Source: Candidatus Moraniibacteriota bacterium (GTDB lineage: Bacteria > Patescibacteriota > Minisyncoccia > Moranbacterales > UBA2206). From it: a DNA stretch of 64,000 nt. The stretch covers positions 72,606 through 136,605 of the forward strand of contig DMWY01000001.1 in assembly GCA_003483065.1 (NCBI GenBank), in the 5' to 3' direction. Position numbers and translations under genes: made by a program. This document shows positions 1 to 64,000 of this stretch, in pieces; the first letter of the stretch is position 1; every line of letters starts with the position of its first letter. The notes beneath the pieces are model-generated. The model ran no database searches. It worked only from the letters and a program-made list of their open reading frames with translations, and was not told the origin of the DNA.

Positions 1-97
1 TCTGGGAACATTTTCACACGGATTAATTATATAAATAGTACAAACAAAATAGAGGATATATAATATGATAATCACTCCAAAAAATATTAAGATGTAG

Positions 98-840
98 TTA
101 GATATTTTTTTCATTAAAAAATACTTTAATTGGAAAAATTATTACCGCTTGAAAAATTCTTCGAAGTCTTTCTTTTTTAAATTTCCATTCTTGCGGTTGG
201 AATATTCTCCACAGCCATTCTAGACCGATAATTTGCATAAAGCGCGGAGCGCGACGGACTTTTCTGGTCAGAAAATCGAAACTTCCACCAACTCCCATAG
301 CTAAGCGTATCATATCACATTTTTGTGAATTTATGAAGAGTTCTTGATGCGGGGCACCAAAGTTGCAAAAAAGTATCTGTCCAAAAACAGAAGCTAAGCT
401 TCTGTTTTTGTGTCTATATTTCCCCCATTAATTTCTAAATCTGGATAAATTTTCAATATAGCTTCTTTTGTTTCTTCAAAAGTACTTAGGCCATCCTTAT
501 TTACCGCTAAAAAAACATTAAGGTTTTGTTTCTGGGCGATTTTCAAAATTTCTAGCATTAAATCTGCGCCGGCAAATCTCGCTTTCAATTTTTTTCCAAA
601 TCGCCAAAAAGCTAATCTTATTCCAAATCCATCCGCCACATTCAAATTACAATTGTTGAGAATTTTTTTAAACTCCGGATTTTTTTGCGATTCTAAAATA
701 AATTCTGGATTAATAGTGGCGATTTGATGAAATTTTGGTTCAGCTAAAAAAAATCTGACTTTTTCCAGAATTTCTTTTTTAGTGAGATTATCAACTTTTA
801 CTCCTAAAATATTCATTTTATTGTAATGGGCAAGAATCAA
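98..840 (-). pseudogene. WecB/TagA/CpsF-family glycosyltransferase, frame broken by a 5-bp tandem duplication (AAGCT x2 at 391-400)
   Basis: ORF 394-840 matches the TagA N-terminal half (NILGV...INPE...ADG..., ...YPDL). ORF 98-313 matches the TagA C-terminus (GVGGSFD...RAP...GLEWLWR). The frame between them (314-393) reads ...FGAPHQE..., matching the TagA LGAPKQE motif. Deleting one AAGCT copy fuses everything into one ~246-aa ORF of normal TagA length. Confidence 0.6.
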
Positions 841-1360
841 GAATGGAATAGCGATTTTCCTTGGAACTGAACTGGCTAGTCATAACATCGACGCTATTGG
901 CATCAACAGTCAAAGGAAATTTCTCCAAAATAAGTGGCTTATCTTCCAAAGTTTCCCACTTATGTTTTTTTACGCGCCCCAACGTTATGTGCGGACGAAA
1001 AGATTTTTTTGGTGAAGTGGAAATTCCTAATTCTTTTTCAATGGCATTAACTAAATTTTTCAATTCTTCGCTTGGCTCTCCCGTGAGGGCAATTACCTTT
1101 GGTTCTTCGGCAGAGGGAAAAAGCTCAATTTGATCAAATCTAATGTCAAAAATATCCACATCCTCGCAAGCCTTTTTGACTTTTTCGCAAATTTCTAGAA
1201 CAACTTCTTCATCGGTAAAGCCTAAATAGACCAATGTTATGTGCAAATCAGCTTCTTTTTCCCATTTTACTGGTAGTTCTTGCCATTTTTCAATTGCTAA
1301 AAATAGCCTTTTTTTGACTTTTGAAGGGATATTAATACTGATAAATATTTTATTTTTCAT
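818..1360 (-). CDS. thpR: RNA 2',3'-cyclic phosphodiesterase / 2'-5' RNA ligase (LigT/ThpR family)
   Basis: Two H-x-T-L motifs (LHITLVYLG, PHITLGR) at typical spacing. Start chosen at the internal MKNKIF (1360) rather than the ORF-track start at 1408. Confidence 0.75.
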   Translation of the reverse strand: MKNKIFISINIPSKVKKRLFLAIEKWQELPVKWEKEADLHITLVYLGFTDEEVVLEICEKVKKACEDVDIFDIRFDQIELFPSAEEPKVIALTGEPSEELKNLVNAIEKELGISTSPKKSFRPHITLGRVKKHKWETLEDKPLILEKFPLTVDANSVDVMTSQFSSKENRYSILDSCPLQ

Positions 1361-1415
1361 ATATAAAGTGTAGCTTCTTTTAGAAGTTTTAGCAATAAAG
1401 TGATACAATTAAGTT

Positions 1416-3440
1416 ATGATGAATAAAAAGCAGAAATTTATTATCGATATAGTTCCATTGACCAAAATTCCGATGTCCTCCCATCAGTCTTTTTCCTATT
1501 TGTCAGATGCCAAAATTTCAATCGGAACATTGGTGTCGATTCCCCTTTTCCATAGAAGCGTGGAAGGGATTGTTTTGGGGACGAGGCAGGATTTTGAAAG
1601 ATTAGGTAATATTGAACTAAAAAAAATTGAAAAAATAATCGTTGAAAATTTTCTCTCTGATAGTCAAATAGAATTAGCGAAATTTATTTCCGATTACTAC
1701 ATTTCTCCCTTGGGCGTAGTGATGAAAAATTTTGTCCCGAAAAGAGCTAAAATAAGGAACAAAAAACCTGCCTCATCGGCAGGCAAGCAAAAAGAAATAA
1801 TTTTAACGCCTGAACAGAAAAATGCGATTGCGAAAATTTCACTACAAACTAAAAGCTACAAACTAGAAGCTAACAGCTATCTCCTCTTTGGTCCGGCTGG
1901 ATCGGGGAAAACTGAGGTTTATATAAATTCAATTTTGGAACTGCGAAAACAAAATAAAAATTTCCAATTCCTGATTATCATCCCAGAAAAAACTTTGACT
2001 CCACAGGCTATGGAAAGATATGGTGCATATTTTGAACCGGAAGAAATTGTTGTTCTTTCAAGTAATATTTCCAAAGGACAATTTTATTCTAATTGGAAAA
2101 AAATTCAATCTGGCGAGGCAAAACTTATTCTTGGCACTCGAATGGCGGTTTTTGCACCTTTCAAAAAATTAGGACTAATCGTGATTGATGAAGAGCAAGA
2201 TATGTCTTTCAAACAATGGGACATGAATCCGCGTTATGATGCTCGAACGGTAGCAGAAAAATTAGCCGAGATTCATGAGTGTAAAATTGTTCGCGGTAGT
2301 GCTACGCCAAGTATCGAATCCTATTATCGCGCAATTAACAAAGATTTAAAATTAGTAGAATTGCCGAAATTGCTTTTAGCGGACAGTCCGCTAGAGGGCG
2401 GACTGTCCGCGTCTATAAAAACACCCACTACTTCTATTGTCGATATGAAAAAAGAACGCTGGACGAAGAACTATACTTGCATATCAAGAAAACTAAAAGG
2501 TGAAATTGAATATGCGCTAAAAAATAAACAGCAATCAATTTTGTTCATCAATCGCCAAGGAATGAGCAGTTTTTCAATTTGTGAAGCGTGTAAGGCAGTG
2601 CTCAAATGTCCCAAATGTGAGCGGGCGCTAGTATATGAAAAAGGCGGATTCTACAAATGCAATCATTGTAATTATAAGACGAGTATTTTTCCAAAATGCG
2701 AGAAATGTGGTGGGATAAGTTTCAAAAATGTTGGATTAGGAACGCAAAAAGTAGAAAAAGAAATTTCGAGTTTGTTTCCTTTGGCCAAAATAATTGTGGC
2801 TGACACAGCCTCTTCAAAAGAACTAAATTTTCATGAAAAAATTTATGGCGCTTTTTCCAAAGGTGAGGCGGATATTTTGATTGGAACGCAGATGATTTCC
2901 AAGGGTTGGGATTTGCCTCGTGTGTCATTGGTTGGTATAATAGATGCAGATAATCTTTTGTCATTTCCTGATTTTTCGGCTGAAGAAAAGGCCTTTCAAA
3001 TAATCTCTCAGCTTGCCGGCAGAGTGAATCGCCCTGGTGCACGTTTTCCTGGAGAAGTTGTTATCCAAACATATCAACCGGAAAACAAAATCATCCAACT
3101 GGCATCAGAAAATAATTTTCAAAGTTTTTTTCAAAAGATAATCGAAGAACGAAAAGCTTTGAATTTTCCGCCTTATGGGAAAATTGTGAAATTAGTTTTT
3201 CAGGATTATAATTTTGAAAAAGTGGAAAAAGAAAGTCAAGACACATTTGAGAGTTTTGAAAATATAAAAGGGTTAAAGATTTCCGAACCACATACTCCCC
3301 TGCTCTCAAAAATAAGAGGACGCTGGCGAAAGCAAATGATTGTCAAATTTCCAGATAAAATTCCAATTGAATTAGAAAAAGAAATCAGAAAGCTCAAATC
3401 AGGCTGGGTAATAGATCGAGATCCAATATCTATCATTTGA
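1416..3440 (+). CDS. priA: primosomal protein N' (PriA helicase)
   Basis: Walker A (FGPAGSGKTEVY), DEAD-like VIDEEQD, Cys-rich zinc-binding segment (CEACK...CPKCE...CNHC...CEKC), helicase C-terminal motifs (QLAGRVNR). Confidence 0.9.
   Translation: MMNKKQKFIIDIVPLTKIPMSSHQSFSYLSDAKISIGTLVSIPLFHRSVEGIVLGTRQDFERLGNIELKKIEKIIVENFLSDSQIELAKFISDYYISPLGVVMKNFVPKRAKIRNKKPASSAGKQKEIILTPEQKNAIAKISLQTKSYKLEANSYLLFGPAGSGKTEVYINSILELRKQNKNFQFLIIIPEKTLTPQAMERYGAYFEPEEIVVLSSNISKGQFYSNWKKIQSGEAKLILGTRMAVFAPFKKLGLIVIDEEQDMSFKQWDMNPRYDARTVAEKLAEIHECKIVRGSATPSIESYYRAINKDLKLVELPKLLLADSPLEGGLSASIKTPTTSIVDMKKERWTKNYTCISRKLKGEIEYALKNKQQSILFINRQGMSSFSICEACKAVLKCPKCERALVYEKGGFYKCNHCNYKTSIFPKCEKCGGISFKNVGLGTQKVEKEISSLFPLAKIIVADTASSKELNFHEKIYGAFSKGEADILIGTQMISKGWDLPRVSLVGIIDADNLLSFPDFSAEEKAFQIISQLAGRVNRPGARFPGEVVIQTYQPENKIIQLASENNFQSFFQKIIEERKALNFPPYGKIVKLVFQDYNFEKVEKESQDTFESFENIKGLKISEPHTPLLSKIRGRWRKQMIVKFPDKIPIELEKEIRKLKSGWVIDRDPISII
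2379..2410. repeat. GC-rich perfect palindrome (GCGGACAGTCCGC-tagagg-GCGGACTGTCCGC) embedded in-frame in priA
   Basis: 13-bp arms are exact reverse complements. ~70% GC in a ~34% GC genome. Encodes ...ADSPLEGGLSAS..., an extra loop relative to PriA homologues. Confidence 0.7.
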
Positions 3441-3442
3441 AC

Positions 3443-3474
3443 ATGTTAATATGTTAAAATGCTAAAATGATTTT
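3443..3474 (+). promoter_or_regulatory. tandem ATGYTAA heptamer array / extended -10-like (TGCTAAAAT) element abutting the def start codon
   Basis: atgttaatatgttaaaatgctaaaat-gatttt-ATG. TGnTAAAAT lies 6 nt before the ATG, which predicts a leaderless or near-leaderless transcript. The same motif family recurs at 56656-56747, 61428-61452 and 61813-61860. Confidence 0.4.
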
Positions 3475-3915
3475 ATGATTTTACCAATAATAACCTATCC
3501 AAATGAAATTCTTCGTCAAAAAGCGAAGAAGATAAAAGAACCAAAAAGTCGAGAAATAAAGGACTTGATTTTGGATATGCTTGAAACTATGGAAGATAGT
3601 GGTAATGCGTTGGGACTAGCTGCTCCGCAGGTGGGACAATCAGTGCAACTTTGTATTATAAAATTAGATGGAAAAACGCATATTCTAATCAACCCAAAAA
3701 TTGCTAGAAAATCTTGGGGAAAAGAAATTTGCGAAGAAGGTTGTTTGTCTTTTCCTGGGAAATTTATCCCAGTTAAGAGACACAAAAAAGTCACCGTGAA
3801 GGCTTTGGACAAAAAAGGAGAAAAAATTGAAATCAAAGCTGAGGGACTTCTCTCGCGAGCTTTGCAACACGAGATTGATCATTTAAATGGGATGCTTTTT
3901 ATAGACAAAAAATAA
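3475..3915 (+). CDS. def: peptide deformylase
   Basis: GLAAPQVG, EGCLSFPG and QHEIDHLNG metal-binding motifs. Confidence 0.9.
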   Translation: MILPIITYPNEILRQKAKKIKEPKSREIKDLILDMLETMEDSGNALGLAAPQVGQSVQLCIIKLDGKTHILINPKIARKSWGKEICEEGCLSFPGKFIPVKRHKKVTVKALDKKGEKIEIKAEGLLSRALQHEIDHLNGMLFIDKK

Positions 3916-4875
3916 ATGGATAATAAAATTAATCCAAGGATAATTTTCATGGGGACGCCGGATTTTGCGGCGAATATTTTGCGCGTGATGCTCAAAGAAA
4001 AACTTGATATCATTTCAGTTTATACTCAGGGTGACAAAAAAGTTGGAAGAAGTCAATCTTTGGAAAAATCGGCGGTTAAAAATGTTGCTGAAGAATATAA
4101 AATAAAAGTTTTCGAACCGAAAAAATTTGATGAAGGTGTTGTGCGTGAAATTGAAAATCAAAAACCAGATTTGATTATTGTTAGTGCTTATGGAAAAATT
4201 TTACCAAAAATTGTTTTGGAAATTCCGCGTTTTGGTGTGATCAATACTCATCCGTCGAGCTTACCAAAATATCGCGGAGCCTCACCAATTCAAAACGCCA
4301 TTCTGAATGGCGAAAAGAAAACGGCAGCAACTATTATGTGTCTAGTGGAAAAAGTTGATGCGGGTGATATTTTGAAACAAGAGGAAGTTGAGATCGGAGA
4401 GTATGAAACTTATCCGGAACTCTCCCAAAGACTTTCAGATATTTCAGCGAGACTTCTTATAGAAATAATCCCACTTTTGATAGCAGGAAAGATAGAGCCT
4501 AAAAAACAAAATGAGAGCGAGGCTACTTTTTGTCAATTAATCAAAAAGGAAGATGGAAAAATCAATTGGGAAGATAAGGCAAGAGACATTTATAATCGTT
4601 TCAGAGCGTTCTATGTTTGGCCTGGAATATTTACCTATTTCGAAAAGGATAATCGAAGTCTACGGTTAAAATTAAATAAGGTTAGTTTGGATGAGCATTC
4701 AAAAGAAAATGATTTTGAAAATGGAAAAGTTTTCGAAGAAAATGAAGTGGTAAAAGTCAAAACTAGCAAAGGTAATATTATTTTAGAAGAAGTTCAATTG
4801 GAAGGAAAAAACAAAATGCAAGCAACGGATTTTGTTCGCGGATATGCGAATTTTGTCGGAAGCGTGCTAAAATAA
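3916..4875 (+). CDS. fmt: methionyl-tRNA formyltransferase
   Basis: N-terminal formyltransferase fold (IIFMGTPDFA, INTHPSSLPKYRGASPIQ) with C-terminal domain. TAAATG overlap with def. Confidence 0.9.
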   Translation: MDNKINPRIIFMGTPDFAANILRVMLKEKLDIISVYTQGDKKVGRSQSLEKSAVKNVAEEYKIKVFEPKKFDEGVVREIENQKPDLIIVSAYGKILPKIVLEIPRFGVINTHPSSLPKYRGASPIQNAILNGEKKTAATIMCLVEKVDAGDILKQEEVEIGEYETYPELSQRLSDISARLLIEIIPLLIAGKIEPKKQNESEATFCQLIKKEDGKINWEDKARDIYNRFRAFYVWPGIFTYFEKDNRSLRLKLNKVSLDEHSKENDFENGKVFEENEVVKVKTSKGNIILEEVQLEGKNKMQATDFVRGYANFVGSVLK

Positions 4876-4879
4876 AAAT

Positions 4880-5719
4880 ATGTATCAAAATAACAATCAG
4901 CCAAAAAATAATTTATTGCCAATTACGATTGGTTTTTTCTTGATTGTTATAGTGACAGCTCTTTTCTTTGTGAAATCATCATGGATGAATAAGAAAAAAG
5001 AAGCTACTTTTGTGAAAAATCAAGAGCAGGAAAAAGCTGACGATTTGCAAAAATATTCGAGCATAAAATCATCGGAACTACTCAAAAAAATAAATAGTGA
5101 TGAAAAAATAGAAATTATTGACATTCGAGATGCGCAAAGTTTTTCGCAAAGTCATATTGTGGATGCGAAAAACATAACACTCGACGAGTTGATCGCAAAT
5201 TTTCCTTTTACTGAAAAAAACGGCACCTATTTTATAGTCGATGATTTAGGTCTCACTTCCAATGAAAAACAAGCGATGGATATTTTTGCTAAAAAGGGTT
5301 TTCAGAATATTTTCTATCTTGAGGGCGGGATATATGCTTGGACGAATGAAATAAATCCGATAATAGAGATTGGCAACCCCAATTCCTTTTCTAATCAGGC
5401 GAAAGTAAATTATATTAAAAATGATGAATTGAAAAATTTGATAGAGCAAGACAGTGAATCGCTATATATAGTTGATTTGCGAAACGCTTCTGAATTCACT
5501 AGTGATCATTTGAAAAATGCCATTAACATTCCGCTAGAAAACTTAGAAAGTCGACGCAAAGAAATTCCAACCTACAAAAGAATTATTCTTTATGATAACA
5601 CCGGCCTACTCGCTTTCCAAGGCGCCGTCCGACTTTTCGATATGGGCATTCTAAATGTCAGCGTCCTAACTGATGGCCTGAATACTTGGAGGCAAAAAGG
5701 TTTTGAAGTGGTGAAATAA
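4880..5719 (+). CDS. membrane-anchored tandem rhodanese-domain protein (both domains lack the catalytic Cys)
   Basis: N-terminal TM helix and two rhodanese-like repeats (IIDIRDAQSF..., IVDLRNASEF...). No C-x5-R active-site loop in either repeat. Confidence 0.65.
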   Translation: MYQNNNQPKNNLLPITIGFFLIVIVTALFFVKSSWMNKKKEATFVKNQEQEKADDLQKYSSIKSSELLKKINSDEKIEIIDIRDAQSFSQSHIVDAKNITLDELIANFPFTEKNGTYFIVDDLGLTSNEKQAMDIFAKKGFQNIFYLEGGIYAWTNEINPIIEIGNPNSFSNQAKVNYIKNDELKNLIEQDSESLYIVDLRNASEFTSDHLKNAINIPLENLESRRKEIPTYKRIILYDNTGLLAFQGAVRLFDMGILNVSVLTDGLNTWRQKGFEVVK

Positions 5720-5722
5720 GTT

Positions 5723-6283
5723 TTACTTTAAATATTTTCTAGCGAACGTGAGGGCGGCGATTGTTTGACAATCAGAAAATTTTCCATTGTCTAACATTTC
5801 ATATGTCTTGGCAATTGAAATTTCTTTTATTTTTAAACCTTTCTCAGTTTCTTCCAAATTTTGCTTGGTTTTAGTTAAGTTATTTGCAATAAATATTGTG
5901 CATTGTTCTGCACATGGTCCACTCCATGGATTATATATTCCGATTTTTTTCCATGATTTTGCCGTATAGCCAAGTTCTTCCTCGAGTTCCTTTTTCGCTG
6001 CCGTAAGGGCGGTATAACCTTTTTCTTGTCCCCCGCCAGGGAGTTCTAGTGACCATTTTTTGATTGTATAGCGATATTGGTAGGAAAAAATTATTTTATT
6101 GTTTTTGATTGGTACAATAAATACTGAGCGATCAGTGTTGTTGGTGTGGATAATATAATAATTACCTACGGAATGGTTGGGGGTGATGAATTTTTCATGT
6201 GTCACACAAAACCAAGGATTTTTATAATCTATTTTTTCTGATAATTTAGTCCATGGTTTTTTAGAGAGTATTTTATTTTTCAT
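5723..6283 (-). CDS. NUDIX hydrolase
   Basis: Nudix box GGGQEKGYTALTAAKKELEEELGY. Confidence 0.8.
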   Translation of the reverse strand: MKNKILSKKPWTKLSEKIDYKNPWFCVTHEKFITPNHSVGNYYIIHTNNTDRSVFIVPIKNNKIIFSYQYRYTIKKWSLELPGGGQEKGYTALTAAKKELEEELGYTAKSWKKIGIYNPWSGPCAEQCTIFIANNLTKTKQNLEETEKGLKIKEISIAKTYEMLDNGKFSDCQTIAALTFARKYLK

Positions 6284-6299
6284 AGTATAAATTTATTTT

Positions 6300-6626
6300 T
6301 TACTTTGATTTACTCCAAACTCTTTGCTTGTTCACTTCCTCTTTTTCACGAAATGCCTTCTCTAAATCAATATCATACCTATTAGCAATAGAACAGATAA
6401 ATATTAGCACGTCCGCGAGCTCCTCGTCGATCGAACTAAACTTTGAATTATGGTCAATTTTTATATTTTCACTTTTGCGAATAGCCTTAAAAAGCTCACC
6501 AACTTCTTCGCCTAACATTAAACATTTTTGCAAAACATTTTGATCCGCAAAGCCTCGTTCATTCTCAAGCTCACGGACATATTGCTGGAAATCACTTAAT
6601 ATTGGTTTTTGATTTAGAATAGGCAT
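6300..6626 (-). CDS. MazG-like nucleotide pyrophosphohydrolase
   Basis: EEVGEL...EELADVL...RY helical MazG signature. Confidence 0.7.
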   Translation of the reverse strand: MPILNQKPILSDFQQYVRELENERGFADQNVLQKCLMLGEEVGELFKAIRKSENIKIDHNSKFSSIDEELADVLIFICSIANRYDIDLEKAFREKEEVNKQRVWSKSK

Positions 6627-6648
6627 AGTTTTATTAGTTAAGTTTTAA

Positions 6649-7575
6649 TTATAAATGTTTCAATCTTCCTTTCGCCTCCTGAATTGAATTATAATTTTTT
6701 CTTTTTAGAATTTCTTCTAATTCTTGATTTATTCTAGTAAAGCACGATTCTCCTTCTTTTTCAAAGACAGTAGCAACTTGCACAGCATCTGCGCCAGCGA
6801 TGAGAAATTCGAAGGCATCTAGGCCCGATTTTATCCCGCCAACGCCAAAAATTGAAACTTTGTCGTCTAACAACTCATAAAAAGCCCTAACATTCGCCAA
6901 GGCGATTGGTTTGATATAATCTCCGCAAAGACCGCCGAAACCTTTTTTCGGTTTGATTACGGGCATCTCTTTTTCTGGATCTATAAATAGTGTATTGCCA
7001 ACAGAATTGATGCAGGTGATAAAAGAAATATTATATTTCAAAATTAACTGTGCCATTTGTTTCTGATGAATAAAATCAAAATAGGCTGGCAATTTTAGTC
7101 CCAATGGAATGTCACCTAAATTTGAAATGACGCGAAGAACTTTTTCAGTTTGTTCAAAGTCATAAGCAACTTGCGATTTTCCTTCCACATTTGGACAGCT
7201 CAAATTTACTTCAATCAAATTCACTTCGCTTTTTTGAAAAGCTTCAACCATCACCCTATAATCTTCAATGGAAAGTCCAGCAACACTGGCAATAATTGGT
7301 TTGTTATATTTTTTAAGCTGAGACGCAAAACGAATATATTTTTGGTAGCCTAAATTTGGCAAACCCATACTTTGAATTGAACCTAACGGCAAGTGAACAT
7401 ATCTTGGCTCAGGATTGCCAATTCTTGGCTTAATCGTACATGATTTCATCATAATCGCCGATGAATCTGATTTCGCAATTATTTCCAACTCTTCCAATAT
7501 CGAATCTGACGGTCCTGATGCATTGCAAATATACGACGCAAGTTCTATTTTGGAAATTTTTGTTTTAGATAACAT
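6649..7575 (-). CDS. pyrD: dihydroorotate dehydrogenase family 1-like flavoprotein (DHODH/DHPD-like)
   Basis: NASGP, NLSCPN (catalytic Cys loop) and GGI.SG TIM-barrel motifs. Start moved to the internal MLSKTK because the ORF-track N-terminus (to 7725) overlaps the upstream gene and is Lys/Arg-rich low complexity. Confidence 0.65.
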   Translation of the reverse strand: MLSKTKISKIELASYICNASGPSDSILEELEIIAKSDSSAIMMKSCTIKPRIGNPEPRYVHLPLGSIQSMGLPNLGYQKYIRFASQLKKYNKPIIASVAGLSIEDYRVMVEAFQKSEVNLIEVNLSCPNVEGKSQVAYDFEQTEKVLRVISNLGDIPLGLKLPAYFDFIHQKQMAQLILKYNISFITCINSVGNTLFIDPEKEMPVIKPKKGFGGLCGDYIKPIALANVRAFYELLDDKVSIFGVGGIKSGLDAFEFLIAGADAVQVATVFEKEGESCFTRINQELEEILKRKNYNSIQEAKGRLKHL

Positions 7576-7594
7576 TCTTAATATAAGAAATGAA

Positions 7595-8311
7595 TTATTT
7601 CTTCGTCTCGCACGGCGGACAATTTTTTGGTTCGTTGTGGGTGTAGGAATATAGGAAGAGAGCTTGAGAAGCGAAGACTTTGAGGATCTCGATGTTTTTT
7701 GGGTTGCTTTCTTCTTTTTCATCAAATCCGCAGATAATCAAATAACTTTTAATGTCGTTTATTTTTTGACCGGAAGAGATAATCAGACAATCATTATCTT
7801 TCTTCACATTCACATTATCTTTCATTTCAATCAAAACATCATTTTTAATCATTCCTTGGTTATTTTCAGAGCGGAATTCTTTTTTGGTTTTCAAATCATT
7901 TATATTAATAAAACGAAGAGAAACGGAATCAGCTTTTAAGAGAAAACTGGTGGCACTCACAATTGACTGATAGGTTTCTTTTTCATGAGCCTTACTAAGC
8001 ACGGACCGATCAGAAAGCCCAAGAGCTGTGTTCATCAAAAGATCCATTTTGCGATTTACTTCTCCGATATAACTATATGATTCAACCAAATCCTTGACGG
8101 TTTGTTCAATTTTTTTCTTGTCTTTCTCTTTCTCTTTTTTGTGAAAAATCAATTGTTGTTCATTTTTTATGAAAATTGCAAACGCCATTGCGCCCATAAA
8201 AAAAATCAAGATTTCTTCTAATCTTGATTCTGAAATAACACCAAAATTTGTGCGAACGATGTCGGGCACAAGAACCGTTATTATGAAGATGATAAGAAAA
8301 ATCCAATACAT
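7595..8311 (-). CDS. hypothetical membrane-anchored protein
   Basis: N-terminal TM helix and charged coiled segment. No recognisable domain. Confidence 0.4.
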   Translation of the reverse strand: MYWIFLIIFIITVLVPDIVRTNFGVISESRLEEILIFFMGAMAFAIFIKNEQQLIFHKKEKEKDKKKIEQTVKDLVESYSYIGEVNRKMDLLMNTALGLSDRSVLSKAHEKETYQSIVSATSFLLKADSVSLRFININDLKTKKEFRSENNQGMIKNDVLIEMKDNVNVKKDNDCLIISSGQKINDIKSYLIICGFDEKEESNPKNIEILKVFASQALFLYSYTHNEPKNCPPCETKK

Positions 8312-8314
8312 AAA

Positions 8315-8518
8315 TTATTTTGAGGGAATTCTGTTGGCAACTTTTCTTTCGGAAAAAATAAAAATATATAAAATTTCCAAAATAGCTAGGGTGTTTATGA
8401 GCAAAAGAAGAACAAACCAAATACTGTCCCCTCTTCGAGCTGATTTCCAGAGGGCAAAACCTTTCCAGGGCAATGTCCAAACAACGGCAATTATTATAAT
8501 TAGAATTTCTATTTTCAT
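8315..8518 (-). CDS. small two-TM membrane protein
   Basis: 67 aa with two hydrophobic helices. The antisense ORF 8169-8522 is less plausible. Confidence 0.35.
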   Translation of the reverse strand: MKIEILIIIIAVVWTLPWKGFALWKSARRGDSIWFVLLLLINTLAILEILYIFIFSERKVANRIPSK

Positions 8519-8562
8519 ATAATTAAGTCTTAGGTAATTTTAATATACCACAAACAAGAAAA

Positions 8563-9522
8563 TTAGCGCAACAGTGTCAAAAGTTTCTTTTTAAGCATTT
8601 CAATTTCTTCAAAATTATGAATAGAAACTGGAATAACTTCACATTTATTTTTTGCTTGGAATTTTTTCATTTGCTTGGCTAAATCTTTAGGGTCGATCAA
8701 ATCACTTTTGGTAAACAAAACTAGCTCTTTTTTTTCTAATAGTTCCGGATTATATTTTCCTAATTCTTTACGAATTACTTTGTAATCACGAAGGATATCG
8801 TCTGATTCCAGCGATAGACAATGAACCAATATTTTTGTTCTTTGAATGTGGCGCAAAAATTTTATCCCCAATCCTTTTCCAGCGGAAGCGCCTTCAATTA
8901 ATCCTGGAATATCAGCAATTATAAAGTCATCAAATACGCCCAGATTTGGTTCAAGGGTGGTGAAATGATAGGCGGCCACTTTTGCGTGAGCGGAAGTGAT
9001 TTCGTTGAGTAGGGATGATTTTCCGGCGCTTGGGAGGCCAATTAGCCCAATATCCGCGATAAGACGGAGTTCCAAAGAAAATTCAAATTTTTGACCGAGT
9101 TTACCCTCCTTGAATTCTTCCGGTGAAGTATTGGTCGAAGAGCGAAAAAAGAAATTGCCTTGTCCGCCAACTCCACCTCTAGTGGCAAGAATTTTCTCTC
9201 CAACCTTGGTAATTTCAATACTTTTGCCAGTTTCTAATTGTGTGATTACTGTACCAATTGGTACAGTCAAAAATAGGTCTTTTCCATTCGGCCCGTCAGA
9301 TCGATTAGATCTCCCTCTGGCTCCATCCTCCGCATAATGCTCTTTAAGGTGACGATATTTATTCAAAGCAAAAACATCGGATACGCCCTCAAAATAAACC
9401 GATCCTCCATTACCACCCTTTCCGCCAGTCGGTCCCAGAGACATCATTATTTTGTCAAAAGCCACGACCCCGTCGCCTCCTTTGCCAGCTTCAATTTTGA
9501 TTTTAGCTTCATCAGTGAGCAT
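8563..9522 (-). CDS. obg: GTPase Obg
   Basis: Gly-rich Obg fold (GGDGVVAF, GGKGGNGG) and G-domain GLPSAGKSSL...DIPGLIEGA. Confidence 0.9.
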   Translation of the reverse strand: MLTDEAKIKIEAGKGGDGVVAFDKIMMSLGPTGGKGGNGGSVYFEGVSDVFALNKYRHLKEHYAEDGARGRSNRSDGPNGKDLFLTVPIGTVITQLETGKSIEITKVGEKILATRGGVGGQGNFFFRSSTNTSPEEFKEGKLGQKFEFSLELRLIADIGLIGLPSAGKSSLLNEITSAHAKVAAYHFTTLEPNLGVFDDFIIADIPGLIEGASAGKGLGIKFLRHIQRTKILVHCLSLESDDILRDYKVIRKELGKYNPELLEKKELVLFTKSDLIDPKDLAKQMKKFQAKNKCEVIPVSIHNFEEIEMLKKKLLTLLR

Positions 9523-9531
9523 AATTTTCTT

Positions 9532-9564
9532 TACTAATTACTAATTTATTAAGAATATACTAAT
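9532..9564. repeat. TACTAAT heptamer array upstream of obg
   Basis: Three TACTAAT copies at 9532, 9539 and 9558. Related to the TACGAAT arrays at 11045, 54288 and 58173. Confidence 0.5.
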
Positions 9565-9614
9565 GCATTATTGTTTATATACTATACTGCAAATTTATTA
9601 ATTAGTAAAGGAAA

Positions 9615-9666
9615 TAAAAAAAACGCCCCGTGAGGAACGTTAGCAACGTTTTTTCTCCTCACGGGG
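9615..9666 (-). terminator. Rho-independent terminator downstream of yidD
   Basis: 11-bp GC-rich stem CCCCGTGAGGA / TCCTCACGGGG (9626-9636 / 9656-9666) followed on the minus strand by a U-run (A-run 9615-9623 on plus). Confidence 0.6.
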
Positions 9667-9737
9667 TAAAACTTCTTTGATCAGTAATCGCATAGGATCC
9701 CTCCTTTTTTTATGCGTAAAACAGAACTAATAAAATA

Positions 9738-10001
9738 TTATGATAATTTATTTTTATTGTCAAATTTTTTCGGCACCGGATCATATCCTCCATCATTCCA
9801 AGGATGGCAACGGATAATTCGTTTGATGCCAAGATACCCACCCTTGGCCACGCCAAAGCGGTCAATCGCTTCATAGGTGTATTGACTGCAGGAAGGATGA
9901 AAACGGCAATAGCGCTCGGAGGTGACGCGAGATAGCCAGCTATGATCAAGGGAAAGTGTTTTTTGATAAAGCCGGATTAGAAATAAAATTATCTTTTTCA
10001 T
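9738..10001 (-). CDS. yidD: membrane protein insertion efficiency factor YidD
   Basis: [14 protein letters not shown]...[11 protein letters not shown]... YidD/hemolytic-domain signature. Confidence 0.85.
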
Positions 10002-10020
10002 ATTTAATTTATTTAGCTCT

Positions 10021-10049
10021 TTGTCAATAATTATATTTACTGGTATAAT
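10021..10049 (+). promoter_or_regulatory. sigma70-like promoter for the corA-like gene (TTGTCA-17-TATAAT)
   Basis: -35 TTGTCA at 10021-10026, 17-nt spacer, -10 TATAAT at 10044-10049, about 80 nt upstream of the ATG. Confidence 0.4.
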
Positions 10050-10131
10050 TTACCTATAATAGTTTATTCTAATACTTCTACTGCAAATCTACAAATAGAA
10101 TTCTAATTTGTAAATTCGTAGGTTAAAATTT

Positions 10132-11040
10132 ATGGAAACAGTCAAATGTAATGATTTGGTTTGGCATTATTTCAAAGAACCTAATGCAGATGATGTGTTA
10201 AAAATTCAAAAAAAATATAATCTACATCCACTCATCATTGAAGAATTTTCCACGCCGACATTGCGTCCAAAAGCCACACAATATGACAACTGCCTCTTCC
10301 TCTCTATCCATATTCCCCTTTTTGACACTGAGGACAAAACTACTTATCCAGCAGAAATTGACATAGTTCTTTGCGAAAATGCTTTGATTACTTCTCATGA
10401 CCGAGATATTTTTCAACTGACTGATTTTTTCAATGAATTGAAAGACGACAAAGCCAAAAGAGAAATTTATATGAATCAGTCTCCGGGTGCACTATTGCGT
10501 TATGCAATCGAAATGCTTCTCGAAACTTGTTTTCCAAAACTCGATCACATTTCCAAAAAATTAGATTATGTAGAAAAAGAAATTTTTGCTGGTCACGAAA
10601 AGGAAATGGTTTTTGAAATATCGGTAGTCAAAAGAGATATTTTGAATTTTCGTCGTACAATGAAACCGCAACGCTCAGTTTTTGAATCTTTGGCGCAAAA
10701 AGATTTCAAGCTAATTGAACCCGCTCTAAAGCCATACTATCAAGATTTAATTGGAACCAATATTCGCATTTGGAATAATTTAGAAAGTGCTAAAGAAACT
10801 ATTGAATCCTTGGAAGAAACAAATAATTCTCTGCTTTCCAATAAGCTAGATATGACAATGAAAGTGCTCACGATTTTTTCCGCCGTGATGCTTCCAATGA
10901 CAGTTTATTCTAATATTCTTGCCATGAGCGCCGACATTCCTTTTGGCAAAGACCCGCATGCTTTTTGGATTCATCTTGCGATTATGTTTTTTCTCTCCGC
11001 AATGACTATTTCAATTTTTAAGATGAGAAAATGGTTGTAG
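10132..11040 (+). CDS. corA: CorA-family divalent cation transporter with non-canonical pore motif
   Basis: CorA architecture: cytoplasmic domain, two C-terminal TM helices, C-terminal KMRKWL. The canonical YGMNF loop is replaced by VYSNIL. Confidence 0.75.
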   Translation: METVKCNDLVWHYFKEPNADDVLKIQKKYNLHPLIIEEFSTPTLRPKATQYDNCLFLSIHIPLFDTEDKTTYPAEIDIVLCENALITSHDRDIFQLTDFFNELKDDKAKREIYMNQSPGALLRYAIEMLLETCFPKLDHISKKLDYVEKEIFAGHEKEMVFEISVVKRDILNFRRTMKPQRSVFESLAQKDFKLIEPALKPYYQDLIGTNIRIWNNLESAKETIESLEETNNSLLSNKLDMTMKVLTIFSAVMLPMTVYSNILAMSADIPFGKDPHAFWIHLAIMFFLSAMTISIFKMRKWL

Positions 11041-11044
11041 TCCT

Positions 11045-11093
11045 TACGAATTACGAATCTATACGAATCTATACGAATGTACGAATTTACGAA
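11045..11093. repeat. TACGAAT heptamer array upstream of cysS
   Basis: Five TACGAAT copies spaced 7-11 bp within 50 bp. Confidence 0.6.
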
Positions 11094-11116
11094 AAATAAG
11101 AAATTTTAAAAAATTT

Positions 11117-12553
11117 ATGTTATCACTCTATAACACTTTAACTAAGCAAAAAGAAGCATTCAAATCAATTAATCCCGGAAAGGTCGGGATGTATTCTTGT
11201 GGGCCGACCGTCTATGACTATATTCACATTGGCAATATTAGGGCCTATCTTAATGCGGATATTTTGAGAAGATATTTGGTGTATTTGGGTTACGAAGTAC
11301 GGCATATAAAAAACATCACAGACGTTGGACACTTGACCGAGGATGATATCGCTCAGGGTGATTCTGGCGATGACAAGATTGCCAAAAAAGCGCTTAGCGA
11401 GAGAAAAACCCCGGAAGAAATTGCGCGTTTCTATGAAGAAAAATTCAAAGAAGTAGAAAAAGAAATGAATATTTTGCCTGCACACTATTTTCCTCGCGCG
11501 ACCGCTCATGTCCCGCAGATGATAAAAATAATTTCAAGTCTTATTGAAAAGGAATATGCTTACGAAAAAAATGGCAACGTATTTTTTGATGTGACAAAAT
11601 TTGACGAATATGGAAAACTTTCCGGCAATACTCTCGATAATTTGAAAGTCGGAGCACGTCTCGAAGAACATCCAGACAAAAAAAATCCTTGGGATTTTGC
11701 ATTGTGGCTCAAAGCTTCCAAGGAACATTTGATGAAATGGGAAAGTCCTTGGGGAATCGGATATCCTGGATGGCACATTGAGTGCTCAGCAATGAGCACG
11801 GAATATTTGGGAGATACGCTTGACATTCACACCGGTGGAGAAGACAATATTTTTCCTCATCATGAAGCAGAAATTGCTCAAAGCGAATGTTCTAGCGAAA
11901 AAAAGTTTGTTAATTTTTGGGTGCATAATCGACATCTTTTGGTGGATGGGAAGAAGATGTCAAAATCGAAAGGTAATTTCTATCTCTTGAAAGATATCCT
12001 AGAAAAAGGCTATACTGCCAACGAAATGCGCCTCCTTCTTCTTTCTTCGCACTATCGCAGTCAAATGAATTTTACTTGGGAGGCCATGGAACAGGCCAAA
12101 AATAATTTGCAAAAAATTTCTGATTGGGTGAATAATTTGAAGAATGTTTCTGGTGTGTCGAAAGGTGAACTTTTGGAAAAAATAGATTTTTCTCATATTT
12201 ATCAAAAACGCTTTGAAAGCGCGATGAATGATGATATCAATACCCCACTGGCCTTAGCGGTTATATATGATTTGATTAGCGAGACTAACAAAATGATTTC
12301 TGAGGACAAATTGGACAAGGAAACAGCGGATAATATTTTGAAATTTTGGGAAAGAATAAATAAGGTTTTTGGATTGATAATCTCAGAAAACAAAATTGAA
12401 ATTCCAGCGGATATTTTGACGCTCGCCGAAGAGCGAAAACAAGCTCGTATCAGTGGAAATTTTGCAGTGTCAGATGAACTGCGAAAAAAAATTGAATTAG
12501 CAGGTTATGTGATTGAAGATTTAAAGGATAATAATTATTTAATTAAAAAATAA
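11117..12553 (+). CDS. cysS: cysteinyl-tRNA synthetase
   Basis: Class I HIGN-type motif (GPTVYDYIHIGNIRAY), KMSKSKGN and zinc-binding Cys. Confidence 0.9.
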   Translation: MLSLYNTLTKQKEAFKSINPGKVGMYSCGPTVYDYIHIGNIRAYLNADILRRYLVYLGYEVRHIKNITDVGHLTEDDIAQGDSGDDKIAKKALSERKTPEEIARFYEEKFKEVEKEMNILPAHYFPRATAHVPQMIKIISSLIEKEYAYEKNGNVFFDVTKFDEYGKLSGNTLDNLKVGARLEEHPDKKNPWDFALWLKASKEHLMKWESPWGIGYPGWHIECSAMSTEYLGDTLDIHTGGEDNIFPHHEAEIAQSECSSEKKFVNFWVHNRHLLVDGKKMSKSKGNFYLLKDILEKGYTANEMRLLLLSSHYRSQMNFTWEAMEQAKNNLQKISDWVNNLKNVSGVSKGELLEKIDFSHIYQKRFESAMNDDINTPLALAVIYDLISETNKMISEDKLDKETADNILKFWERINKVFGLIISENKIEIPADILTLAEERKQARISGNFAVSDELRKKIELAGYVIEDLKDNNYLIKK

Positions 12554-12557
12554 AATC

Positions 12558-12731
12558 ATGACTGATGAATGTATAAAAAAATGTAAGGTGACGGATGTGG
12601 AAAAAAATGCTTGTGCGTGTGATATCCATAGGTCAGCTGAAGACAAAGTGGAGGATTTGAAAGAAGCTATTGCAGCTTTAGGATATAAGGTGGAACAAAC
12701 TCCTGAGGGAGATATAAAAATAAGTGAATAA
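12558..12731 (+). CDS. small Cys-containing protein (57 aa), possible metal-binding (HMA-like C-terminal signature)
   Basis: ATG at 12558, TAA at 12729. MTDECIKKC...NACAC...EAIAALGYKVE. Fills the cysS-dus gap and overlaps the GTG start of dus by 8 nt. Not in the ORF track (<60 aa). Confidence 0.3.
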   Translation: MTDECIKKCKVTDVEKNACACDIHRSAEDKVEDLKEAIAALGYKVEQTPEGDIKISE

Positions 12732-13695
12732 AAATTTTTGGTTAAAATTGAAAAAACCAATCTTGGCTCTGGCGCCGATGGCAGGCATAACGGATAGTGC
12801 GTTCCGTCAGATTTGCCAAAGATATGGAGCGGATGTGGTGTATTCGGAAATGGCGAGCGTGAGCGCGCTTTTTTTCAAGCCACAAAAAACTTTGGAGTTG
12901 GTAAAATTTGATAAAACCGAGCGACCATACGTCGTACAACTTTTTGGCAAGGAGCCAGCACATTTTGCCAAAGCGACTAAAATTATTTCGCAAATAGTGA
13001 AACCGGATGGCATCGACATCAATTTTGGTTGTCCGGCTAAAAAAGTTTTTGGTCATGGTTCAGGTTGCGCGCTAATGATGCAAAAAGAATTGGCACGTGA
13101 AATTATTTCGGCCGTTTGCGAAAATACTAAATTGCCGGTATCGATAAAAATTCGTGCTGGCGTCAAGGATACGACCGCCTTAGAATTTGTCAAAAACACA
13201 GCTGATCTCCCCTACTCGGCTATTATGATTCACGGTCGAACATATGAGGGTGGGTTTTCCGGCCCGCTAAATTTCAAACTTGTTGAAAAAATAAAAAAAA
13301 TGTTTCCTGATAAAATTGTTTTGGCTAATGGTGGGATAAATTCAGCCGAGGATGGTGCGAAAATATTACAAAATTATCCCCTTCTTGATGGTCTTGGAAT
13401 TGCTCGGGGCGCTTGGGGAAGGCCGTGGATATTTGAGGAAATCAAAGATTTATTGAATTGTGTAGAGACGCCCCGACGGGGCGTCTCTACGGGGGCAAAT
13501 TATGATTTCCCACGCATCAAAAAAATCATGCTTCTTCATGCAAAATTAATCCACAAAGACAAGGGTCAACAAGGTCTTTTTGAAATTAGAAAGCATATGA
13601 GCTGGTACGTCAAAGGCTTCCCTGGGGCTTCAGAACTGCGTAGAAAACTAGTTATGGCGAATAGCTTAGAGGAAATAAAGGAAATTCTAAGCTAA
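12724..13695 (+). CDS. dusB: tRNA-dihydrouridine synthase
   Basis: LAPMAGITDSAFR, NFGCP and catalytic Cys region of the Dus TIM barrel. GTG start as listed; the true start may be slightly downstream. Confidence 0.85.
   Translation: MNKNFWLKLKKPILALAPMAGITDSAFRQICQRYGADVVYSEMASVSALFFKPQKTLELVKFDKTERPYVVQLFGKEPAHFAKATKIISQIVKPDGIDINFGCPAKKVFGHGSGCALMMQKELAREIISAVCENTKLPVSIKIRAGVKDTTALEFVKNTADLPYSAIMIHGRTYEGGFSGPLNFKLVEKIKKMFPDKIVLANGGINSAEDGAKILQNYPLLDGLGIARGAWGRPWIFEEIKDLLNCVETPRRGVSTGANYDFPRIKKIMLLHAKLIHKDKGQQGLFEIRKHMSWYVKGFPGASELRRKLVMANSLEEIKEILS
13464..13488. repeat. GC-rich perfect palindrome (AGAGACGCCCCG-a-CGGGGCGTCTCT) embedded in-frame in dus
   Basis: 12-bp arms are exact reverse complements. 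Encodes ...VETPRRGVSTG..., an extra segment relative to Dus homologues. Confidence 0.7.
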
Positions 13696-13792
13696 TCTTT
13701 TTATTTAATAACTTGCGCATAAACTGGGTAAAAGCGCAAGTTGATTTTTGTGGGTTAGTTGCTATAATGTATAAACGATAAAGAAAAAAATT

Positions 13793-15157
13793 ATGGCAAA
13801 ATCAACCTCAAACAACGACCTAAAAATTCCACCACAAAACATCGAGGCTGAAAGATCGGTTTTGGGGGCTTTGATGTTGGATAAGGATGCGGTTATTAAG
13901 ATTGCCAATCTGGTGCGATTAGGTGATTTTTATCGGGATGATCACAACATCATCTATGAAGCGATGATGGAGCTCTATGAACAGCGCGAACCGATTGATG
14001 TTTTGAGTTTGTCTAATCGTTTGGAAGAAAAAAAACTTTTGGATAAGGTTGGCGGTTCCAGTTATTTGACTGAACTGGTAAACAGCGTGCCTTCTAGTTC
14101 AAATATTGCTCATTATGCCAAAGTGGTGCAAAAAAAATCTACTTTGCGAAAACTGATTATCACAGCCAGTGAAATTGTGGAGCTGGGTTATCGCGAAGAG
14201 GAAGACGTGGAAAAAATTCTTGATAGCGCTGAACAAAAGCTTTTTGGAGTTTCACAAAAATATATCAAGCAGGATTTTGTGCCAATCAAATCAATTTTGG
14301 AATCAGCTTTCAATCGAATTGATGAACTTCACAAGGGCGATCATAAATTACGCGGTATTCCAACAGGCTATCCTGATATGGACAATATCTTGGCTGGCTT
14401 TCAAAAATCTGATTTGGTAATTTTAGCTGCGCGACCTTCGATTGGAAAAACAACTCTCGCACTTGACCTTGCTCGTCAAATTGCTGTTAAGGAAAAAGTG
14501 CCAGTAGGAATTTTTTCACTGGAAATGGGCGCCGACCAATTGATCGACAGAATGCTTTCGGCTCAATCAGGCGTGGATTTGTGGCGACTGCGTACCGGAA
14601 GACTCAAAACTGGCGAAGGTGATGATGACTTCCAAAGAATTGGCGAGGCAATGGGAACACTCTCTGAGGCTCCAATTTATATTGATGACGCTGGAAGTGC
14701 CAATGTAATGGAGATGCGTACCATGGCAAGACGATTGCAATCAGAACATAATGTGGGACTGATTATAATCGACTATTTGCAACTTATGGAAGGTAGAAAT
14801 GGTGGTGGTGACAACCGCGTAAATGAAATTTCAGAAATTTCCCGCGCATTAAAACAATTGGCGCGTGAACTCAATATTCCAGTCATCGCGCTTTCTCAGT
14901 TGTCGCGTGCGGTGGAATCTCGCAGTCCGCAAATTCCAAAACTTTCTGACCTTCGTGAATCAGGATCAATCGAGCAGGACGCCGATGTCGTCATGTTTTT
15001 GTATCGTGAAGATCGTGAAAAACCCGATACGCCAAACAAGAATATTGTTGAAGTGCATGTGGCAAAACACAGAAATGGTCCAGTTGGCAGATTTTCTCTA
15101 TATTTCCAAGAAAATTCCACTACCTTTAAGTCATTAGAACGGGTTCATACTGAATAA
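13793..15157 (+). CDS. dnaB: replicative DNA helicase DnaB
   Basis: N-terminal DnaB domain, Walker A ARPSIGKTTLALD and RecA-like motifs. 454 aa with no intein. Confidence 0.9.
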   Translation: MAKSTSNNDLKIPPQNIEAERSVLGALMLDKDAVIKIANLVRLGDFYRDDHNIIYEAMMELYEQREPIDVLSLSNRLEEKKLLDKVGGSSYLTELVNSVPSSSNIAHYAKVVQKKSTLRKLIITASEIVELGYREEEDVEKILDSAEQKLFGVSQKYIKQDFVPIKSILESAFNRIDELHKGDHKLRGIPTGYPDMDNILAGFQKSDLVILAARPSIGKTTLALDLARQIAVKEKVPVGIFSLEMGADQLIDRMLSAQSGVDLWRLRTGRLKTGEGDDDFQRIGEAMGTLSEAPIYIDDAGSANVMEMRTMARRLQSEHNVGLIIIDYLQLMEGRNGGGDNRVNEISEISRALKQLARELNIPVIALSQLSRAVESRSPQIPKLSDLRESGSIEQDADVVMFLYREDREKPDTPNKNIVEVHVAKHRNGPVGRFSLYFQENSTTFKSLERVHTE

Positions 15158-15158
15158 A

Positions 15159-15746
15159 ATGTATCCAAAATCTTTCAAAAAACTAATTGATTATTTTTCT
15201 TCCCTTCCCTCTGTAGGACCAAAAATGGCTGAAAGGCTGGTTTTGTATCTCTTTAAACAAGACAAAGAAATGCTAGTTGAATTTGGCAATTCTCTTTCAA
15301 ATTTGAAAATAAATCTGCGTCATTGTGAAAAATGTTTTAATATCAGCGAAGAAAATTTATGTGATATATGCAAAGATGGTTCTCGAAATATTAACAAAAT
15401 CTGCGTGGTTGAAGAACCGCTTGATATAATTGCCATTGAACGAACAAAAAAATATGACGGACTCTATCATGTTTTGGGTGGAACATTGGGTATTGCAAAA
15501 AATGATGATCCAAGTCAATTGAAATTAAACGAATTGCAAAAAAGAGTATCAAATGAAAAAATTGGAGAGATAATTTTGGCCATGAATCCAACTACTGAGG
15601 GTGACGCTACGGCGCTTTATATTGCCAGAATGCTAAAGGAAACTTCTGCCAATGTCACCAAGCTTGCTCGCGGACTTTCCACGGGCTCTGACATCGAGTA
15701 CGCTGATGAGCTAACACTAGGAAGTGCGATAATAAACAGGAAATAA
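15159..15746 (+). CDS. recR: recombination protein RecR
   Basis: HhH, C4 zinc finger (CEKC...CDIC) and Toprim domain. Confidence 0.9.
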   Translation: MYPKSFKKLIDYFSSLPSVGPKMAERLVLYLFKQDKEMLVEFGNSLSNLKINLRHCEKCFNISEENLCDICKDGSRNINKICVVEEPLDIIAIERTKKYDGLYHVLGGTLGIAKNDDPSQLKLNELQKRVSNEKIGEIILAMNPTTEGDATALYIARMLKETSANVTKLARGLSTGSDIEYADELTLGSAIINRK

Positions 15747-15872
15747 GTAAAGAAGAAAATTAGAAATTAGTTTAAGAAAATAGAAAGCAGAAAAAAGTTT
15801 TTTTATATTCAATTTTCCAATTTCAAATTGCCTGAGCTATTTTCTAATTTCTAACAACCAATTTCCAGACTT

Positions 15873-15902
15873 AAAAAAAACAGGCTTTCGCCTGTTTTTG
15901 CT
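15873..15902. terminator. bidirectional Rho-independent terminator (recR / rplU convergent)
   Basis: AAAACAGGC-tttc-GCCTGTTTT perfect hairpin (15877-15898) flanked by an A-run and a T-run. Confidence 0.6.
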
Positions 15903-16211
15903 TTATCCAATCTTAGTGATTTCCACCTCTGTCATCGTCTGTCTGTGTCCGAATTTCACCTTGTATCTTTTCTTTGGTTTGAATTTGATTCCTGTCACTT
16001 TTTTACCTTTAGCAGTTTTTAGAATTGTGCCTTCAACTGTGACGCCGGTAAGGATTGGGGTTCCAATTTTGACGTCTTTTTCATCGCCCAAGAAAAGGAC
16101 TTCAGAAAAAACAATCTTACTCCCCTCTTCGCCTTCCAGTTTTTCTACCTTGATTTTGTCGCCTTCATTAACTTTATACTGTTTTCCGCCAGTTTTTATA
16201 ATTGCCAACAT
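15903..16211 (-). CDS. rplU: 50S ribosomal protein L21
   Basis: MLAIIKTGGKQYKV...KFKPKKRYKVKFGHRQ typical bL21. Confidence 0.9.
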   Translation of the reverse strand: MLAIIKTGGKQYKVNEGDKIKVEKLEGEEGSKIVFSEVLFLGDEKDVKIGTPILTGVTVEGTILKTAKGKKVTGIKFKPKKRYKVKFGHRQTMTEVEITKIG

Positions 16212-16330
16212 AGCTGTTTTTATGAGTTTGTTATAATTAAGTAAAATACTACCTAAATACTATATCGCACGGACGCTAATTTGTCAACTGTTTCTGGACA
16301 AAATGCGCTTTCTATAGTAGCATATTAAAT

Positions 16331-17866
16331 ATGGAAAGTTGGAAAAGAAAAGTGTTTTTTTGGATTTTAGTGCTACTGTTTTTTTTAACAGTGCCGGTTA
16401 TAATCCTCAATGCTAAGGGTTATCGCTTCGATAAGGATCGAGGTGTTTTTGTGCATAGCGGAACCATTACTTTCAAATCTAATCCACAAACTGTTGATGT
16501 AAAACTAAATAATGAGCTTTTCGAATCGAAAAAATTAAATCGAATAAATAGTTCTTTTAATGTTTCAGGTATTGTTCCGGGAGAATATAATGTTCAGGTC
16601 TCAGCTCCAGATTTTCAAACTTGGAGCAAAAAAACTCAGGTGCATAGTGGATTGGCCAGTGAATTTTGGAACGTGCTTCTTGTTCGAAAGGATTATGAAA
16701 AAGCTGAGCTTAATACCCCAGAAATTCAAAAATTCTTCACTTCTCCCAGAAATGATCTTTTGGCCTATATCACAAACAAAGAGAATGATTTGACTGTAAA
16801 TATTTTCAATATAGCGACAGGCTTAGTTGATCAAGAAATTAATTTTTCCGATTGGCAATTTATTGAAGATGCTAAAAAAGAAAATATTGAATGGTCCCCT
16901 GACAATTCTTTTTTGTCAGTGCCGGTTAAAAAATTAACAGAAATTACCCCACAAAAAGAAAAAAATATTCTCGTGAAAAATCCAGCAAAAAAGTTAGCCA
17001 GTGAAACACCTGTGGAGTATGAGTATAACTATTTTATTTATGATTTTGCCAATAAAAACAGTCTTAATCTCACTGAAATTTTGAATAAAAAAGAAATTCA
17101 TAACGTCAGGTGGGATCCGAGAGAGATTGGTTTTTTGTTTTTTCTAGAAAACAATATTCTTTTTCGGGTGGATATAAAAAATCCTCAAAATGCGGTTGAA
17201 ATCGCTTTGGATGTTTCCAGTTTTGATCTTTCGGGTTCCTATGTCTATTATGCTCAAAATTCAGGACTGTTATACAAAAATAGTTTGGACGGAAAAAACG
17301 AGCCGACTCAAATTACAAATAATTTTCCTGGTTTCCAAAGTGTCAAAATTTCCTCTGTGGTAGTTTATGATGATTCGAGAATTGCTTTGATTTTGGAGAA
17401 TAAGGATTTTTATATTTTCAATAAAGGTGATTACGGAGATTATTTTAGAAAATTAGCCGACAATATTGAAGAAGCGCATTTTTCCGATGATGGCAAAAAA
17501 ATTCTTTTCTGGTCAAACAATGAAATTTCTGTCTATTTTTTACGTGAACAACTTTCTCAACCAATTCGCCAAGAAAATGAAATGCAAAATATCACTCGCT
17601 ATAGCGAGCCGATCAAAAATGTTCAATGGTTCAAAGATTACGAGCACGTTATTTTCAATTCTGGGAAATGGATAAAAATTATCGAAATTGACCCGCGAGA
17701 TCATGCGAATTGCATGGATCTCATTAATACGGAGACGCTAAATCCTTTCGTTATCTACAATGGCGCCTTGGAGAAAATGTATTTCATTGACACAAAAGAT
17801 GCTATTGCTAACCTATTTTCCATAACCTTTCCCGAAAAAACTACTTTCTTCGGAATCGGCGGATAA
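16331..17866 (+). CDS. membrane-anchored protein with PEGA-like domain and beta-propeller (PD40/TolB-like) repeats
   Basis: N-terminal TM, a PEGA-like segment (VDVKLNNELFESK...GEYNVQVSAPDFQ) and repeated WSPD/FSDDGK beta-propeller-like motifs. Confidence 0.4.
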   Translation: MESWKRKVFFWILVLLFFLTVPVIILNAKGYRFDKDRGVFVHSGTITFKSNPQTVDVKLNNELFESKKLNRINSSFNVSGIVPGEYNVQVSAPDFQTWSKKTQVHSGLASEFWNVLLVRKDYEKAELNTPEIQKFFTSPRNDLLAYITNKENDLTVNIFNIATGLVDQEINFSDWQFIEDAKKENIEWSPDNSFLSVPVKKLTEITPQKEKNILVKNPAKKLASETPVEYEYNYFIYDFANKNSLNLTEILNKKEIHNVRWDPREIGFLFFLENNILFRVDIKNPQNAVEIALDVSSFDLSGSYVYYAQNSGLLYKNSLDGKNEPTQITNNFPGFQSVKISSVVVYDDSRIALILENKDFYIFNKGDYGDYFRKLADNIEEAHFSDDGKKILFWSNNEISVYFLREQLSQPIRQENEMQNITRYSEPIKNVQWFKDYEHVIFNSGKWIKIIEIDPRDHANCMDLINTETLNPFVIYNGALEKMYFIDTKDAIANLFSITFPEKTTFFGIGG

Positions 17867-17868
17867 AA

Positions 17869-17950
17869 GTATGCAAATAGCGCGCTACCTGCCTCGCGTC
17901 GACAAGCGGTCTCTGCGAGTCGAGGCGGGCGAATGCCGGACATGCGAATC
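17869..17950. repeat. GC-rich intergenic repeat (GTATGCAAATAGCGCG...CATGCGAAT family) with internal hairpin
   Basis: Shares GTATGCRAATAGCGCG and GCGAATGC...ACATGCGAAT blocks with 36229-36267. It sits between convergent genes and likely also serves as a terminator. Confidence 0.5.
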
Positions 17951-17957
17951 ACTAGAT

Positions 17958-18971
17958 TTATCTGTCTTTATAATTTTTCTCGTAGTAATTCTGGTATTCG
18001 CCAGATTTTATTTTTTTCCACCAACTTTCATTTTCTTTGTACCACTGAATAGTTTTTTTCATTCCATCTTCAAAAGAAGTTTTTGGCGTCCAGCCAAGTT
18101 CGTGCTGAATCTTGGAAGAATCAATTGAATAGCGTAAATCATGCCCTTTTCGATCTGCTACAAATTCAATCATTTTTTCGTCCTTGCCCATAAATTCTAG
18201 AATTTTATAGGTAATTTCTTTGTTAGTTTTTTCGCAGTTTCCACCAATGCAATAAGTTTCGCCAATTTTGCCTTTTTGCAAAATAAGATCAACTGCGCCG
18301 GAGTGATCTTCAACGTAGAGCCAATCGCGAACATTCATTCCATCGCCATAGAGTGGAATTTTTTTGTCTTCAATTAAATTTGTCACAAATAGTGGGATTA
18401 GTTTTTCTGGAAATTGATAGAAGCCATAATTATTAGAACAATTAGAAATTGTAATTGGCAGACCGAAAGTGTGAAAATAGGCTCGTACCAAGTGGTCTGA
18501 AGACGCTTTAGAGGCGCTGTAGGGGCTCCTGGGGTCATAAGGTGTGGTTTCATTGAAAGGTGCGTCATTTGGGCCAAGGGATCCAAAAACCTCGTCCGTG
18601 GAAACGTGATGAAAACGAATATTGCCATTTTGACGGGCTGCTTCCAATAAATTGAATGTGCCTAGGACATTCGTTCGAACAAAAGCTTCTGGTCCTAAGA
18701 TTGAGCGATCTACATGTGATTCAGCGGCGTAGTGCACGATGGCATCTGGTTTTTCATCGGAAATTATTTCGTTGATTTTTTCTTTGTCGGAAATATCAGC
18801 TTTGACAAATTTATAATTCGGATTATTTTCAATAGATTTCAAATTTTCCAAATTGCCGGCATAAGTCAAGGCGTCTAAATTGACGATTTTGTCCTCGGGA
18901 TGTTTTTCGATCCAATAGTGAATAAAATTTGAACCGATGAACCCTGCACCTCCTGTGACTAATAGTTTCAT
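17958..18971 (-). CDS. rfbB: dTDP-glucose 4,6-dehydratase
   Basis: TGGAGFIGSNF Rossmann motif, YSASKASSD catalytic YxxxK, and RmlB-specific C-terminal region. Confidence 0.9.
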   Translation of the reverse strand: MKLLVTGGAGFIGSNFIHYWIEKHPEDKIVNLDALTYAGNLENLKSIENNPNYKFVKADISDKEKINEIISDEKPDAIVHYAAESHVDRSILGPEAFVRTNVLGTFNLLEAARQNGNIRFHHVSTDEVFGSLGPNDAPFNETTPYDPRSPYSASKASSDHLVRAYFHTFGLPITISNCSNNYGFYQFPEKLIPLFVTNLIEDKKIPLYGDGMNVRDWLYVEDHSGAVDLILQKGKIGETYCIGGNCEKTNKEITYKILEFMGKDEKMIEFVADRKGHDLRYSIDSSKIQHELGWTPKTSFEDGMKKTIQWYKENESWWKKIKSGEYQNYYEKNYKDR

Positions 18972-18981
18972 ATGGTTTTTT

Positions 18982-19527
18982 TTAAAATTTATTATCTAAA
19001 TTTTTCAAATTTGGCCATTTGCTGTCGCGCTCAGAAAGAATTGGATTTTCCAGAGGCCAGTTAATTTTCAAATCTGGATCATTCCAAGCGATTCCACCTT
19101 CAAAGTCAGGCTCATAAAAATTGTCCGCTTTATATAGAACCTCCGTATTATTTTCCAGCGTTATAAATCCATGTGCAAAACCACGCGGAACAAAAAGCAT
19201 TTGAAAATTTTCGGCTGATAGCTCGAAGGCTTCCCATTTTCCAAATGTTTCACTGTCACGGCGAAGATCAACGATTACATCTAAAATTTTGCCACTTATA
19301 ACTCTTATGAGTTTGGTTTGCACATATGGTGGAAGTTGAAAATGCAGTCCGCGAAGCGTTCCTTTTTTTTCTGATTTTGAATGATTGTCTTGCACAAATT
19401 CTGCTTCAATCCCCTCTTTCTCAAATTTTTTCTTAGAATAACTTTCCAAGAAAAATCCTCGGTTGTCGCCAAAAACTTGTGGCTTAATTATGCGTGCGTC
19501 TTTGAGGGTGGTTTTTATAAATTCCAT
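18982..19527 (-). CDS. rfbC: dTDP-4-dehydrorhamnose 3,5-epimerase
   Basis: RGLHFQ...GFAHGF cupin motifs of RmlC. Confidence 0.9.
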   Translation of the reverse strand: MEFIKTTLKDARIIKPQVFGDNRGFFLESYSKKKFEKEGIEAEFVQDNHSKSEKKGTLRGLHFQLPPYVQTKLIRVISGKILDVIVDLRRDSETFGKWEAFELSAENFQMLFVPRGFAHGFITLENNTEVLYKADNFYEPDFEGGIAWNDPDLKINWPLENPILSERDSKWPNLKNLDNKF

Positions 19528-19529
19528 AA

Positions 19530-19700
19530 ATTTTCATTTCCCCCTTCTCCCTTAGGGAGAAGGTGCCCAAAGGGCGGATGAGGGAGAAACTAAGATTGTT
19601 TTATTATTTTAAATTTAATTCTTCCCTCTCTGTCGCGAGTACGCGACATCTCTCCCAAAGGGAGAGAGGGAATCTTTTGTTTTTTCTATTCTATCACACC
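19530..19700 (-). promoter_or_regulatory. GC-rich multi-hairpin leader upstream of rfbC-rfbB
   Basis: Hairpins CCTTCTCCC-tta-GGGAGAAGG (19543-19563), GCCC-aaa-GGGC (19565-19577) and TTCCCTCTCT...AGAGAGGGAA (19622-19672, with nested GTCGCG-agta-CGCGAC). A GGGGG run 13 nt before the rfbC ATG lies inside the first hairpin. Confidence 0.35.
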
Positions 19701-19715
19701 CAAAAATTAAATAAA

Positions 19716-19745
19716 GCCCGACCAGAAAATTCTCTGGTCGGGCTT
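19716..19745 (-). terminator. Rho-independent terminator
   Basis: GCCCGACCAGA-aaattc-TCTGGTCGGGC (11-bp stem) followed on the minus strand by a T-rich tract. Confidence 0.5.
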
Positions 19746-19868
19746 CGGGCATTTTTTTATGTCATGCAATAGCTTACAGATGCTATGACAAGCATAAAGC
19801 CGGCAACCCAAGAAACAACGCCGGTGAGAAAATAATAATATTTCAACTTATATCTCCTCTTCTGTTGA

Positions 19869-20042
19869 TTATGGGATAAATTTGGAATGATGACATTTTT
19901 GACAAATAAGTCTAACGCCATCTTCGGGAATTTCGAAATCATATTCCGTATCCCAGCTACCGCATTTGCGACAGCGGTTGGAAAAACGGAAAATCAAATA
20001 AACAACAGCCAGAATTGCAAAGATTGCTCCAATTATTTTCAT
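19869..20042 (-). CDS. small membrane-anchored zinc-ribbon protein (57 aa)
   Basis: MKIIGAIFAILAVVYLIF (TM) followed by RCRKCGSWD-x17-ICQKCHH (CxxC...CxxC). Overlaps the ORF-track ORF 19757-19942 in another frame; which of the two is real is unresolved. Confidence 0.35.
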   Translation of the reverse strand: MKIIGAIFAILAVVYLIFRFSNRCRKCGSWDTEYDFEIPEDGVRLICQKCHHSKFIP

Positions 20043-20123
20043 TGCATTTTCCTTTTTTAATCTCCTCGGTTTATTGTTAAAAAAACTTCCTCCCTTGTTT
20101 ATATAAAAAATTTTATATCAAAA

Positions 20124-21509
20124 TTATTTCTCTTTTGATAATTTCCATTCGTTCTTAATGTTAACATCATAACTTTTCCTTTCTCCATTTTTATTAATAA
20201 CTGTTATTTTCCCTGGGAGCTGTGAGACACCAGATTGTTTTTGTATTAATAGATCATAATTATTTATATCCAAATCTTTGAGGGTATAGTTAAATTCTAC
20301 AGTTTTGGTTTGATTGAGTGGTACGGTAAAAAGCGTGCCAAAATATTGTTTGTTAAATTCTTTGTCAAATTTTATTTTTCCTGTGTCATTAGAATTTTCT
20401 AGCCAAGCGTCTTTTGGCGCATAAACTCGTAGATAGGTTTGATAATCTTTAGTCATCCAATCTTGGGCTTTCCCCCTATGAGTATAAGTTATTTTGAGAT
20501 TAGCGGTTGGTTTTTCGCCAGACAAATCGACAACATAATCAAAAGAGCGATCAATATAATAGTCGCTTTTATATGATGCTAGATTAGCATCAATCATCAT
20601 CAGATAATCCCCTTTCCACGTTGAATTTATTTCTCCGGCCCAAAAAGAGTTCTTGGCTTGATTTTCTAAATCTTGATCTTTGAAATATAGTTGAATATTT
20701 TTATTATTCAAATCTTCCAAAATAATTTTAGCCAAATCAAATTTTTGCGAATTATTCAAAGTAAAAACTTTTTCCATTAGTACGTTAGCTAGTTCATTCA
20801 TGATAGTTTTTCGCTCACCCCTTTCAATTCCTTGTTCAGTATAGCCCTTCTCTACTTGATATTCCAAATTTAACACAGCGTTCTCACTGTTAAATGTTGC
20901 TGGGTAATCTGGCAAAGTGACGGGTCCAGTGATTTTCAAAAAAGAATTTAGCACATTGGTGTTAACTGCCACGATGCCATCAAAAGTTTCTTGACCTTGT
21001 CCTAGGCGATAAAAATACTCAGCTTTCTTGGCATTTTCGGAAAAATCTGGCGACCAATTGGAATCTCGCAATTTCCATGAATCTATACGCAAAGTTTCTT
21101 TCATTGGATATGGAGGTTCAATGTTTGATGGAATTCTCCCGTCAAAATTAGACAGGTCGTGTGATTGAAATTCAATTACTTTTCCGTTTTTAATTTTCAA
21201 AATTCCAAAAGCTCCAATAAATCCTCCTCCTGGACGAATCTCCATATTATTTTGAAAAAGAATCAAAAAAGTTTTTTCCATATCATCTTGCGCCAAAAGA
21301 TAATTTGCAAAATAGGCAATAGATTTATATTCTGTTTTTTGTGAAAGCTCAATCGGAAGAAAATTAATAGCCCCAGAGATAATTTTTTCTGGTTGTTTTC
21401 TAACTTCTAGAAAAAAATAAAAACCTACCAAAAATACTATGGCCATTGACCAAAAAATGATCCAGAATTTCAAAGAGTATTGTTTTGACATAGTATTATA
21501 ACTTGCCAC
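20124..21509 (-). CDS. DUF4012-like extracytoplasmic protein (N-terminal TM anchor)
   Basis: RPGGGFIGAFG motif and overall similarity to the larger paralogue 50695-53169 (RATGGFVGSYA). This family is typically linked to cell-envelope polysaccharide loci. Confidence 0.55.
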   Translation of the reverse strand: MASYNTMSKQYSLKFWIIFWSMAIVFLVGFYFFLEVRKQPEKIISGAINFLPIELSQKTEYKSIAYFANYLLAQDDMEKTFLILFQNNMEIRPGGGFIGAFGILKIKNGKVIEFQSHDLSNFDGRIPSNIEPPYPMKETLRIDSWKLRDSNWSPDFSENAKKAEYFYRLGQGQETFDGIVAVNTNVLNSFLKITGPVTLPDYPATFNSENAVLNLEYQVEKGYTEQGIERGERKTIMNELANVLMEKVFTLNNSQKFDLAKIILEDLNNKNIQLYFKDQDLENQAKNSFWAGEINSTWKGDYLMMIDANLASYKSDYYIDRSFDYVVDLSGEKPTANLKITYTHRGKAQDWMTKDYQTYLRVYAPKDAWLENSNDTGKIKFDKEFNKQYFGTLFTVPLNQTKTVEFNYTLKDLDINNYDLLIQKQSGVSQLPGKITVINKNGERKSYDVNIKNEWKLSKEK

Positions 21510-22389
21510 TCAAAAGTCGATTTAGTCTTTCTTTGACTTCTTCTGCAGTAGCTTCATGAATTAGTGGAGTTTTTACTCCCTCTTTTTTAGGTTCTTCCTT
21601 TTGAGGTTGTTCAAATACGGGAATATCTTCGGCAATCGGCAAATTATCCGGTGCAACGGCTTTTTTGCCAAAAATAGGAATGTATCCTTCTGTTTCTGTG
21701 GTTGGTTTTTTTTCTTTTAATATTTTTGTCTCAGGTTGTTTAGGTTCTATGTTTCTTAGCGTCTCCTTATATGACCAAGCAAGGCTTGCTTTTGGTTTTT
21801 CTTTCAACTGGTCTTGTATAAATAAAAACAAAAAATAATTTAGTACAAAAGCCAAGACGAATCCTATTGGTAGACTTTTGAGAAGTGAATAAGAATACGA
21901 ACCAGAAAAAGAATCTTTAGTTATGGGACCGTCAATTATCCTAATATCAATATCATTTTTTATATCATAATAAGCACCAATAATACTCAGAAGAGTCTTG
22001 ACTGTTTGTGTACTCAAGACTTCTGCTGTGTATGAATCGTTGTCTTTTGCGATAAATTCCAAAACAGAACTATTGCCCACTCTCCTGATTTCAACTATTT
22101 CATTCCAATAATCTTTTCGTTTATAATCAGGCAATTCTGACATTACTTCATTTTGCGCATCTTCCTCATCTTGCACTACTCTGTCATAAAAGGAGAGTGA
22201 TTTTGGTAGCACAGTTATATTTTCTAAGATAATATTAGCATTTTGGGCTGATTTTTCACTTTTAAAGATAACCAAAATATCAGTTTGAGATTTATAGGTG
22301 CGGTTTAGATTGATAAGCACCAAAAAAACAAACGCAGTTGCGAAAATAAAAATAATATAGAATTTTTTTAATTTAAATATTTCTAACAT
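21496..22389 (-). CDS. Wzz/chain-length-determinant-like bitopic membrane protein
   Basis: TM-periplasmic domain-TM topology. N-terminal YKSQTDILVIF resembles the Wzz N-terminal motif; paralogue at 30805-31539. Confidence 0.35.
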   Translation of the reverse strand: MLEIFKLKKFYIIFIFATAFVFLVLINLNRTYKSQTDILVIFKSEKSAQNANIILENITVLPKSLSFYDRVVQDEEDAQNEVMSELPDYKRKDYWNEIVEIRRVGNSSVLEFIAKDNDSYTAEVLSTQTVKTLLSIIGAYYDIKNDIDIRIIDGPITKDSFSGSYSYSLLKSLPIGFVLAFVLNYFLFLFIQDQLKEKPKASLAWSYKETLRNIEPKQPETKILKEKKPTTETEGYIPIFGKKAVAPDNLPIAEDIPVFEQPQKEEPKKEGVKTPLIHEATAEEVKERLNRLLSGKL

Positions 22390-22398
22390 AAAAATTTT

Positions 22399-23535
22399 CT
22401 ATGAACGTTTTTTGTTCAAAACTTCCTCGTAAACAGCTTCTACTTGGTCTACTATTTTATCCCAGCTAAACTGCGACCAAGCCTTTTCCATAGCTTTTTC
22501 TCCCATATTTTTCACGAGCGCCGGATTATTGATAAGGAAAATTAATTTTTCTTCTAAATCACGCGCATCGCCCGAGCGAAAAGATATACTTACCTCAGCA
22601 TTAAGTGCCTGCATATTTTCTTTGATATCGCTAGAGAGAATTGCTTTGCCATATCCCATAGCTTCAAGTAGCGCAAGAGACAGCCCTTCTGATTCTGATG
22701 GCTGAACAAAACAATAACTATGTGAAAAAAGTTGATTGAGTGCTTCGTTAGTTTGGCTACCGGTAAAGATAATATTTTCTCGACCACGCGAAGCGTCCTT
22801 AATTTCTTTTACGTATTCATCGGTATAAAATCCATCACCAACAATTACTAATTTTTTTCCGCGTGTTAGATGCTTATCTTCTAAATTCTTGAAAGCCTCA
22901 ATAAGATAGTGAACGCCCTTATGTCTAATTAATCGGCCAACAGACAAGATATAACTGCCTTTTTGCAAATTCCATTTGGCCAGATATTGACTTTCCTCCG
23001 TCGGAAAAACATTCATGCCATTAGGAATGACCACGGCTTGTTTTTTGAATTTAGCTAAAATATAATCACCTAAAATTTTCGAAACCGCAATTGTTTTGTC
23101 GGGAAAAACCGAGGTGACTATTTCACCAAATTTAAGGCAGGTGCGCGCAAACCAATTCCATTTCTTGTGAAAATAATCTTGGCAATGATAAGTAGCGATA
23201 ATAGCAGTTTTTCTTTTGAAAATTTTTGGAATTATGGAAAGTGAACTTGGTCCAATTGCTTGATAGTGAAGTACGTCGTAGTTTTGAAATAGAGCGTGGA
23301 TCGTAGCAAGAAAAGTGTGGCTAATTGCGTCTAGGTGCTTGGTTGGAATACTTGGCAAATGAATGAGTTTTATACCCCGGTAAACATTCAGATTTTTTGG
23401 CGTATAGTTATTTCGCACATACACAAAAACCCCATGTCCTTTTTGGGCAAGTCTGGCAGCGATTTCCTCAACATGTTTCTCAACTCCACCGGATTTCGCT
23501 GGTATTCCTTTTTGACCTATAAACGCAATTTTCAT
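22399..23535 (-). CDS. glycosyltransferase family 4
   Basis: GT-B fold, E-x7-E region EGLSLALLEAMGYGKAIL. Confidence 0.85.
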   Translation of the reverse strand: MKIAFIGQKGIPAKSGGVEKHVEEIAARLAQKGHGVFVYVRNNYTPKNLNVYRGIKLIHLPSIPTKHLDAISHTFLATIHALFQNYDVLHYQAIGPSSLSIIPKIFKRKTAIIATYHCQDYFHKKWNWFARTCLKFGEIVTSVFPDKTIAVSKILGDYILAKFKKQAVVIPNGMNVFPTEESQYLAKWNLQKGSYILSVGRLIRHKGVHYLIEAFKNLEDKHLTRGKKLVIVGDGFYTDEYVKEIKDASRGRENIIFTGSQTNEALNQLFSHSYCFVQPSESEGLSLALLEAMGYGKAILSSDIKENMQALNAEVSISFRSGDARDLEEKLIFLINNPALVKNMGEKAMEKAWSQFSWDKIVDQVEAVYEEVLNKKRS

Positions 23536-23544
23536 TCTGTTATT

Positions 23545-24531
23545 TTATTTTATATAAAGCACGCTAGAAATGTCTCCGGAAATATTTCCCCAAATCTCTG
23601 GAGTAATTCCGTAGGTTAGATTTTTTGTCCAAGAAATATAGCCAGCTCTTTGAAGCCGAGCAATTCCATGGCGACCATTATCCACAATTTTTGTTTTGGA
23701 AATATCAATTCTTCCATCAGTGCCATAAGAAGAAATTTCGATTCCCTCTCGACTGTTTCTGCGAATGTCATTATTTTTAGTCCAAATGCTGGATTGATCA
23801 ATAACAAGTTTCATTCCACTACCCTTGTTGTCCTTTATGGAAGTCCCACCTATCCAAGCGCTTGTTCCCCGTGCCAAATCAATCCCATCTTTTTTGTTGC
23901 CAGAAATTTCACTTTCGGTTATCGAAATTCTTCTGGCCCCAGCTCCATAAATGCCCGACCAGTTATTATCCTTAATTTTAGTTTTAGAAATAGAAACCTG
24001 ATTAGATTTTTTTGTGTTTCCTCCTTCAATAGCAATACCAGTACCATTGTCTTTCACGATACAATTAATGATACTCGCCTCAGCATCTTTCTCCACCCAA
24101 ATTCCATTTTTGCCATTTCTAATAGTGACACCATCGATTGTGGAATTATTTTTCATTGATATCGTAGCTTGCTTTTCTTTCTTCGCTTTGATTATGGTTT
24201 TTTCTCTATCTTCTCCAAAAATTTTTATTCCATTTTTAAGAGAAATATTTTCCTTGTATTCTCCTTTTGCAACATGAATTTCTGCCTTATCTTTAGCATG
24301 ATCAATAGCCTCGCTGATTGACTTGTATGGATGCGAAGCGGAACCATCCCGATTATCCCCTGCCTTATGATCTACATAGAGATAACTTTTTCGACTAGAA
24401 GAAGCAAACATCGGCAAGGTTATGATTGTCAATGCAAGAAACGTAAAAATAGCTATTTTTAGCCCTTTATTCACTCGGACTACTTGTTTAAACTTAAACA
24501 TTTGTTTATAAATATGATTAATTATTAACAA
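23545..24531 (-). CDS. secreted right-handed parallel beta-helix repeat protein
   Basis: Signal/TM N-terminus and repeated NGxGI...GG beta-helix turns (NGTGIAIEGG, DGIDLARG, GSGMKL). Confidence 0.55.
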   Translation of the reverse strand: MLIINHIYKQMFKFKQVVRVNKGLKIAIFTFLALTIITLPMFASSSRKSYLYVDHKAGDNRDGSASHPYKSISEAIDHAKDKAEIHVAKGEYKENISLKNGIKIFGEDREKTIIKAKKEKQATISMKNNSTIDGVTIRNGKNGIWVEKDAEASIINCIVKDNGTGIAIEGGNTKKSNQVSISKTKIKDNNWSGIYGAGARRISITESEISGNKKDGIDLARGTSAWIGGTSIKDNKGSGMKLVIDQSSIWTKNNDIRRNSREGIEISSYGTDGRIDISKTKIVDNGRHGIARLQRAGYISWTKNLTYGITPEIWGNISGDISSVLYIK

Positions 24532-24697
24532 TGGACAATAGCACTTTAGCTTAATTTTGTCAAATTTTTTTAGTTCTGTTTTTTTCTATTATTTAATACA
24601 ACCAAATTTGAATTTTTTTGTGTATAAAAAGTCAAAAAAATAAGGCCGAGAAGTGCAGTGGCACGACTCGACCTTATCGATTTTTTCGCTGGGAGTT

Positions 24698-25171
24698 TTA
24701 TTCCCAAGAGCAATGGGGATTTCCGTCTCCGTAGGAAACCAATCCATTCTTTTTCGTACCGTTGGTTTTGACGAAATCAATATTAATGGAATATACTTCT
24801 CCGCTTTTTGATTCAATCGTAACCAATCCTTTGTCACCGGTGGTAAAAAGTTCAGTTATGCTTGTGGCATTGTTGATAAATATAGCTAGCTTATACGGCC
24901 AGCCACACATTCCGTTCCAGATAACCCGTTTGGTTTGATTAACTGGAAGGGTTGCCGCTTTACCATCCTTTACGATATTAACGACATTTCCTTCTTTGAT
25001 GGCCAGCTTAACTAAAAGCGAGCCGTCATTAGAAAATTGAAGGTTGTGGTAAACTTCTTCTTCTACTGGCGGATTTGAATTGTTTTTATCTGATGATCCT
25101 CCCCCACCGCTACAAGCGGTAAGAGAAATGATTGCCAATAATGCTACTGCCATTTTTTTAAGGTACTTCAT
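24698..25171 (-). CDS. lipoprotein
   Basis: MKYLKKMAVALLAIISLTAC lipobox followed by a Gly/Ser-rich linker. Start moved to the internal Met. Confidence 0.5.
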   Translation of the reverse strand: MKYLKKMAVALLAIISLTACSGGGGSSDKNNSNPPVEEEVYHNLQFSNDGSLLVKLAIKEGNVVNIVKDGKAATLPVNQTKRVIWNGMCGWPYKLAIFINNATSITELFTTGDKGLVTIESKSGEVYSINIDFVKTNGTKKNGLVSYGDGNPHCSWE

Positions 25172-25240
25172 CGTCGTTCTCCTTTTTTTTTGTGTTATTT
25201 TTGGTTGTTTGTTTTTTTTGACTCTATTAAAATCTTTCAA

Positions 25241-26419
25241 TTATCGTGTTAATGTTTCTATAATTTCCATAAATTTCTGATAATATTTTTCTTGTCCGAA
25301 TTTTTCTTGGGCAATTTGCGCGATTTCTATTTCATTAAAAATAATAGTCTTAGAAACTATTTGGGAAATTTTTTCCTCGACTTCTCTGATATTATTACAA
25401 ATAAAACCGGTTTTTCCTTGCTCGATTATTTCCCTGTAAGCGCCAGCATTGAGGCCAACAAAGGGTTTTCCTAGTGCAATTGATTCTAGAGCGACTAGGC
25501 CGAAAGTTTCCGGCAAGCGAGAAAAAGAAACGCAAAAGGCAGCTTTTTTTATGTAACTTTGAACTTCTTCTTTGGTTAATTTTCCCAAATATTTGATATT
25601 TTTATCCTGAATTATCTGCGTATCATCTTCGATTTCTCCGGCAATATACAATTTTATGCCGCTAATCTTTTGAAAAGTTTTCATTAATTCCGGCACGCCC
25701 TTATCCTTAGAAATTCTCCCAAAATAGAAGGCATAAGGAGAGTGTTTTTGATCCTCAAGTTTTTCGTCTAACTTTGAATCGGGGACAAAATGGCTTAAAT
25801 TAAGTATTTTTTTACTTTCTATCCCCCATTTTTTGAGTTTTTCGGCTACAAACAAACTTGGAGAAATAAATAAGTCTATTTTATCTTTCCAGCCCAAAAT
25901 ATCTTCAAAATAAGTTTTTAAGACTAAAAGTAATCTTTTTGGCAACGAATATTTTTGGCTTAGGAATAAAAACTTCCAATATTTTTTGCCAACACTTTCC
26001 AAGAACTCGTCTTTGTCAGGAGAAATCAAATGATAATCATGCACAGTCATGATGATTGGAATTTTTCTTCTTTTAATTTCGCTAATTATAGAAAAAGAAA
26101 TTTGATGATAGGTATTGTGAATATGGACAATGTCTGGTTGAAAATCATTCAAGAGCTTTTTGATTTTTCTCTTGGCTTCAAAAGAATAGAACATTCGGCA
26201 CACCCCAATTATTTTTTGTACAATAGTGGAATCATTTTTATTATACCCAACATAACTCACGAAATATTTTTCCCATTGAGAAGGTTCGTTTTTCTCATTT
26301 TCCATAGAAAAAATTGCCACTTCGTGACTTTTTGATTCGAGCAGTGAAACAACATCCAAGAAGTGTCGATCAGCGCCACCCTTGGGATAGTTATATTTAT
26401 TTATTTCTAAAATTTTCAT
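25241..26419 (-). CDS. glycosyltransferase family 4
   Basis: ETFGLVALESIALGKPFVG GT4 signature. Confidence 0.85.
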   Translation of the reverse strand: MKILEINKYNYPKGGADRHFLDVVSLLESKSHEVAIFSMENEKNEPSQWEKYFVSYVGYNKNDSTIVQKIIGVCRMFYSFEAKRKIKKLLNDFQPDIVHIHNTYHQISFSIISEIKRRKIPIIMTVHDYHLISPDKDEFLESVGKKYWKFLFLSQKYSLPKRLLLVLKTYFEDILGWKDKIDLFISPSLFVAEKLKKWGIESKKILNLSHFVPDSKLDEKLEDQKHSPYAFYFGRISKDKGVPELMKTFQKISGIKLYIAGEIEDDTQIIQDKNIKYLGKLTKEEVQSYIKKAAFCVSFSRLPETFGLVALESIALGKPFVGLNAGAYREIIEQGKTGFICNNIREVEEKISQIVSKTIIFNEIEIAQIAQEKFGQEKYYQKFMEIIETLTR

Positions 26420-27840
26420 ATAGTTATTTTTCGCGATATTCCCAAGGCTATCCAGAAAAAAATTGAAAGCAAATTAGTTTCAAGATATGGCTGAAAACAG
26501 AGTGCGATTACAAAAATTGAAAGCGCACCCAGAACGGAAAATTTATAAAAAATATTTTCCCTTATAGTAATACTTTGAATGAGCTCTTTTATATTATTAT
26601 ATAAAAATAGCAGAAATATCCCTATACCCAGAATTCCTAACTGAATAAAAATTGACAGATATGAATTATGGATATTGCGCACTTCAATGTAATCACGATA
26701 ACTTTCCGTTTCAGCATAAACTTTTTTTCCAGTTCCAATTCCCAAGATCGGATTTTTCTGGAATTCTTTATATGATGCATTCCAAACTAATTTTCTCCAC
26801 GCAAAACTTTCATCAGAATTTGCCTTTCCAATCGAGGCTCCTCTTTGGAATACCGCTTTGGTTGTGTTTTGAAAACTAGTGTATATTTTTGAACTCGGAT
26901 TCATCGACATCGCGTAAATTACAAAAATTCCAAGACAAAGAAAAATAAAAATATATCTATAGGAAATTTCTCTAATTTTTTTTCTATTTTCTTTTGAAAG
27001 TAGGATATAAATAAGAAACATAGTTGAAACAAGAGATATCCAAAGATGGCGCATCATTGTGCCAATAATTCCAATTCCCCAAATGGCTAAAAGCCAGTAG
27101 AAAAGATTCTCCCTTCCCTTTTGAAAGATTAAATAAGCTAAAGCAGAAATAAAGGCCAGGGAAAGATAAAGTCCGTGAGTAAATGCCAAAATTCTGACGC
27201 CTTCTGTTGAAAGCGGAGTAAATTGCGTCCATAAACCTTCCCCGTTTACGATGCCATAAATTATAAAACTAATAACAAAAATTGCTCCCGTAAGAAAAAA
27301 TTGAAAAAATCTTTTCAGGTCATCTACATTTCTAATTAAGATGAATGTAGTAAAGTAAATCAGTGGGTAGAAAGCATAATTTTTTAGCGTAGAAAAAGCT
27401 AGGATCGAATCAGCTTTAATTATGTAGGTGCTAAAAAAGAAATAGAAAATATTAAGAAATATAAATGCCCAAAGCAAATAATCAGATTTTTGCATATGCA
27501 CAGATTTGATTATCTTGAAAATTAGCTGGATCAAAACACTAATAAAAATTGCCAAAAGAATTATGTCTAATGGATAAATTTTGTATTCTACTTTTCCCAT
27601 CAAGATTGTGGAAAGGGTGAAAAATCTTTCAAAGATAATAGTGAGAAATGTGAGGGCAAAAAGTCCGGAGCGTGGGAGAAAAAGAGTCAGAACCAAACTT
27701 ATTCCCATTGCTAAGATGTAGAGTGGCAAAATAAATCCAACCAAGAAATTTGTCAAGATAAAAGTGCTCACGAAAATTATAATAAAAATCGCGCTGATTG
27801 TTTCGAGGTCGATATTCGATTTTTGGCTAATTTGAGGCAT
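26416..27840 (-). CDS. O-antigen ligase/polymerase-like polytopic membrane protein
   Basis: >=10 TM helices with a large loop containing ...WRKLVWN..., typical of the Wzy_C / O-antigen ligase domain. Confidence 0.55.
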   Translation of the reverse strand: MPQISQKSNIDLETISAIFIIIFVSTFILTNFLVGFILPLYILAMGISLVLTLFLPRSGLFALTFLTIIFERFFTLSTILMGKVEYKIYPLDIILLAIFISVLIQLIFKIIKSVHMQKSDYLLWAFIFLNIFYFFFSTYIIKADSILAFSTLKNYAFYPLIYFTTFILIRNVDDLKRFFQFFLTGAIFVISFIIYGIVNGEGLWTQFTPLSTEGVRILAFTHGLYLSLAFISALAYLIFQKGRENLFYWLLAIWGIGIIGTMMRHLWISLVSTMFLIYILLSKENRKKIREISYRYIFIFLCLGIFVIYAMSMNPSSKIYTSFQNTTKAVFQRGASIGKANSDESFAWRKLVWNASYKEFQKNPILGIGTGKKVYAETESYRDYIEVRNIHNSYLSIFIQLGILGIGIFLLFLYNNIKELIQSITIRENIFYKFSVLGALSIFVIALCFQPYLETNLLSIFFWIALGISRKITI

Positions 27841-27885
27841 ATTGTATGTTTCCTATATAACACAAAACAATAGCACAAATCCTAA

Positions 27886-27933
27886 AAAAAAGCAAGCCCT
27901 GAGTTCATATGAATTTATATGAACTACAGGGCT
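27886..27933 (-). terminator. Rho-independent terminator (nested perfect palindrome)
   Basis: AGCCCTGAGTTCATATGAATTTATATGAACTACAGGGCT (27895-27933) followed on the minus strand by T8. Confidence 0.55.
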
Positions 27934-27963
27934 TCTGGTTGTGGCCGAAATGTCGGCCAAGGG

Positions 27964-28437
27964 TTATTGGCAGAGGGTGGTTTTGAAAATCCACCCGGGA
28001 TCTCTTTGAATTTTTATTACTCCGCGAGAGTTGAGTTCTGCGGGGATAGGATGTGTCGTATCAATCGCCCAAAACTGCCATGTTGGGACATTGTTTTTCC
28101 AAACAAGCGCTTTGATTTGGAACTCTGTCCCAGGAGGGACACCGTCCAATTTTCCATAAAATAGCATTTGTTTAGAGACTGGCAACTGATAAGCCGCCAG
28201 TTTTGATTCGCCAACGCCGTAAGCGACTAAAAACATTTGTGGGAGCTTATTTTCCCCTAACACGAAACGATCCCACTCGACCACTTCTTCATCATTACAG
28301 CCCCAAGTGATGAATTTGGAGCCTTCCACCCAAAGGGTCTCAGTAGTTGGGTTATAATTAATATACAGTCCGGTTGCGGAAGATAAGCTGGCGAAAAAAA
28401 ACAAACAAAACACTGCAATAAAAGCATATTTTTTCAT
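27964..28437 (-). CDS. secreted hypothetical protein
   Basis: Cleavable-looking signal peptide MKKYAFIAVFCLFFFASLSSATG. Confidence 0.5.
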   Translation of the reverse strand: MKKYAFIAVFCLFFFASLSSATGLYINYNPTTETLWVEGSKFITWGCNDEEVVEWDRFVLGENKLPQMFLVAYGVGESKLAAYQLPVSKQMLFYGKLDGVPPGTEFQIKALVWKNNVPTWQFWAIDTTHPIPAELNSRGVIKIQRDPGWIFKTTLCQ

Positions 28438-28638
28438 GGTACATCCTCCTTAGAAAAATAATATGTTTTGGCGTTATGCCATTTTTCTAAAAAAACTAAA
28501 AAGTACTATCCCCTCCTTTCAATATTTGATTGTTAAAGAAAATTAAGTTCCTCCTTACTTAATACTACAGCTGAAGCAATAAAACCACAACATAGCATTT
28601 GTGGTGTAATAAAAAATTATAAATTAAATGAAAATAAA

Positions 28639-28674
28639 TAACCCCCGGAAACTCAATAGTGAGTCCGGGGGTTA
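28639..28674 (-). terminator. Rho-independent terminator
   Basis: TAACCCCCGGA-loop-TCCGGGGGTTA followed by a T-rich run on the minus strand. Confidence 0.5.
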
Positions 28675-28724
28675 TCGTTAAAATTATCGCAATCCGACGA
28701 GCCTTTGGCTGGCGGGGTTGAAAG

Positions 28725-29657
28725 TTATGGTTGTCGTCGTCGCCTTGAGCCAAGATGATATAACATTACGCCTAAGAAAATAAGGAGGAGCCACGCCCAC
28801 CATATGTCAAGCGTTTTTTGCCAAAGATTTTTTGACGGCGGAGGCGTGTATTTTGGCAAAGGTGGTGGTGTTACCAGCGATTCGATTTTTTCGAGTTTCG
28901 TAAAAATCGTTTCGCCTTCTTTTTTTGGCTCGCCGATGACCTTTAATTGTTTGGTCTGCTTCTTATGGAGGTCGCCGAGACCTGACGCCTTTTCTTCTAG
29001 TGTCGCTTCTCCGACTCTATCCTGTACCTTTACAATTTCCATGCAGGGGTCGCATTTTTTTGTCTTCGGCCTTTTTACGGTCGGAGTTTTTGCGACTGCT
29101 ACTGAAGTAGCAACTACAGGTGCCGGAGTCGGTGCTACTTGTTGAGCGACTGGAGCGGGAACGACTTTGACAACATTATCACATGGTACATTACCACATG
29201 GCTTTGAGTTGTCCTTAAGTGTTCCGTCATAAACATTCGGGGAATTTCCAGTATACAATACGGCAGTAACCGATTTCGGTTGCATGTCGCCTTGAAATGT
29301 ATACTTGCATCCCCGCGAATCTGAACAATCCGTCAGCAGTCCAGATGCTTTTGAGAAGGGTGTGATCATTTGGTACCACACGCAATCCTCCGAATCCTTC
29401 CAGAGAAAATTAAACGATTCGCCGGGTTGAAGCCGGAATGCTGATGCCGGTCCGATCATACGCGGTTTAATACCGCGAATGTCGTCGTAGATCTCAACAT
29501 TCAAAAATATGGCGCCGGATGGTAATGGCGGAATTGTGACATTGCCATTGCCATCACATGCTGGAATAACATCCACGAGTTTGGGTGTGGCGTCGACCGG
29601 GACAGAGAAAATAAAAATACAAAAAATAATTAATGCGGTAAAGCTGAGTTTTTTCAT
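28725..29657 (-). CDS. secreted surface protein with Pro-rich stalk and C-terminal TM anchor plus RRRRQP tail
   Basis: Signal peptide, Cys-containing domain, PAPVAQQVAPTPAPV linker, then C-terminal ...TPPPLPKYTPPP-TM-RRRRQP. Confidence 0.5.
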   Translation of the reverse strand: MKKLSFTALIIFCIFIFSVPVDATPKLVDVIPACDGNGNVTIPPLPSGAIFLNVEIYDDIRGIKPRMIGPASAFRLQPGESFNFLWKDSEDCVWYQMITPFSKASGLLTDCSDSRGCKYTFQGDMQPKSVTAVLYTGNSPNVYDGTLKDNSKPCGNVPCDNVVKVVPAPVAQQVAPTPAPVVATSVAVAKTPTVKRPKTKKCDPCMEIVKVQDRVGEATLEEKASGLGDLHKKQTKQLKVIGEPKKEGETIFTKLEKIESLVTPPPLPKYTPPPSKNLWQKTLDIWWAWLLLIFLGVMLYHLGSRRRRQP

Positions 29658-29684
29658 GGCGTCCTCCTGCAGGTATTTTTTTGG

Positions 29685-30620
29685 TTAATTTATTAATTCA
29701 AGCCGAACAAACAGTCCAGCCGACCAACTGTTTTTTTCCAGCTGATCATCGGAGTTAAGGTTATAGTCAAAAAGCGGTCCAAATATCAACCACTCACGAT
29801 AACGCGCCTCGGCGTTTAATCCGAGATTTTTCCGGTTGTTTTCCGGCGTCATCCCGTATTGTACACCGAGTCGGCCCGCCCAGTCAGGAGAAAAATCTTT
29901 GTGGATTTTCCCACCAAAAGTGAGCGAAGTTCGATCAGAAATTTTATCCCCAGCCCAAGTGGACTGAAAGTTGCCATTTCCATCAAACCAACCTTCAGAA
30001 TAAATTATCCATAACCATTCCGGCTGAAATTGCCGAAGATACTCAAGATAATATCCAGGAATAAGATGATCTTCAGTCTTTTTATATCCCGAAGTTTTAT
30101 TTTCTCCTTCATTATTTTCCCAAATCAACCGACCATTCAGTTGAATTTGGTGCGGATATCCCGTATCTGTTTTTCCGGTCCAAATAAAACCGGCTTGAGG
30201 GCCAATCCCCCAATTATTCCACTCATAGTCTTGGTCGGTTTCGCCAAAGTCGCCTCGGGCAAAAATTCCGATCCTAGGAGTGAGATATCCATTGCCAATT
30301 TGGGTGCTGAGGTTTCGAAAGGAAAGTTTATATTCCCCATACCACCAGTCTCCCTTGGATCCGGCGTTTGAATTATTCCAAATACCAGTTCCAACGTCCA
30401 GTTCGTGTTCAAAATTTTGACTGGGCTTCTGTTCCGGAGTTGAATAAGGGTAAGAATTTAACCCTCCAGTAAGAATGTAGTTTTCCGAGCTCATCTGGCT
30501 CGGGTTGGATGTTTGATTGTCGTCGGCCATGGCCATGGCTGTAATAAAACAAGCCTGGCCACTCACGGAACTAACTGTGAGCAACATAATTGCCAATGTA
30601 AGTAATAATGATTTTTTCAC
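29685..30620 (-). CDS. secreted beta-rich protein with outer-membrane-barrel-like alternating pattern
   Basis: Signal peptide MKKSLLLTLAIMLLTVSSVSGQA (GTG start with AGGAGA 8 nt upstream), Gly/aromatic-rich alternating strands and a C-terminal hydrophobic strand. Confidence 0.5.
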   Translation of the reverse strand: MKKSLLLTLAIMLLTVSSVSGQACFITAMAMADDNQTSNPSQMSSENYILTGGLNSYPYSTPEQKPSQNFEHELDVGTGIWNNSNAGSKGDWWYGEYKLSFRNLSTQIGNGYLTPRIGIFARGDFGETDQDYEWNNWGIGPQAGFIWTGKTDTGYPHQIQLNGRLIWENNEGENKTSGYKKTEDHLIPGYYLEYLRQFQPEWLWIIYSEGWFDGNGNFQSTWAGDKISDRTSLTFGGKIHKDFSPDWAGRLGVQYGMTPENNRKNLGLNAEARYREWLIFGPLFDYNLNSDDQLEKNSWSAGLFVRLELIN

Positions 30621-30695
30621 TGCCTGTTCTCCTGTTTTTTGGTTGTAGTTTTATATTATAGACGCTTTTTAATTGCGATAATTTTTAACGAACTT

Positions 30696-30778
30696 AAACC
30701 ACAAAATTTTTCGTGGTTTGGGAATTCCGGAATCTCCGCCCAAGGCGGATCAGCCTATTTAAGCTGAAATTCCGGAAT
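30696..30778. promoter_or_regulatory. palindrome cluster upstream of the 29685-30620 gene
   Basis: AAACCAC...GTGGTTT hairpin, two copies of the self-complementary AATTCCGGAAT (30723-30733 and 30768-30778) and TCCGCC-caa-GGCGGA. A -10-like TATAAT (minus strand, 30655-30660) sits between this cluster and the GTG start. Confidence 0.35.
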
Positions 30779-30804
30779 AATCAAACTACAAAAATATGAC
30801 ACAA

Positions 30805-31539
30805 TTATTTTTGATTCAATCTTTCTTTCCAATAATCACTATCGGCTGACAGATAACTTTCATCTTTTGCATTTCCAATTTGACTACGATAAATTCCAAA
30901 CATAAAAATCAAGATCATTCCCACGATAAATCCTCCAAGACTTGCCAAGATAATTTGAAAAAAAGACGGATTTTTTTCGATAATCGGTCCAGAAAGAACT
31001 TGAATTTTCAGATTTTGGTTAGTACCGAGAAACATTGAATTTTTGTTGATGAGCACATCCAATACCCCATTGGAAATATCGTTTGTTTGTCGTTCGGTGT
31101 TGCCGAAAATTTCCAAACTCAAAATGCCAACAGTGGAATTTTTCTTGATATTGATGGTTTTTTGCCAAGCCTTTAGTTTGTCGGCCTGACTGCCGGAAAA
31201 TAAATTAGTCGAAATTTTTCCTGTGGCAATTGTTTCGTCAAGGAATTTTTCGCTATACACTGATTCAGAAAGAATGCTTGACAAATAATCTGCTGAGCGA
31301 GACATAGCATAATAATCCACCGCTCCTTCTTGATTTTGTACAATCAAAATATCCGTATTTGAGCGAAAACTCTTTTGTGTGACAATGAGAACCAAAAAAG
31401 AAATGGCTCCTAAAAATAACCCAGCCAGAATGGCGGTTGTAAGGTATTTTTTGGCTAATTTAAGCATATTTTCGAACTCCATAAATTTATTTAATTTCTT
31501 AAAAGATTTAACGGTGAATATTAGCAGAAAACCAAACAT
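30805..31539 (-). CDS. Wzz/chain-length-determinant-like bitopic membrane protein
   Basis: Same topology as 21496-22389, with SNTDILIVQNQ near the N-terminal TM. Confidence 0.35.
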   Translation of the reverse strand: MFGFLLIFTVKSFKKLNKFMEFENMLKLAKKYLTTAILAGLFLGAISFLVLIVTQKSFRSNTDILIVQNQEGAVDYYAMSRSADYLSSILSESVYSEKFLDETIATGKISTNLFSGSQADKLKAWQKTINIKKNSTVGILSLEIFGNTERQTNDISNGVLDVLINKNSMFLGTNQNLKIQVLSGPIIEKNPSFFQIILASLGGFIVGMILIFMFGIYRSQIGNAKDESYLSADSDYWKERLNQK

Positions 31540-31607
31540 TTGTCAAATATCAAAAAACATAGTATAATTTCATCATAAATTAATCTCTAACAAACTTTAA
31601 AACAAAA

Positions 31608-32972
31608 ATGGAACTAAAAGAAAAACTGGTTGAGATGGAGCATATAAATCTCACCTATAATCGTGGAAAAGACAATGCTTTTCAGTCATTATTTGATGTT
31701 AATCTCACAATTAAGAAAGGAGAATTTGTGGTGATTCTTGGACCATCCGGTTGCGGAAAATCATCACTTTTGAATATTATCGCCGGGCTAGAAGATCCGG
31801 ATGAAGGCAATGTCAGGATAAATGATATTGATATTTTGAAAATGAAAGCCACTGAGCGAATTCAATTTCATCGCAGTAAAATCGGAATGGTTTTTCAGTC
31901 ATATAATTTGATTTCAACGCTTTCAGTTTTGGATAATGTGGCTTTGCCACAGATTTTTGTCAATGTTAGAAAGGGCGAAAGAGAAAGAAAAGTGATGATG
32001 CTCTTGGAAAGATTTGGGATAAAGGAACAATGGAAAAAAGTGCCTAGTCAGTTGTCTGGTGGACAGCAACAACGAATTGGTATCGCCAGATCAATTGTAA
32101 ATGATCCATTTTTGGTGTTGGCCGACGAACCGGTAGGAAATTTGGACAGCGCTTCGGCTAATAATGTGATGCAAATTTTGGGAGAATTGAACAAGCAAGA
32201 AGGCAAAACAATCATTCTTGTCACGCATAATCCGGAAAACGCTGATTGGGGAACGCATATCATCTATATGAAAGACGGAAAAATCACTAAGGAAGAATGG
32301 AAAGATGCAGCTGGCACTTCTCATGAAGTGGAGTCCAAGGTTGAGGAAGGAAAATCTGTTTTTGACAAAATTATGGAGAAATTCCGTGGACTATCCGAAA
32401 AACAAATTGGTTTTCTTATGGAGCCATTAAAAGCCAAACTAATTGCAGAGTCATTCTTCATCCCATATGAGGAAAATCAAATGAAAGTCATTGAAGAATC
32501 AATTCGATTGAAAATGTCGGGTGTCTATAGTGAGCAAAATCTTTTTGAACAATTAGACAAACCAATGGAAAAGGGTGGTGCGGGACTCGATCAACGTATC
32601 GCTAAGGGCTTCACCTTGGAATTGGAAGAATTGGCGCGAGCAGCAACCGAAGTTTTTGGTAAACATACTTCTGAAGAAAAAGCCAAGTTTGTTATAAATT
32701 ATTTCATTCAAAAAAGGAATATACATATCCCTGAAGATTCTAAGGCGAAAGTGGCTGATCTGATTAGAAGAAGAATTGATGATGAAATACCATTTATTGA
32801 TTTCAGAAAACTATTAGACGTTCCACAAAATGCAGGTGGAGCAGGACTCAACAAGCAAACAGTGCATAAAATACTGCGCGAATTAGATTTGATTTTAATT
32901 GTTGGTTTTGGGCTAAAAATTGAGCCAGAAAAAAACAACACGAATATAAATAATCCAATAAAAAAAATATAA
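31608..32972 (+). CDS. ABC transporter ATP-binding protein (MacB/LolD/FtsE-like) with ~220-aa C-terminal extension
   Basis: Walker A GPSGCGKSS, signature LSGGQQQR, Walker B LVLADEP. Residues ~235-454 have no ABC homology and contain an internal repeat (KGGAGLDQRIAKG / NAGGAGLNKQTVHK). Confidence 0.85.
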   Translation: MELKEKLVEMEHINLTYNRGKDNAFQSLFDVNLTIKKGEFVVILGPSGCGKSSLLNIIAGLEDPDEGNVRINDIDILKMKATERIQFHRSKIGMVFQSYNLISTLSVLDNVALPQIFVNVRKGERERKVMMLLERFGIKEQWKKVPSQLSGGQQQRIGIARSIVNDPFLVLADEPVGNLDSASANNVMQILGELNKQEGKTIILVTHNPENADWGTHIIYMKDGKITKEEWKDAAGTSHEVESKVEEGKSVFDKIMEKFRGLSEKQIGFLMEPLKAKLIAESFFIPYEENQMKVIEESIRLKMSGVYSEQNLFEQLDKPMEKGGAGLDQRIAKGFTLELEELARAATEVFGKHTSEEKAKFVINYFIQKRNIHIPEDSKAKVADLIRRRIDDEIPFIDFRKLLDVPQNAGGAGLNKQTVHKILRELDLILIVGFGLKIEPEKNNTNINNPIKKI

Positions 32973-32973
32973 T

Positions 32974-34215
32974 ATGTTATCCATAGATGTATTTCGAATT
33001 TCAACTCGCTCATTCAAAAACAATCGTTTGCGAACATTGCTCACTGTGCTTGGAATCAGCATTGGTATCGGAACCATTTTCTTTTTAGTTTCTTTGGGTT
33101 ATGGTCTACAGAAACTTATTTTGGAAAATATCGCCACCCAAGATTCTCTTCTTGCGCTGGACGTCACACAAAATAGCGAAGCGATAGACCTAAATAAAGA
33201 AAGTATCACTTCCATAAAGGAAATTTCGGAAATAACTGATATCTATCCTTTGGTCTCTCAAGATTCCCAAATATCTGGCAATGGACTTACTTCAGCGGCC
33301 AAGATAAATATTGTCAATCCTAGATTTCTTAGTCTTGAAGGCATAGCTGTGGACAAGGGAAAGATTTTCAAGGATAGTGAGAATGACAAAATGATAATTT
33401 CTTTAGCTGCTTTGCAATTACTAGATATTAGCAAGGATGACTTTGCTGATAATGAAATAACTATTCGACTCGCTAAAAACCCACCCAAACAAAACAATCA
33501 GACAGTTTCCGCTGAAGAAACTCCTGCAGGGGAAAATGTTGTCGCGGAGTCAACTCCTATTGAATATGTGAATAAAACCTATAAAATTTCTGGAGTAGTG
33601 GATGATATTTCCAATGCTTATATCTATGTCCCTGATTCTTCGGTTTCTGAAATAACTTTTAATACTTATGACAAACTAAAAGTACGGGTAAATTCAACTA
33701 CCAATCTTGAGCCGGCTCGAGCTCGCATTATTGAAAAGGGATTTTTCGTTAGTTCCGTTTCGGAAACAGTTGATCAAGCCAAACAAATCTTCTCAATTGC
33801 TCAAATAGTGCTGGCACTGTTTGGAGTAGTTGCACTTGTAGTCAGCGCCATCGGAATGTTCAACACTATGACTATTGCTCTTTTGGAAAGAACTCAAGAA
33901 ATTGGTATTATGAAAACCATTGGAGCTTCTTCCTATGACATTTGGCGAATGTTCCTCACAGAATCAATGATTATTGGATTTTTTGGAGGATTCTTCGGGG
34001 TGGTGATGGGATTTCTCTTGAGTAGTTTGGTCAACTATGGAATGAACTTCTTAGCTGGAATGTTTGGAGGAATTCAAGCTAATCTATTTGCCAGACCAGT
34101 TTGGTTTATCGCTTTCATAATGATATTTTCTACAGTTGTAGGTGTGATTACTGGAATTTATCCAGCTAGACGAGCTGCTCGATTGAATGCTTTGGAAGCA
34201 TTAAGATATAAATAA
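32974..34215 (+). CDS. FtsX/MacB-type ABC permease with large extracytoplasmic domain
   Basis: TM1, ~250-aa extracytoplasmic domain, then three TM helices with the FtsX signature (MTIALLERTQEIGIMKTIGAS). Confidence 0.8.
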   Translation: MLSIDVFRISTRSFKNNRLRTLLTVLGISIGIGTIFFLVSLGYGLQKLILENIATQDSLLALDVTQNSEAIDLNKESITSIKEISEITDIYPLVSQDSQISGNGLTSAAKINIVNPRFLSLEGIAVDKGKIFKDSENDKMIISLAALQLLDISKDDFADNEITIRLAKNPPKQNNQTVSAEETPAGENVVAESTPIEYVNKTYKISGVVDDISNAYIYVPDSSVSEITFNTYDKLKVRVNSTTNLEPARARIIEKGFFVSSVSETVDQAKQIFSIAQIVLALFGVVALVVSAIGMFNTMTIALLERTQEIGIMKTIGASSYDIWRMFLTESMIIGFFGGFFGVVMGFLLSSLVNYGMNFLAGMFGGIQANLFARPVWFIAFIMIFSTVVGVITGIYPARRAARLNALEALRYK

Positions 34216-34242
34216 TTTTCGAATTCTTTCTTGTGGTATATT

Positions 34243-34274
34243 AAAAAAAGCTTCCTTAGAAAGAAGCTTTTTTT
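34243..34274. terminator. bidirectional Rho-independent terminator
   Basis: AAAAAAAGCTTC-loop-GAAGCTTTTTTT between the convergent FtsX-like and HtrA-like genes. Confidence 0.6.
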
Positions 34275-34300
34275 GTTGGATATTTTTTTATATAACAAGT

Positions 34301-35479
34301 TTATAATTGTACCATTGCTTTCATTTCTTGCCCTGCTCGCAAAACTGTAAATTCAACCCTGTCCCCTTTCTTGTATTGATATAGAATGTCTGACAAGTTA
34401 TTCTTGGCGCTTATTTCCACATTTTCAACTTTAGTTATAATATCATTTATCTTAAGTCCCGCCTTATCAGCAACTGAACCAGAAATAATTGCCAAACCTT
34501 GCTGACCAGAAGCGCTATAAATCAGTGCTCCTTGATCGGTTGATAAATTATTAGCCAGTGCTAGAGATTTATTTATCGGCAAATAATAAATTCCCAGATT
34601 TATATTGGAATCTAGTTCGCCACTAATAACCTTTTCCAAAACTAGCTTTATTTTATTAGCAGGAATTTGAAAATATTCCATTTGTCCGTTTTTCATCGCT
34701 CCGCCAGTAATGCCCATTATTTGGCCGGAATAATCCATCACTGGACTACCTGTAGCTAATATTTTTTCGTTAAAATCACTAAGGAATACTCCTTCAATTG
34801 TTTCTGATTTTGAAAGCGCTTCTCCAGAAATATTGTATGAAGCATCAAAGCTACTGAGAAGTCCTGCTGTGAATTTATTTTGATAATCTGAGGTATTGTT
34901 GCTAATAGCAATTAATTTTTCACCAGGATTATACTCATCGGAATTTCCAAAAGAGATTACTGGTAGATTACTAGCGGTAATTTTCAAAAAAGCTAAATTA
35001 CTCCAAGAATCAATGCCTAGAATTTTTGCATCATAAACATTGCCATTGTTGGTTATGACCTTATATCGCCTAGCTGAATCCAGGGCTAATGATTTTTTAG
35101 AAGTCGAATAGTCAGGAATGATTGCACTGGCAGTTGTCATGATTATTCCATCACTAGTCAAAATCTCTCCGGTTCCATTTACGCTCATAACCAAATTTTT
35201 TTGCGAAGAATTTTTGTTGATATTTTCTGAATAAGTTGCAATATTCACAATGGCCGGAACAACTTGATTGGTTATTTTGGTTATAGAAGAATCTTCTTTG
35301 ACATAAACCTGCTCTGTTTTGTTGATAACCGTCACGTTCTCTGTGGCTTTTTTTAGAAATTCATTTTTTGCGAAAAATCGACTCGTGGCTAGATAGGGGA
35401 AAAAATAGCGATCAGCGATTATCCCACTTAGTCCTGCGATTAAAATTATTCCCACGATAAAAATTATTTTTTTAAACAT
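34301..35479 (-). CDS. catalytically inactive HtrA/DegP-like protein with PDZ domain (pseudoprotease), N-terminal TM anchor
   Basis: Trypsin-like fold alignable to the true HtrA at 38985-40349, but with His->Ser/Ala (TNRHVV vs TTASAI), Asp->Asn (DIAIIKI vs NLAFLKI) and GNSGGP->ATGSPV. The C-terminal PDZ is retained. Confidence 0.6.
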   Translation of the reverse strand: MFKKIIFIVGIILIAGLSGIIADRYFFPYLATSRFFAKNEFLKKATENVTVINKTEQVYVKEDSSITKITNQVVPAIVNIATYSENINKNSSQKNLVMSVNGTGEILTSDGIIMTTASAIIPDYSTSKKSLALDSARRYKVITNNGNVYDAKILGIDSWSNLAFLKITASNLPVISFGNSDEYNPGEKLIAISNNTSDYQNKFTAGLLSSFDASYNISGEALSKSETIEGVFLSDFNEKILATGSPVMDYSGQIMGITGGAMKNGQMEYFQIPANKIKLVLEKVISGELDSNINLGIYYLPINKSLALANNLSTDQGALIYSASGQQGLAIISGSVADKAGLKINDIITKVENVEISAKNNLSDILYQYKKGDRVEFTVLRAGQEMKAMVQL

Positions 35480-35489
35480 AATGGTTTAT

Positions 35490-36227
35490 TTAAATTACTG
35501 GTATCCACTTAGAACTAATGAGCACAAGACCAATTAGAATAGAGAAAAAAATTAGATTAGCGACTACTCTTTTTTTGCTTAAAATACTCAGGAAATAGCT
35601 TTGAATGATGTCCCAAAGCACAAAATACATTATAAGCGCAATCACACCACTCGTCAAATAGCCGAAAGGCCAAAAGTTTATCGTCCAAGCTATTTCTGCC
35701 ATAGTCAAAGACAAAAGCAAGCTATAAGACCAAACCAGTTTTTTATCAATATGCAGGATTGAAAAGTATTGATAGCTCACAAAAAGCGTGGCGAGAAGAT
35801 AGACTATCATTAAATAGTATAGTGGTACCAAAAAATTCAGATACAGTCCATAGGCGCTGGCATAAGTGAAAAAAATCGTGGAAATAGTGGCCGCCGCCGT
35901 CATACCTCTGGCAGTTTGATCTCTTTCATAAAGACTTAGGCGATATGCGCCCAAAAGAGAAAGATAATACATACTCGAAGCCAAGATTATGAAGGCTTGT
36001 TGTTCATAGCGAATTGTCACGAGATAAAGAAGCGCTACACTGGAGAGCACAAAAGAAATCGGCAAAACGGAAAATTTCCATTTCCTCCCAATTTTCCAGC
36101 CTTGGAACATTGCCATCAAGAGCAAAAAAAGGATAATTAAAGGAACATGTTCATGAAAAAAAACAATGAGTTCCAAGCCAGCTAGAAAAATTAGGCTATA
36201 TAAGAGTGGTTGCAGTTTCAAAAACAT
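35490..36227 (-). CDS. polytopic membrane protein (6-7 TM), unknown function
   Basis: Hydrophobicity pattern only. Confidence 0.45.
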   Translation of the reverse strand: MFLKLQPLLYSLIFLAGLELIVFFHEHVPLIILFLLLMAMFQGWKIGRKWKFSVLPISFVLSSVALLYLVTIRYEQQAFIILASSMYYLSLLGAYRLSLYERDQTARGMTAAATISTIFFTYASAYGLYLNFLVPLYYLMIVYLLATLFVSYQYFSILHIDKKLVWSYSLLLSLTMAEIAWTINFWPFGYLTSGVIALIMYFVLWDIIQSYFLSILSKKRVVANLIFFSILIGLVLISSKWIPVI

Positions 36228-36228
36228 A

Positions 36229-36267
36229 GTATGCGAATAGCGCGTCTGCGAATGCGCACATGCGAAT
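36229..36267. repeat. GC-rich intergenic repeat (GTATGCGAATAGCGCG...CATGCGAAT)
   Basis: Shares blocks with 17869-17950 and with the in-gene segment 59292-59330. Confidence 0.5.
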
Positions 36268-36357
36268 TATTTACCAAGTATAACACAGCTTTACTGTGCA
36301 TACAAAATCATCTATTTTTCAGAATTTTCACAATCCCCCTATTTGCATTAACTTCGA

Positions 36358-38976
36358 CTATTTCTCAAAAACCAATTTTTCTTTTTCGAGATCAATCTTG
36401 ACCTTCTCCCCTTCTTTGATTTTTCCTTCAATTATTTGAAGTGCCAACTCGTCTAAGATTTCGTTTTGGATAATTCGCTTGAGTGGGCGAGCGCCGTAGG
36501 CGGGGTCGAAACCTTTTTTGGCGAGATATTTTTTAGCTTCTTTAGAGAGAGTTATTTTGATGTTTTTGTCACTTAGGCGGGATTGAATTTTTTGCAGTTC
36601 CAGTTCAGTGATGAGACTGAGCATTTTAGGATTGATTGGATGAAAGATAATTATCTCGTCCAGACGATTCAAAAATTCCGGTTTGAAATTTTCTCGCAAG
36701 GACGACAAAACTTTTTCCTTCATTTCCTCTTCGCCTAAAACTTCTTGTTCTTGGTCATCTTTGAAACCTAATCCGCTTTTGTAAATTATATCGGAACCGA
36801 TATTGGAAGTCATAATCACCACGGTATTTTTGAAATTAACTTTCCGACCCTTAGCGTCAGTCAGATGCCCTTCGTCCAAGAGCTGAAGCATAATATTGAA
36901 AACTTGCGAATTGGCTTTTTCAATTTCATCAAACAGAATTACGCTGTAGGGTTTTTTGCGGATGATTTCCGTGAGTTGTCCTCCTTCTTCATATCCCACG
37001 TACCCAGGAGGCGAACCGATGAGTTTAGAAACGCTGTGCGATTCCATATATTCGCTCATATCCACGCGAATCATCGCGGATTCATCATCAAAAAGAAATT
37101 CAGCCAAAGCTTTCGCGAGTTCTGTTTTCCCTACTCCAGTTGGACCCAAAAAAATAAATGAACCAATTGGTCGATTAGGTTGTGAAATGCCGGAGCGTGA
37201 TCGCCTAATGGCATTAGAAACAGCCTTAATCGCCTCTTCTTGACCCACCACCCTGTGCGATAATTCCTGCTCCATAGCGACTAATTTTTCTGATTCATCT
37301 TGAATCATTTTCGACACAGGAATGCCAGTCCAACGCGAAACAACCTTGGCAATATCCTCCGGCGTCACTTCTTCCTTGAGAATGGCATTTTTACTTTGAA
37401 TGTTATCTAGCTTATTTTTCTCCAGTTTAATTTTTTTCTCCAGTTCCGGAATTTTTCCATAACGAATTTCAGCTACCTTGTCCAACTCCATTTTTCGCTC
37501 GGAAATTTCCGCTTCAGATTTCAGCTGTTCAATTTCAGCTGAATGCTTTCTGATATTGGTTATCAAATCCTTTTCCATTTTCCATTGCAACATTATCTTT
37601 TGCGACTGCTCTTTCGTTTCCGCTAATTTTTTGTTTAGTTCCCGAGTTCTTTTTTTTGATTCTGGATTTTTTTCTTTTTCCAAAGCTTTCTTTTCAATTT
37701 CCATTCGGCGCATCAGTCTTTGAGTTGAATCAATTTCGGCTGGCATTGAATCAATTTCCATGCGCATTGCGCTAGTGGCTTCATCAATTAAATCTACTGC
37801 TTTATCTGGCAAAAATCGGTCGGTAATGTAGCGATCAGAAAGCTTCACCGCTTCCCAAATAGCACTATCCGTTATTTTTACCCCATGATGCACCTCATAT
37901 TTTTCCTTGAGACCGCGTAAAATTGCAATCGTATCTTCCAGAGATGGCTCAGCCACAATAATGGGCTGAAAACGTCGCTCCAGCGCCGTATCCTTCTCAA
38001 TATATTTTTGATATTCGCGCGTAGTTGTCGCACCAATCATTTTTATTCTTCCACGCGCAAGCGCAGGTTTCAACATATTTGAAGCATCCATGGCGCCTTC
38101 AATCGCTCCTGCGCCCACGAGAGTGTGGAGTTCATCAATAAAAAGAATATACTTGCCAGCGCCTCGATCAATTTCATTGATAATCGCTTTTAGTCTTTCT
38201 TCAAATTCACCACGAAACTTTGTGCCAGCCAAAAGAGAACCGAGATCCAGCGAAACTAAGATTTTATCCTTGAGTGTTTCCGGTACATCACCATCGGCAA
38301 TCCTTTGCGCCAAACCTTCTGCTATGGCTGTTTTGCCAGTGCCTGCTTCTCCAATGAGCACGGGATTATTCTTGGTTCTTCGGCTCAAAACTTGCATCAC
38401 GCGACGAATCTCGCTGTCCCTGCCAATGACCGGATCAAGCTTTTTGTTTCTAGCGAGTTCCGTGAGATTCACGGCATATTTTTCCATTACCTGAAGTTTT
38501 GATTCTGGCTCAGGTGAGTCAACTCTTTGTCCTCCTCGAATTTGAGAAAGTGTTTTTAGAACTTCTTCATAATTTATGCCTCTTTTTTCCAGAAATTCTT
38601 TATAGGGAGTTTTGATTGATAGGAAAGATAATAGAATATGTTCCGTGGAAATATATTCATCTCCGATTTTCTTGGCTTCTTGCTGAGCGCCATTTAGAAT
38701 CACAATTACTTCGGGCGTGATGAAAATTTGAGCAATATTACCACCATTTTTTGGATTTTTTGGATAACTGTCAATAATATCCATTATTTCCGCTCCGATT
38801 TTTTCCGGATTTATTTCTAGTTTTTTGATAACGAGTGGCACAGAAGAATTTTCTTGATTTATTAGTGCGTAGAGCAAATGAAAAGCATCCACCTGGGGTT
38901 GGTTTTTTATTATGGCTAATTCCTGCGAATCTCGCAGGGCCTCTTGAGACTTGGTAGTGAGCTTATTTAGATCCAT
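36358..38976 (-). CDS. clpB: ATP-dependent chaperone ClpB
   Basis: Clp N-domain, two AAA+ modules ([26 protein letters not shown]) and a long coiled-coil M-domain. 872 aa. Confidence 0.9.
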
Positions 38977-38984
38977 GTTATTAT

Positions 38985-40349
38985 TTATGATTTATTTTTC
39001 TCCACTAATTTTACTTCTATATTTTTTTCTACACCCGTATGCCAAATTTTAAGTGTAATTATATCATTCACGCTATATTGAGAAATTAGGGATGAAAGAT
39101 CATTTTCACTATCTTCTGCGCTAATTTTTTTGCCATCTATCTCTAGCACTATATCATTCTCAACTAAGTCCGCCTTATCAGCTGGCGAACCAGGCATCAC
39201 AGCAAAATCAGTAATCTTATCACCTCGTGCCACCAAAGCACCATAATTATACGGCAAATCGTTTTCTTTTTGCAAGGCCTTATCAATCAAAACATAGCGA
39301 ACCCCCAGATAGGGCGTCGAAATTTTGCCAGTTTTTTTCACTTGTTCAGTGATTTTCTTGACTTGATTTACTGGAATAGCAAATCCAATATTTTGCGCGC
39401 CTTGAGCGATTGCTACACTCACTCCGATTACTTGACCATCGATATTCAAAAGTGGTCCGCCAGAATTTCCAGGGTTAATTGCGGCGTCAGTTTGAATTAT
39501 GTTATTTAGTTTTTCTGCTTGTCCCCTTCCATCTCCAGCAGTCAGACTTCTCTTGAGACCAGAAATAATGCCTCGACTCACAGTGTTGGAAAATTCACCC
39601 AAGGAATTTCCAATCGCGACGACTGTTTGTCCGATTTGGATTGAATCGGAATCGCCTAGTTCCAAAGTTGTAAAATTATCTCCTTCAATTTTTATAATCG
39701 CAATATCATTATTCGGATCAACGGCCAAAACTTTGGCTGGATATTCCTTGTCGTCATTTGTGACTACAGTATAATCCGCTGAAGAATCATCCACTACATG
39801 ACGATTAGTGACAATCATTCCATCTTTTGTTATGAAAAATCCAGTTCCGCCTCCAATGGTTTGCTTCCTCGTCCCTTCCAAATCATCATTTGTTCCTCCG
39901 CTTTGTGGACCAAAATAAAATTCAAAAGGTGTTCCAAAAAAATTAGGCAAATTACCAAAATTTTGAATTTTTGGCACATCCCGAGAAATCACAATGCTTA
40001 CCACTGCTGGTGCAGAATTTTTCACCACATCAATCACGGCTGAATCTTCTTGGACTATCTTTTGTTTAATTATGTTATTCTCTGACGCATCCTTTCGAGA
40101 GAATAACTCGCTAATACCTTTGTTTTTGAAAATAGAAAAAATCTTGGCACTATCTTTTGAAGCTAAAAAGCCAAAAATAGCCCCTGTACCAGCCGAGATA
40201 AAAATAATTGCAATAATCAACGCCAAAATAGGCAGTGTTTTACCGTGGCCGGTTTTTTTTGTAGTTATTTCTACTTCTTCTGTGTTTTTTATGTTGTCTG
40301 TATTTTCCATATTTTTATTTTTTTCACTCCAAAGATTCCACTGGAACAT
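38985..40349 (-). CDS. htrA: serine protease HtrA/DegP with PDZ domain
   Basis: Intact catalytic triad context (TNRHVV, DIAIIKI, GNSGGPL), N-terminal TM and C-terminal PDZ. Confidence 0.85.
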
Positions 40350-40417
40350 TGGGAGCGGTTTTAATAGTTAGCTATTTTATTAAGAACACAAAAAATAATA
40401 CAGTTTTAGGGAAAAAT

Positions 40418-40609
40418 TTATTCCATTGAAATTGCGCTCACTGGACAACTATCAATCACTTCTTGGCAATCACAATCACCACAATCATCAGCTATTACTT
40501 TTGATTTCATACCCTTACCTTCATCTTCTAATTTAAATACATTCGGACAAAGAGTCTCGCAGGTTCCACAACCGATGCAGAGATCTTCGTTTACTTTTGC
40601 TTTTGGCAT
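40418..40609 (-). CDS. ferredoxin (single 4Fe-4S type)
   Basis: CIGCGTCETLCP plus a distal Cys (CPVSA). 63 aa. Confidence 0.8.
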   Translation of the reverse strand: MPKAKVNEDLCIGCGTCETLCPNVFKLEDEGKGMKSKVIADDCGDCDCQEVIDSCPVSAISME

Positions 40610-40635
40610 AATTTTATTTATAATTAATTATTAAC

Positions 40636-41691
40636 TTAAAATATTATCGATGGATCATTAATGGGATTTTCTAGTAAATCATTCTCATACTCTCGCAAGG
40701 ATTTATCACGGAATTCCACTTGCTTAGTTTCGTTGTTCCAACTAAATTTCCCAATTGGAATGAAAATCCGATAATCTTTCTTGGCGTCCAATAGCCACTG
40801 AGCGAAGGTTTTGGTCGGAACAAATATCTGACTTATTTTCAATAAATCCTGCTCATCTTGATTTTTTTTGTCTTCAACTAAAACTATATGGAATCCAATT
40901 GAACTTTCAATGATCTCGCTTTGTTCGCCTTTTTCCAGATTGAAAATGGCGCTGGCTACTTCCGGGAGCATTTGATTGGCGCTAAACCAGCCTAGCGCCC
41001 CACCATTTTTGGCGCTTTCGCCCTGGGAATATTTCTTGGCGGTATCAGAAAAACTCAGATCTTTTTCAAGATCATTTTTAGCCTGGTTGATTTTTTTGCG
41101 CGCTTCTTCAAAAGACGTGTCATTTTTTTGAATATCTGCAAATACTTTTTCTTGATACAGATCTGGCTTTACTATATTTTTCTTGAAATCATCCACACTC
41201 CAGCCGTATAATTTTTCTAAATTATTTTTGAGATAATCTTGGGTACCATATTCTTTCATTTTTCTGTCCACTTCTTGATCAAGCAATTCTTTTGAAATCA
41301 CGATGCCTTTCCTCCTCGCTTCTTTTTCAATGATGGCATCGTCAATTAGTTTATTGAGAATATTTTTTTCTTTTATGAATAATCTTTTCTGGCCATCGGT
41401 AGTTCCAAAATCAACTCGTAAGCCCATCTTCGAAAAATCCTGGCTCTCATAAAACTTTTTAGCTCCAGCAAGTTGATCTTGTAATCTTTCAGTAGTGATA
41501 AAAATAGAACTAGAAAAAGCAGATGGATAAGGAATGATTTCGGCAGTTGCTCGTACAACGCGGTTTTCGTTTTCTGGAAAGAAACAAAGAAATGCGCCAA
41601 TAGCGGTGATATAAGCCAAAATCAAAATGACAAAAGTTTTGATGATAGTTTGAATTTTTATTCTTCTTTCTTCTTTTTTCTGTTTGTTCAT
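40636..41691 (-). CDS. membrane-anchored parvulin-type peptidyl-prolyl isomerase (PrsA/SurA-like foldase)
   Basis: N-terminal TM, SurA-N-like helical region, PpiC domain (ESAKNGGALGWF...GFHIV). Confidence 0.75.
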   Translation of the reverse strand: MNKQKKEERRIKIQTIIKTFVILILAYITAIGAFLCFFPENENRVVRATAEIIPYPSAFSSSIFITTERLQDQLAGAKKFYESQDFSKMGLRVDFGTTDGQKRLFIKEKNILNKLIDDAIIEKEARRKGIVISKELLDQEVDRKMKEYGTQDYLKNNLEKLYGWSVDDFKKNIVKPDLYQEKVFADIQKNDTSFEEARKKINQAKNDLEKDLSFSDTAKKYSQGESAKNGGALGWFSANQMLPEVASAIFNLEKGEQSEIIESSIGFHIVLVEDKKNQDEQDLLKISQIFVPTKTFAQWLLDAKKDYRIFIPIGKFSWNNETKQVEFRDKSLREYENDLLENPINDPSIIF

Positions 41692-41694
41692 TTT

Positions 41695-42150
41695 TTATTT
41701 ATTAAAAAAATAATTCCACCATTTCAAAAGATTGGAAGTTTTTTCTGTAGGATAGGTGTTTTGATTGTCATTTTTTGTTTCCAGCTCTTGTGTTTTTTGG
41801 GTTGGGATATCTAGGTCTTGCGTAATGACCACAACATTCTCATTGGGATCTTGAAGATCAAGTTTGTCTTTAGCTTGAATTTTTTGGTAATCCTGACTGC
41901 TAAGGTATGCTATCCGTTCTTCCAAGCTCATATTTTCTTGCTTTATTTTTTCTGCTTGCTCCTTCAATGCTTCTATTTCACTTTCTACTACCTTTTTCTT
42001 GGAAAATTCTTTATACAATGAAAAACTCAAGAAACCAAAAGCAATGATAGCGAGAAAAATAATGGGTCCAATTTTCCAAGAACCACTTGAATCTTTATTT
42101 TTCATTAAATTATTTTTTTTATTTAATTTAATATTGGAGTGCTGGCGCAA
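41695..42150 (-). CDS. ftsB: septum formation initiator (FtsB/DivIC-like)
   Basis: Single TM followed by coiled coil and RIAYLSSQDY...DKLDL motif typical of FtsB/DivIC. The true start may be the internal MKNKD. Confidence 0.55.
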   Translation of the reverse strand: MRQHSNIKLNKKNNLMKNKDSSGSWKIGPIIFLAIIAFGFLSFSLYKEFSKKKVVESEIEALKEQAEKIKQENMSLEERIAYLSSQDYQKIQAKDKLDLQDPNENVVVITQDLDIPTQKTQELETKNDNQNTYPTEKTSNLLKWWNYFFNK

Positions 42151-42238
42151 TAGTAAAGGCCACCATTGCTAAAACTGCAACGATTGAAATCACCAACCAA
42201 ATTCTTTGTATCCATTTTCGACTTCGTTTTGTTCTCAT
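42128..42238 (-). CDS. possible small membrane protein (36 aa)
   Basis: MRTKRSRKWIQRIWLVISIVAVLAMVAFTIAPALQY: basic N-terminus plus one TM, between lepA and ftsB on the same strand. Not in the ORF track. Confidence 0.2.
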   Translation of the reverse strand: MRTKRSRKWIQRIWLVISIVAVLAMVAFTIAPALQY

Positions 42239-42275
42239 ATTTTTATTATATCAGAAAAGTTAAAATTCGACAAAA

Positions 42276-44129
42276 CTATTTTTTCAATACTGACAAAAAA
42301 GCTTCTGGCGGGATAGAAACTCGCCCAATATTCTTCATTTTCTTTTTGCCTTTTTTCTGTTTTTCTAAAAGTTTTCTTTTTCTAGTGATATCCCCACCAT
42401 AAAGTCCACTAATCACATCTTTTCGAAAAGCCTTAATAGTTTCTCTGGCAATTATTTTTCCACCAATAGAAGCCTGGATAGCCACTTGAAAATTTTGTCG
42501 AGGGATAACATCTTTGAGTTTTGTCACTACTCTTTTTCCTTCTGAATTAGCCTTTTCTCTTGGCACAATCCGCGAAAAAGCTTCAATTTTTTCTTCCGCT
42601 ACTAAAATGTCCATTTTTACCAAATCATATGAGCGATAATCTTTGACTTCATAATTCATCGAAGCATAGCCCGAAGAAGCACTTTTCAAATCATCATGCA
42701 AATTTGTCACCACATCTGTGAGTGGACAATCAAATTTAATCACCATTCTTTCGCTGTCCAGATATTCAGTGTCTTGATACTGTGCTCGAGTATTGTTCAT
42801 TACTTCCATAATCGGACCTAGATAATTAGAAGGAGAAACAATTTCCAAGCTCACATATGGCTCAAAAACCTCTTCTATTTCAGAAGGATCAGGAAATTCT
42901 GTCGGTGAATAAACTTTGATTCGCCCCTTATCATTTCGCAGTTTTATTTCATAAACAACACTGGGAGTAGTGACGGTTGGATTGATTTGGAATTCTCTTT
43001 GCAAGCGAGATTGAATAATTTCTAAATGCAAAAGTCCCAAAAATCCGCAACGAAAACCACGTCCCAAGGCTAAATTAGATTCTGGTTCAAAAACAAATGA
43101 GGCATCATTGAGCTTGAGTTTGTCGAGTGAATCACGCATCAAATTATAGTCATCACCTTCGACTGGATAGAAACTGGCATAAACCATCGGCACCACCTCC
43201 TTGTACCCAGGTAGTGGAACTACCTGGGTCGCAGACTCACGCAGACTTGACGCTGACCTTCGCTGAATTTTTTCCGCGTTTTTCCGCGTTCCGTCCGCGT
43301 TAGTCCGCGACGTAATCGTATCGCCTACCTTGCATTCCCCGACGCTTTTGAGTCCTGTGGCAATATAGCCAATTTCACCTACGGAAAGTTTTTCTGCTTT
43401 CACAAGTTCTGGCTTGAAATAACCTACTTCAATCACATCACTTTTTTTGTCATTTATCATCATAATAATTTCTTCTTCGGCCCGAATTTCGCCGTCAAAA
43501 ACCCGCACATGCGCCAACACACCCTTATAGGTATCATATTTTGAATCAAAAATAAGTGCCCGCAAAGTTTTTTGAGAATCTCCAATAGGCGCCGGAATTT
43601 TTTCCACAATTATTTCCAAAAGTTTGGCAACGCCCTGTCCGGTCTTACCAGAAACTTCCAAAATTTCTTCTTCTTTGCACCCCAAGATATGCACTATTTC
43701 TTTTTTGACTTTTTCTACGTTTGCATTTGGCAAATCAATTTTGTTGACCACAGGAATAATTTCCAAATTATGCTCAATGGCTTGATAGAGATTAGCCAAG
43801 GTTTGCGCCTGCACACCCTTGGTCGCATCCACCAAAAGCACTGCCCCTTCTACCGCTGCGAGTGACCGCGAAACTTCATACCCAAAATCCACATGTCCTG
43901 GGGTGTCAATTAAGTTGAAAATATACTCCTTATAATTCATGCGCACGGGTTGCATCTTAATGGTAATCCCTCGTTCCCGTTCCAAATCCATCTGATCCAA
44001 AAGTTGCTCTTTCATTTTGCGTTTTTCAATCGTCCCTGTCATTTCCAACATCCGATCAGACAAAGTCGATTTCCCATGGTCAATGTGAGCGATTATGCAA
44101 AAATTTCGAATATTGTTTTTTTCTGACAT
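42276..44129 (-). CDS. lepA: translation elongation factor 4 (LepA)
   Basis: G-domain (AHIDHGKST, DTPGHVDF) and the LepA-specific C-terminal domain. Confidence 0.9.
   Translation of the reverse strand: MSEKNNIRNFCIIAHIDHGKSTLSDRMLEMTGTIEKRKMKEQLLDQMDLERERGITIKMQPVRMNYKEYIFNLIDTPGHVDFGYEVSRSLAAVEGAVLLVDATKGVQAQTLANLYQAIEHNLEIIPVVNKIDLPNANVEKVKKEIVHILGCKEEEILEVSGKTGQGVAKLLEIIVEKIPAPIGDSQKTLRALIFDSKYDTYKGVLAHVRVFDGEIRAEEEIIMMINDKKSDVIEVGYFKPELVKAEKLSVGEIGYIATGLKSVGECKVGDTITSRTNADGTRKNAEKIQRRSASSLRESATQVVPLPGYKEVVPMVYASFYPVEGDDYNLMRDSLDKLKLNDASFVFEPESNLALGRGFRCGFLGLLHLEIIQSRLQREFQINPTVTTPSVVYEIKLRNDKGRIKVYSPTEFPDPSEIEEVFEPYVSLEIVSPSNYLGPIMEVMNNTRAQYQDTEYLDSERMVIKFDCPLTDVVTNLHDDLKSASSGYASMNYEVKDYRSYDLVKMDILVAEEKIEAFSRIVPREKANSEGKRVVTKLKDVIPRQNFQVAIQASIGGKIIARETIKAFRKDVISGLYGGDITRKRKLLEKQKKGKKKMKNIGRVSIPPEAFLSVLKK
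43205..43312. repeat. GC-rich hairpin plus TCCGCGT direct repeats embedded in-frame in lepA
   Basis: ACCCAGGTAG-tggaa-CTACCTGGGT (43205-43229) then four TCCGCG(T) copies (43268-43312). Encodes ~20 extra residues (DGTRKNAEKIQRRSASSLRESATQV) between conserved GDTIT and PLPGYKEV. Confidence 0.65.
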
Positions 44130-44192
44130 ATTTTTTTACTTTCTTATTTTTAAATTACTACCATATATAGGCGAATGGTAGTGATGTATATT

Positions 44193-45029
44193 TTAATCTA
44201 GCGGACTTTTAATTTTTCTCAAGGCTGGATTAGTCACTTTGGTATAAATTTGTGTTGTTCTAATGTTAGCATGCCCCAAGAGCTCTTGTACATAGCGCAC
44301 GTCTGTTCCATTTTCGAGTAAGTGTGTCGCAAAACTATGTCGAAGTGAATGAAATGTGGCTTCTTTTTTTATCCCCGCTTTTTTCATGGCATTTTCAAAA
44401 ACTTTTTGCGCTGTCCTCTCGGTTAATTTCCCCTGCCTCATCGGCAGACAAGCTCCGCGTTCACTGGCAAAAAAATAATCATTAGAATTTTTATTGGCAA
44501 TTAATTTTTCTACATCCGCCACGAGCTTTTCCGGAAAAACCGTAATGCGATCTTTGTTGCCTTTAGCTCCTTTGATATGAATGATAAGTTCCGCCAAATT
44601 TATATCCTTGATTTTCAAATTAATAATCTCACTCACGCGTAGCCCTCCAGAATATGCCAACGCCACCATTAATTTGTGTTTTTCATTGGAAATTTCCGCC
44701 AATATTTTTCCAATTTCATCTCGAGACAAAACGATCGGTAATTTACTTGGCGTTTTGGCGAAATGAATGTCAATTTTTCCTCTATATTTCAAAACATTCC
44801 AACAGAAAAAGTTTATCGCTTGCAAATTTTGATTAGTAGTTTGTGACGACTTCCCATCATCAATTTTGGACAATATATATCGCTTGATAAAATCAATGTC
44901 TACTTTTCCAAAATTATCTTTTTTGGCTTTTAGATAATTTTCAACACAAGCCGAATATGCTTTCACAGTTTTTGGACTATATTTTCTCAATCTCAACTCA
45001 TCTTCTAATTTTTTCAAATAGACGTCCAT
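44193..45029 (-). CDS. tyrosine recombinase (XerC/XerD-like integrase)
   Basis: Full catalytic set R...K...HxxR...H...Y (GGLRVSE, GAKGNKDR, HSLRHSFATH, LGHANI, TQIYTKV). 278 aa. Confidence 0.8.
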   Translation of the reverse strand: MDVYLKKLEDELRLRKYSPKTVKAYSACVENYLKAKKDNFGKVDIDFIKRYILSKIDDGKSSQTTNQNLQAINFFCWNVLKYRGKIDIHFAKTPSKLPIVLSRDEIGKILAEISNEKHKLMVALAYSGGLRVSEIINLKIKDINLAELIIHIKGAKGNKDRITVFPEKLVADVEKLIANKNSNDYFFASERGACLPMRQGKLTERTAQKVFENAMKKAGIKKEATFHSLRHSFATHLLENGTDVRYVQELLGHANIRTTQIYTKVTNPALRKIKSPLD

Positions 45030-45237
45030 TGATTTTTTTGCTATAATAAAATTGTAATAAAATTATACACAATATTCGCAAACTTAGCAATATTATGTAC
45101 ACTATACGAAAACACTTCGCATATAAAAGAGTTAGCTGAAATATTTTTTTGTCTTTGGTGGTGATTTAAAATTTTAGTGCATTGAACAAAGACGAAAATT
45201 TGATTTTTTATTTATTTTAAGAGGGGTAAAAAGGAAT

Positions 45238-45822
45238 ATGTTTCAATATATAGTTTTAATCGGAGCGGTCGTGCAGTTGGTTGGTATATATGTTTATATT
45301 AGAGCAACTGTCCGTGGCGAAACAAAACCAAATAGAGTCACTTGGCTGATGTGGTCTGTGGCGCCATTGATTGGATCCGTCGCAGCTTTTTCTGACGGTG
45401 TTCGTTGGGCAGCGCTTCCAGTCTTCATGTCTGGTTTTGCGCCACTTCTTGTTTTCATTGCTTCTTTTGTAAATCCCAAATCATTTTGGAAGCTGGAAAA
45501 ATTTGATTATATTTGTGGAGCTTGTTCAATTTTGGCATTAGTTCTTTGGGGGATTACAAAAGAACCATTGATTGCGATTATTTTTTCAATCGCCAGTGAT
45601 GGATTTGCGGCAGTGCCAACTATTATTAAATCTTGGAAGCACCCAGATTCTGAATCTGTTGAAGCTTACACCACTGGATTGTTCAACTCATTGACGAGTT
45701 TTTTTGCACTGAGAACATTTGGTATTTCAGAACTGGCTTTTCCAATATATTTAGTTTTGGTAAATTCATCGTTGATTGCCGCCGTCTACAAAGGACGATT
45801 GAAAAAAATAATCGCAAAATAA
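45238..45822 (+). CDS. polytopic membrane protein, unknown function
   Basis: ~6 hydrophobic helices. Confidence 0.45.
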   Translation: MFQYIVLIGAVVQLVGIYVYIRATVRGETKPNRVTWLMWSVAPLIGSVAAFSDGVRWAALPVFMSGFAPLLVFIASFVNPKSFWKLEKFDYICGACSILALVLWGITKEPLIAIIFSIASDGFAAVPTIIKSWKHPDSESVEAYTTGLFNSLTSFFALRTFGISELAFPIYLVLVNSSLIAAVYKGRLKKIIAK

Positions 45823-45940
45823 GGAGTTTTGAATTTTGGGCATTCACCCCTGACCCCTCTGCCCAAAATCCAAAACAAAAATCAAATTTTCTATTAGAAT
45901 AAGCAAAGTTTGTGCTAATAAAATAGAAGACAAAAAAATA

Positions 45941-46030
45941 CATCAGCTAACACGGCATATCTGGTTCAGAAATTTTGCACATATAATAAAATAAGGAAGG
46001 CAAAACTTCTTCTCCCAAATTGCGCTGTGG
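45941..46030. repeat. ~95-bp structured intergenic repeat, copy 1
   Basis: CATCAGCTAACACGGCATATCTGGTTCAGAAATTTTGC-loop(AAGGAAGG)-GCAAAACTTCTTCTCCCAAAT. Copies at 46920-47010 and 47780-47922 show compensatory changes in the hairpin arms. Confidence 0.6.
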
Positions 46031-46099
46031 CAAGACAAAGTTTAGTGATATAATTAAGTCAGGTGGAAATTTGAAGTTTTAGCCAATAAATATGGGCGC

Positions 46100-46310
46100 A
46101 ACTTCAGATGATGCCGAAACGATATGCAAAATGTCTCTCCCTACGGTCGTTCCATTTTGCATATCGTGCGCGCCTGACGGACGCTGACATGCTCTGTGCC
46201 GTCCCTTCGGGAGCGACACATCGCATATCAGCGCCTATCCAAAATTTCCCTTCGAAAACCCTTCGGGATTTTCTCGGAAAACTTCGGATCAGGCGCGCAC
46301 GTTAAACGAA
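46100..46310. ncRNA. candidate structured RNA of unknown class (GC-rich)
   Basis: Perfect 14-bp hairpin CGATATGCAAAATG/CATTTTGCATATCG (46120-46166). An 11-bp long-range helix TGCGCGCCTGA (46167-46177) / TCAGGCGCGCA (46289-46299) encloses several CCC-TTCG-GGA tetraloop hairpins. ~55% GC in a ~34% GC background. Strand undetermined. Confidence 0.35.
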
Positions 46311-46440
46311 ATTTTGTTCAAAAATATTTTTTCATTTTATATTTGAGCCCTTTTGAAATTTTTTGGGAAAGAAAAAACCGCCTTGGAAAACCTTGGCGGA
46401 AGCAGTTGGTCTGCTCAGTCCATGTACGAAATTAGTTGGG

Positions 46441-46773
46441 TTAAAGATTGACACGCCAGCACCTACCTAAGTAATCAGAAAATTCTTGGGAAGTCATATC
46501 TCCGTCATGAATGTCAACATTGATACATAAAGTATCACTATAATTAAAGTACTGGTATCCAACAACCTCAAAACGCATAAACACATTGGCATGCCCGCCA
46601 GTAGCTTTATCTTTTTCTCCATCAATAACTTCAATAATAGTGCCAATTGGCAATATTACCGATGAGGAGGGTAAGTCGAGAAAGTACTCAAAAGAGTCGT
46701 CGACATCTTTCCAAAAGGCATGATTTTTTTCTTCGTTAACTGAATTATTGTTGATACAAAGAACAAATTTCAT
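46441..46773 (-). CDS. hypothetical acidic cytoplasmic protein (110 aa)
   Basis: Start reassigned to the ATG at 46773, preceded by AGGAGG. No recognisable domain. Confidence 0.45.
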   Translation of the reverse strand: MKFVLCINNNSVNEEKNHAFWKDVDDSFEYFLDLPSSSVILPIGTIIEVIDGEKDKATGGHANVFMRFEVVGYQYFNYSDTLCINVDIHDGDMTSQEFSDYLGRCWRVNL

Positions 46774-46919
46774 CTTCCTTCCTCCTGTTGTTGGATTTAA
46801 TGTGCTATTTGACGGGAAATTAGCGTTCAAAGTAGTATAGCAGAAAACGCTTATCCTGTCAAGACCACGAAAAAAAATTCAAAAGGGCTTTTTAATAAGG
46901 AGTATATTTTTGAACAAGA

Positions 46920-47010
46920 CATCGTTTAACAAAGAATATCTGGTTCAAAAAATTTGCCGCAGTTAAAACTAAAAGGAGGGCAAATTTTTCTCTCCCAAAT
47001 CCCGCACTTT
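46920..47010. repeat. ~95-bp structured intergenic repeat, copy 2
   Basis: CATCGTTTAACAAAGAATATCTGGTTCAAAAAATTTGCC-loop(AAGGAGGG)-GGCAAATTTTTCTCTCCCAAAT. Confidence 0.6.
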
Positions 47011-47232
47011 TCCGTTTCGCTGTAATTTAGAGTATAATGAGATTAATAAATCAATAGGAATGTTAAGGTTTTGTGCTTAAAAACCAAAGTGCAGGACTTC
47101 AGATATTCTTAAGCGTTATGCGAAAAAACTAAAAATTTACTCTCTATTTTGAAAAGAATTTTTGGCAATTTTGCTGGTCGATAACTTGGTGTATAATATA
47201 AATAAGTTTTAATAAATTAATTTAAAGTAATT

Positions 47233-47733
47233 ATGAATCAAAAAAACATTATTGCAATTTTAGGAGTTGCTGTAGTAATTTTGCTCGGCACAACTATATA
47301 TTTTGCAACAATAAGCAATGTTAGTCAGCCAGCGCCAGTACCTGTGGTAAAACAGCCAGCAACTCCAGCTCCTATAGCGCAAACGCCAGCTACACCAGCA
47401 AATCAACAACCAGTTGCAACACAACCAACAACGACTAGTCAAAAAGTAGAAAGTAATGAAGAAATTGCAAAAAGAGTTTTGGGTTTTATTGAAGGAAAAA
47501 ATACTATCAAAATTGAAAAAACAGACGCGGATCATATTGTTGGAACAAAATGTGAAGAACCGAGCGCAGCAGACAAAGCCGCTGGCAGAGATATACCTTC
47601 CTGTGGTTATTTTTATTTAGCCAAAACAAATGGGAACTGGCAAAAAGTGCTTGAGGGAAATGGTGTAATAAAATGTAATTTATTGAAACAGTATAATTTT
47701 ACTGGTAGCATGTTAAATGGTTGTATAAATTAA
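47233..47733 (+). CDS. secreted/anchored protein with Pro/Ala/Thr/Gln-rich linker and 4-Cys C-terminal domain
   Basis: N-terminal TM/signal, PAPVPVVKQPATPAPIAQTPATPANQQP linker, C-terminal domain with four Cys. Confidence 0.5.
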   Translation: MNQKNIIAILGVAVVILLGTTIYFATISNVSQPAPVPVVKQPATPAPIAQTPATPANQQPVATQPTTTSQKVESNEEIAKRVLGFIEGKNTIKIEKTDADHIVGTKCEEPSAADKAAGRDIPSCGYFYLAKTNGNWQKVLEGNGVIKCNLLKQYNFTGSMLNGCIN

Positions 47734-47779
47734 GATTGCCAAAAATTCTTTATTTTCTAGGAAAGGAAATTTTTAGTTT

Positions 47780-47922
47780 CATCGCCTAACAAGTTGTATC
47801 AGGTTCCAGAAATTTGCCTCAATTATATTATTAAGGAGTGCAAATTTCTTCCACCCAAATTTTTGCCTTCCTTTTCTTTTTATATTACAATAAGGAAAGA
47901 AGGCAAAAACTTCTGATACAAC
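47780..47922. repeat. ~95-bp structured intergenic repeat, copy 3 (composite, bounded by a 10-bp terminal inverted repeat)
   Basis: GTTGTATCAG (47793-47802) ... CTGATACAAC (47913-47922). The interior carries one forward copy of the element plus an inverted partial copy (TTTTGCCTTCCTT / AAGGAAAGAAGGCAAAA). Confidence 0.55.
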
Positions 47923-48043
47923 TAACGTTATGTGAAATAGCCAGAAATTTCTTTTTTATTTTTTAAAATTTTTTTGGCAACTTATTTTCACGGTCGGCAT
48001 AATTTATAATACACAGGAATAATTATATTTAACTAAAATTTCT

Positions 48044-48274
48044 ATGAAAAAAATCTTGTGGATTATTGTATTGTTAATTACTATTATAATCATTGGCGTA
48101 GCTACATATTCAAAAATGCCACATTATAAAAAAATATGTTCCGATTACACCAAAAGAGAAGAATGCGTAAAAAATAGCCGTTGCGATTGGCCCGGCTCTT
48201 CTTGTGCGGTACCAGGAAAAAATTGTGGATTCACTTATGACCCTGAGAAGGATAGGTGCCTGCCAAAAAAATAA
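48044..48274 (+). CDS. small secreted Cys-rich protein (76 aa, 6 Cys)
   Basis: N-terminal TM/signal, then CSDYTKREECVKNSRCDWPGSSCAVPGKNCGFTYDPEKDRC. Confidence 0.45.
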   Translation: MKKILWIIVLLITIIIIGVATYSKMPHYKKICSDYTKREECVKNSRCDWPGSSCAVPGKNCGFTYDPEKDRCLPKK

Positions 48275-48520
48275 TAAGGGCTTTAGGTGACGGGTAAACA
48301 TCATGGTCCTCTTTCAGATAGTATTAATAAAAAGGCTCCGGTGTTCAAAGATGGACAGATACCTTGAGGTAGTGTTATATTTATTATCGGTGCTTTTTAT
48401 TTTTGGATAAGCTTATAAATTCATATCTAGTATGTTATGTTGAGATGTCGTGCAATGACGCCTTGATTTTTAGGACATCTGTAGTATACTTGAATCATAA
48501 ACAATTAGGCACTAAGCATT

Positions 48521-48841
48521 ATGATTCCAATTGCATTCTTGCGACAATTTCGCTTAGGTGATTATGCCATTTTTGATTTCGCCGTGTCACTCTTAGGATT
48601 CTATCTGCTCTCCCCTCTTTTATCAAAAATATTTTTGAAACTTCGAATTGATATCCCGCGTCAAAATTGGCTTTATTTAACTTTACCAATTGGCGTTGCC
48701 ACCCATTTGATTTTTGGAAAGATTACCCCTCTAACGCGAGATTTTATCGATATCCAAGGTCACTACATTGTGAAAATAGTGATTATAGCCTTACTACTAA
48801 TTGGACTAAATGATATTAAGATAGTTAAGAAAAAAATATGA
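48521..48841 (+). CDS. membrane protein (3 TM), unknown function
   Basis: Hydrophobic helices only. Confidence 0.4.
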   Translation: MIPIAFLRQFRLGDYAIFDFAVSLLGFYLLSPLLSKIFLKLRIDIPRQNWLYLTLPIGVATHLIFGKITPLTRDFIDIQGHYIVKIVIIALLLIGLNDIKIVKKKI

Positions 48842-49050
48842 ACAAAACAAAAGTGCAAGGAATCGCTATGATTGCTTTGGCGGTTATTCTAATTGCTATT
48901 ATAATCGCCTACACTACTATTTTTTCTGTCTTTGGTGTTAAATCTGGCGGATCAATATTGATGCTTCTTCCACTGATAATAATCGCCATCCTTTTGATTG
49001 TTGGCTTGTCTTTTCTTTTTCGCGCTGGAATTAGAAAAATGAAAAACTAA
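48838..49050 (+). CDS. small two-TM membrane protein
   Basis: 70 aa with two hydrophobic helices. Overlaps the previous gene by 4 nt (ATGA). Confidence 0.4.
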   Translation: MNKTKVQGIAMIALAVILIAIIIAYTTIFSVFGVKSGGSILMLLPLIIIAILLIVGLSFLFRAGIRKMKN

Positions 49051-50693
49051 ATTCCACCTACTCCATTCACATTATCCCCTAAGACAATATTTTCTTTTCG
49101 AAAAATCCTCTTTATGAGGGATTTTTTGAAATTAACAAATTCTTCCAGTTTCACCAAATGACAAACTAAAAGAAAAACTAAAGCGCCCAGCATTGAAGCG
49201 ATGAAAAGTTGCGAAAAAACTCCGACGAAAGTATCTAGATTAACAAAATTTACAACTAAATATTTTGAACCTTGAATTGTTGCTCCACTAAAAAAAGTAG
49301 CCAGTGCTATTTTTCCAATAGATGTGATAATTTTTTTGTCGTCCAAATTATCATATTTCGCTCGCAAAAAAAACAACAGCAGAAACATCTGCACAATGGC
49401 AGAAAGTGAAAAAGCTATCGCCAAGCTAAGAATTTTATATTTTTCAATTAAAAGTACCACCGCTAAAATATTAACTGTCTCTGTAGCAATTGCCACATAA
49501 AACGGTGTCTTAGTATTATGCATCGCATAAAAAGCACGCGCGAGGAGTGGAACAAGACATTGCGCAAACAAACTTAGAGAAAAAATTCCAAGACACTGAA
49601 AAGTAAGCACGGTATCCTCCCAATCAAATTTTCCAGCGCCCAAAACAACTCGCACGATTTGCGCACGAAGAAGCAAGATAAAAACACTCATTGGGATTAT
49701 AAAAAAAAGAATTTGACGAAAAGTTTCTGAAAAAGTTTTCACAAAATTTTCTTTGTCATTTTTAGAATGCAACATTGAGAGGTTAGGAAAAACTGCAAGC
49801 GCAAAAGACACCCCGATTATCCCAAGCGGGACAGCTTGTAGATTTTGCGCAAAACTAAAAATTGCAAGCGACCCAGACGCTAAAAGTGAAGCAAAAATTG
49901 TAATTATGAAAAGATTAATTTGATTTATAGCAATGCCTAGCGTACGAGGGATCATTAGGCGAAAAACTTTTCGCACCTCCTTATTGGAAAGGTGAATCAT
50001 AAATGACCAACTGTGTTTGAAGCCTAATTGGCGAGCGGCTGGATATTGGGTGAGTATATGCAAAAATGCCCCCAGCACTACTCCCCAGGCCAAACCAATT
50101 GGACCCCAAAATCTCACAAAAACCAAAATTCCAAAAATTATTCCTAAGTTATAAAATATCGGCGCCAATGAATAAATGAAAAATCTTTTGAAAGAAGTGA
50201 GGATGCCACCAAAAATTCCACTAATTCCTAAAAACAATGGACTAAGAAACATAATCCGCGTGAAAAGCACTACTGTATCCATTTTTTCCGCAGAAAATCC
50301 CGGAGTAATTATTTCCATTAATTCTTTTGAAAAAATACAAAGCAAAATTGAAAGTAGGATAATAAAACCCATTGCCAAATTCATTATCCCACTAGCTAAT
50401 TCCCAGGCCTCTTTTTCTTTTTCATTGCTAATTAGTCCCGTGAAAACTGGAATGAAAGCCGCACTGAGCGCCCCTAAAATCAATAGGTTATAAATCAGAT
50501 CTGGAATACGAAAAGCGGCATAATAGATATCGAGCGTATCACCCGCACCAAAAGTTGAAGCCAAAAGACGATCACGAAAAAGACCCATAATGCGACTGGC
50601 GAGTCCTGCAATCGTAATCAAAAAAGCCGCGCTAACGACGGACGAAGAGACATGAGAATTTAAAAAAGTCTTATTTATAATTTTTTTGATCAT
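49047..50693 (-). CDS. murJ: lipid II flippase MurJ/MviN-family (MOP superfamily) membrane protein
   Basis: 14 TM helices. N-terminal LASRIMGLFRDRLLASTFGAGDTLDIYYAAFRIPDLIYNLL matches the MurJ signature. Confidence 0.75.
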   Translation of the reverse strand: MIKKIINKTFLNSHVSSSVVSAAFLITIAGLASRIMGLFRDRLLASTFGAGDTLDIYYAAFRIPDLIYNLLILGALSAAFIPVFTGLISNEKEKEAWELASGIMNLAMGFIILLSILLCIFSKELMEIITPGFSAEKMDTVVLFTRIMFLSPLFLGISGIFGGILTSFKRFFIYSLAPIFYNLGIIFGILVFVRFWGPIGLAWGVVLGAFLHILTQYPAARQLGFKHSWSFMIHLSNKEVRKVFRLMIPRTLGIAINQINLFIITIFASLLASGSLAIFSFAQNLQAVPLGIIGVSFALAVFPNLSMLHSKNDKENFVKTFSETFRQILFFIIPMSVFILLLRAQIVRVVLGAGKFDWEDTVLTFQCLGIFSLSLFAQCLVPLLARAFYAMHNTKTPFYVAIATETVNILAVVLLIEKYKILSLAIAFSLSAIVQMFLLLFFLRAKYDNLDDKKIITSIGKIALATFFSGATIQGSKYLVVNFVNLDTFVGVFSQLFIASMLGALVFLLVCHLVKLEEFVNFKKSLIKRIFRKENIVLGDNVNGVGGI

Positions 50694-50694
50694 G

Positions 50695-53169
50695 CTAATT
50701 TTTGCTAAAAGCTACACCTAAAAATTTATCAGTAATTAGTTCTGTTTCCATCTTAATCCCCTCTTGACCACTTGGCAAATTGCCAATTTTTGAAATTTCA
50801 TTTTCTGGGTATTGCCAAGAAATTCCATAGTATTTTGGATAAATAACACTTGAACTAAGTTTGCTTCCAATACTACCAGATTGTTTTTGCGCTAAGAGCG
50901 AATAGGTGCTAGTTGGGTGAGTTAGATCAAAATCAATCTTAAACGGTAATGCATAAGTATATTTAATTGTCACGGTTTCTTTAGGGCTAACATACACCCA
51001 GTTAGCAAAAACTGTTTTTCCGCTGTCAACATAGATTCTCGTCCCACTTTTTTCATCAATCATCATACTATTTTCTTCCATTTGCACTTGCGGGTCTCGC
51101 TTAAAATTCAAAGCGCTATAATCAAGGGGTGGCGAATTAAATTCTCTCGTTTGTCCCTCGGCGCTTATGAGTTTTGCGCCCTCTGGCACATAGACGCGCA
51201 TATAATCAGCATTGACCTTATTCCACCAATCATAGGCAGTGTCCCCTCCATTATGTTTTCTTGTAATTGTCACGGTGTCGATGATTGTTCCGTCTGGCTC
51301 GATATTTGCTTGGTGAATAATGTTTTCTGAAATTACTCCATCGGTTTTGAAGCCATTGATGTTGGAATTTATCACGCTCAAATAATCTTTGGGTGTATCC
51401 AAAATTTCTCCCGACCAACCATTTTCTGATAATACTTTTTCAATTTCAAAATTTTTAGAATAAATTAGAATTTGTTTTTCGTTTAAACTTTCTAGGAGTA
51501 CATTGGCTGTTTTGGAAAAATCAGAAAAATTTTTGGAGTTAAATATTTTGTCTAAAATTTTTGGCGCGAGATCAGCCAAAATTTTCTTTGGTTGATTCAA
51601 TTCTTTGTCATAATCAACTTCTACTTCATATTGAATTTTTTCCACAAAATTATCCTTATCTACCGTAACGTCATATTCGGGCATTTCAATTGGTCCCGTA
51701 ATTTCCAATAATTTCTGCATCACTGTTGGCGTCATAGTGATCACTCCATCCACTGTTGGTCCGCCCGTTTTTTCATAAAAAGAAGAAGCCTTCTCGGCTG
51801 ACACAGGGAAATCTGGAAACCAATTACTGTCATGCAAACTCCAAGCAGCGCTAATTTTTTGAATTGGAATTGGCGGAACAATTTTTTCCTTGAGTTGTCC
51901 ATCTGGATTGAAAATTCCATCGATGAAAAAATTTCGAACGCGTCCATTGAAAATATCGAGTAGTGCATAACTTCCCACAAAACCGCCTGTCGCGCGCATT
52001 TCTTGATTGTTTTGAAAGAGAAACAGATATTTTCTTGGTCCATTTCCGCCTAGAATATCCGAGAAAATTCTTTCTCCGCCTAAAAATTTGGCCAAAATAT
52101 TGTTTATGACTGGCAATTGTTTTTTGGCGCGAGTAAATTCTTCTCTATTTTCCTTAGGAATGTCATCCAAACTTACACTGTCTAATGATTCTTGCGCCGA
52201 AGAAAGCAACACGGAAATTTGTTTCAACTTAGCTTCATTATCTTTGAATAATTCCAAATAGGATATATTTTCGCCTTGATCTTTTTCATTTTTTATATCA
52301 TCCGCCGTTTTCAAAACCTGTGAAATAATTTTTCCGGCCTCGGAAATATCTTCTCCTGCTTTAATTATGTTGCTACCTGAAGAAACTTTTGAAAGAAAAG
52401 GAATGTATTTGGTAAAATCAGCTAGCGTTCCACCGATAATTCCCAAATCTCCAGAAACCTGAGTTAATTTTTCATTAGCGTCGCTAAATTTGATATAGGA
52501 TTTTTCAAAATTTCCATTCTTTATTTCATCTTTAGCCGAGGCAAGTTCCGCCATTGCTAATTGTCCCTTAGCTAAACCGCCGTTTTTCATCTTAAGTGCG
52601 CTATTTGCTACCACAAAAAGAAATACTGCTATTGCGCCAACCAAAGAAATTTTTGTGAAAAAAATTAAATTGCTCTTAAGCGCTTCATTGACAGAAATTC
52701 CTAAATTATCAAAAATCTTTTTTCTCTTCTTTTTCTTTTTAATATGTCTTGGAGCGGTTTGCGATACTGGCTCACTTGTATACTCTTCTTTTGTTTCTGA
52801 TTCTTTTACAAACAAATCATCTGTTTGTCGATCATGCTTAAATTCTACCGAAATATTTTTCACATTATCAATATCCGCTCCATTTATCGCAATTGTTCTT
52901 TTCTTTTTTCTTTCCATTTCCTTCTCCTCTTGAATCATTGCGTGAAATCTTTTGAGTTCATCTTCAAAAACATTTGGCTTTCTCAAATCTTCCATCGGAA
53001 TTATTTTCTTTGAAGTTAAATGTTCCCAAGCGGCCAGGTCTTGCTCTTTCTCATAAATTTGCACAATTTTTTCCAGCTTTTCAATTTTTTCCAAATCCAA
53101 ATTGCCCGCCTTGTCAGTCGGTCTAACATCAAACATTTGTGATAGTATTTGTTTTTTATTTTGCGCCAT
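50695..53169 (-). CDS. large DUF4012-like protein (cytoplasmic N-terminal region, TM, extracytoplasmic DUF4012-like domain)
   Basis: RATGGFVGSYA motif and collinearity with 20124-21509. Lys-rich cytoplasmic N-terminus (KKKKKRKK), single TM. Confidence 0.55.
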   Translation of the reverse strand: MAQNKKQILSQMFDVRPTDKAGNLDLEKIEKLEKIVQIYEKEQDLAAWEHLTSKKIIPMEDLRKPNVFEDELKRFHAMIQEEKEMERKKKRTIAINGADIDNVKNISVEFKHDRQTDDLFVKESETKEEYTSEPVSQTAPRHIKKKKKRKKIFDNLGISVNEALKSNLIFFTKISLVGAIAVFLFVVANSALKMKNGGLAKGQLAMAELASAKDEIKNGNFEKSYIKFSDANEKLTQVSGDLGIIGGTLADFTKYIPFLSKVSSGSNIIKAGEDISEAGKIISQVLKTADDIKNEKDQGENISYLELFKDNEAKLKQISVLLSSAQESLDSVSLDDIPKENREEFTRAKKQLPVINNILAKFLGGERIFSDILGGNGPRKYLFLFQNNQEMRATGGFVGSYALLDIFNGRVRNFFIDGIFNPDGQLKEKIVPPIPIQKISAAWSLHDSNWFPDFPVSAEKASSFYEKTGGPTVDGVITMTPTVMQKLLEITGPIEMPEYDVTVDKDNFVEKIQYEVEVDYDKELNQPKKILADLAPKILDKIFNSKNFSDFSKTANVLLESLNEKQILIYSKNFEIEKVLSENGWSGEILDTPKDYLSVINSNINGFKTDGVISENIIHQANIEPDGTIIDTVTITRKHNGGDTAYDWWNKVNADYMRVYVPEGAKLISAEGQTREFNSPPLDYSALNFKRDPQVQMEENSMMIDEKSGTRIYVDSGKTVFANWVYVSPKETVTIKYTYALPFKIDFDLTHPTSTYSLLAQKQSGSIGSKLSSSVIYPKYYGISWQYPENEISKIGNLPSGQEGIKMETELITDKFLGVAFSKN

Positions 53170-54283
53170 TTTGATATATCTCTAAAGTTTTTTGCGCCAT
53201 TTTTTTCCAGCTATATTTTTTTGCTTGCTCATACCCCTTTCTTATGAGTTCCTTTTTGATATTTTCATCTTTTAAAACAATTCGTATAGCTTTTGATATA
53301 TCGGAAATATCTTCTCCGTTAAAATAATAAGCACTGTCTTCTAGTATTTCCCTGGAACATTCATAATCAGCTGTGATGACTGGAACGCCTCTTGTCATCG
53401 CTTCTAAGGCTGGAAGTTCAAAGCCTTCATGCAAGGATGGTCGAATATAGGCCAGAGAATTTCTAAAAACCGCGTCTAAATCATAGTCAGGAACAAAACC
53501 AGCAAAAATAACATTTTCAATTTTTTCCCTAGATACAAGCTCTTGTAGTCTTCGATAAAAATAATCTTCCCCGCCCACAAAAACTAATTTTAATTGTGGA
53601 AATTCTTCTTCTAAATTCTTCATTGCTAAGATAAGTCGCTCTGGATTTTTATGCGGATAAACATTTCCAACATACAAAACGTATGGTTTTATTATACCAT
53701 ACAATTTTGTTAAGTCATCACATTTTTTAGGATTAAAAAAACAAAAGTCATCACAAGCCTCATAGGTTACTGATATTTTTTCATTTGGAATTTTTGGATA
53801 TTTTTTTAATATATCGTTTTTGGTAAAATTTGATACTCCAATAATTTTCAAGGAACGAAAAATAGCCGAGCTAATAACCATTTTGTAGGCTAAAAATTTA
53901 AACCAATAAAGTATCGGGGAAAGGGTTGAGCTTCTAATGGTTGGAAAATGAAGAATAATAAGATCATGAATAGTGACAATGAATTTTCCAAAATATAATA
54001 ACGGCACATTAAAATGAGGGAAATGAACTAGGTCGAGTTTGTATTTATAAAGAATAAACGGCATTCTTATTTGTTCGGCAAATGTATACCAACGAAAATT
54101 TGCCAACACTTTTTGAAAATTTGTATTTTTTGGTTGGTATTCATCAAAATTCTCTTTTTTAAGAAAAATAAAATACTGGTTGACATTATCAACCTTTTCT
54201 AAATTTTCTATTAATTTTTGAGTGTATCGCCCTAATCCTTTGCCAATCGGTCCAAAAAATCGAGCGTCGATGCCAATTCTCAT
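53156..54283 (-). CDS. glycosyltransferase family 4
   Basis: EGFELPALEAMTRGVPVI GT4 signature. Confidence 0.85.
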   Translation of the reverse strand: MRIGIDARFFGPIGKGLGRYTQKLIENLEKVDNVNQYFIFLKKENFDEYQPKNTNFQKVLANFRWYTFAEQIRMPFILYKYKLDLVHFPHFNVPLLYFGKFIVTIHDLIILHFPTIRSSTLSPILYWFKFLAYKMVISSAIFRSLKIIGVSNFTKNDILKKYPKIPNEKISVTYEACDDFCFFNPKKCDDLTKLYGIIKPYVLYVGNVYPHKNPERLILAMKNLEEEFPQLKLVFVGGEDYFYRRLQELVSREKIENVIFAGFVPDYDLDAVFRNSLAYIRPSLHEGFELPALEAMTRGVPVITADYECSREILEDSAYYFNGEDISDISKAIRIVLKDENIKKELIRKGYEQAKKYSWKKMAQKTLEIYQNGAK

Positions 54284-54287
54284 AAAT

Positions 54288-54330
54288 TACGAATTACTAA
54301 TCTTGTACGAATGTACGAATAATTACTTAC
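54288..54330. repeat. TACGAAT heptamer array
   Basis: TACGAAT at 54288, 54306 and 54314 plus TACTAAT, immediately upstream of the GT4 start at 54283. Confidence 0.55.
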
Positions 54331-54409
54331 GTTTAAAAAATCAGGCGACTTGTGTAATTCTTAATAAAATTATACCACAAAAACACTCACAAAGATACTT
54401 AAGATAAAG

Positions 54410-55546
54410 CTATTCCTGAAATATTTTCAAAGTTTTTTGGGCGGTTTTTTTCCAGTCAAATTCTTTCGATTTTTCCAAACCTTTCTTGACCAATTCACTT
54501 CTTAATTTGGAATTTTCTAAAATTTCTTTCATGGCCAGAAGAATTTCCTCTGGTTTATCTGGATCAATCAAAAATCCAGCGTCTCCCACTATTTCCGGCA
54601 ATGAAGAATTATTCGAAACAATCACTGGTACCCCACATTTCATGGCTTCTAGTGGTGGAAAGCCAAAGCCTTCAAAAAATGACGGGTAAATAAAAAGTGA
54701 AGCCAAGTTATATAGATAAACCTTGTCTTCATCTGGCACACAATTTATTATTTGAATTTTTTCCCGAAAGGGTGAATTGGCAATTTCCCGATCTATTTCT
54801 TCATTCATCCAGCCTTTTTCTCCAGCGATAACTAAATTGTATTCACTGCCATTTTTTTGCAATAAATTAAAAGCACGAACAATCCCTATGATATTTTTTC
54901 TAGGTTCAATGGTGCCAAAAAATAGAATGAATTTATATGGTAAATTATATTTCTCTTTAATCTTAACTAATTTTTCATTATTTCGATCAATGATGCAAAA
55001 ATTGTCCGCCACGGCACTCAAAATAACCACTATTTTTTCCGGTTTAATTTTATACACCCTAACCAAATCATCCTTAGTTGACTGCGAAACTGCAATTATC
55101 TTATCTGCGGTTTGGCAAATTTTTTTCGGATTAATGAAAATATGCCACCATTTTCTTTTCCAAGAAAAATATTCACTATGACGCACAAAAGAAAGATCGT
55201 GAATTGTGATAACAGATTTTGTTTTTGCGCTCACGTTGCCGAAAATAATATTGGGCGAAAAAACCAAATCTGCGCCTCCGACCAAATGATCGATTTTTGG
55301 CCAGCTAAAATACCAAAACATTAGATTTAGAATTTTATTAGGAAAGCGAAATTTTTTCACACTTACATTAGGATATTTTTCTAGCCAAGAAAAATCGAGC
55401 TTGGTTTTTTTCCAAGAATTCAAAAAAAGAACATATTTGTTCTTTTTATCAATAGAAAAAAGATTATCGAGAAGATAGCGCGTATATTCTTCGACTCCCG
55501 TTCTCCTTCCTTCAGCTAAGCATCTAATGTCAATACAAATTTTCAT
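54410..55546 (-). CDS. glycosyltransferase family 4
   Basis: EGFGFPPLEAMKCGVPVI GT4 signature. Confidence 0.85.
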   Translation of the reverse strand: MKICIDIRCLAEGRRTGVEEYTRYLLDNLFSIDKKNKYVLFLNSWKKTKLDFSWLEKYPNVSVKKFRFPNKILNLMFWYFSWPKIDHLVGGADLVFSPNIIFGNVSAKTKSVITIHDLSFVRHSEYFSWKRKWWHIFINPKKICQTADKIIAVSQSTKDDLVRVYKIKPEKIVVILSAVADNFCIIDRNNEKLVKIKEKYNLPYKFILFFGTIEPRKNIIGIVRAFNLLQKNGSEYNLVIAGEKGWMNEEIDREIANSPFREKIQIINCVPDEDKVYLYNLASLFIYPSFFEGFGFPPLEAMKCGVPVIVSNNSSLPEIVGDAGFLIDPDKPEEILLAMKEILENSKLRSELVKKGLEKSKEFDWKKTAQKTLKIFQE

Positions 55547-55551
55547 GTTTT

Positions 55552-56655
55552 TTATTTAACAAGGCGAAATTCCTTCCATTCCTTATCAATATATTCCTTT
55601 ATTCTAGCCTTAAATATCTCTTTGTCAAATTTAAAAACTCTTTGCCTGATATAATCCGGGTCATAATCAGAATTTTTGAATTTTCTAACTGCTTCAATTA
55701 AATCCTCAGCTGTTTGATGCGCAAAAAACACTCCTGTTTTCCCTTCTTCCATATGTTCAAGAATGTCGCCACCATCATAGGCAATAAGCGGTGTGCCTGA
55801 AGCCATAGCCTCAATAGCAGTAAGTCCAAAATCTTCTTCTTGTGGAAAGATAAACGCTTGGCAACGAGAAAAATATTTTTGCAATTCTTCGTCGCTAACT
55901 CGTCCAAGAATTTTAATATTTGGCCCAGCCATTTTTTTAAGTCTTTCCATTTCTGGTCCACGCCCAAGAATTCTAAGTGGTAATCCTAATTTATTGAAAG
56001 CTTCGATAGCAATATCAAAACGTTTATACGCCATCAAACGCCCGGCAATCAAAAAATAATCATCTTTTTCGCGACTAATTTTGAAATTATTAACATTCAC
56101 CGGCGGATTTATCACAACACTTCCTCGTCTGAAATATTTTTTTATCCGGCGCGAAACAAAAAAAGAATTAGCAATTATTTTATCCGGTCGTTCGGCGCTT
56201 ACTCGATCCCAAATCCGAATATAATTCATAAAAAATGGCACGAGCTTTTTGATAAAATTAGGAAAATAAAAATCGCGATTGTATTTTTGGCAATCATCCC
56301 AAGCAAAACGCATTGGCGTGTGCATATAACAAATATGCAAAGTTTTTGGCCCCGTAATTATGCCTTTGGCAAAACTAGAAGAATCAGATAATACAATATC
56401 ATAATCAGAAAAATCAAATTGTTCAATGGCAAAAGGCATAAATTGCGGAAAAATTCGATGCCTTCCCACCGCAAAAGGGATTTTTTGCAAAAAAGAAGTC
56501 TTGATTTTTTTGTCCGCAAAACTGCCATGCATCAGTTTTTTGCTATAAACAAGGGTGTATATTGGCGCATAGGGAAAAAGCTCACAAAAAGCTTCTAGCA
56601 CTTTTTCCGCTCCCCCATTTTGAACAAGATAATCGTGGACTAAAGCAATCTTCAT
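55552..56655 (-). CDS. glycosyltransferase family 4
   Basis: EDFGLTAIEAMASGTPLIA GT4 signature. Confidence 0.85.
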   Translation of the reverse strand: MKIALVHDYLVQNGGAEKVLEAFCELFPYAPIYTLVYSKKLMHGSFADKKIKTSFLQKIPFAVGRHRIFPQFMPFAIEQFDFSDYDIVLSDSSSFAKGIITGPKTLHICYMHTPMRFAWDDCQKYNRDFYFPNFIKKLVPFFMNYIRIWDRVSAERPDKIIANSFFVSRRIKKYFRRGSVVINPPVNVNNFKISREKDDYFLIAGRLMAYKRFDIAIEAFNKLGLPLRILGRGPEMERLKKMAGPNIKILGRVSDEELQKYFSRCQAFIFPQEEDFGLTAIEAMASGTPLIAYDGGDILEHMEEGKTGVFFAHQTAEDLIEAVRKFKNSDYDPDYIRQRVFKFDKEIFKARIKEYIDKEWKEFRLVK

Positions 56656-56747
56656 TTTAGCATATTAGCATTTTAGCATATTAGCATCAGTATTATACGC
56701 ATTTTATTTTTGTTAAAATGTTAATAAGCTAATATGTTAAAATGATC
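56656..56747 (-). promoter_or_regulatory. ATGCTAA heptamer array / tandem extended -10-like elements abutting the GT4 start codon
   Basis: The minus strand reads ...TATAATACTG ATGCTAATATGCTAAAATGCTAATATGCTAAAATG|AAG. A 14-mer unit (TGCTAATATGCTAAAA) is repeated twice, and the opposite-orientation motif TTTTTGTTAAAATGTTAA is also present. Confidence 0.45.
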
Positions 56748-58163
56748 CTAAAGATTCTTTCTCTTTCTAAATAAAACTCCTACTGTTTTCAAACAAATTT
56801 GAATATCCAACCACAATGACCAATTTTCAATGTAGAATAAATCTAATTTATATTCATCTTCAAAATCCAAGTCTGATCGACCAGACACCTGAGCCATTCC
56901 AGTGACACCAGGCTTAATCGTGAGTAATCGGCGGTGATATTCCATATATTTTTCCACTTCTCTTTTTTGATGCGGGCGTGGACCGACTAAACTCATTGTG
57001 CCAAAAAGAACATTAAAAAATTGTGGCAATTCATCAAGAGAATATTTTTCAATAAATTTTCCTACTCGCGTTTTTCTTGGATCATCTTTTATCTTGTAGA
57101 GCGGACCTTTGCGTATACTTTGTTTTTCAATTAAATTTTGTTCTAATTTCAAAGCCTCCTCTAATTTAGGATTCTCCTTTGAAATACAAAATTCATTTTT
57201 AAAGTAGCGAAATTTATACATAAAAAATTTCTCAGTATCACTACCAATTCTTTCGTTTTTATAAATTATCGGACCCTCACTATCCAGCTTCACTGCGATA
57301 GCAGTGATAATCAAAATCGGTGAAGTGAGAATTATTCCAAAAAGTGAAGCTATGATGTCAAAAACGCGCTTCAAAATTCTACCCCAACCATCCAATGGAG
57401 TACTTTGCACTTCAATCAAGGGCTCTCCGTTTAGAACGCTGATTTCAAACTTGGATGTCTGCAGACTATTAGGAATATATTTAAATTTAATATTATGAAT
57501 GGAAGAATAGTCAATTAATTTTTCTTGTTCCGCATCGGTAATTGACGGCTCACAAAGAATTATTTCGTCGATACCTCGTTGTTCCTTGATTTCCTTGATC
57601 ACGTGCAGGCTGGCGGTTTCGATTTGATCGATTATCTTGTAACCTAAATTTTTATTGCGTCTGATTATTTTGCAAATAGCATTTATTTTTCCATTTTTTC
57701 CAATTAGAAGTACTCGATGCACACCAATTTCTCTTGAGCGAAGCAACCATTTTTGAAAAAGCTGAATGAGGTAGCGCGCAGCGATAACATAAAAAACCCC
57801 CAATCCCCAAGCGGCCAAAATCACAAAACGCGAAGAGAACCATTCGCGCTTCAAAAATATTGTCACGATAATAATCACCAGTCCAATGGAAGTCGCGGAA
57901 AAAACCTTGATTGTTTCTTTCCAAAATTTTCGCGTAGCACGAATATTATATAATCCCTCTAGGGCATAAATCAAAATAAAAAAGGGAGCTACGATAAAAA
58001 TAATTTTTATATAACTTTCAAAAGAAAAACTATACAATTTTGGTTTGAGCGCCAAAAGTTCTGGCACATTTCGAATAGCAAAAGCCGAGATAGCGGCAAG
58101 CACTATCATCAAAAAATCCACCGGAACCTGCATAGCACTAAAAAAAAGTTCTGATCTCTTCAT
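56748..58163 (-). CDS. polyprenyl-phosphate sugar phosphotransferase (WbaP/WcaJ-type priming glycosyltransferase)
   Basis: N-terminal TM helices plus C-terminal Bac_transf domain (KFRYF...DELPQFFNVLFGTMSLVGPRP). Confidence 0.85.
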   Translation of the reverse strand: MKRSELFFSAMQVPVDFLMIVLAAISAFAIRNVPELLALKPKLYSFSFESYIKIIFIVAPFFILIYALEGLYNIRATRKFWKETIKVFSATSIGLVIIIVTIFLKREWFSSRFVILAAWGLGVFYVIAARYLIQLFQKWLLRSREIGVHRVLLIGKNGKINAICKIIRRNKNLGYKIIDQIETASLHVIKEIKEQRGIDEIILCEPSITDAEQEKLIDYSSIHNIKFKYIPNSLQTSKFEISVLNGEPLIEVQSTPLDGWGRILKRVFDIIASLFGIILTSPILIITAIAVKLDSEGPIIYKNERIGSDTEKFFMYKFRYFKNEFCISKENPKLEEALKLEQNLIEKQSIRKGPLYKIKDDPRKTRVGKFIEKYSLDELPQFFNVLFGTMSLVGPRPHQKREVEKYMEYHRRLLTIKPGVTGMAQVSGRSDLDFEDEYKLDLFYIENWSLWLDIQICLKTVGVLFRKRKNL

Positions 58164-58172
58164 GTTATTCTT

Positions 58173-58205
58173 TACGAATTACTAATCTCTTACTAATATA
58201 CTAAT
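58173..58205. repeat. TACGAAT/TACTAAT heptamer array upstream of the priming transferase
   Basis: TACGAAT at 58173; TACTAAT at 58180, 58191 and 58199. Confidence 0.5.
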
Positions 58206-58296
58206 TTTAATCAAATTTAATCAGTGGTGGAAAAATAATAAACTCACATTAGTATATTCGTATAAAATTCGTAATTGGTAAAGATTTTGAGCATAT

Positions 58297-58647
58297 ATCA
58301 AGGCAAATCTATAAGCCGGATTTTGTCGAGAATGATCATTTATCTAGTCCCGATATTACTATCGGGATCAAGCGGTACTTCTTATTCTTACTAGTGTAGA
58401 ACAAGACACGACCTTGCATCCAGGTAAGGATTTAGCCGTTTCACCCCAATATTACTATTGGATTCGCCCCGCCCTTTATAAATAAAAAGCTGGGTGCTCA
58501 ACCTTTCGGTTTCGCACGTCTCTGCTCGCACCTCTTAGATTGCTCTAGATGGGTGTTACCCACTACCCTTTCCGCCTCTTCGGCGGATAAATGTCCGGAC
58601 TTTCCTCTCTGACTTTACGTCAGGGCGATCATTCAATTTGCCTTGAT
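58297..58647 (-). ncRNA. rnpB: RNase P RNA (bacterial type A)
   Basis: The minus strand reads GAGGAAAGTCCGGAC (P4 5' strand), GGGTAACACCC, AGAGCAA and the 3' P4 strand ACAAAATCCGGCTTATAG. P1 pairs 5' CAAGGCAAAT with 3' ATTTGCCTTG. ~351 nt, ORF-free and GC-enriched. Confidence 0.8.
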
Positions 58648-58787
58648 ATATGCCTAAAATTTTATGCAAAAAAATCAAAACACATTTTTTTGCCTTTTTT
58701 AAGCCATTTTTTAAATATTCCTACCTGTTTATACTAGCACAATATGTATGATTTGTAAACCCTAAAGCCAAACACCAAAATCAAGCG

Positions 58788-61427
58788 TTAAGAAAGCTTT
58801 TTTAGATTATCAAGCAAATCTTTTTGCGATTTTAATTTCTCCCTGTATTCAGCAAGTTTAATCTTATTATTTTCCACAATTTCTTTCGGCGCGCTGGCGA
58901 GGAAATTTTTGTTGGCGAGAAGGGCGCTGTTTTTGGCAATCAAATTTTCCAGATTGGTAATTTCTTTGTAAAAATTTTTCTTTTCTTTTTCCACATCAAT
59001 CAATTCCGCAATATCTAAAACTATTTTCAAATCTTTTCCGGAAATTTCAATCCCCTGTTTTTTTGCATCAGAAAATTTAACTCGTCCTAATTTTTCAATT
59101 ATCTCTTGATTTTTGAGTTTTTTTGCATACGCCTCAATGATTTCACTTGGCGCAATACGATAACTAGACCGAATATTTCGAATTTTACCGATTATTTCCT
59201 GCAAGTTTTGAAATTCTTTTTCCGCTTTTTTATTAATTAGTTTTTTGTCCGATACCGGCCACTTTTCAACCATTAATATTTTGACTTTTTTATTCGTAGC
59301 ATTCGCATGTATTCGCAGATTCGCATCGCCATATATTTTTTCCGTCACAAACGGCATAAACGGATGCCAAAGTTTTAATATTTTCTCCAAAACATATCCC
59401 AAAACCTTGTCATTTTTTTCAAGTTTGTGAATTTCAAGGTACCATGAAGCCAGATCATCCCAAGTAAATTTAATGAGAATATTTTCTGCCATGGCAATAT
59501 TTTTATTCTCCAGCATTTTTGATGCTTCCAAAATCGCCTGATTAACTCGGGAAACAATCCAACTATCCGCCAAACTTTTCAAATCATGTCTAGAAATTTT
59601 TTCTTCTAGTTTAAAATTTTCATTTGAGCTGAAACTATAGCGATAGATATTCCAAAGCTTGGTCACGAAATTTCGATATTTTTCTATTTTTTCTTCATAG
59701 AGTCGCGTATCAAGTCCGGGGGTTGTATCAGTAATAAGACTCATACGAAGCGCATCCGCTCCATACTTCTCAATCATTTGCAAGGGATCAACTCCATTGC
59801 CTTTAGATTTTGACATCTTAAGACCGTCTTTATCTCTAATCAGTCCAGTGAAAAATAAATTCTTAAACGGCACCTTACCGGTTCGATATAGTCCCATCAT
59901 AATCATCTTAGAAGCCCAGAAAAAAAGTAGGTCGCGTCCTGTAACCATCATTTCGGTTGAATAAAAATCTTTATAGTCTTTGCCTTTTGGATAACCCAGA
60001 GTTGTATATGGCCATTGACCAGAAGAAAACCAAGTGTCAAAAGTATCCTGATCTTGAATCAATTCTGCTCCCTTGCATTTCGGACATTTTTTTGGCTTTT
60101 CAATTGAAACAATGTAATTCTCCTCTCCACATTTTTCACAATACCATACTGGAATTTGCGGTCCCCACCAAATTTGGCGCGAAATACACCAATCATGCAA
60201 ACCCGAAAACCATTGCGTCATTATTTTTCCAAAACTTTTCGGATAAACTTCAATCTTCCCTGTTTTGATTGCTTTCAAAGATTCTTTTTTTAGCGAATAC
60301 TTTTTTGCATCCACATTCACAAACCATTGCTTGGAAATTAGAGGCTCAATCGTTTCCTTGCAACGCTCACAAATTGATTTATTGATTTCATTCTCTTCTA
60401 TTTTTTCAATAAGGCCAAACTCAGTCAAATCGCGTACAATATTTTCCCGTGCCTCTTCAACTTTTTGCCCAACATATTTCCCGCCTAATTTTGTAATCTC
60501 GGCTTTTTCATTAATCACTTGAATTTCTTGGAGTTTATGATCCTTGCCAATTTGCCAGTCCAGCGGATCATGCGCCGGAGTAATTTTCACCGCGCCTGTA
60601 CCAAATTCCATTTCCATTCTTCTGTCCGAAATAATTGGAATTTCTCGATTTTGCAAAGGCAAGATAACGATTTTTCCCACTAATTTTTCAAAGCGCTTGT
60701 CTTTTGGATTAACTGCCACGGCCGTATCACCCAGCATCGTTTCTGGACGCGTCGTTGCAACCGTGATAAATTGCTTGGAATCTTTCAAGGGATATTTTAT
60801 ATAGTATAATTTTCCGGCTGTTTTCTTGTGAAGCACTTCCACATCTGAAAGTGCAGTGGAACATCTAGGGCACCAGTTGATTATTCTTTCTCCGCGATAA
60901 ATCATTCCGTCCTTTTCCATCTTGACAAAAGTTTCCAGTGCCCGAGAAAGAACATCTGGATCGAGTGTGAATTTTTCTCGCGACCAATCAGCGCTAATAC
61001 CAATTTTCTTTTCTTGCGCGCGCATATAGTTCGATCGATCAATACAAAAGTCATAAATCTCCTTGTAGAATTTTTCTCGCCCTAAATCATATCGGGAAAT
61101 CCCCCGTTCTGCTTTGATTTTTTTTTCATAAACTACTTGCGACTGAATTCCGGCGTGATCTTTTCCTGGAAAAAGCAAAACTTTCTCCCCTTTCATGCGA
61201 TGATAGCGACCAAAAATATCCATCACGGTGTAACCTGAAGCATGCCCAAGATGAAGCTCTCCATTAGCATTCGGTGGTGGCAAAATATTGCAATATTTTT
61301 TTCGATTTTTATCTTCAGCCCAAGGCTGACAGGTATCCGGGTTGAAAAACCCACTCTCCTCCCAGAGCTTATATATCTCGTCCTCATATTTATTCGCTTC
61401 GTATGTTTTTGAAATTTCCCTAATCAT
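58788..61427 (-). CDS. valS: valyl-tRNA synthetase
   Basis: PPPNANGELHLGHA (HIGH), KMSKSKGN, editing and anticodon-binding domains, C-terminal coiled coil. Confidence 0.9.
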   Translation of the reverse strand: MIREISKTYEANKYEDEIYKLWEESGFFNPDTCQPWAEDKNRKKYCNILPPPNANGELHLGHASGYTVMDIFGRYHRMKGEKVLLFPGKDHAGIQSQVVYEKKIKAERGISRYDLGREKFYKEIYDFCIDRSNYMRAQEKKIGISADWSREKFTLDPDVLSRALETFVKMEKDGMIYRGERIINWCPRCSTALSDVEVLHKKTAGKLYYIKYPLKDSKQFITVATTRPETMLGDTAVAVNPKDKRFEKLVGKIVILPLQNREIPIISDRRMEMEFGTGAVKITPAHDPLDWQIGKDHKLQEIQVINEKAEITKLGGKYVGQKVEEARENIVRDLTEFGLIEKIEENEINKSICERCKETIEPLISKQWFVNVDAKKYSLKKESLKAIKTGKIEVYPKSFGKIMTQWFSGLHDWCISRQIWWGPQIPVWYCEKCGEENYIVSIEKPKKCPKCKGAELIQDQDTFDTWFSSGQWPYTTLGYPKGKDYKDFYSTEMMVTGRDLLFFWASKMIMMGLYRTGKVPFKNLFFTGLIRDKDGLKMSKSKGNGVDPLQMIEKYGADALRMSLITDTTPGLDTRLYEEKIEKYRNFVTKLWNIYRYSFSSNENFKLEEKISRHDLKSLADSWIVSRVNQAILEASKMLENKNIAMAENILIKFTWDDLASWYLEIHKLEKNDKVLGYVLEKILKLWHPFMPFVTEKIYGDANLRIHANATNKKVKILMVEKWPVSDKKLINKKAEKEFQNLQEIIGKIRNIRSSYRIAPSEIIEAYAKKLKNQEIIEKLGRVKFSDAKKQGIEISGKDLKIVLDIAELIDVEKEKKNFYKEITNLENLIAKNSALLANKNFLASAPKEIVENNKIKLAEYREKLKSQKDLLDNLKKLS
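59292..59330. repeat. ATTCGCA/TGCGAAT triple repeat inside valS (in-frame)
   Basis: ATTCGTAGC ATTCGCATGT ATTCGCAGATTCGCATCGCC. Encodes GDANLRIHANATN. Resembles the intergenic repeats at 17869-17950 and 36229-36267 (CTGCGAAT..ACATGCGAAT). Confidence 0.45.
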
Positions 61428-61452
61428 CTTAACATTTTAGCATATTAACATT
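61428..61452 (-). promoter_or_regulatory. ATGYTAA heptamer array / extended -10-like element abutting the valS start codon
   Basis: The minus strand reads GGAAATGTTAAAATGTTAATATGCTAAAATGTTAAG|ATG. Confidence 0.4.
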
Positions 61453-61812
61453 TTAACATTTCCTTATTGATTCCATTGATTTCCATAGCATGGCACCAAT
61501 TTCGTCTGCCAACTTGATTGATTTTTTATAGTCATTGTCAGTATAATATTTTTCAACTAAAGCAAAATGCAGGAGATACATCGATTCTTTTAAAGATCCG
61601 TATGATATTTCCCAGAAATTTAGTTTAACCATTTGCTTTTTTCTAGCAAAACCTTCTAAGTAATTCAGAATTACAGACAAAGACGACCGCCTTAATTGAG
61701 AAGTTACTCCATACAATTCTTCTTTCGGAAAATTCTTAGTAATCCTATAGCACAAATGTGCATATTCATCCATTTTAATTTTTAATTGATGCGGAAAATC
61801 ATTATTGGTCAT
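61453..61812 (-). CDS. four-helix-bundle protein (TIGR02436 / 23S rRNA intervening-sequence protein family; DGR Avd-like fold)
   Basis: YRITKNFPKEELYGVTSQLRRSSLSVILNYLEGFARK...ISYGSLKESMYLL signature of this family. Confidence 0.75.
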   Translation of the reverse strand: MTNNDFPHQLKIKMDEYAHLCYRITKNFPKEELYGVTSQLRRSSLSVILNYLEGFARKKQMVKLNFWEISYGSLKESMYLLHFALVEKYYTDNDYKKSIKLADEIGAMLWKSMESIRKC

Positions 61813-61860
61813 GTTTATTTTTGTTAAAATGCTAAAATGTTAGCATGCTAAAATGTTTTT
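61813..61860. promoter_or_regulatory. ATGCTAA/TTAGCAT heptamer array between the four-helix-bundle gene and pheT
   Basis: TTTATTTTTGTTAAAATGCTAAAATGTTAGCATGCTAAAATG; shares TTTATTTTTGTTAAAATG with 56706-56730. Confidence 0.4.
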
Positions 61861-64000
61861 TTATTTTCTAATCTCCAACCCTAATTCTTTTTCCAATCCT
61901 GCGACAATTTTTCCCATCACTTCATCCACTTCTTTGTTTTCTAGTGTTCGCTCTGGCGCGCCAAATTCAATGTGATAAGCGAAGCTCGTTACTCCGTCCT
62001 TAAAAAAGACATCAAACATAGAAACATTCAAGACTAAATCTCCGCCGATTTTCTTGATTAGTTTTTGAATTTCAATGGCTTTGGTTTCGCCTTTGGCAAG
62101 CATGGAAATGTCCCGGGTGATGGTTGGAAATTTTTGCAAAGCTTTATAAACAAGTTCTTTTTGAGAAATTTTCAAAAGTTTTTCCGTGTCCAATTCACAA
62201 ACTGCCACTCTTTTTCCAATTTTATATTTTCCCAAAACCAAAGGATTAATCTCCCCTATCATTCCGATTTTTTCGCCATCAACCAAAATCTCTGCACTTC
62301 TTCCTGCGTGAGCAAGATGATTTTTTGAAAGCTTAACTTCGTTGAATGAAATCGAATTTTCATCAACGCTAATTTTCTCCAACAAATTTTCTGTTGCGCC
62401 TTTTATACTATAAAAAGTTTCCGCATTTTTGCTTGCCCCGTGTTTCGCTTCAGCGAAATTTACGGGGTCCTTTTCTAAAACTTGCGCCATAACGAACATT
62501 CTTTTTTCTTCTGTTCCTGTCATTCTGAACTCGTTTCGGAATCCAGATCCTGAAACAAGTTCAGGATGACAAAGGTAAACTTTTCCAATTTCAAAAATAT
62601 TCAAACTTTCAAAATTCTTGAGGTTAGTTTTAATGTTTTTCAAAATATTTGGAATAAGACTCACTCGAACATATTTTTGATCCGGATTCATTGGACTAGA
62701 AAGTTCAAAATGTTTCACGTTATCCAAGGCGCAATTCTTAGCATCAATTTCAGAATAGAAAGAATAATTATACATTTCATCAAATCCAAAACCAACCGAA
62801 ATTTCTCCTAATCTTCGCTCAAAAGACAAAACTTCATTTATCTTAGCGGGAATAATAGGTTCAACAAGCGGACGCGGTTCAATTTTTTCATATCCCCAAA
62901 TCCGTCCAATCTCTTCAATCAAATCTTCTTGAGTTTTAAGATCAACTCTAAACGTAGGAACAATACACACTACCTTATATGGTTGAATGGTAGTGCCGAT
63001 TCCTAATAAATTTAATATTCTTATGATTTCTTTTTTTGGAATTATTTCTCCTAAAAGAGAGTTTACATATTCCAAATCTAATTTTATTTTACAAGGCTTA
63101 ATTTTATTTGGATAAACATCAATCACTCCTTCGAGCTTTGCGTCAGCGGTATGCTCCAAAACTTCTATGATTCTAACAATAGCTTTTTCGGCTAAATTTG
63201 GATCAATCTCTTTTTCAAAACGATCAGATGATTCAGTTTTCACGCCCAGTCTTGTTCTTGAGCGTCTAATATTAACGGCATCAAAATTAGCCGCTTCCAA
63301 AATTATTGTCTTAGTATTTTCGTTTATACCTGAATCTTTCCCACCCATAATTCCAGCTAACGCCAACGGCGTTTCACCATTAGTAATAAGTAAATCCTGA
63401 TCTGATAATTTTAATTTAGTTTCATCCAATAATTCCATCTCTTCATTCTCCTTAGCTTTTCTTACTACTATTTGGATTTTATTTGTTTCTTGTTTCTTGT
63501 TTCTTGTTTCTTGGCCTGAGATTTTGGAAAAATCGAAGGCATGCATTGGTTGCCCAAGTTCCAGCATCACATAATTAGTTGCGTCAACAACATTGTTAAT
63601 CGGACGAATTCCAGAAGCTTCCAATCTTTGCTTCATCCAACTTGGCGAATCTTTAATTTCTACATTTTCCATTACTGCGCCGATATAGCGAGAACAAAGC
63701 TTTCTATCTTCAATTTTTACAATTAATTTTTTGGATTTTTTATTAGGCAATTTCAGTCCATCAAAATCATATTCAAAATTCTTATTTTCCAGCACTGAAA
63801 TTTCTCGCGCCACTCCAACATGACTGGTTGCATCGTGCGCTCGATCTGGCAAAACTTTTATTTCAAAAATCGTGTCATCTTCCACGCCCAAATATTTTTT
63901 AGCCGGCTCGCCAATTTTAGCTTTAGAATCTAGAATAAAAATTCCACTATGATCAGCTCCAAGTCCTAACTCGTCTAACGCACAAAGCATACCAAAAGAT
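61861..64000 (-). CDS. pheT: phenylalanyl-tRNA synthetase beta subunit (5' end beyond the window)
   Basis: B3/B4, B5, catalytic-like and C-terminal anticodon-binding (FDV) domains. The N-terminal tRNA-binding domain lies beyond position 64000. Confidence 0.9.
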   Translation of the reverse strand, partial: SFGMLCALDELGLGADHSGIFILDSKAKIGEPAKKYLGVEDDTIFEIKVLPDRAHDATSHVGVAREISVLENKNFEYDFDGLKLPNKKSKKLIVKIEDRKLCSRYIGAVMENVEIKDSPSWMKQRLEASGIRPINNVVDATNYVMLELGQPMHAFDFSKISGQETRNKKQETNKIQIVVRKAKENEEMELLDETKLKLSDQDLLITNGETPLALAGIMGGKDSGINENTKTIILEAANFDAVNIRRSRTRLGVKTESSDRFEKEIDPNLAEKAIVRIIEVLEHTADAKLEGVIDVYPNKIKPCKIKLDLEYVNSLLGEIIPKKEIIRILNLLGIGTTIQPYKVVCIVPTFRVDLKTQEDLIEEIGRIWGYEKIEPRPLVEPIIPAKINEVLSFERRLGEISVGFGFDEMYNYSFYSEIDAKNCALDNVKHFELSSPMNPDQKYVRVSLIPNILKNIKTNLKNFESLNIFEIGKVYLCHPELVSGSGFRNEFRMTGTEEKRMFVMAQVLEKDPVNFAEAKHGASKNAETFYSIKGATENLLEKISVDENSISFNEVKLSKNHLAHAGRSAEILVDGEKIGMIGEINPLVLGKYKIGKRVAVCELDTEKLLKISQKELVYKALQKFPTITRDISMLAKGETKAIEIQKLIKKIGGDLVLNVSMFDVFFKDGVTSFAYHIEFGAPERTLENKEVDEVMGKIVAGLEKELGLEIRK
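63485..63512. repeat. (GTTTCTT)x4 heptanucleotide tandem repeat inside pheT
   Basis: Four exact tandem copies; encodes QETRNKKQETN on the minus strand. Confidence 0.7.

What the first reader, a model, noticed from the sequence alone, without database searches (positions are those of the whole stretch)
2379..2410. GC-rich perfect palindrome inserted in-frame in priA (first of a recurring class)
A 32-bp element made of two 13-bp exact inverted arms (GCGGACAGTCCGC / GCGGACTGTCCGC) sits inside priA. It adds roughly 10 residues (ADSPLEGGLSAS) at a position where PriA homologues have a short linker. Its GC content is about double the local background. Comparable in-frame GC-rich palindromes occur in dus (13464-13488) and lepA (43205-43312), and a related repeat occurs in valS (59292-59330). 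This resembles in-frame insertion of palindromic elements as described for Rickettsia palindromic elements (RPEs). It could instead be excision footprints or hairpin-forming sites of an unknown process. The sequences differ between genes, so it is not a single repeat family.
Basis: partly seen in the sequence, partly recalled or inferred. Interest (0 to 1): 0.7.

Follow-up and report, generated by a model that had tools for sequence, protein, structure and literature searches.

The report
In-frame palindromic repeat element in priA
A 32-base GC-rich hairpin inside the priA gene of a Candidatus Moranbacteria (CPR) genome is a real, lineage-specific, in-frame copy of a short palindromic repeat that also occurs in other genes and between genes in related genomes, much like the Rickettsia palindromic elements but far smaller.

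Summary
Window 2379-2410 is a perfect 13+6+13 hairpin, 72% GC in a 36% GC genome, in frame in priA. Dinucleotide shuffles give about 0.01 such hairpins; the window has four.

It is an insertion. PriA orthologues 86-91% identical lack it or carry unrelated hairpins at the same site. The site is a disordered loop in the AlphaFold model.

It belongs to a dispersed family: two inverted copies of (A)GCGGAC-W-GTCCGC(T) around a variable 5-21 nt spacer. A 63%-identical PriA has the same arms at the same site. Low-GC metagenome contigs carry 24 such copies. Some are in frame in Dus, GT4 glycosyltransferases and a MiaB-MiaA junction. About two thirds lie outside long ORFs, often terminator-like. One non-orthologous copy is 31/32 identical.

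A second family, CTGCCTCATCGGCAG, occurs twice in the window (priA and a xerC-like gene). The dus and lepA inserts are also lineage-specific hairpins. The valS insert is lineage-specific but tandem, not palindromic.

Best reading: a small REPIN/MITE-like selfish hairpin repeat, translated where it lands in frame in tolerant loops. The mobilising enzyme is unknown.

Novelty: new variant of a known kind (RPE-like). No report for CPR bacteria was found.

The parts
2379..2410 (+). Focal element. Two inverted 13-nt units, GCGGACAGTCCGC and GCGGACTGTCCGC, around the spacer TAGAGG. In frame in priA, encoding ADSPLEGGLSA (residues 322-332).
   Evidence: Sequence. Perfect 13-bp arms. Chance expectation. 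Fold. Absent from orthologues 86-91% identical. Same arms in L081, L085 and 24 metagenome copies.
1416..3440 (+). Host gene priA (primosomal protein N', 674 aa).
   Evidence: Pfam PriA_3primeBD, DEAD, Helicase_C and PriA_C. 100% identical to the Moranbacteria GW2011_GWF2_36_839 protein. AlphaFold model with pLDDT <50 at residues 323-333.
1767..1783 (+). Second small hairpin in priA, CCTGCC-TCATC-GGCAGG (encodes PASSAG). It lies in the linker between the 3'-DNA-binding domain and the helicase. It is a copy of the CTGCCTCATCGGCAG family.
   Evidence: Exact 15-mer found twice in the window. Orthologues have other sequences at this site, including a different hairpin CCTCTCCC-GAA-GGGAGAGG. pLDDT <50 at residues 119-122.
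13462..13490 (+). Perfect palindrome GTAGAGACGCCCCG-A-CGGGGCGTCTCTAC, in frame in dus (encodes VETPRRGVST).
   Evidence: Dus assignment by Pfam. Absent in L081 (87% identical Dus). Replaced in L082 by a different composite hairpin.
43205..43229 (-). Perfect 11-bp hairpin in lepA. One arm is the conserved PLPGY codons. The other arm is a new inverted copy of them.
   Evidence: Comparison with the empty site in L205.
43228..43311 (-). Long imperfect hairpin in lepA. Its arms are four tandem units of about 10 nt (ACGCGGAC type) and their inverted partners (GTCTGCG type). Together with the small hairpin it replaces a 37-nt linker and adds 19 aa.
   Evidence: Fold of the 141-nt region holding both hairpins: -62.6 kcal/mol (sense), z = -6.2; antisense -54. 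Peptide. Absent from LepA orthologues 93-96% identical (P0123-P0126, L205). Same family in L206, L207, L208.
44433..44453 (-). 7-aa in-frame insert (ACLPMRQ) in a xerC-like integrase gene. Contains the second window copy of CTGCCTCATCGGCAG.
   Evidence: Absent in L205 and L206, present in L207. Phage_integrase by Pfam.
59292..59330 (-). Tandem GCGAAT-type units in valS giving a 9-aa insert (NLRIHANAT). Not a hairpin.
   Evidence: Absent from ValS orthologues 80-88% identical (P0242-P0246). Similar inserts at the same site in other lineages.
62518..62571 (-). Imperfect palindrome (GTCATTCTGAAC... type) in frame in pheT, encoding CHPELVSGSGFRNEFRM. Whether it is an insertion was not established.
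   Evidence: PheT by Pfam. The PDB alignment shows no clean gap at this position.
19543..19745 (.). Intergenic cluster of GC-rich perfect hairpins (19543-19563, 19649-19667, 19714-19745). These are extragenic hairpins of the same general kind. The last one is terminator-like.
56652..56745 (.). Intergenic ORF-less hairpin whose arms are tandem 8-nt units (CATTTTAG / CATATTAG).
   Evidence: (I2).
61425..61855 (-). Hairpin with arms of the same 8-nt units. It encloses a 119-aa ORF (61453-61812) of the 23S rRNA-intervening-sequence / four-helix-bundle protein family. It lies in the valS-pheT spacer. It is the ORF-bearing counterpart of 56652-56745.
   Evidence: TIGR02436 8e-25 and PF05635 1e-24.

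Best explanation
The 32-bp sequence is one copy of a short, GC-rich, hairpin-forming repeat family. The family unit is the 13-15-nt palindrome (A)GCGGAC-W-GTCCGC(T). A full element is two units in inverted orientation around a variable 5-21-nt spacer. This is the architecture of a miniature REP doublet (REPIN).

Copies are scattered through Moranbacteria-like, low-GC genomes. Most lie between genes, often in terminator-like positions. A minority lie inside genes. The only genic copies seen are in frame and free of stop codons, and those whose position could be checked lie in loops that tolerate extra residues. The unit has no stop codon in any frame on either strand, so one insertion in three is automatically readable.

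In priA the element landed in the disordered loop between two beta-strands that link the two helicase lobes. It is transcribed and translated as ADSPLEGGLSA and is probably neutral or nearly so for the protein. That loop is a hot spot: related PriA genes carry many unrelated hairpin inserts there.

Shown here: the element is real, non-random, lineage-specific, in frame and in a low-confidence loop; identical arms recur at non-orthologous loci in other genomes.

Inferred: copies arise by copy-and-paste of the hairpin through a single-stranded intermediate. This would be driven by a trans-acting enzyme not encoded in this window (a Y1/RAYT-type transposase or a hairpin-associated nuclease), or by hairpin-driven template switching or gene conversion. 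Palindrome-mediated deletion would then remove copies again, giving the patchy distribution. A second, local process adds to the same class of indels: inverted duplication of flanking sequence by template switching.
For: Reality and non-randomness.

Insertion:
- PriA orthologues at 86-91% identity lack the element (L082, L001) or have unrelated AT-rich hairpins there (L083, L084, L002). Only the window cluster, P0003/L081 and P0023/L085 among the 120 listed PriA homologues carry it.
- E. coli PriA has a 7-residue shorter loop at this position.
- The AlphaFold model has pLDDT <50 for residues 323-333, between strands 312-315 and 338-343.

Dispersed family:
- L085 PriA is 63% identical in protein, 65% in DNA and 46% at third codon positions. 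It has the same site and 26 of 26 arm nucleotides identical, but a 19-nt spacer. P is about 1e-5 under uniform divergence.
- A metagenome scan found 24 truly inverted copies in contigs of 24-56% GC, all but one at or below 45%.
- Pfam-confirmed hosts are Dus (L152), GT4 glycosyltransferases at two different positions (L088/L190; L148 and L196) and a MiaB-MiaA junction (L202). Another copy lies upstream of a cupin-type GPI gene (L182).
- L202 has two copies within 14 kb.
- The L182 copy is 31/32 identical to the window's.
- About 15 copies lie in short-ORF or intergenic DNA, several followed by T runs.

Class behaviour:
- A second family with an exact 15-mer occurs at six places in about 850 kb, two of them orthologous. 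Two are in-frame copies in this window.
- Of 16 internal indels of >=4 aa between genomes 77-98% identical, 7 have a perfect stem >=8 bp against 11% of length-matched controls. Seven have a fold z <= -2. About 11 have at least one hairpin allele.
- The dus, lepA and xerC-like inserts are each absent from close relatives.

Independent assemblies: samples from NCBI, JGI, ENA and Logan carry the same element, so it is not an assembly artefact.
Against: - No transposase, RAYT or nuclease gene was found among 50 window ORFs, so the agent of mobility is not identified.
- No target-site duplication or conserved target is visible around the 24 copies.
- Only one copy of this family is present in the 64-kb window, so the copy number in this genome is unknown.
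- The metagenome scan demanded perfect arms, so decayed copies, which a selfish family should leave behind, could not be counted. Within about 830 kb of low-GC loci almost no one-mismatch units were seen. That pattern fits either young copies or active maintenance of the sequence.
- The same element sits at the same priA site in lineages only 63% identical. This could also mean long-term selective retention rather than repeated insertion.
- Coding copies were recognised through intact ORFs, so frame-breaking copies would have been scored as intergenic (ascertainment bias).
Confidence: 0.7

Rival explanations
1. Local origin by template switching. The palindrome was created on the spot during replication, when the nascent strand folded back or switched template. 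This produces an inverted copy of neighbouring sequence (quasi-palindrome or fold-back mutation). It was not imported from elsewhere.
For: This mechanism fits other members of the class. In lepA, one arm of the perfect 11-bp hairpin is the conserved PLPGY codons and the other arm is a new inverted copy of them. At the focal priA site in L083 and L002, the right arm (CTTACTAC...) is native sequence that is also present in the insert-free L082, and the left arm is new. Arms stay perfect, as hairpin-templated correction would predict.
Against: The focal element is 72% GC in 36% GC surroundings and has no similarity to its flanks, so it is not a copy of neighbouring sequence. Identical 13-15-nt arms, and a 31/32 identical whole element, occur at non-orthologous loci in other genomes. 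A purely local origin cannot produce that.
Confidence: 0.1
2. Selected cis-acting element. The hairpin is kept because it does something at the nucleic-acid level. Candidates are a ribosome pause between the two helicase lobes, a binding site for a dimeric protein that recognises GCGGAC-N-GTCCGC, an RNase site, or an internal terminator or attenuator for the downstream def-fmt genes.
For: The arms are 100% conserved between PriA genes that are 46% identical at third codon positions. The hot spots in PriA and LepA lie in variable loops or linkers, and many lineages carry some hairpin there. The 141-nt lepA region that contains both hairpins folds better as sense RNA (-62.6 against -54 kcal/mol), with G-U pairs on the sense strand. 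Intergenic copies often look like terminators.
Against: The closest relatives (86-91% identical) lack the element or have unrelated sequences, and some have no insert at all (L082, L001). The same element occurs in unrelated genes and in all three reading frames. No T run follows the focal hairpin, and the terminator scan does not flag it. Only 3 of the 120 PriA homologues carry it.
Confidence: 0.12
3. Untranslated insert. The hairpin is cut out of the mRNA or bypassed by the ribosome, so that PriA lacks the 11 residues. Precedents are rRNA intervening sequences removed by RNase III and the 'byp' elements of Magnusiomyces mitochondria.
For: The genome does carry an IVS-type hairpin with an IVS-protein ORF. 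Byp-like elements are GC-rich inserts in AT-rich genomes (own knowledge of Lang et al. 2014).
Against: Every genic copy found, about 9 of this family and 5 of the CTGCC family, is a multiple of three and stop-free. Skipped sequence has no need to be. Ascertainment bias applies to this count. RNase III cutting would split the mRNA. No take-off and landing codon pair or stop codon is present.
Confidence: 0.04
4. Native linker. The residues are ancestral PriA sequence that was lost in other lineages. Alternatively, the palindrome is an assembly artefact.
For: The linker is hypervariable, so homology is hard to trace.
Against: Composition, perfect dyad symmetry and identical copies in other genes argue against native origin. 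Independent assemblies from different samples and pipelines carry the element.
Confidence: 0.03

Closest known systems
Rickettsia palindromic elements (RPEs; Ogata et al. 2000; reviewed in PMC10969869)
   Same: Hairpin-forming repeats in a small, AT-rich genome of a host-dependent bacterium. Several families exist. Copies occur both between genes and in frame inside unrelated housekeeping genes. The added peptides sit where the fold tolerates them. No transposase is known.
   Different: RPEs are about 100-150 bp and add 30-50 residues; this element is 32 bp and adds about 11. RPE families are confined to Rickettsia. No sequence relation was tested or is expected. The arms here are perfect palindromes, and each half is itself a palindrome.
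REP elements and REP doublets (REPINs) mobilised by RAYT tyrosine transposases (own knowledge: Nunvar et al. 2010; Bertels and Rainey 2011)
   Same: A short GC-rich palindromic unit. Two units in inverted orientation around a short spacer form a longer hairpin. There is no target-site duplication. Most copies are extragenic and terminator-like. The dus element even starts with GTAG and ends with CTAC, like the REP head.
   Different: REPs are, by definition and in practice, extragenic and present in hundreds of copies. The REP unit is 20-40 nt and imperfect. A flanked RAYT gene defines the system. No RAYT was found in the window, and the copy number in this genome is unknown.
Bacterial MITEs that make in-frame fusions (ERIC, Coxiella QMITE; PMC10969869, PMC5896051)
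   Same: Non-autonomous inverted-repeat elements that sometimes land in frame in genes.
   Different: MITEs have terminal inverted repeats, target-site duplications and an identifiable parent IS. None of these was found here. This element is much shorter than any described MITE.
GC clusters, double-hairpin elements and repetitive hairpin elements of AT-rich mitochondrial genomes (yeast var1 GC cluster and Allomyces DHEs from own knowledge; sponge RHEs PMC2800124; Nematomorpha coding palindromes PMC6649704)
   Same: GC-rich palindromic clusters in AT-rich genomes. They spread by an unknown route, and some are read through in frame inside protein genes.
   Different: Those are organellar. In Nematomorpha both arms encode conserved protein sequence, whereas here the whole hairpin is extra sequence in a loop.
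rRNA intervening sequences (IVS) carrying four-helix-bundle (PF05635) or GxxExxY (TIGR04256) ORFs
   Same: The window has a hairpin with tandem-unit arms around a PF05635 ORF (61425-61855), and an ORF-less hairpin with the same units (56652-56745). A relative's LepA carries a GxxExxY ORF between arms of ACGCGGAT units. ORF-less hairpins of ACGCGGAC units sit in lepA of the window. GCGGAC is also the core of the priA palindrome.
   Different: IVSs sit in rRNA helices and are excised by RNase III. Here the hosts are protein genes and spacers. The link between the focal perfect palindrome and these tandem-arm hairpins rests on a shared 6-nt core only.
Quasi-palindrome template-switch mutations (own knowledge: Lovett laboratory work; Monttinen and Loytynoja 2022)
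   Same: They create and perfect inverted repeats. This explains the lepA 11-bp hairpin and the AT-rich hairpins at the priA hot spot.
   Different: They copy neighbouring sequence. The focal element is foreign in composition and is shared with other loci.

Membership tests
Rickettsia palindromic elements (RPE) | Palindromic, hairpin-forming repeat | tested here: met
   Perfect 13-bp arms; RNA fold -30.1 kcal/mol, z = -5.9.
Rickettsia palindromic elements (RPE) | In-frame insertion into unrelated protein genes at structurally tolerant sites | tested here: met
   In frame in priA in a loop with pLDDT <50. Family copies are in frame in Dus, GT4 glycosyltransferases and a MiaB-MiaA junction.
Rickettsia palindromic elements (RPE) | Length about 100-150 bp, encoding a conserved peptide of 30-50 aa | tested here: not met
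   32 bp and about 11 aa. Family copies are 30-56 bp.
Rickettsia palindromic elements (RPE) | Sequence membership in RPE-1 to RPE-10 of Rickettsia | not tested
   No RPE sequences were compared. The host is a CPR bacterium.
REP / REPIN-RAYT system | Short GC-rich palindromic unit present as inverted doublets around a short spacer | tested here: met
   Two inverted 13-15-nt units with spacers of 5-21 nt in 24 copies.
REP / REPIN-RAYT system | Extragenic location and high copy number in one genome | tested here: inconclusive
   About 15 of 24 family copies are outside long ORFs, but the focal copy is genic. There is one copy in this 64-kb window and two in 14 kb of L202. The whole genome was not available.
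REP / REPIN-RAYT system | Conserved GTAG-type head on the unit | tested here: not met
   The focal unit is preceded by TTA, not by a GTAG head. The unrelated dus palindrome does have GTAG...CTAC.
REP / REPIN-RAYT system | A RAYT (Y1 transposase) gene in the genome, flanked by the repeats | not testable with these tools
   None among 50 window ORFs scanned against Pfam. The rest of the genome could not be read.
MITE | Terminal inverted repeats plus target-site duplication and a related autonomous IS | tested here: not met
   The inverted arms are the whole element. No direct repeats flank the 24 copies. No IS was found in the window.
Intrinsic terminator | GC-rich hairpin followed by a T/U run | tested here: not met
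   No T run follows the focal hairpin, and the scan does not list it. Several intergenic family copies do have T runs.
Template-switch (quasi-palindrome) product | One arm is pre-existing local sequence and the other is its inverted copy | tested here: not met
   Not met for the focal element: both arms are foreign in composition and shared with other loci. Met for lepA 43205-43229 and for the L083/L002 priA hairpins.
IVS-type hairpin element with ORF | Long hairpin arms enclosing a four-helix-bundle or GxxExxY ORF | tested here: not met
   The focal element has a 6-nt loop and no ORF. Such elements do exist nearby (61425-61855) and in a relative's lepA (L207).

The most novel reading that the evidence does not exclude
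CPR (Moranbacteria-type) genomes host a previously undescribed system of hairpin-shaped selfish elements that colonise protein-coding genes in frame. ORF-bearing forms carry a GxxExxY PD-(D/E)XK nuclease or a four-helix-bundle IVS protein between arms made of tandem recognition units such as ACGCGGAC. These forms would mobilise, or home together with, a swarm of ORF-less derivatives. The derivatives shrink down to minimal double palindromes like the priA element, whose core is the same GCGGAC. Together with template switching, these elements would account for most length variation in conserved proteins of this lineage. They would be the protein-gene counterpart of the rRNA insertions for which CPR bacteria are known.
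Probability: 0.2. Interest if true: 0.8.

Novelty: new variant of a known kind. Interest (0 to 1): 0.6.

Why it matters
In-frame colonisation of housekeeping genes by palindromic repeats has been treated as a peculiarity of Rickettsia. The same behaviour appears here in a CPR bacterium. The elements are a fifth of the RPE size, belong to several families and cluster at recurrent hot spots. They accompany about two thirds of the in-frame indels that separate close relatives. This suggests that hairpin insertion and hairpin-driven template switching are a main source of protein length change in these reduced genomes.

There are practical consequences. Such inserts inflate apparent divergence in marker genes used for CPR phylogeny (LepA, ValS, PriA). 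They create spurious lineage-specific loops in structure predictions. They can fuse neighbouring genes, as in the MiaB-MiaA ORF of L202.

ORF-bearing and ORF-less hairpins of one family occur side by side, and a nuclease ORF is embedded in frame in LepA of a relative. Together these give a concrete, testable candidate for how such repeats move. That question is still open for RPEs and for mitochondrial GC clusters.

Tried and rejected
- Chance: rejected by shuffles.
- Assembly artefact: rejected, because the same element appears in independent NCBI, JGI, ENA and Logan assemblies.
- tRNA or known RNA family at or near the site: none. Rfam found only RNase P at 58296-58644.
- Internal terminator: the focal hairpin is not flagged and has no T run.
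- DNA-uptake-sequence-like motif: rejected. The full 13-mer unit occurs only in priA in 64 kb. The hexamer GCGGAC/GTCCGC is only about 2.5-fold enriched (22 observed, 8.7 expected), and six of the 22 lie in the priA and lepA elements.
- Raw count of metagenome pattern hits as a measure of family size: rejected. 109 of 133 matches are direct repeats with a 9-nt spacer, mostly from plant-associated samples, and are an unrelated repeat.
- My first impression that nearly every indel is a hairpin: toned down by the controlled count to 7 of 16 strict and about 11 of 16 lenient.
- Search for a transposase, RAYT or nuclease in the window: nothing beyond a XerC-like integrase.
- tblastn with the GxxExxY domain against the window and all loci: only L207 itself.
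- pheT palindrome as an insertion: could not be shown, because the PDB alignment has no clean gap.
- A split cysS in L082 as a possible frame-breaking element: it is an unrelated frameshift with no hairpin.
- Literature searches for CPR/Patescibacteria combined with palindromic, in-frame or MITE terms: no relevant paper.
- One look-up (P0054) returned no DNA.
Full report
**What is there.** Window 2379-2410 reads GCGGACAGTCCGC-TAGAGG-GCGGACTGTCCGC. It lies in the 674-aa ORF 1416..3440(+), which has the PriA domain set. The ORF is 100% identical to primosomal protein N' of Candidatus Moranbacteria bacterium GW2011_GWF2_36_839, a CPR bacterium. The element starts at codon 322, is in frame and stop-free, and encodes ADSPLEGGLSA. 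Each 13-nt arm is itself a 6+1+6 palindrome. The element is 72% GC in a 36% GC window. It folds into a 14-bp stem: RNA -30.1 kcal/mol, z = -5.9; DNA -19 kcal/mol, z = -6.0.

**Chance expectation.** Perfect hairpins with stem >=11 bp and GC >=55% number four in the window, against a mean of 0.01 in 100 dinucleotide shuffles. The four are priA 2379-2410, dus 13462-13490, lepA 43205-43229 and intergenic 19714-19745.

**It is an insertion in a tolerant loop.**
- In an alignment of 36 Moranbacteria-type PriA proteins, the segment between LELPxLxL and TxIVDMKKERW varies from no extra residues to about 60.
- At the DNA level, L082 (87% identical) and L001 (86%) have no insert there. L083, L084 and L002 (82-90%) have unrelated AT-rich hairpins. 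Only L081 (89%) has the same element, differing by one base in the spacer.
- Among the 120 listed PriA homologues only three carry the ADSP...GLSA peptide.
- E. coli PriA has a loop 7 residues shorter at this position.
- An AlphaFold model (mean pLDDT 81) gives pLDDT <50 for residues 323-333, between strands 312-315 and 338-343 that link the helicase lobes.

**It belongs to a dispersed family.**
- L085 encodes a PriA only 63% identical (65% in DNA, 46% at third codon positions). It carries AGCGGACAGTCCGCT ... AGCGGACTGTCCGCT at the same site with a 19-nt spacer. All 26 arm bases are identical to the window, while the flanks are unrelated.
- Of 133 matches, 109 are direct repeats with a 9-nt spacer, mostly from plant-associated samples. 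I set these aside as an unrelated repeat.
- The other 24 are true inverted doublets (A centre paired with T centre) in contigs of 24-56% GC, all but one at or below 45%.
- Pfam confirms in-frame copies in a Dus (L152, ADSPLSSGLSA), in GT4 glycosyltransferases at two different positions (L088/L190; L148 and L196), and at a MiaB-MiaA junction that reads as one ORF (L202).
- L202 has two copies within 14 kb.
- L182 has a copy 31/32 identical to the window's, upstream of an unrelated gene.
- About 15 copies lie outside long ORFs, several followed by T runs.
- Most copies are flanked A...T, so the unit is 15 nt. No target-site duplication is visible.
- The unit has no stop codon in any frame, and copies are read as ADSP/ADCP, RTVR or GQSA/GLSA.

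**The class.**
- *dus.* The perfect palindrome GTAGAGACGCCCCG-A-CGGGGCGTCTCTAC is absent from L081 (87% identical). At the same site L082 has a different composite hairpin: GTCATTGCGAG ... CTCGCAATGAC with a nested GTCCCGA-TTTTA-TCGGGAC.
- *lepA.* 43 aligned orthologues show three hot spots with diverse inserts. The window's site-2 insert (+19 aa) is absent from proteins 93-96% identical (P0123-P0126) and from L205, and is present in L206 and L207. It consists of two parts. The first is a long hairpin whose arms are four tandem ACGCGGAC-type units and their inverted partners. The 141-nt region holding both hairpins folds at -62.6 kcal/mol as sense RNA and -54 as antisense. The second is a perfect 11-bp hairpin in which one arm is the conserved PLPGY codons and the other a new inverted copy of them.
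- *valS.* The flagged repeat is a tandem array with no hairpin. It is nevertheless a 9-aa insert missing from orthologues 80-88% identical.
- *Second family.* The exact 15-mer CTGCCTCATCGGCAG occurs at 1768 (priA domain linker, PASSAG) and at 44433 (xerC-like gene, a 7-aa insert absent from L205 and L206). It also occurs in L001 priA at a third site, in L083 gltX, near a gene end in L082, and in L207 xerC.
- *Peptide traces.* Peptides of the LPxRQxG type mark this family at five different PriA positions and in ValS.
- *Controlled count.* I counted internal indels of >=4 aa between the window and ten loci from relatives. Of 16, 7 have a perfect stem >=8 bp in the longest allele, against 11% of 567 length-matched controls from the same genes. 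Seven have a fold z <= -2. About 11 have at least one hairpin allele. The rest are low-complexity linkers.
- *Coding enrichment.* The hairpins are not enriched in coding DNA, which is about 86% of the window.

**How it most likely works.**
- *Shown.* The element is a discrete, foreign-composition, perfectly symmetric insert that recurs with identical arms at unrelated loci. Genic copies are in frame in loops. Its distribution among close relatives is patchy.
- *Inferred.* It is a selfish or neutral REPIN/MITE-like hairpin repeat that spreads by copy-and-paste. It is filtered by selection, so that only readable copies in tolerant loops persist. It is lost again by palindrome-mediated deletion.
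- *Unknown.* The agent is not identified. Fifty window ORFs scanned against Pfam include no transposase or nuclease other than a XerC-like integrase.
- *A second process.* Inverted duplication of flanking sequence by template switching clearly contributes to the class (lepA small hairpin; AT-rich priA hairpins in L083 and L002). It cannot explain the focal element.
- *Other rivals.* The rivals are a selected RNA or DNA signal, an untranslated or bypassed insert, a native linker, and an artefact. Each is weighed in its own section of this report, and none fits as well.

**A lead on the partner.** The valS-pheT spacer holds a 119-aa ORF of the 23S rRNA-intervening-sequence / four-helix-bundle family (PF05635 1e-24, TIGR02436 8e-25). 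It lies between inverted arms made of tandem 8-nt units. An ORF-less hairpin with the same units lies at 56652-56745. In L207, LepA contains an in-frame 155-aa insertion that includes a GxxExxY PD-(D/E)XK domain (TIGR04256 1e-35), between arms of ACGCGGAT units. ORF-less hairpins of ACGCGGAC or ATGCGGAC units sit at two lepA sites in L208 and at site 2 in the window. GCGGAC is also the core of the priA palindrome. This suggests ORF-bearing and ORF-less pairs, but the link to the focal element rests on a 6-nt motif only.

**Comparison with known systems.** In behaviour the element matches Rickettsia palindromic elements. It fails RPE membership on size and taxon. In architecture it matches REP doublets (REPINs), but the GTAG head, the high extragenic copy number and the RAYT gene are unmet or untestable. 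MITE criteria (target-site duplication, parent IS) are not met. Mitochondrial GC clusters, hairpin elements and coding palindromes are functional analogues. Full-text searches found no description of such inserts in CPR bacteria.

**Verdict.** This is a real feature. It is a new variant of a known kind, of moderate to good interest.

Noticed in passing
window 61425-61855: A 119-aa ORF (61453-61812, minus strand) of the 23S rRNA-intervening-sequence / four-helix-bundle protein family. It sits between inverted arms built of tandem 8-nt units (CATYTTAR), in the spacer between valS and pheT. It looks like an IVS-type hairpin element outside rRNA.
   Followed up: partly
window 56652-56745: An ORF-less hairpin whose arms are made of the same 8-nt units as the 61425-61855 element. 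It lies between two glycosyltransferase genes and is a possible non-autonomous counterpart.
   Followed up: partly
L207 1212-1676 (LepA of Moranbacteria CG23, protein P0127): A 155-aa in-frame insertion in the G domain of LepA that contains a GxxExxY / PDDEXK_3 nuclease domain. It is flanked by arms of four tandem ACGCGGAT units. The same protein is recorded on 14 contigs.
   Followed up: partly
window 1768-1782 and 44433-44447: The exact 15-mer CTGCCTCATCGGCAG (a 5-bp stem hairpin) occurs twice in the window, both times in frame in genes (priA and a xerC-like integrase). It recurs at other loci in L001, L082, L083 and L207.
   Followed up: yes
window 46140-46320: An intergenic region that folds very stably (-71 kcal/mol over 181 nt, long GCGCGCCTGA / TCAGGCGCGC closing stem). 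It has no Rfam match and only weak partial conservation in L206. It may be an unannotated RNA or another hairpin element.
   Followed up: partly
window 28000-30650: A GC-richer island (43% against 36%). It holds two ORFs of about 310 aa (28725-29657 and 29685-30620, minus strand) with no Pfam hits. A strong hairpin lies at 30706-30795.
   Followed up: no
window 58169-58284 and 58296-58644: The bacterial RNase P RNA (Rfam, 127.9 bits) is immediately preceded by an AT-rich hairpin whose arms are tandem TTACTAAT / TACGAAT units. Similar unit arrays occur at 9524-9615 and 11044-11093.
   Followed up: no
L202 10297-10342: A copy of the focal element sits exactly at the junction of miaB and miaA with no stop codon, so the two genes read as one 834-aa ORF. 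That ORF also contains LPTGQAG-type and AT-rich hairpin inserts.
   Followed up: partly
L086-L204 (metagenome loci, e.g. L087, L093, L113): The same 13-mer GCGGACWGTCCGC is abundant as direct repeats with a 9-nt spacer in contigs mostly from plant-associated metagenomes. This is probably an unrelated repeat, possibly from plant genomes. It dominates the raw pattern hits.
   Followed up: partly
window 62518-62571: An imperfect palindrome of the GTCATTCTGAAC... type lies in frame in pheT. Related GTCATT-headed hairpins occur in L082 dus. Whether the pheT copy is an insertion could not be decided.
   Followed up: partly
L206 lepA, 63-nt insert (HPVEYPAGRDNFAKQNLFHRV): A clean 63-nt in-frame insert with outer 13-bp arms enclosing two small hairpins (a double-hairpin layout). 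It is absent from the window, L205 and L207. P0126 carries a closely similar insert at the same site and P0218 an insert of similar length.
   Followed up: partly
L082 18994-20465: cysS is annotated as two ORFs in this relative. The junction shows a frame change upstream of 19740 with no hairpin. It is probably a sequencing error or a real frameshift, unrelated to the elements.
   Followed up: partly

Follow-up and report, generated by a model that had tools for sequence, protein, structure and literature searches.

Tandem arrays of a short AT-rich repeat lie flush against start codons in the 64,000-nucleotide stretch of DNA that we analyzed (the window, by which we mean that whole stretch), and on balance, with confidence a little better than even, we regard them as the arms of palindromic intergenic cassettes that resemble the intervening sequences (IVSs) of 23S rRNA, the gene-proximal arm probably doubling as a leaderless extended –10 promoter. 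This reading draws on the inverted pairing and predicted folding of the arrays, on their distribution among Patescibacteria, on a fixed register between repeat units and gene starts, on the presence or absence of a whole cassette among relatives, and on the flanking of PF05635 genes by inverted arms.

An octamer that tiles into extended –10 boxes

The window comes from an uncultivated groundwater bacterium whose closest protein relatives bear the name Candidatus Moranbacteria, which makes this a Patescibacteria (CPR) genome. Pfam searches of the window, whose G+C content is ~35%, identified priA, def, fmt, two GT4 genes, a sugar transferase gene, valS, a gene for a PF05635 '23S rRNA IVP' protein, and pheT, and bore out the gene identities given in a preliminary description of this DNA (def, GT4, valS, and the PF05635 four-helix bundle). 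RNase P RNA was located at 58296–58644, and no rRNA was found within the 64-kb window. The same description had reported arrays of a heptamer, ATGYTAA, at four places. AT-rich short tandem repeats are present at all four, but Tandem Repeats Finder detected five arrays in the window rather than four and assigned a period of 8 to every one of them, which refutes the heptamer. The bare heptamer is not enriched, with 33 occurrences in the window against 29.8 expected, whereas the extended –10-like motif TGYTAAWAT, to which attention had also been drawn, occurs 21 times against an expectation of 6.8 ± 2.7 (none of 100 shuffles reached 21), and 8 copies of the two-unit pattern were found where 0 were expected. 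The octamer tandem rather than the heptamer is therefore the signal. The unit reads ATGYTAAW, and its tiled copies give overlapping extended –10 boxes, TGYTAAWAT. Each tile is thus a self-overlapping extended –10 element plus a G, in which the final T of TGnTAAWAT doubles as the T of the next TG; as a result of this sharing, every unit contains an ATG and a TAA, and an array offers starts and stops in all three frames. Near-verbatim reuse of the motif at far-apart sites, a further early claim, is borne out by TGTTAAAATGCTAAAATG, which occurs exactly at 3452–3469 and 61822–61839. The arrays, two single boxes, and the features to which they belong are the following.

1401–1409, + strand: one extended –10 box, TGATACAAT, 7 nt upstream of the priA start (ATG at 1416)
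3443–3474, + strand: solitary array in forward orientation; the priA stop (3440) precedes it and the def ATG (3475) follows
3475–3915, + strand: def, peptide deformylase, with a Pfam PF01327 match from residue 3 and its start in the array register
4865–4873, + strand: one box, TGCTAAAAT, within the 3'-terminal part of fmt and 7 nt from the ATG of a rhodanese gene (4880)
56653–56687, – strand: four perfect units that form the forward arm at the GT4 gene (55552–56655), whose start codon is the terminal ATG of the arm
56688–56710: 23-nt loop of this ORF-less hairpin
56711–56745, + strand: inverted partner arm, with TGTTAAAAT at 56711 and 56735 and degenerate units between
61419–61860, – strand: whole cassette of 442 bp (inverted arm, IVP gene, forward arm) at the pheT-valS junction
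61425–61461, – strand: forward arm, abutting valS (58788–61427)
61453–61812, – strand: four-helix-bundle gene, PF05635 23S_rRNA_IVP / S23p, bAvd-like (Pfam 1.2e-24), the cargo of the cassette loop
61822–61855, + strand: inverted partner arm, flanked by the pheT stop (61861) and the start of the four-helix-bundle gene (61812)

The arrays next to def (+), GT4 (–), and valS (–) lie on the coding strand, whereas those at 56711–56745 and 61822–61855 lie on the + strand, where all neighboring genes are on the – strand. An inverted-repeat search paired 56711–56745 with 56653–56687 and 61822–61855 with 61425–61461. The window therefore holds two paired copies and one solitary arm in 64 kb, or terminal inverted repeats in several copies, as MITEs do. 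At the GT4 gene, the inverted arm is directed into the sugar transferase gene (56748–58163, – strand) at its stop codon, and the two arms are predicted to fold into a hairpin of –20.9 kcal/mol (z –3.0). The boxes at 61822–61855, which had been placed upstream of the four-helix-bundle gene, in fact point away from it and into the 3' end of pheT, because their strand is opposite to that of the flanking genes.

A fixed distance from the –10 box to the start codon

The last box had been said to end 0–8 nt before the ATG, which proved imprecise: at def, GT4, and valS alike, one hexamer lies exactly 6 nt before the ATG, with 7 nt from its last T to the A of the ATG and the box at –15 to –7. In the def array, composed of units ATGTTAAT, ATGTTAAA, and ATGCTAAA and the degenerate unit ATGATTTT, the + strand boxes are TGTTAATAT at 3444–3452, TGTTAAAAT at 3452–3460, and TGCTAAAAT at 3460–3468, and it is the final hexamer T at 3468 that stands 7 nt from the A of the ATG. 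On the – strand, the GT4 box TGCTAATAT (56662–56670) ends 7 nt from the A at 56655, and the valS arm has boxes at 61450–61458, 61442–61450, and 61434–61442, with the hexamer T at 61434 again 7 nt from the A at 61427; TGCTAAAAT and TGCTAATAT are the box types at def, GT4, and valS. At GT4 and valS, another box or half-box extends over the ATG itself, and the stop codon of the four-helix-bundle gene (61453–61455) falls within the first unit of the valS arm. With the single boxes before priA and the rhodanese gene, five genes have a box at that exact offset, compared to 0.058 expected from the box density of the window.

As reported earlier, def, GT4, valS, and the four-helix-bundle gene have no Shine-Dalgarno motif upstream; only 6 of the 54 window genes have an SD-like motif, and other window genes have TATAAT-like boxes 20–40 nt upstream. 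Leaderless genes have a Pribnow box 6–8 nt from the start codon (PMC6028130), and about half of Parcubacteria are reported to lack an anti-SD motif (PMC9297842). At def, GT4, and valS, we found TGnTAtaAT with T–12, A–11, and T–7, a coding-strand hexamer 6–8 nt from the start, and no SD motif, but no such distance exists for 56711–56745 and 61822–61855, which are on the opposite strand. The proposal of extended –10 boxes driving leaderless transcription fits the three forward arrays and not the two opposite-strand arrays, and it leaves unexplained the upstream inverted partners, the position of every examined PF05635 gene between two inverted arms (some with units that are not –10-like), and the presence or absence of a hairpin among close strains. 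Boxes farther upstream also bear on this proposal. A perfect TATAAT lies on the – strand in the loop of the GT4 hairpin, 37 nt upstream of the GT4 ATG, and a TATCAT upstream of def stops 7 nt short of the first array ATG; either could make the adjacent array a 5' leader instead of a promoter.

Consensus scans for canonical –35/–10 promoters and for intrinsic terminators left the arrays unflagged, and in the two-hexamer sigma-70 scan this is because the arrays have no –35. A canonical GC-rich terminator occurs at 9624–9668, so hairpins are not the sole terminator type in this DNA.

Arrays in other Patescibacteria

A scan for two units plus an ATG, with one genome per species, returned at least 118 stretches, at least 65 of them from about 39 Patescibacteria assemblies and often several per genome. 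The lineages among the matches listed are Moranbacteria, Parcubacteria/Paceibacterota, and Nealson-, Falkow-, and Kuenenbacteria; LBQR01, JAHILZ01, and JAXHLG01 have several loci each among the matches listed, whose remaining stretches are either scattered single matches or, in Bacteroidota, long (GCTAATAT)n microsatellites. Every strict array (88/88, with 66 Patescibacteria sequences made up of the 65 matches listed and the window) lies outside ORFs of at least 90 aa, and extended arrays among the matches listed have 3–6 units, most often 4 and up to 9. Within 150 nt, an inverted partner is present upstream of 30 of 80 arrays and downstream of 2 of 80 among the matches listed, which defines the layout as inverted arm, loop, and forward arm. 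For the paired arms among the matches listed, loops span 15–127 nt, flanking genes are mostly co-directional, the inverted arm mostly begins 1–18 nt past the stop codon of the upstream gene, and the forward arm mostly ends at the next start codon. An inverted arm also directly follows the 3' end of 6 of the 23 tRNAs among the matches listed.

Gene starts keep step with the arrays. Among the matches listed, 28 of 38 genes within 64 nt past an array start in the 8-nt register (binomial p ~7e-18), 31 of the 38 have no alternative in-frame ATG in the next 25 codons, and the N-termini look canonical. From these N-termini, we take the genes behind arrays to be those for enolase, L10, L11, S20, TrpS, Pth, TsaD, ClpB, and others. 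When 28 arrays among the matches listed were aligned by start codon, T–15, G–14, T–12, A–11, A–10, A–8, and T–7 were conserved at 96–100% and positions –13 and –9 varied, the peak from –15 to –7 being partly an effect of ascertaining these loci by their arrays. The invariant unit positions T–15, G–14, T–12, A–11, and T–7 are those that sigma-70 reads. Four tRNAs among the matches listed provide a comparison in which ORF calls are not involved, as the mature 5' end of each lies 8 nt past the end of a –10 hexamer.

tRNA-Phe, L014: hexamer in an array
tRNA-Val, L014, and a tRNA of L116: hexamer in single boxes
tRNA-Pro, L101: hexamer in a degenerate array; ARAGORN call only, below the Rfam threshold, and for that reason weaker evidence

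Several other candidate features of the arrays were set aside. A conserved MITE core was rejected because the loops of 17 paired arrays among the matches listed are heterogeneous; TCAGTATTA, common to two loops, was too weak for use as a core, and no clear case of a target-site duplication or a conserved loop sequence emerged from these 17. A T-tract at the head of the array, of the kind found in Campylobacter-type promoters, occurs in only ~15–26 of 87 arrays among the matches listed and does not define them. An 'ATGA' overlap between the stop of an upstream mini-ORF and the real start was present at 3 of 3 window genes and, by eye, at ~11 of 19 elsewhere, which is near the base rate. Among the matches listed, an Rfam search for non-coding RNA genes downstream of arrays gave only tRNAs.

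A PF05635 cassette at the pheT-valS junction

In the window, the PF05635 gene is enclosed by two arms, of which the inverted one (61822–61855) is 90% complementary over 31 nt to 61431–61461, and in the – strand RNA of the cassette the arms are predicted to pair as a 31-bp stem in both the MFE and centroid structures (z –3.5). Six relatives lack this cassette, those in which pheT adjoins valS being 75–81% identical in DNA, and L138 and L219 have it at the same site, a sporadic distribution like that of IVSs. In one of the six, L148, blastn aligned pheT to its stop and valS from codon 3 with nothing between, and 61419–61860 is missing; in L147, L148, L155, and L156, the pheT coding sequence reaches to 2–4 nt before the valS ATG, and the other two, L129 and L131, have ~600 nt of other sequence at the junction. 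We also examined 80 ValS-anchored loci from diverse Patescibacteria (425 kb), a sample unbiased for arrays, and found arrays only in the nearest relative, L138. Their absence at the other orthologous ValS sites indicates that the arrays are lineage-restricted and turn over fast. L138 keeps the entire block, with 0 and 1 substitutions in the ~76 nt of the two arms compared to ~9% divergence in the IVP coding sequence; the inverted arm is 100% conserved, and the one substitution in the forward arm falls at the 'n' of a box. Compared by eye for compensatory changes, the arms of the window, L138, and L219 offer too few informative differences to judge, with one A·C mismatch in L219.

Homologues of the window IVP that are ~70% identical occur in many Patescibacteria, mostly on short contigs. 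We picked PF05635 homologues by protein similarity alone and then examined their genomic contexts. At all 8 of the 8 loci beyond the window, arms of short tandem repeats enclose the gene, inverted on its upstream side and forward on its downstream side, as listed here.

L219/L220: pheT-IVP-valS; arm units ATGYTAAW
L221 and L222: identical IVP protein and arms next to two different upstream genes; arm units ATGYTAAW
L223: between pilin-like genes; arm units ATGYTAAW
L117: 9 inverted and ~20 forward units; ATGYTAAW
L138: the pheT-valS site of the window; arm units ATGYTAAW
L118: arm units ATGYTTTA, not –10-like
L143: directly downstream of valS; arm units GTATCTAGT / ATACAAAAT, not –10-like

Copies at sites other than pheT-valS follow T2SSF or epimerase genes or have pilin genes on both sides. 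The called starts of the pilin-like genes of L221 and L223 are inside the arm, and both proteins consequently begin MLKCL; the start called in L223 is the arm's first ATG and lacks a box at –15 to –7. A general association in the other direction was rejected, as a local jackhmmer search of the array-ascertained loci found PF05635 only at L117 and L118, which means that the majority of arrays lack an ORF. PF05635 genes come with arms, but arrays do not in general come with PF05635 genes.

The solitary array upstream of def

The def array has the same sequence in 10 independent assemblies of the same strain from different samples; no variation in unit copy number was seen across these 10 assemblies, and gene callers agree on the def start in all of them. 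In L209/L210, which have 97%-identical Def, the array contains 42 extra nt that consist of an inverted arm and a loop, and the TGTTAA direct repeat that bounds this indel is the sole candidate for a target duplication. More distant def relatives have quite different intergenic repeats, yet TAAAAT lies 6–8 nt before the ATG. Def homologues are listed at 148–160 aa in the protein collection, compared to 146 aa here, and the start codons of the longer ones may have been called inside such repeats, a matter of consequence for annotation as each array unit carries an ATG.

Proposed mechanism and alternative explanations

We propose that Moranbacteria and other Patescibacteria have a family of small palindromic cassettes in which the arrays are the arms and which would insert into tiny intergenic gaps with the order upstream gene stop, inverted arm, loop, forward arm, and ATG of the next gene, and with a loop that may be short (56653–56745) or may contain a PF05635/S23p gene (61419–61860). 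Both ends of such a cassette face outward, as its arms are inverted repeats. The gene-proximal arm would most likely serve as a –35-independent promoter, with its box at –15 to –7 and transcription beginning at or next to the AUG, and a leaderless promoter in this position would restore expression of a gene that insertion had cut off from its operon. The distal arm, in mirror image, would be directed at the 3' end of the preceding gene, and in read-through RNA the distal and proximal arms would form a long stem that might act as an RNase III substrate or as an insulator, in the manner of rRNA IVSs. Solitary arrays such as that of def would be remnants left after deletion of the other arm and the loop. 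What the analysis shows is the anatomy of the cassettes, their distribution, the register, the insertion polymorphism, the link to PF05635 genes, and the predicted fold; from these we infer promoter activity, transcription from the AUG, processing of the RNA, and a mechanism of mobility.

A serious rival, which we nonetheless consider rather improbable, assigns the cassettes to RNA alone. The arrays would be only the stems of IVS-like selfish stem-loops, their likeness to –10 boxes would be incidental to an AT-rich repeat, RNase III would cut the stem in read-through RNA, and the downstream gene would be translated from a processed, short, SD-less leader. Architecture, size, and S23p cargo do match the IVS of Coxiella, which is excised by RNase III; genes flanking the cassettes are all co-directional, so that read-through could occur; and inverted arms lie directly 3' of genes and tRNAs. 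Cassettes exist with arm units that are not –10-like (L118 and L143), and the same layout recurs in a second family of hairpins in the window (family 2, TCTTTAC...GTAAAGA), which are flush to start codons without –10 geometry. These arms and hairpins show that neither flushness nor a hairpin needs a promoter, and flushness is in part trivial because the cassettes fill gaps that measure 0–4 nt in relatives. It is for these reasons, and because of the possible upstream –10 boxes at GT4 and def, that we keep the purely RNA-level explanation in play. What it does not explain is the exact 8-nt start register (28 of 38 genes among the matches listed), the coincidence of invariant unit positions with sigma contacts and of variable ones with –13 and –9, the persistence of a partnerless def arm unchanged in 10 assemblies, and the single boxes 7 nt before priA and the rhodanese gene. 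The reverse simplification, which we consider distinctly unlikely, would keep the promoter and dispense with any mobile or IVS-like element: tandem extended –10 promoters, with a unit that combines –10 box and start codon, would have grown in place by 8-bp slippage, and inverted copies would be divergent or antisense promoters. The geometry and register suit this idea, as do the heterogeneous loops, the lack of an obvious target duplication, and the fast turnover implied by arrays that are not kept at orthologous sites, and it follows directly from the sequence that slippage by whole units keeps the spacing from –10 to ATG. Against it, inverted arms enclose every PF05635 gene examined and one cassette recurs unchanged in a second context, a 442-bp block has been inserted at the pheT-valS junction, a hairpin indel within the def array separates 97%-identical strains, inverted partners are biased upstream and mostly face the 3' ends of genes rather than divergent genes, and the 10 assemblies showed no copy-number variation at def.

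Two regulatory explanations seem to us far less probable still. Octamers might be operators that bind an abundant regulator or nucleoid protein next to gene starts, a very improbable reading despite the reiterated and inverted short motifs typical of operators and the placement of family-2 inverted repeats on both sides of a –10-like region that precedes obg. Against it, the arrays serve housekeeping genes that are unrelated to one another (def, valS, and those for ribosomal proteins, enolase, and tRNAs). With a period of 8 bp, neighboring sites would not share a face of the helix, our analysis gave no candidate protein, and the unit differs by lineage as the architecture stays constant. Contingency repeats that tune expression through unit number, as in phase-variable promoters, would account for short tandem repeats in a promoter region, one of them before a surface-polysaccharide GT4 gene. 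We give this explanation the least credence: phase variation was rejected on the identity of the def array in 10 assemblies, most target genes are essential housekeeping genes, and a change by whole units leaves the ATG spacing unaltered.

A broader extension of the cassette model, which we advance only tentatively and think doubtful, is that IVS-type selfish stem-loops, which are not known so far outside 23S rRNA genes, have colonized protein-coding operons and tRNA clusters across Patescibacteria, with arms built from tiles of an extended –10 box plus an ATG. Because the arms are such tiles, each insertion would bring an RNA-processing or insulating hairpin, a leaderless promoter, and a start codon. 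If this extension is true, the cassette is a portable 'operon splitter', and some insertions donate a start codon and first residues to the downstream protein (MLKCL... in two pilin-like genes). It would also extend the 'intervening sequence' concept of 23S rRNA and the enigmatic S23p/PF05635 family to mRNA operons, offer streamlined genomes with near-zero spacers a way to tolerate insertions, and make the 8-bp tile a very compact natural design of a –35-independent leaderless promoter. Patescibacteria (CPR) represent a large share of bacterial diversity, are almost all uncultivated, and have promoters and translation start signals that are essentially unmapped; a recurring promoter and start module in dozens of their genomes would be a testable handle on gene expression in SD-poor organisms. 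Our literature search on CPR lineages combined with leaderless, Shine-Dalgarno, or promoter found no description of such arrays and no report of leaderless promoters in Patescibacteria. Taken singly, S23p IVS elements, leaderless genes, and extended –10 promoters are all familiar; the 8-bp tiled –10/ATG unit as the arms of IVS-like cassettes in protein-coding operons appears to be new.

Comparison with known systems

Correia/NEMIS elements of Neisseria, and MITE- or REP-like palindromes, are short and intergenic and are present or absent between strains; Correia/NEMIS elements have terminal inverted repeats with outward –10-like sequences, and their read-through hairpins are RNase III substrates. 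The cassettes differ from Correia/NEMIS in having no conserved core or loop and no clear target-site duplication, in arms that are internally tandem-repetitive with a variable number of units, in the PF05635 gene that some of them carry, and in a unit sequence that depends on lineage. Contingency loci have short tandem repeats in promoters, such as the 7-bp repeats upstream of the H. influenzae hmw genes. The arrays are like these in having tandem repeats of 7–8 bp between promoter and start codon but differ in showing no length polymorphism in 10 assemblies (def), in serving housekeeping genes, and in a spacing unaffected by gain or loss of units.

As in the leaderless promoters of Actinobacteria and Deinococcus (GeneMarkS-2 'group C'; PMC6028130), a –10 hexamer lies 6–8 nt before the start with no Shine-Dalgarno motif, and as in extended –10 (TGn) promoters, a TG is found at –15/–14 with no recognizable –35. 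Unlike either, the array box is reiterated 3–6 times, and up to 9, in an overlapping 8-bp tile with ATG and TAA, and the array boxes occur in Patescibacteria, within inverted-repeat cassettes.

Likeness to the S23p IVSs of Coxiella burnetii and Leptospira (PMC4990558) extends over several features. The IVS in Coxiella 23S rRNA is a selfish element of 428–444 nt with an S23p (PF05635) ORF in its loop and terminal inverted repeats that pair as a 28-bp stem, in the middle of which RNase III cuts (PMC4990558). An insert of ~430–445 nt compares with the 442-bp window cassette, a PF05635 four-helix-bundle ORF occupies the loop of both, terminal inverted repeats form a stem of ~28–31 bp (by predicted fold for the window cassette), both are sporadic among relatives, and both have short ORF-less versions, as in Salmonella-type IVSs. 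RNase III excision is known for Coxiella, and the cassette is likened to it from sequence and predicted fold. Classical IVSs, however, are in helix 9, 25, or 45 of 23S rRNA, whereas the cassettes described here lie between protein-coding genes or after tRNAs; the arms of IVSs are unique sequence, whereas those of the cassettes are tandem 8-bp tiles that adjoin start codons and read as extended –10 boxes.

Second-family palindromes and other repeats

A second family of intergenic palindromes was observed in the window, at these positions:

9528-9612, second-family palindrome
11044-11094, second-family palindrome
54287-54320, second-family palindrome
58169-58284, second-family palindrome, between the RNase P RNA and sugar transferase genes

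The ends of these elements read TCTTTAC...GTAAAGA, their arms are composed of TTACGAAT/TTACTAAT units, and the copy beside the RNase P RNA gene gave a fold of -28.8 kcal/mol (z -4.3). In each of three genes, obg, the sugar transferase gene, and a GT4 gene, a second-family element was positioned 5-7 nt before the start codon, and the family was also present upstream of cysS as tandem TACGAAT units. In a strain with a 97%-identical Def (loci L209/L210), an element of this family separated def from fmt, and variants of this element occurred at loci L213-L216. The def-fmt junction of the window lacked a second-family element, and the def stop codon was adjacent to the fmt ATG.

Additional repeats were found in the window:

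36231-36267, three TGCGAAT-containing repeats (period ~14) in the gap separating the DUF5656 gene from clpB
45934-45978, 46913-46957, and 47773-47817, three copies of the 45-nt repeat AAAAATACATCAGCTAACACGGCATATCTGGTTCAGAAATTTTGC
63483-63513, 4.4 perfect tandem copies of the 7-bp unit TTGTTTC, within the pheT coding region

Neither the DUF5656 gene nor clpB shares its strand with the TGCGAAT repeats, which may represent a third variant of the repeat class to which the palindromic families belong. The copies of the 45-nt repeat are spaced ~900 nt apart in a gene-poor region (45.8-48.5 kb), each with a small ORF shortly upstream.

Terminator and Shine-Dalgarno sequences

9624-9668, - strand, canonical intrinsic terminator downstream of yidD

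This terminator combines a GC-rich stem (CCCCGTGAGGA...TCCTCACGGGG) with a downstream run of T residues, and thus ordinary terminators are also in use in this genome. Strong GGAGG-type Shine-Dalgarno sequences precede only three genes in the window, clustered at 27964-30620, where G+C content reaches its maximum for the window (0.43 vs about 0.35); this block could be foreign.

Array matches and PF05635 cassettes in other assemblies

Among the matches listed, Bacteroidota MAGs (L045, L048, L038, L058, L090, and others) contained long microsatellite-like (ATGCTAAT)n / (GTGCTAAT)n runs, the longest with at least 8 perfect units, which fit the array search pattern (two units plus ATG) but do not display the context seen in Patescibacteria. 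A tRNA-rich region of a Moranbacteria contig contained a further feature:

L014 6222-6424, group I intron (Rfam RF00028, 69 bits)

At L221 and L223, loci chosen for their PF05635 homologues, the called start codons of pilin-like (N_methyl) genes (from 1567 and 1562, respectively) fall within a forward arm. Both proteins begin with MLKCL, followed by G|FS(L/I)(V/I)E, and the repeat appears to have donated the start codon and first residues. The PF05635 proteins at 1201-1551 of L221 and L222, loci in two assemblies from one study, are identical, as are their flanking arms, and the upstream genes differ (T2SSF vs epimerase). Across many CPR lineages, PF05635 homologues share about 70% identity, and most of them reside on short contigs, a pattern to be expected of mobile DNA present in multiple copies.

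Follow-up and report, generated by a model that had tools for sequence, protein, structure and literature searches.

A GTAG/CTAC hairpin in frame within a Moranbacteria dus gene, a probable repeat of the TnpA_REP subclass 2.4 transposases

The dus gene in a 64-kb stretch of Moranbacteria DNA, which was analyzed over its whole length and is referred to here as the window, contains a perfect 29-nt hairpin in frame. Judged by its sequence, this palindrome is a double-foot GTAG...CTAC REP of the TnpA_REP subclass 2.4 class. We consider it probable that it is a solo member of a family that constitutes the cognate repeat of the RAYT subclass 2.4 HUH-tyrosine transposases. The family follows the formula GTAGAGACG-(variable self-complementary core)-CGTCTCTAC, and its members are perfect hairpins of 28 to 29 nt with GTAG and CTAC ends. 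This kind of repeat has already been described, and what is new in the dus case is the host lineage and the host gene. The preliminary description of the DNA had treated the palindrome as an unclassified oddity; it instead finds a place in a described class.

The palindrome and the Dus linker

The features under discussion are the following.

12724 to 13695, plus strand: dus, tRNA-dihydrouridine synthase, 323 aa (Pfam Dus, E = 5e-66)
13447 to 13518, plus strand: expanded inter-domain linker of Dus, residues 242 to 265, DLLNCVETPRRGVSTGANYDFPRI
13462 to 13490, unstranded: putative REP hairpin in dus, 29 nt, GTAGAGACGCCCCG-a-CGGGGCGTCTCTAC
13462 to 13475, plus strand: left arm of the hairpin, 14 nt, outer stem GTAGAGACG plus inner stem CCCCG
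13476 to 13476, plus strand: loop of the hairpin, one unpaired A (T in the orthologous copy of L245)
13477 to 13490, plus strand: right arm of the hairpin, 14 nt, CGGGG plus CGTCTCTAC

Each arm is 14 nt long, the arms are 100% complementary, and the loop is a single nucleotide. The GTAG foot occupies positions 13462 to 13465 at the 5' end and the CTAC foot positions 13487 to 13490 at the 3' end, and with the exception of the loop base both strands read alike. The preliminary description had given the palindrome as 13464 to 13488 with exact 12-bp arms; a palindrome is indeed present there, but those limits take in only the inner part of a hairpin whose full 14-nt arms run from 13462 to 13490. 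The arms are 71% GC, compared to about 36% for the window. The dus palindrome is far beyond chance. In the window, five GC-rich stems pair perfectly over at least 10 nt, whereas 40 shuffles that preserved dinucleotides gave 0.05 on average; at 14 nt or longer, the window has one such stem and the 40 shuffles none. As single-stranded DNA the hairpin has a folding energy of -15 kcal/mol (z = -6.3), and as RNA in its context a folding energy of -29 kcal/mol (z = -4.1).

Other identities were considered for the palindrome and rejected. An intrinsic terminator, a GC-rich hairpin with a T/U tract behind it, is one of these; the hairpin is followed by GGGGGCAAATTATG and received no call in the terminator scan. 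A miniature element of the MITE type, with a length of 70 to 300 bp, terminal inverted repeats of 15 to 30 bp around a core, and a target-site duplication, does not describe an element that is 29 nt as a whole and has a 1-nt loop. No direct repeat flanks the dus hairpin, the flanking bases being tgt and ggg. An Rfam gathering scan of the window returned RNase P RNA only and nothing at the palindrome, and a tRNA scan found none. The hairpin arm holds a BsmBI site, and the inverted CGTCTC sites in the hairpin are considered to be a coincidence. A literature search with the arm sequence matched cloning oligonucleotides only, because of that same site.

The family-invariant residues are all present in the Dus protein of the window. 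Two of the three frames of the 29-nt element are open, and in the Dus frame the hairpin is translated as V-E-T-P-R-R-G-V-S-T, residues 247 to 256. In the AlphaFold model of Dus (mean pLDDT, 87.5), residues 247 to 261 form a coil, with pLDDT values below 50 at residues 250 to 257, and this coil connects the last TIM-barrel helix (residues 236 to 246) to the first helix of the C-terminal domain (residues 262 to 295). According to the model, the hairpin peptide sits in a disordered linker from the TIM barrel to the C-terminal helical domain. Alignment with the Thermotoga maritima structure 1VHN leaves a gap of 8 residues at the insert, and alignment with Escherichia coli DusB, 6EI9, leaves a gap of 7 residues. 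The earlier proposal of an in-frame insert lying just after the GRPWIFEEI helix is borne out, as the added segment comes after EEIK and is read in the Dus frame, and its estimate of about 8 added residues agrees with the 1VHN gap and with the orthologue lengths given below. The tryptic peptide of Dus that covers the translated hairpin is GVSTGANYDFPR.

Filled, empty, and decayed orthologues

The Dus orthologue set consisted of the best 120 homologues, which are 67 to 100% identical and 292 to 452 aa in length, and much of this length variation maps to the linker position. The segment from EEIK to KKIM comprises 24 aa in the window protein, compared to 16 aa in 30 of the 120 close orthologues, a difference of +8. 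It is no longer than 17 aa, with no insert, in 33 of the 120 and ranges from 18 to 46 aa in the other 87. By their linker sequences, the filled orthologues divide into at least nine unrelated classes. For seven filled species representatives the DNA was compared, and most of the inserts contain hairpins, some of them nested (L246 and L249). The linker site is a hot spot of palindromic inserts among the Moranbacteria orthologues. The hairpin peptide is absent from distant Dus orthologues (34 to 51% identity), the very place where its occurrence was to have counted against an insertion, and it is also missing from the 33 close orthologues with short segments.

Three of the orthologous genes indicate how the hairpin has changed. 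In L245, which has 82% protein identity, the 29-mer is found at the same dus site and the sole change is from A to T in the loop. In L247, the hairpin reads GCAGAGACGAGGCA-c-TGCCTCGTCTCTAC, the outer stem AGAGACG/CGTCTCT is retained, and four of the five inner-stem pairs are altered on both arms with complementarity complete. The inner-stem variant of L247, AGGCA, had no match in the viral contigs. In L124, GTAGAGACG is retained, the next 27 nt are missing, and the ORF and the frame are intact; this hairpin is a decayed remnant. The flanks TTATTG...TG and GCAAA..TAYGATTT are common to the orthologous dus copies, and therefore the insertion predates these species; it took place before the window genome separated from L245, L247, and L124. 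Since the flanks have diverged, neither a target-site duplication nor an exact boundary could be defined at the linker or at sites A and B. The net gain in dus is 24 nt, whereas the element measures 29 nt, which is not a multiple of three.

Chimeric inverted joins are possible in MAG assemblies, and an assembly or amplification artefact was considered for this reason. Its probability is negligible. An identical Dus protein occurs in independent NCBI, JGI, and ENA assemblies (P0001 to P0003; Candidatus Moranbacteria MAG), and therefore the palindrome is not an assembly artefact. The presence of the same hairpin at the same site in another species, L245, and the preserved frame likewise argue against an artefact.

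The orthologues also bear on whether selection for a structure in mRNA or DNA retains the hairpin in dus, with the REP origin being history only. Such a structure might be a translational pause that aids folding of the TIM barrel, an mRNA stability element, or a protein binding site. The preservation of pairing across orthologues, with the loop alone altered in L245 and four inner pairs replaced on each arm in L247, is in keeping with this explanation, as are the strength of the RNA hairpin (-29 kcal/mol), its location exactly between two domains, and the confinement to dus of the six family copies described below. However, 33 of the 120 close orthologues do without any insert and the others carry at least nine unrelated classes, L124 has lost two-thirds of the hairpin and kept its ORF, and family copies occur in two further dus loops, neither of which is a domain boundary. 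Insertions are, in addition, tolerated best at the junction of two domains. The hairpins of the window and L245 are identical at 28 of 29 positions, in genes that are 86% identical overall, but this is statistically unexceptional: the same match is reached by 11% of the 29-nt windows in dus, and the 28/29 identity alone is therefore not decisive for constraint. A selected RNA or DNA structure in dus is disfavored, and we regard it as unlikely.

Additional copies of the family were found in L250, following IKIRAG, and in L252, following KATKIIS. These lie in two other loops of dus, give clean presence/absence alignments, and are shown by them to be independent insertions. Indeed, in 240,659 bases of Moranbacteria DNA, of which dus makes up 5%, six of six family copies are inside dus, where they occupy three loops and show five inner stems. 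No dus gene was seen, among the matches listed, in the at least 120 metagenome contigs that carry the 29-mer. It is conceivable, though we doubt it, that the Moranbacteria REP family is tied to dus and not scattered randomly. If true genome-wide, this would imply gene-specific homing or local re-seeding, or else some function connecting the hairpin with Dus, such as recognition, by this RNA-binding protein, of the hairpin that its own mRNA contains. REPs would then also be able to persist and diversify in coding sequence without a resident transposase.

Dispersal of the hairpin and its association with transposase genes

The preliminary description had raised the matter of copies of the arms elsewhere. 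There are hundreds in public collections, but none in the window, where the dus hairpin is the single family copy in 64 kb. Metagenomes were scanned with the pattern GAGACGCCCCG-N1-5-CGGGGCGTCTC, containing the window's own core, which yielded at least 128 copies in at least 120 contigs. Among the matches listed, the contigs with the 29-mer range from 32 to 73% GC and the flanks are unrelated. Full GTA...TAC ends are present in 79 of the 128 copies listed, though the pattern did not demand them, and a single-base loop is present in 122 of the 128 (C in 51, G in 50, T in 11, and A in 10). Pairing stops at the feet in 65 of the 79 full copies and continues past them in 14, in 5 of these by at least 3 nt; such an extension would point to insertion into palindromes already present. 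The 79 full copies listed showed no conservation in their flanks. A pyrimidine lies directly 5' of GTAG, on either strand, in 105 of 158 flanks, a weak preference that is consistent with a nearby cleavage site. The same core and the same ends in at least 120 contigs with unrelated flanks indicate that the 29-mer is a discrete unit. Among 24 genic candidates, 17 copies read ETPRRGVS and 6 read RDAPxGRL. The exact 29-mer is in frame in UvrB, an NAD-dependent DNA ligase, an RsmI-like methylase, and KsgA, all on low-GC contigs.

Viral contigs were scanned with the pattern GTAGAGACG-N7-17-CGTCTCTAC, and at least 120 loci were found. Their cores are mostly self-complementary; CGATTAATCG occurs 18 times and CAAAATCTTG 15 times among the matches listed. 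Members of the hairpin family agree in the outer stem and differ in the inner one, which is nevertheless self-complementary. On the phage contig L008, hairpins are located immediately 3' of the capsid and protease genes. This pair, 1.86 kb apart, was considered as an autonomous element and rejected, as the contig encodes capsid, protease, and portal proteins.

The dispersed copies weigh on a different proposal, that template switching during replication created the palindrome on the spot, through inverted duplication or quasi-palindrome correction, with no mobile element involved. There are signs that these genomes do undergo inverted duplications of a local kind. In the lepA palindrome, the right arm codes for PLPGY, a conserved host motif, and this suggests that local sequence was duplicated in inverted orientation and not that an element was inserted, and the dus genes of L245, L248, and L249 contain an 11-nt perfect stem, CAAGACCATCC/GGATGGTCTTG, across the conserved LDGL codons. 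The compensated inner-stem swap in L247 could also stem from hairpin-templated correction. In the hairpin of the window, however, conserved Dus codons match neither the left nor the right arm, and the empty orthologues lack the unit altogether. The 29-mer recurs, ends included, within RAYT genes and across at least 120 unrelated contigs, and these identical dispersed copies exclude a purely local origin by template switching for the dus hairpin. We hold the proposal as a whole to be very improbable. The palindromes in priA and lepA, to which the dus palindrome had been likened in character, are unrelated to it in sequence and do not have terminal GTAG/CTAC feet.

Several of the long ORFs that span hairpins in the metagenomic contigs resemble HUH-tyrosine transposases. 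Three of the RAYT-like proteins were used in tblastn searches of the listed contigs (651 kb), the viral loci, the window, and the Moranbacteria loci. A RAYT-like gene was present at the hairpin in 12 of the 120 listed contigs. The same searches gave no RAYT-like hit in the 64-kb window, in the Moranbacteria loci L245 to L257 (177 kb), or in the 1.06 Mb of viral loci. The proteins match the NCBIfam model "REP-associated tyrosine transposase" with E values of 4e-17 to 3e-10; these scores fall short of the curated cut-off, as the match is interrupted by the insert. Their match to Pfam Y1_Tnp is weak. They contain NH[IFV]H, WQ, and YIxNNP, the motifs of subclass 2.4. The hairpin is in frame just past the HUH motif in L205, L190 (twice), L228, L237, L179, L215, and L147, and it flanks the RAYT-like gene in L139 (on both sides), L137, L215, and L147. 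L137 has three hairpins with three cores.

Homologues of the transposases extend these observations. The hairpin peptide is found at the same transposase loop in most of the best 120 of 4,560 homologues, whose source names include "REP element-mobilizing transposase RayT." The peptide occurs as VETPRRGVST, VETFRRNVST, VETSRRDVST, and VETTRRVVST, and the covarying residue pairs, P-G, F-N, S-D, and T-V, mirror complementary inner stems. One homologue has VETHCNASLQ, the peptide of the 28-nt type. The taxa named for the homologues include Cyanobacteria, Chloroflexota, Binatia, Thermodesulfobacteriota, and Saganbacteria, to which Patescibacteria were added by a further search. In L266, a Patescibacteria MAG from a different lineage, GTAGAGACGCCCCA-a-TGGGGCGTCTCTAC lies inside a RAYT 2.4 gene, and a second, intergenic family copy is 7 kb from that gene. 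At the RAYT 2.4 loci L263 and L264, no flanking copies were found within 10 kb on either side, and the relation of enzyme to repeat could therefore be that of a favored target instead of a mobilizer.

That possibility is part of another explanation, in which the hairpin came into dus by recombination, as a patch of foreign DNA or by gene conversion from another REP, with no transposase in the lineage and with RAYT 2.4 genes being a favored landing site. It would agree with the tblastn searches that found no RAYT in the window or related loci, with the two RAYT loci that have no flanking copies, with the different inner-stem variants at the same site in different species, and with the family hairpins on phage contigs, which are possible vectors. 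However, the homology that the arms could offer is only 9 to 14 nt. Moreover, hairpins fixed in position in most of the best 120 RAYT 2.4 homologues, and also flanking such genes, argue for a specific enzyme-substrate relation. We find recombination of this type rather improbable.

The reading that we prefer is a REP mobilized by a RAYT. Since no RAYT was found in the window, the mobilization of the dus hairpin is a step that we infer. The hairpin would have been moved as folded single-stranded DNA by a RAYT recognizing the foot and the stem, and replication forks would be the likeliest place for the transfer. Of the copies landing in this lineage's compact genomes, only those in frame in protein surface loops would survive. 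The dus copy would be translated as about 10 residues in a disordered linker and is probably a tolerated passenger, the extra Dus residues presumably being neutral. Its pairing would have been kept since the insertion, by a loop change only in L245 and a complementary inner-stem swap in L247, and L124 would represent a partial deletion of the element.

Comparison with known repeats and implications

TnpA_REP subclass 2.4, which is Bertels' group 4, is characterized by NH[IFV]H, WQ, and YIxNNP and a median length of 194 aa, and its hosts are Cyanobacteria, Bacteroidetes, and scattered phyla (Quentin, Siguier, Chandler, and Fichant 2018, BMC Genomics 19:475). The double-foot REPs of this subclass have 5' GT[AG]G and 3' C[TC]AC, and in-frame REPs within tnpA_REP 2.4 genes have been described (Quentin et al. 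2018, BMC Genomics 19:475). The in vitro work covers TnpA_REP groups 2 and 3; these proteins bind folded single-stranded REPs, cleave them, and join them again by way of GTAG and the hairpin. The dus hairpin resembles the double-foot REPs in its GTAG/CTAC feet and long perfect stem, and at 29 nt with a 14-bp stem it has the form of a short GC-rich single-stranded DNA stem-loop of 20 to 40 nt. The identical hairpin flanks tnpA_REP genes and lies within them between the HUH and Tyr motifs, and its distribution across phyla is patchy. In other genomes, the sequence family has the arrangement of a REPtron, with the repeat flanking or within tnpA_REP. Unlike the typical extragenic REP, the dus hairpin is inside an ORF, although intragenic REPs are admitted in the literature. 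It also differs in being a solo copy in a Moranbacteria housekeeping gene with no tnpA_REP in 64 kb.

Intragenic, in-frame GTAG/CGTC REPs have been reported in uvrABCD, recBCD, polA, ligase, and RNA helicase genes, as well as in genes for aminoacyl-tRNA synthetases and tRNA pseudouridine synthases, and REPs inserted into other palindromes were also seen (Di Nocera et al. 2013, BMC Genomics 14:522). Those repeats were argued to be tolerated in linkers and loops (Di Nocera, De Gregorio, and Rocco 2013, BMC Genomics 14:522). The accessible portion of that 2013 survey by Di Nocera et al. and of its supplement lists neither Patescibacteria nor dus as a host. The likeness to the dus hairpin is considerable, as these too are short hairpins wholly within ORFs, in frame, adding at least 7 residues, and with a preference for DNA-repair and RNA-modification genes. 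The GTAG tag of those REPs is an unpaired tail at one end, whereas in the dus hairpin GTAG is paired with CTAC.

Other mobile palindromes are comparable by description. The Rickettsia palindromic elements (RPE) were reportedly found by Ogata et al. in 2000 to lie in frame in genes that stay functional. Their host genome is small and AT-rich, the inserted peptides are on protein surfaces, RPE-1 is about 100 to 150 bp, and RPE-4 and RPE-6 are CGTC tagged. To our knowledge RPE are confined to Rickettsia, and we know of no transposase associated with them. The dus hairpin shares with them the in-frame insertion that leaves the ORF intact. It does not fit the RPE consensus, being 29 nt long with GTAG/CTAC ends and CGTC only within the stem, and its sequence is unrelated. 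The SDR4 to SDR6 repeats of the Nostocaceae are said by Elhai et al., in work dated 2008, to be hairpin-forming mobile repeats of 21 to 27 nt that show nesting and precise insertion, and SDR5 reportedly inserts within HIP1 (GCG|ATCGC). We know of reports of SDRs in Nostocaceae only. They resemble the dus hairpin as very small mobile hairpins, a likeness of description and not of sequence. GC-rich palindromic clusters also occur in the AT-rich, compact mitochondrial genomes of yeasts and other fungi, sometimes in coding regions, and some of these clusters are bypassed by the ribosome. Their sequences and hosts are unrelated to those of the dus hairpin, which is simply in frame.

The dus hairpin is an ordinary though tidy case of palindromic repeats lengthening housekeeping proteins. 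It explains an annotation puzzle, namely, Patescibacteria housekeeping orthologues that differ by 5 to 45 residues at fixed loops. Recurring peptides such as VETPRRGVST in unrelated proteins are translated REP-type palindromes and not protein motifs. Inserts of this type can cause errors in homology searches, alignments, and gene trees; they could also serve as strain markers. The 29-mer offers a cheap, concrete substrate for a biochemically unstudied HUH subclass. One 29-nt hairpin is common to organisms of 32 to 73% GC, which is consistent with horizontal spread of RAYT 2.4, and with the dus case, documented in-frame colonization by REPs now reaches a lineage of the candidate phyla radiation whose genome is very compact.

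Double-foot REP hairpins in dus

The hairpins with the outline GTAGAGACG...CGTCTCTAC, the family to which the 29-nt element in the dus gene of the window belongs, were found only within dus (6 of 6) in the 240,659 bases formed by the window and the related Moranbacteria loci L245 to L255, a set of which dus makes up 5%. Among the six, five different inner stems occur, spread over three sites. Two lie in frame in loops of Dus other than the linker between the TIM barrel and the C-terminal helical domain, and in several species the linker itself also holds a second, AT-rich element.

L250 3730-3757: double-foot REP GTAGAGACGCGATTAATCGCGTCTCTAC, in frame, in a dus loop other than the linker
L252 10274-10301: double-foot REP GTAGAGACGCATCGCGATGCGTCTCTAC, in frame, in another dus loop
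L245 ~10839-10912, L247 ~10851-10924, L249 ~10808-10900: AT-rich imperfect palindromic element of ~70 nt, dus linker

At the loop used in L250, L245 and L251 have a different palindrome with 16-nt arms, and at that used in L252, L251 has yet another. The AT-rich element, which encodes the peptide IHPVKYFSITKNNFAEQNLLNRV and adjoins the REP site, is common to several species; its copy in L249 holds an additional nested insert.

Palindromes in priA and lepA

The preliminary description gave the dus palindrome the same character as those in priA and lepA, a likeness that did not hold for either gene.

Window 2379-2410: in-frame, GC-rich palindrome GCGGACAGTCCGC-tagagg-GCGGACTGTCCGC in priA (ORF 1416..3440, plus strand)
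Window 43205-43229: in-frame palindrome ACCCAGGTAGT-gga-ACTACCTGGGT in lepA (ORF 42276..44129, minus strand)

The priA palindrome has no sequence relation to the dus element, and each of its arms is a 13-nt palindrome in its own right, so that it amounts to two small tandem hairpins. In the lepA palindrome, PLPGY, a conserved motif of EF4, is encoded by the right arm, and the left arm falls within an insertion of ~20 amino acids relative to solved EF4 structures; this palindrome has the look of host sequence duplicated locally in inverted orientation rather than of an inserted REP.

Other palindromes and RNA genes

Window 19543-19563, 19649-19667, 19714-19745: cluster of three perfect, GC-rich hairpins within a single intergenic stretch, flanked by ORFs 18982..19527 and 20124..21509 (both minus strand)
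L246 9369-9414, L249 9405-9439, L251 9306-9339: palindrome family GGAGGTTCGACCTCC... / AGGTTCGACCTTTGGCGCGCCAAAGG..., in frame
Window 58296-58644: RNase P RNA, bacterial class A (Rfam RF00010, 127.9 bits), minus strand

A hairpin related to the intergenic cluster, CACCTTCTCCC-ttc-GGGAGAAGGTG, was seen in L245 (16836-16860). The second family is hosted by long ORFs (268-493 aa) directly upstream of dus, where it is translated into peptides such as GGSTSIMEVEPP, and further copies, in L250 (9460) and L251 (15411), are not part of any long ORF. No tRNA genes were found across the whole 64-kb window.

The LDGL stem and arm repeats in RAYT genes

L266 10289-10360, L215 ~250-390, and protein P0126: tandem partial arm copies inside RAYT 2.4 transposase genes (L266, Patescibacteria MAG; L215, metagenome contig)
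L245 10691-10718, L248 3971-3996, L249 10712-10739: perfect stem (C)AAGACCATCC/GGATGGTCTT(G) in dus

Tandem partial copies of the arms, for example CAAGGGCGTCTCTAC twice or VETPRDVGT three times, often stand before or after the internal hairpin of RAYT 2.4 genes, which suggests slippage or repeated partial insertion there. The dus stem, of 11 nt in L245 and L249 and 10 nt in L248, covers conserved coding sequence, reading QDHPLLDGLG in these three loci versus QNYPLLDGLG in the window. The codons upstream of the conserved LDGL appear to have been converted so as to complement the LDGL codons, which suggests that templated palindrome formation occurs in these genomes.
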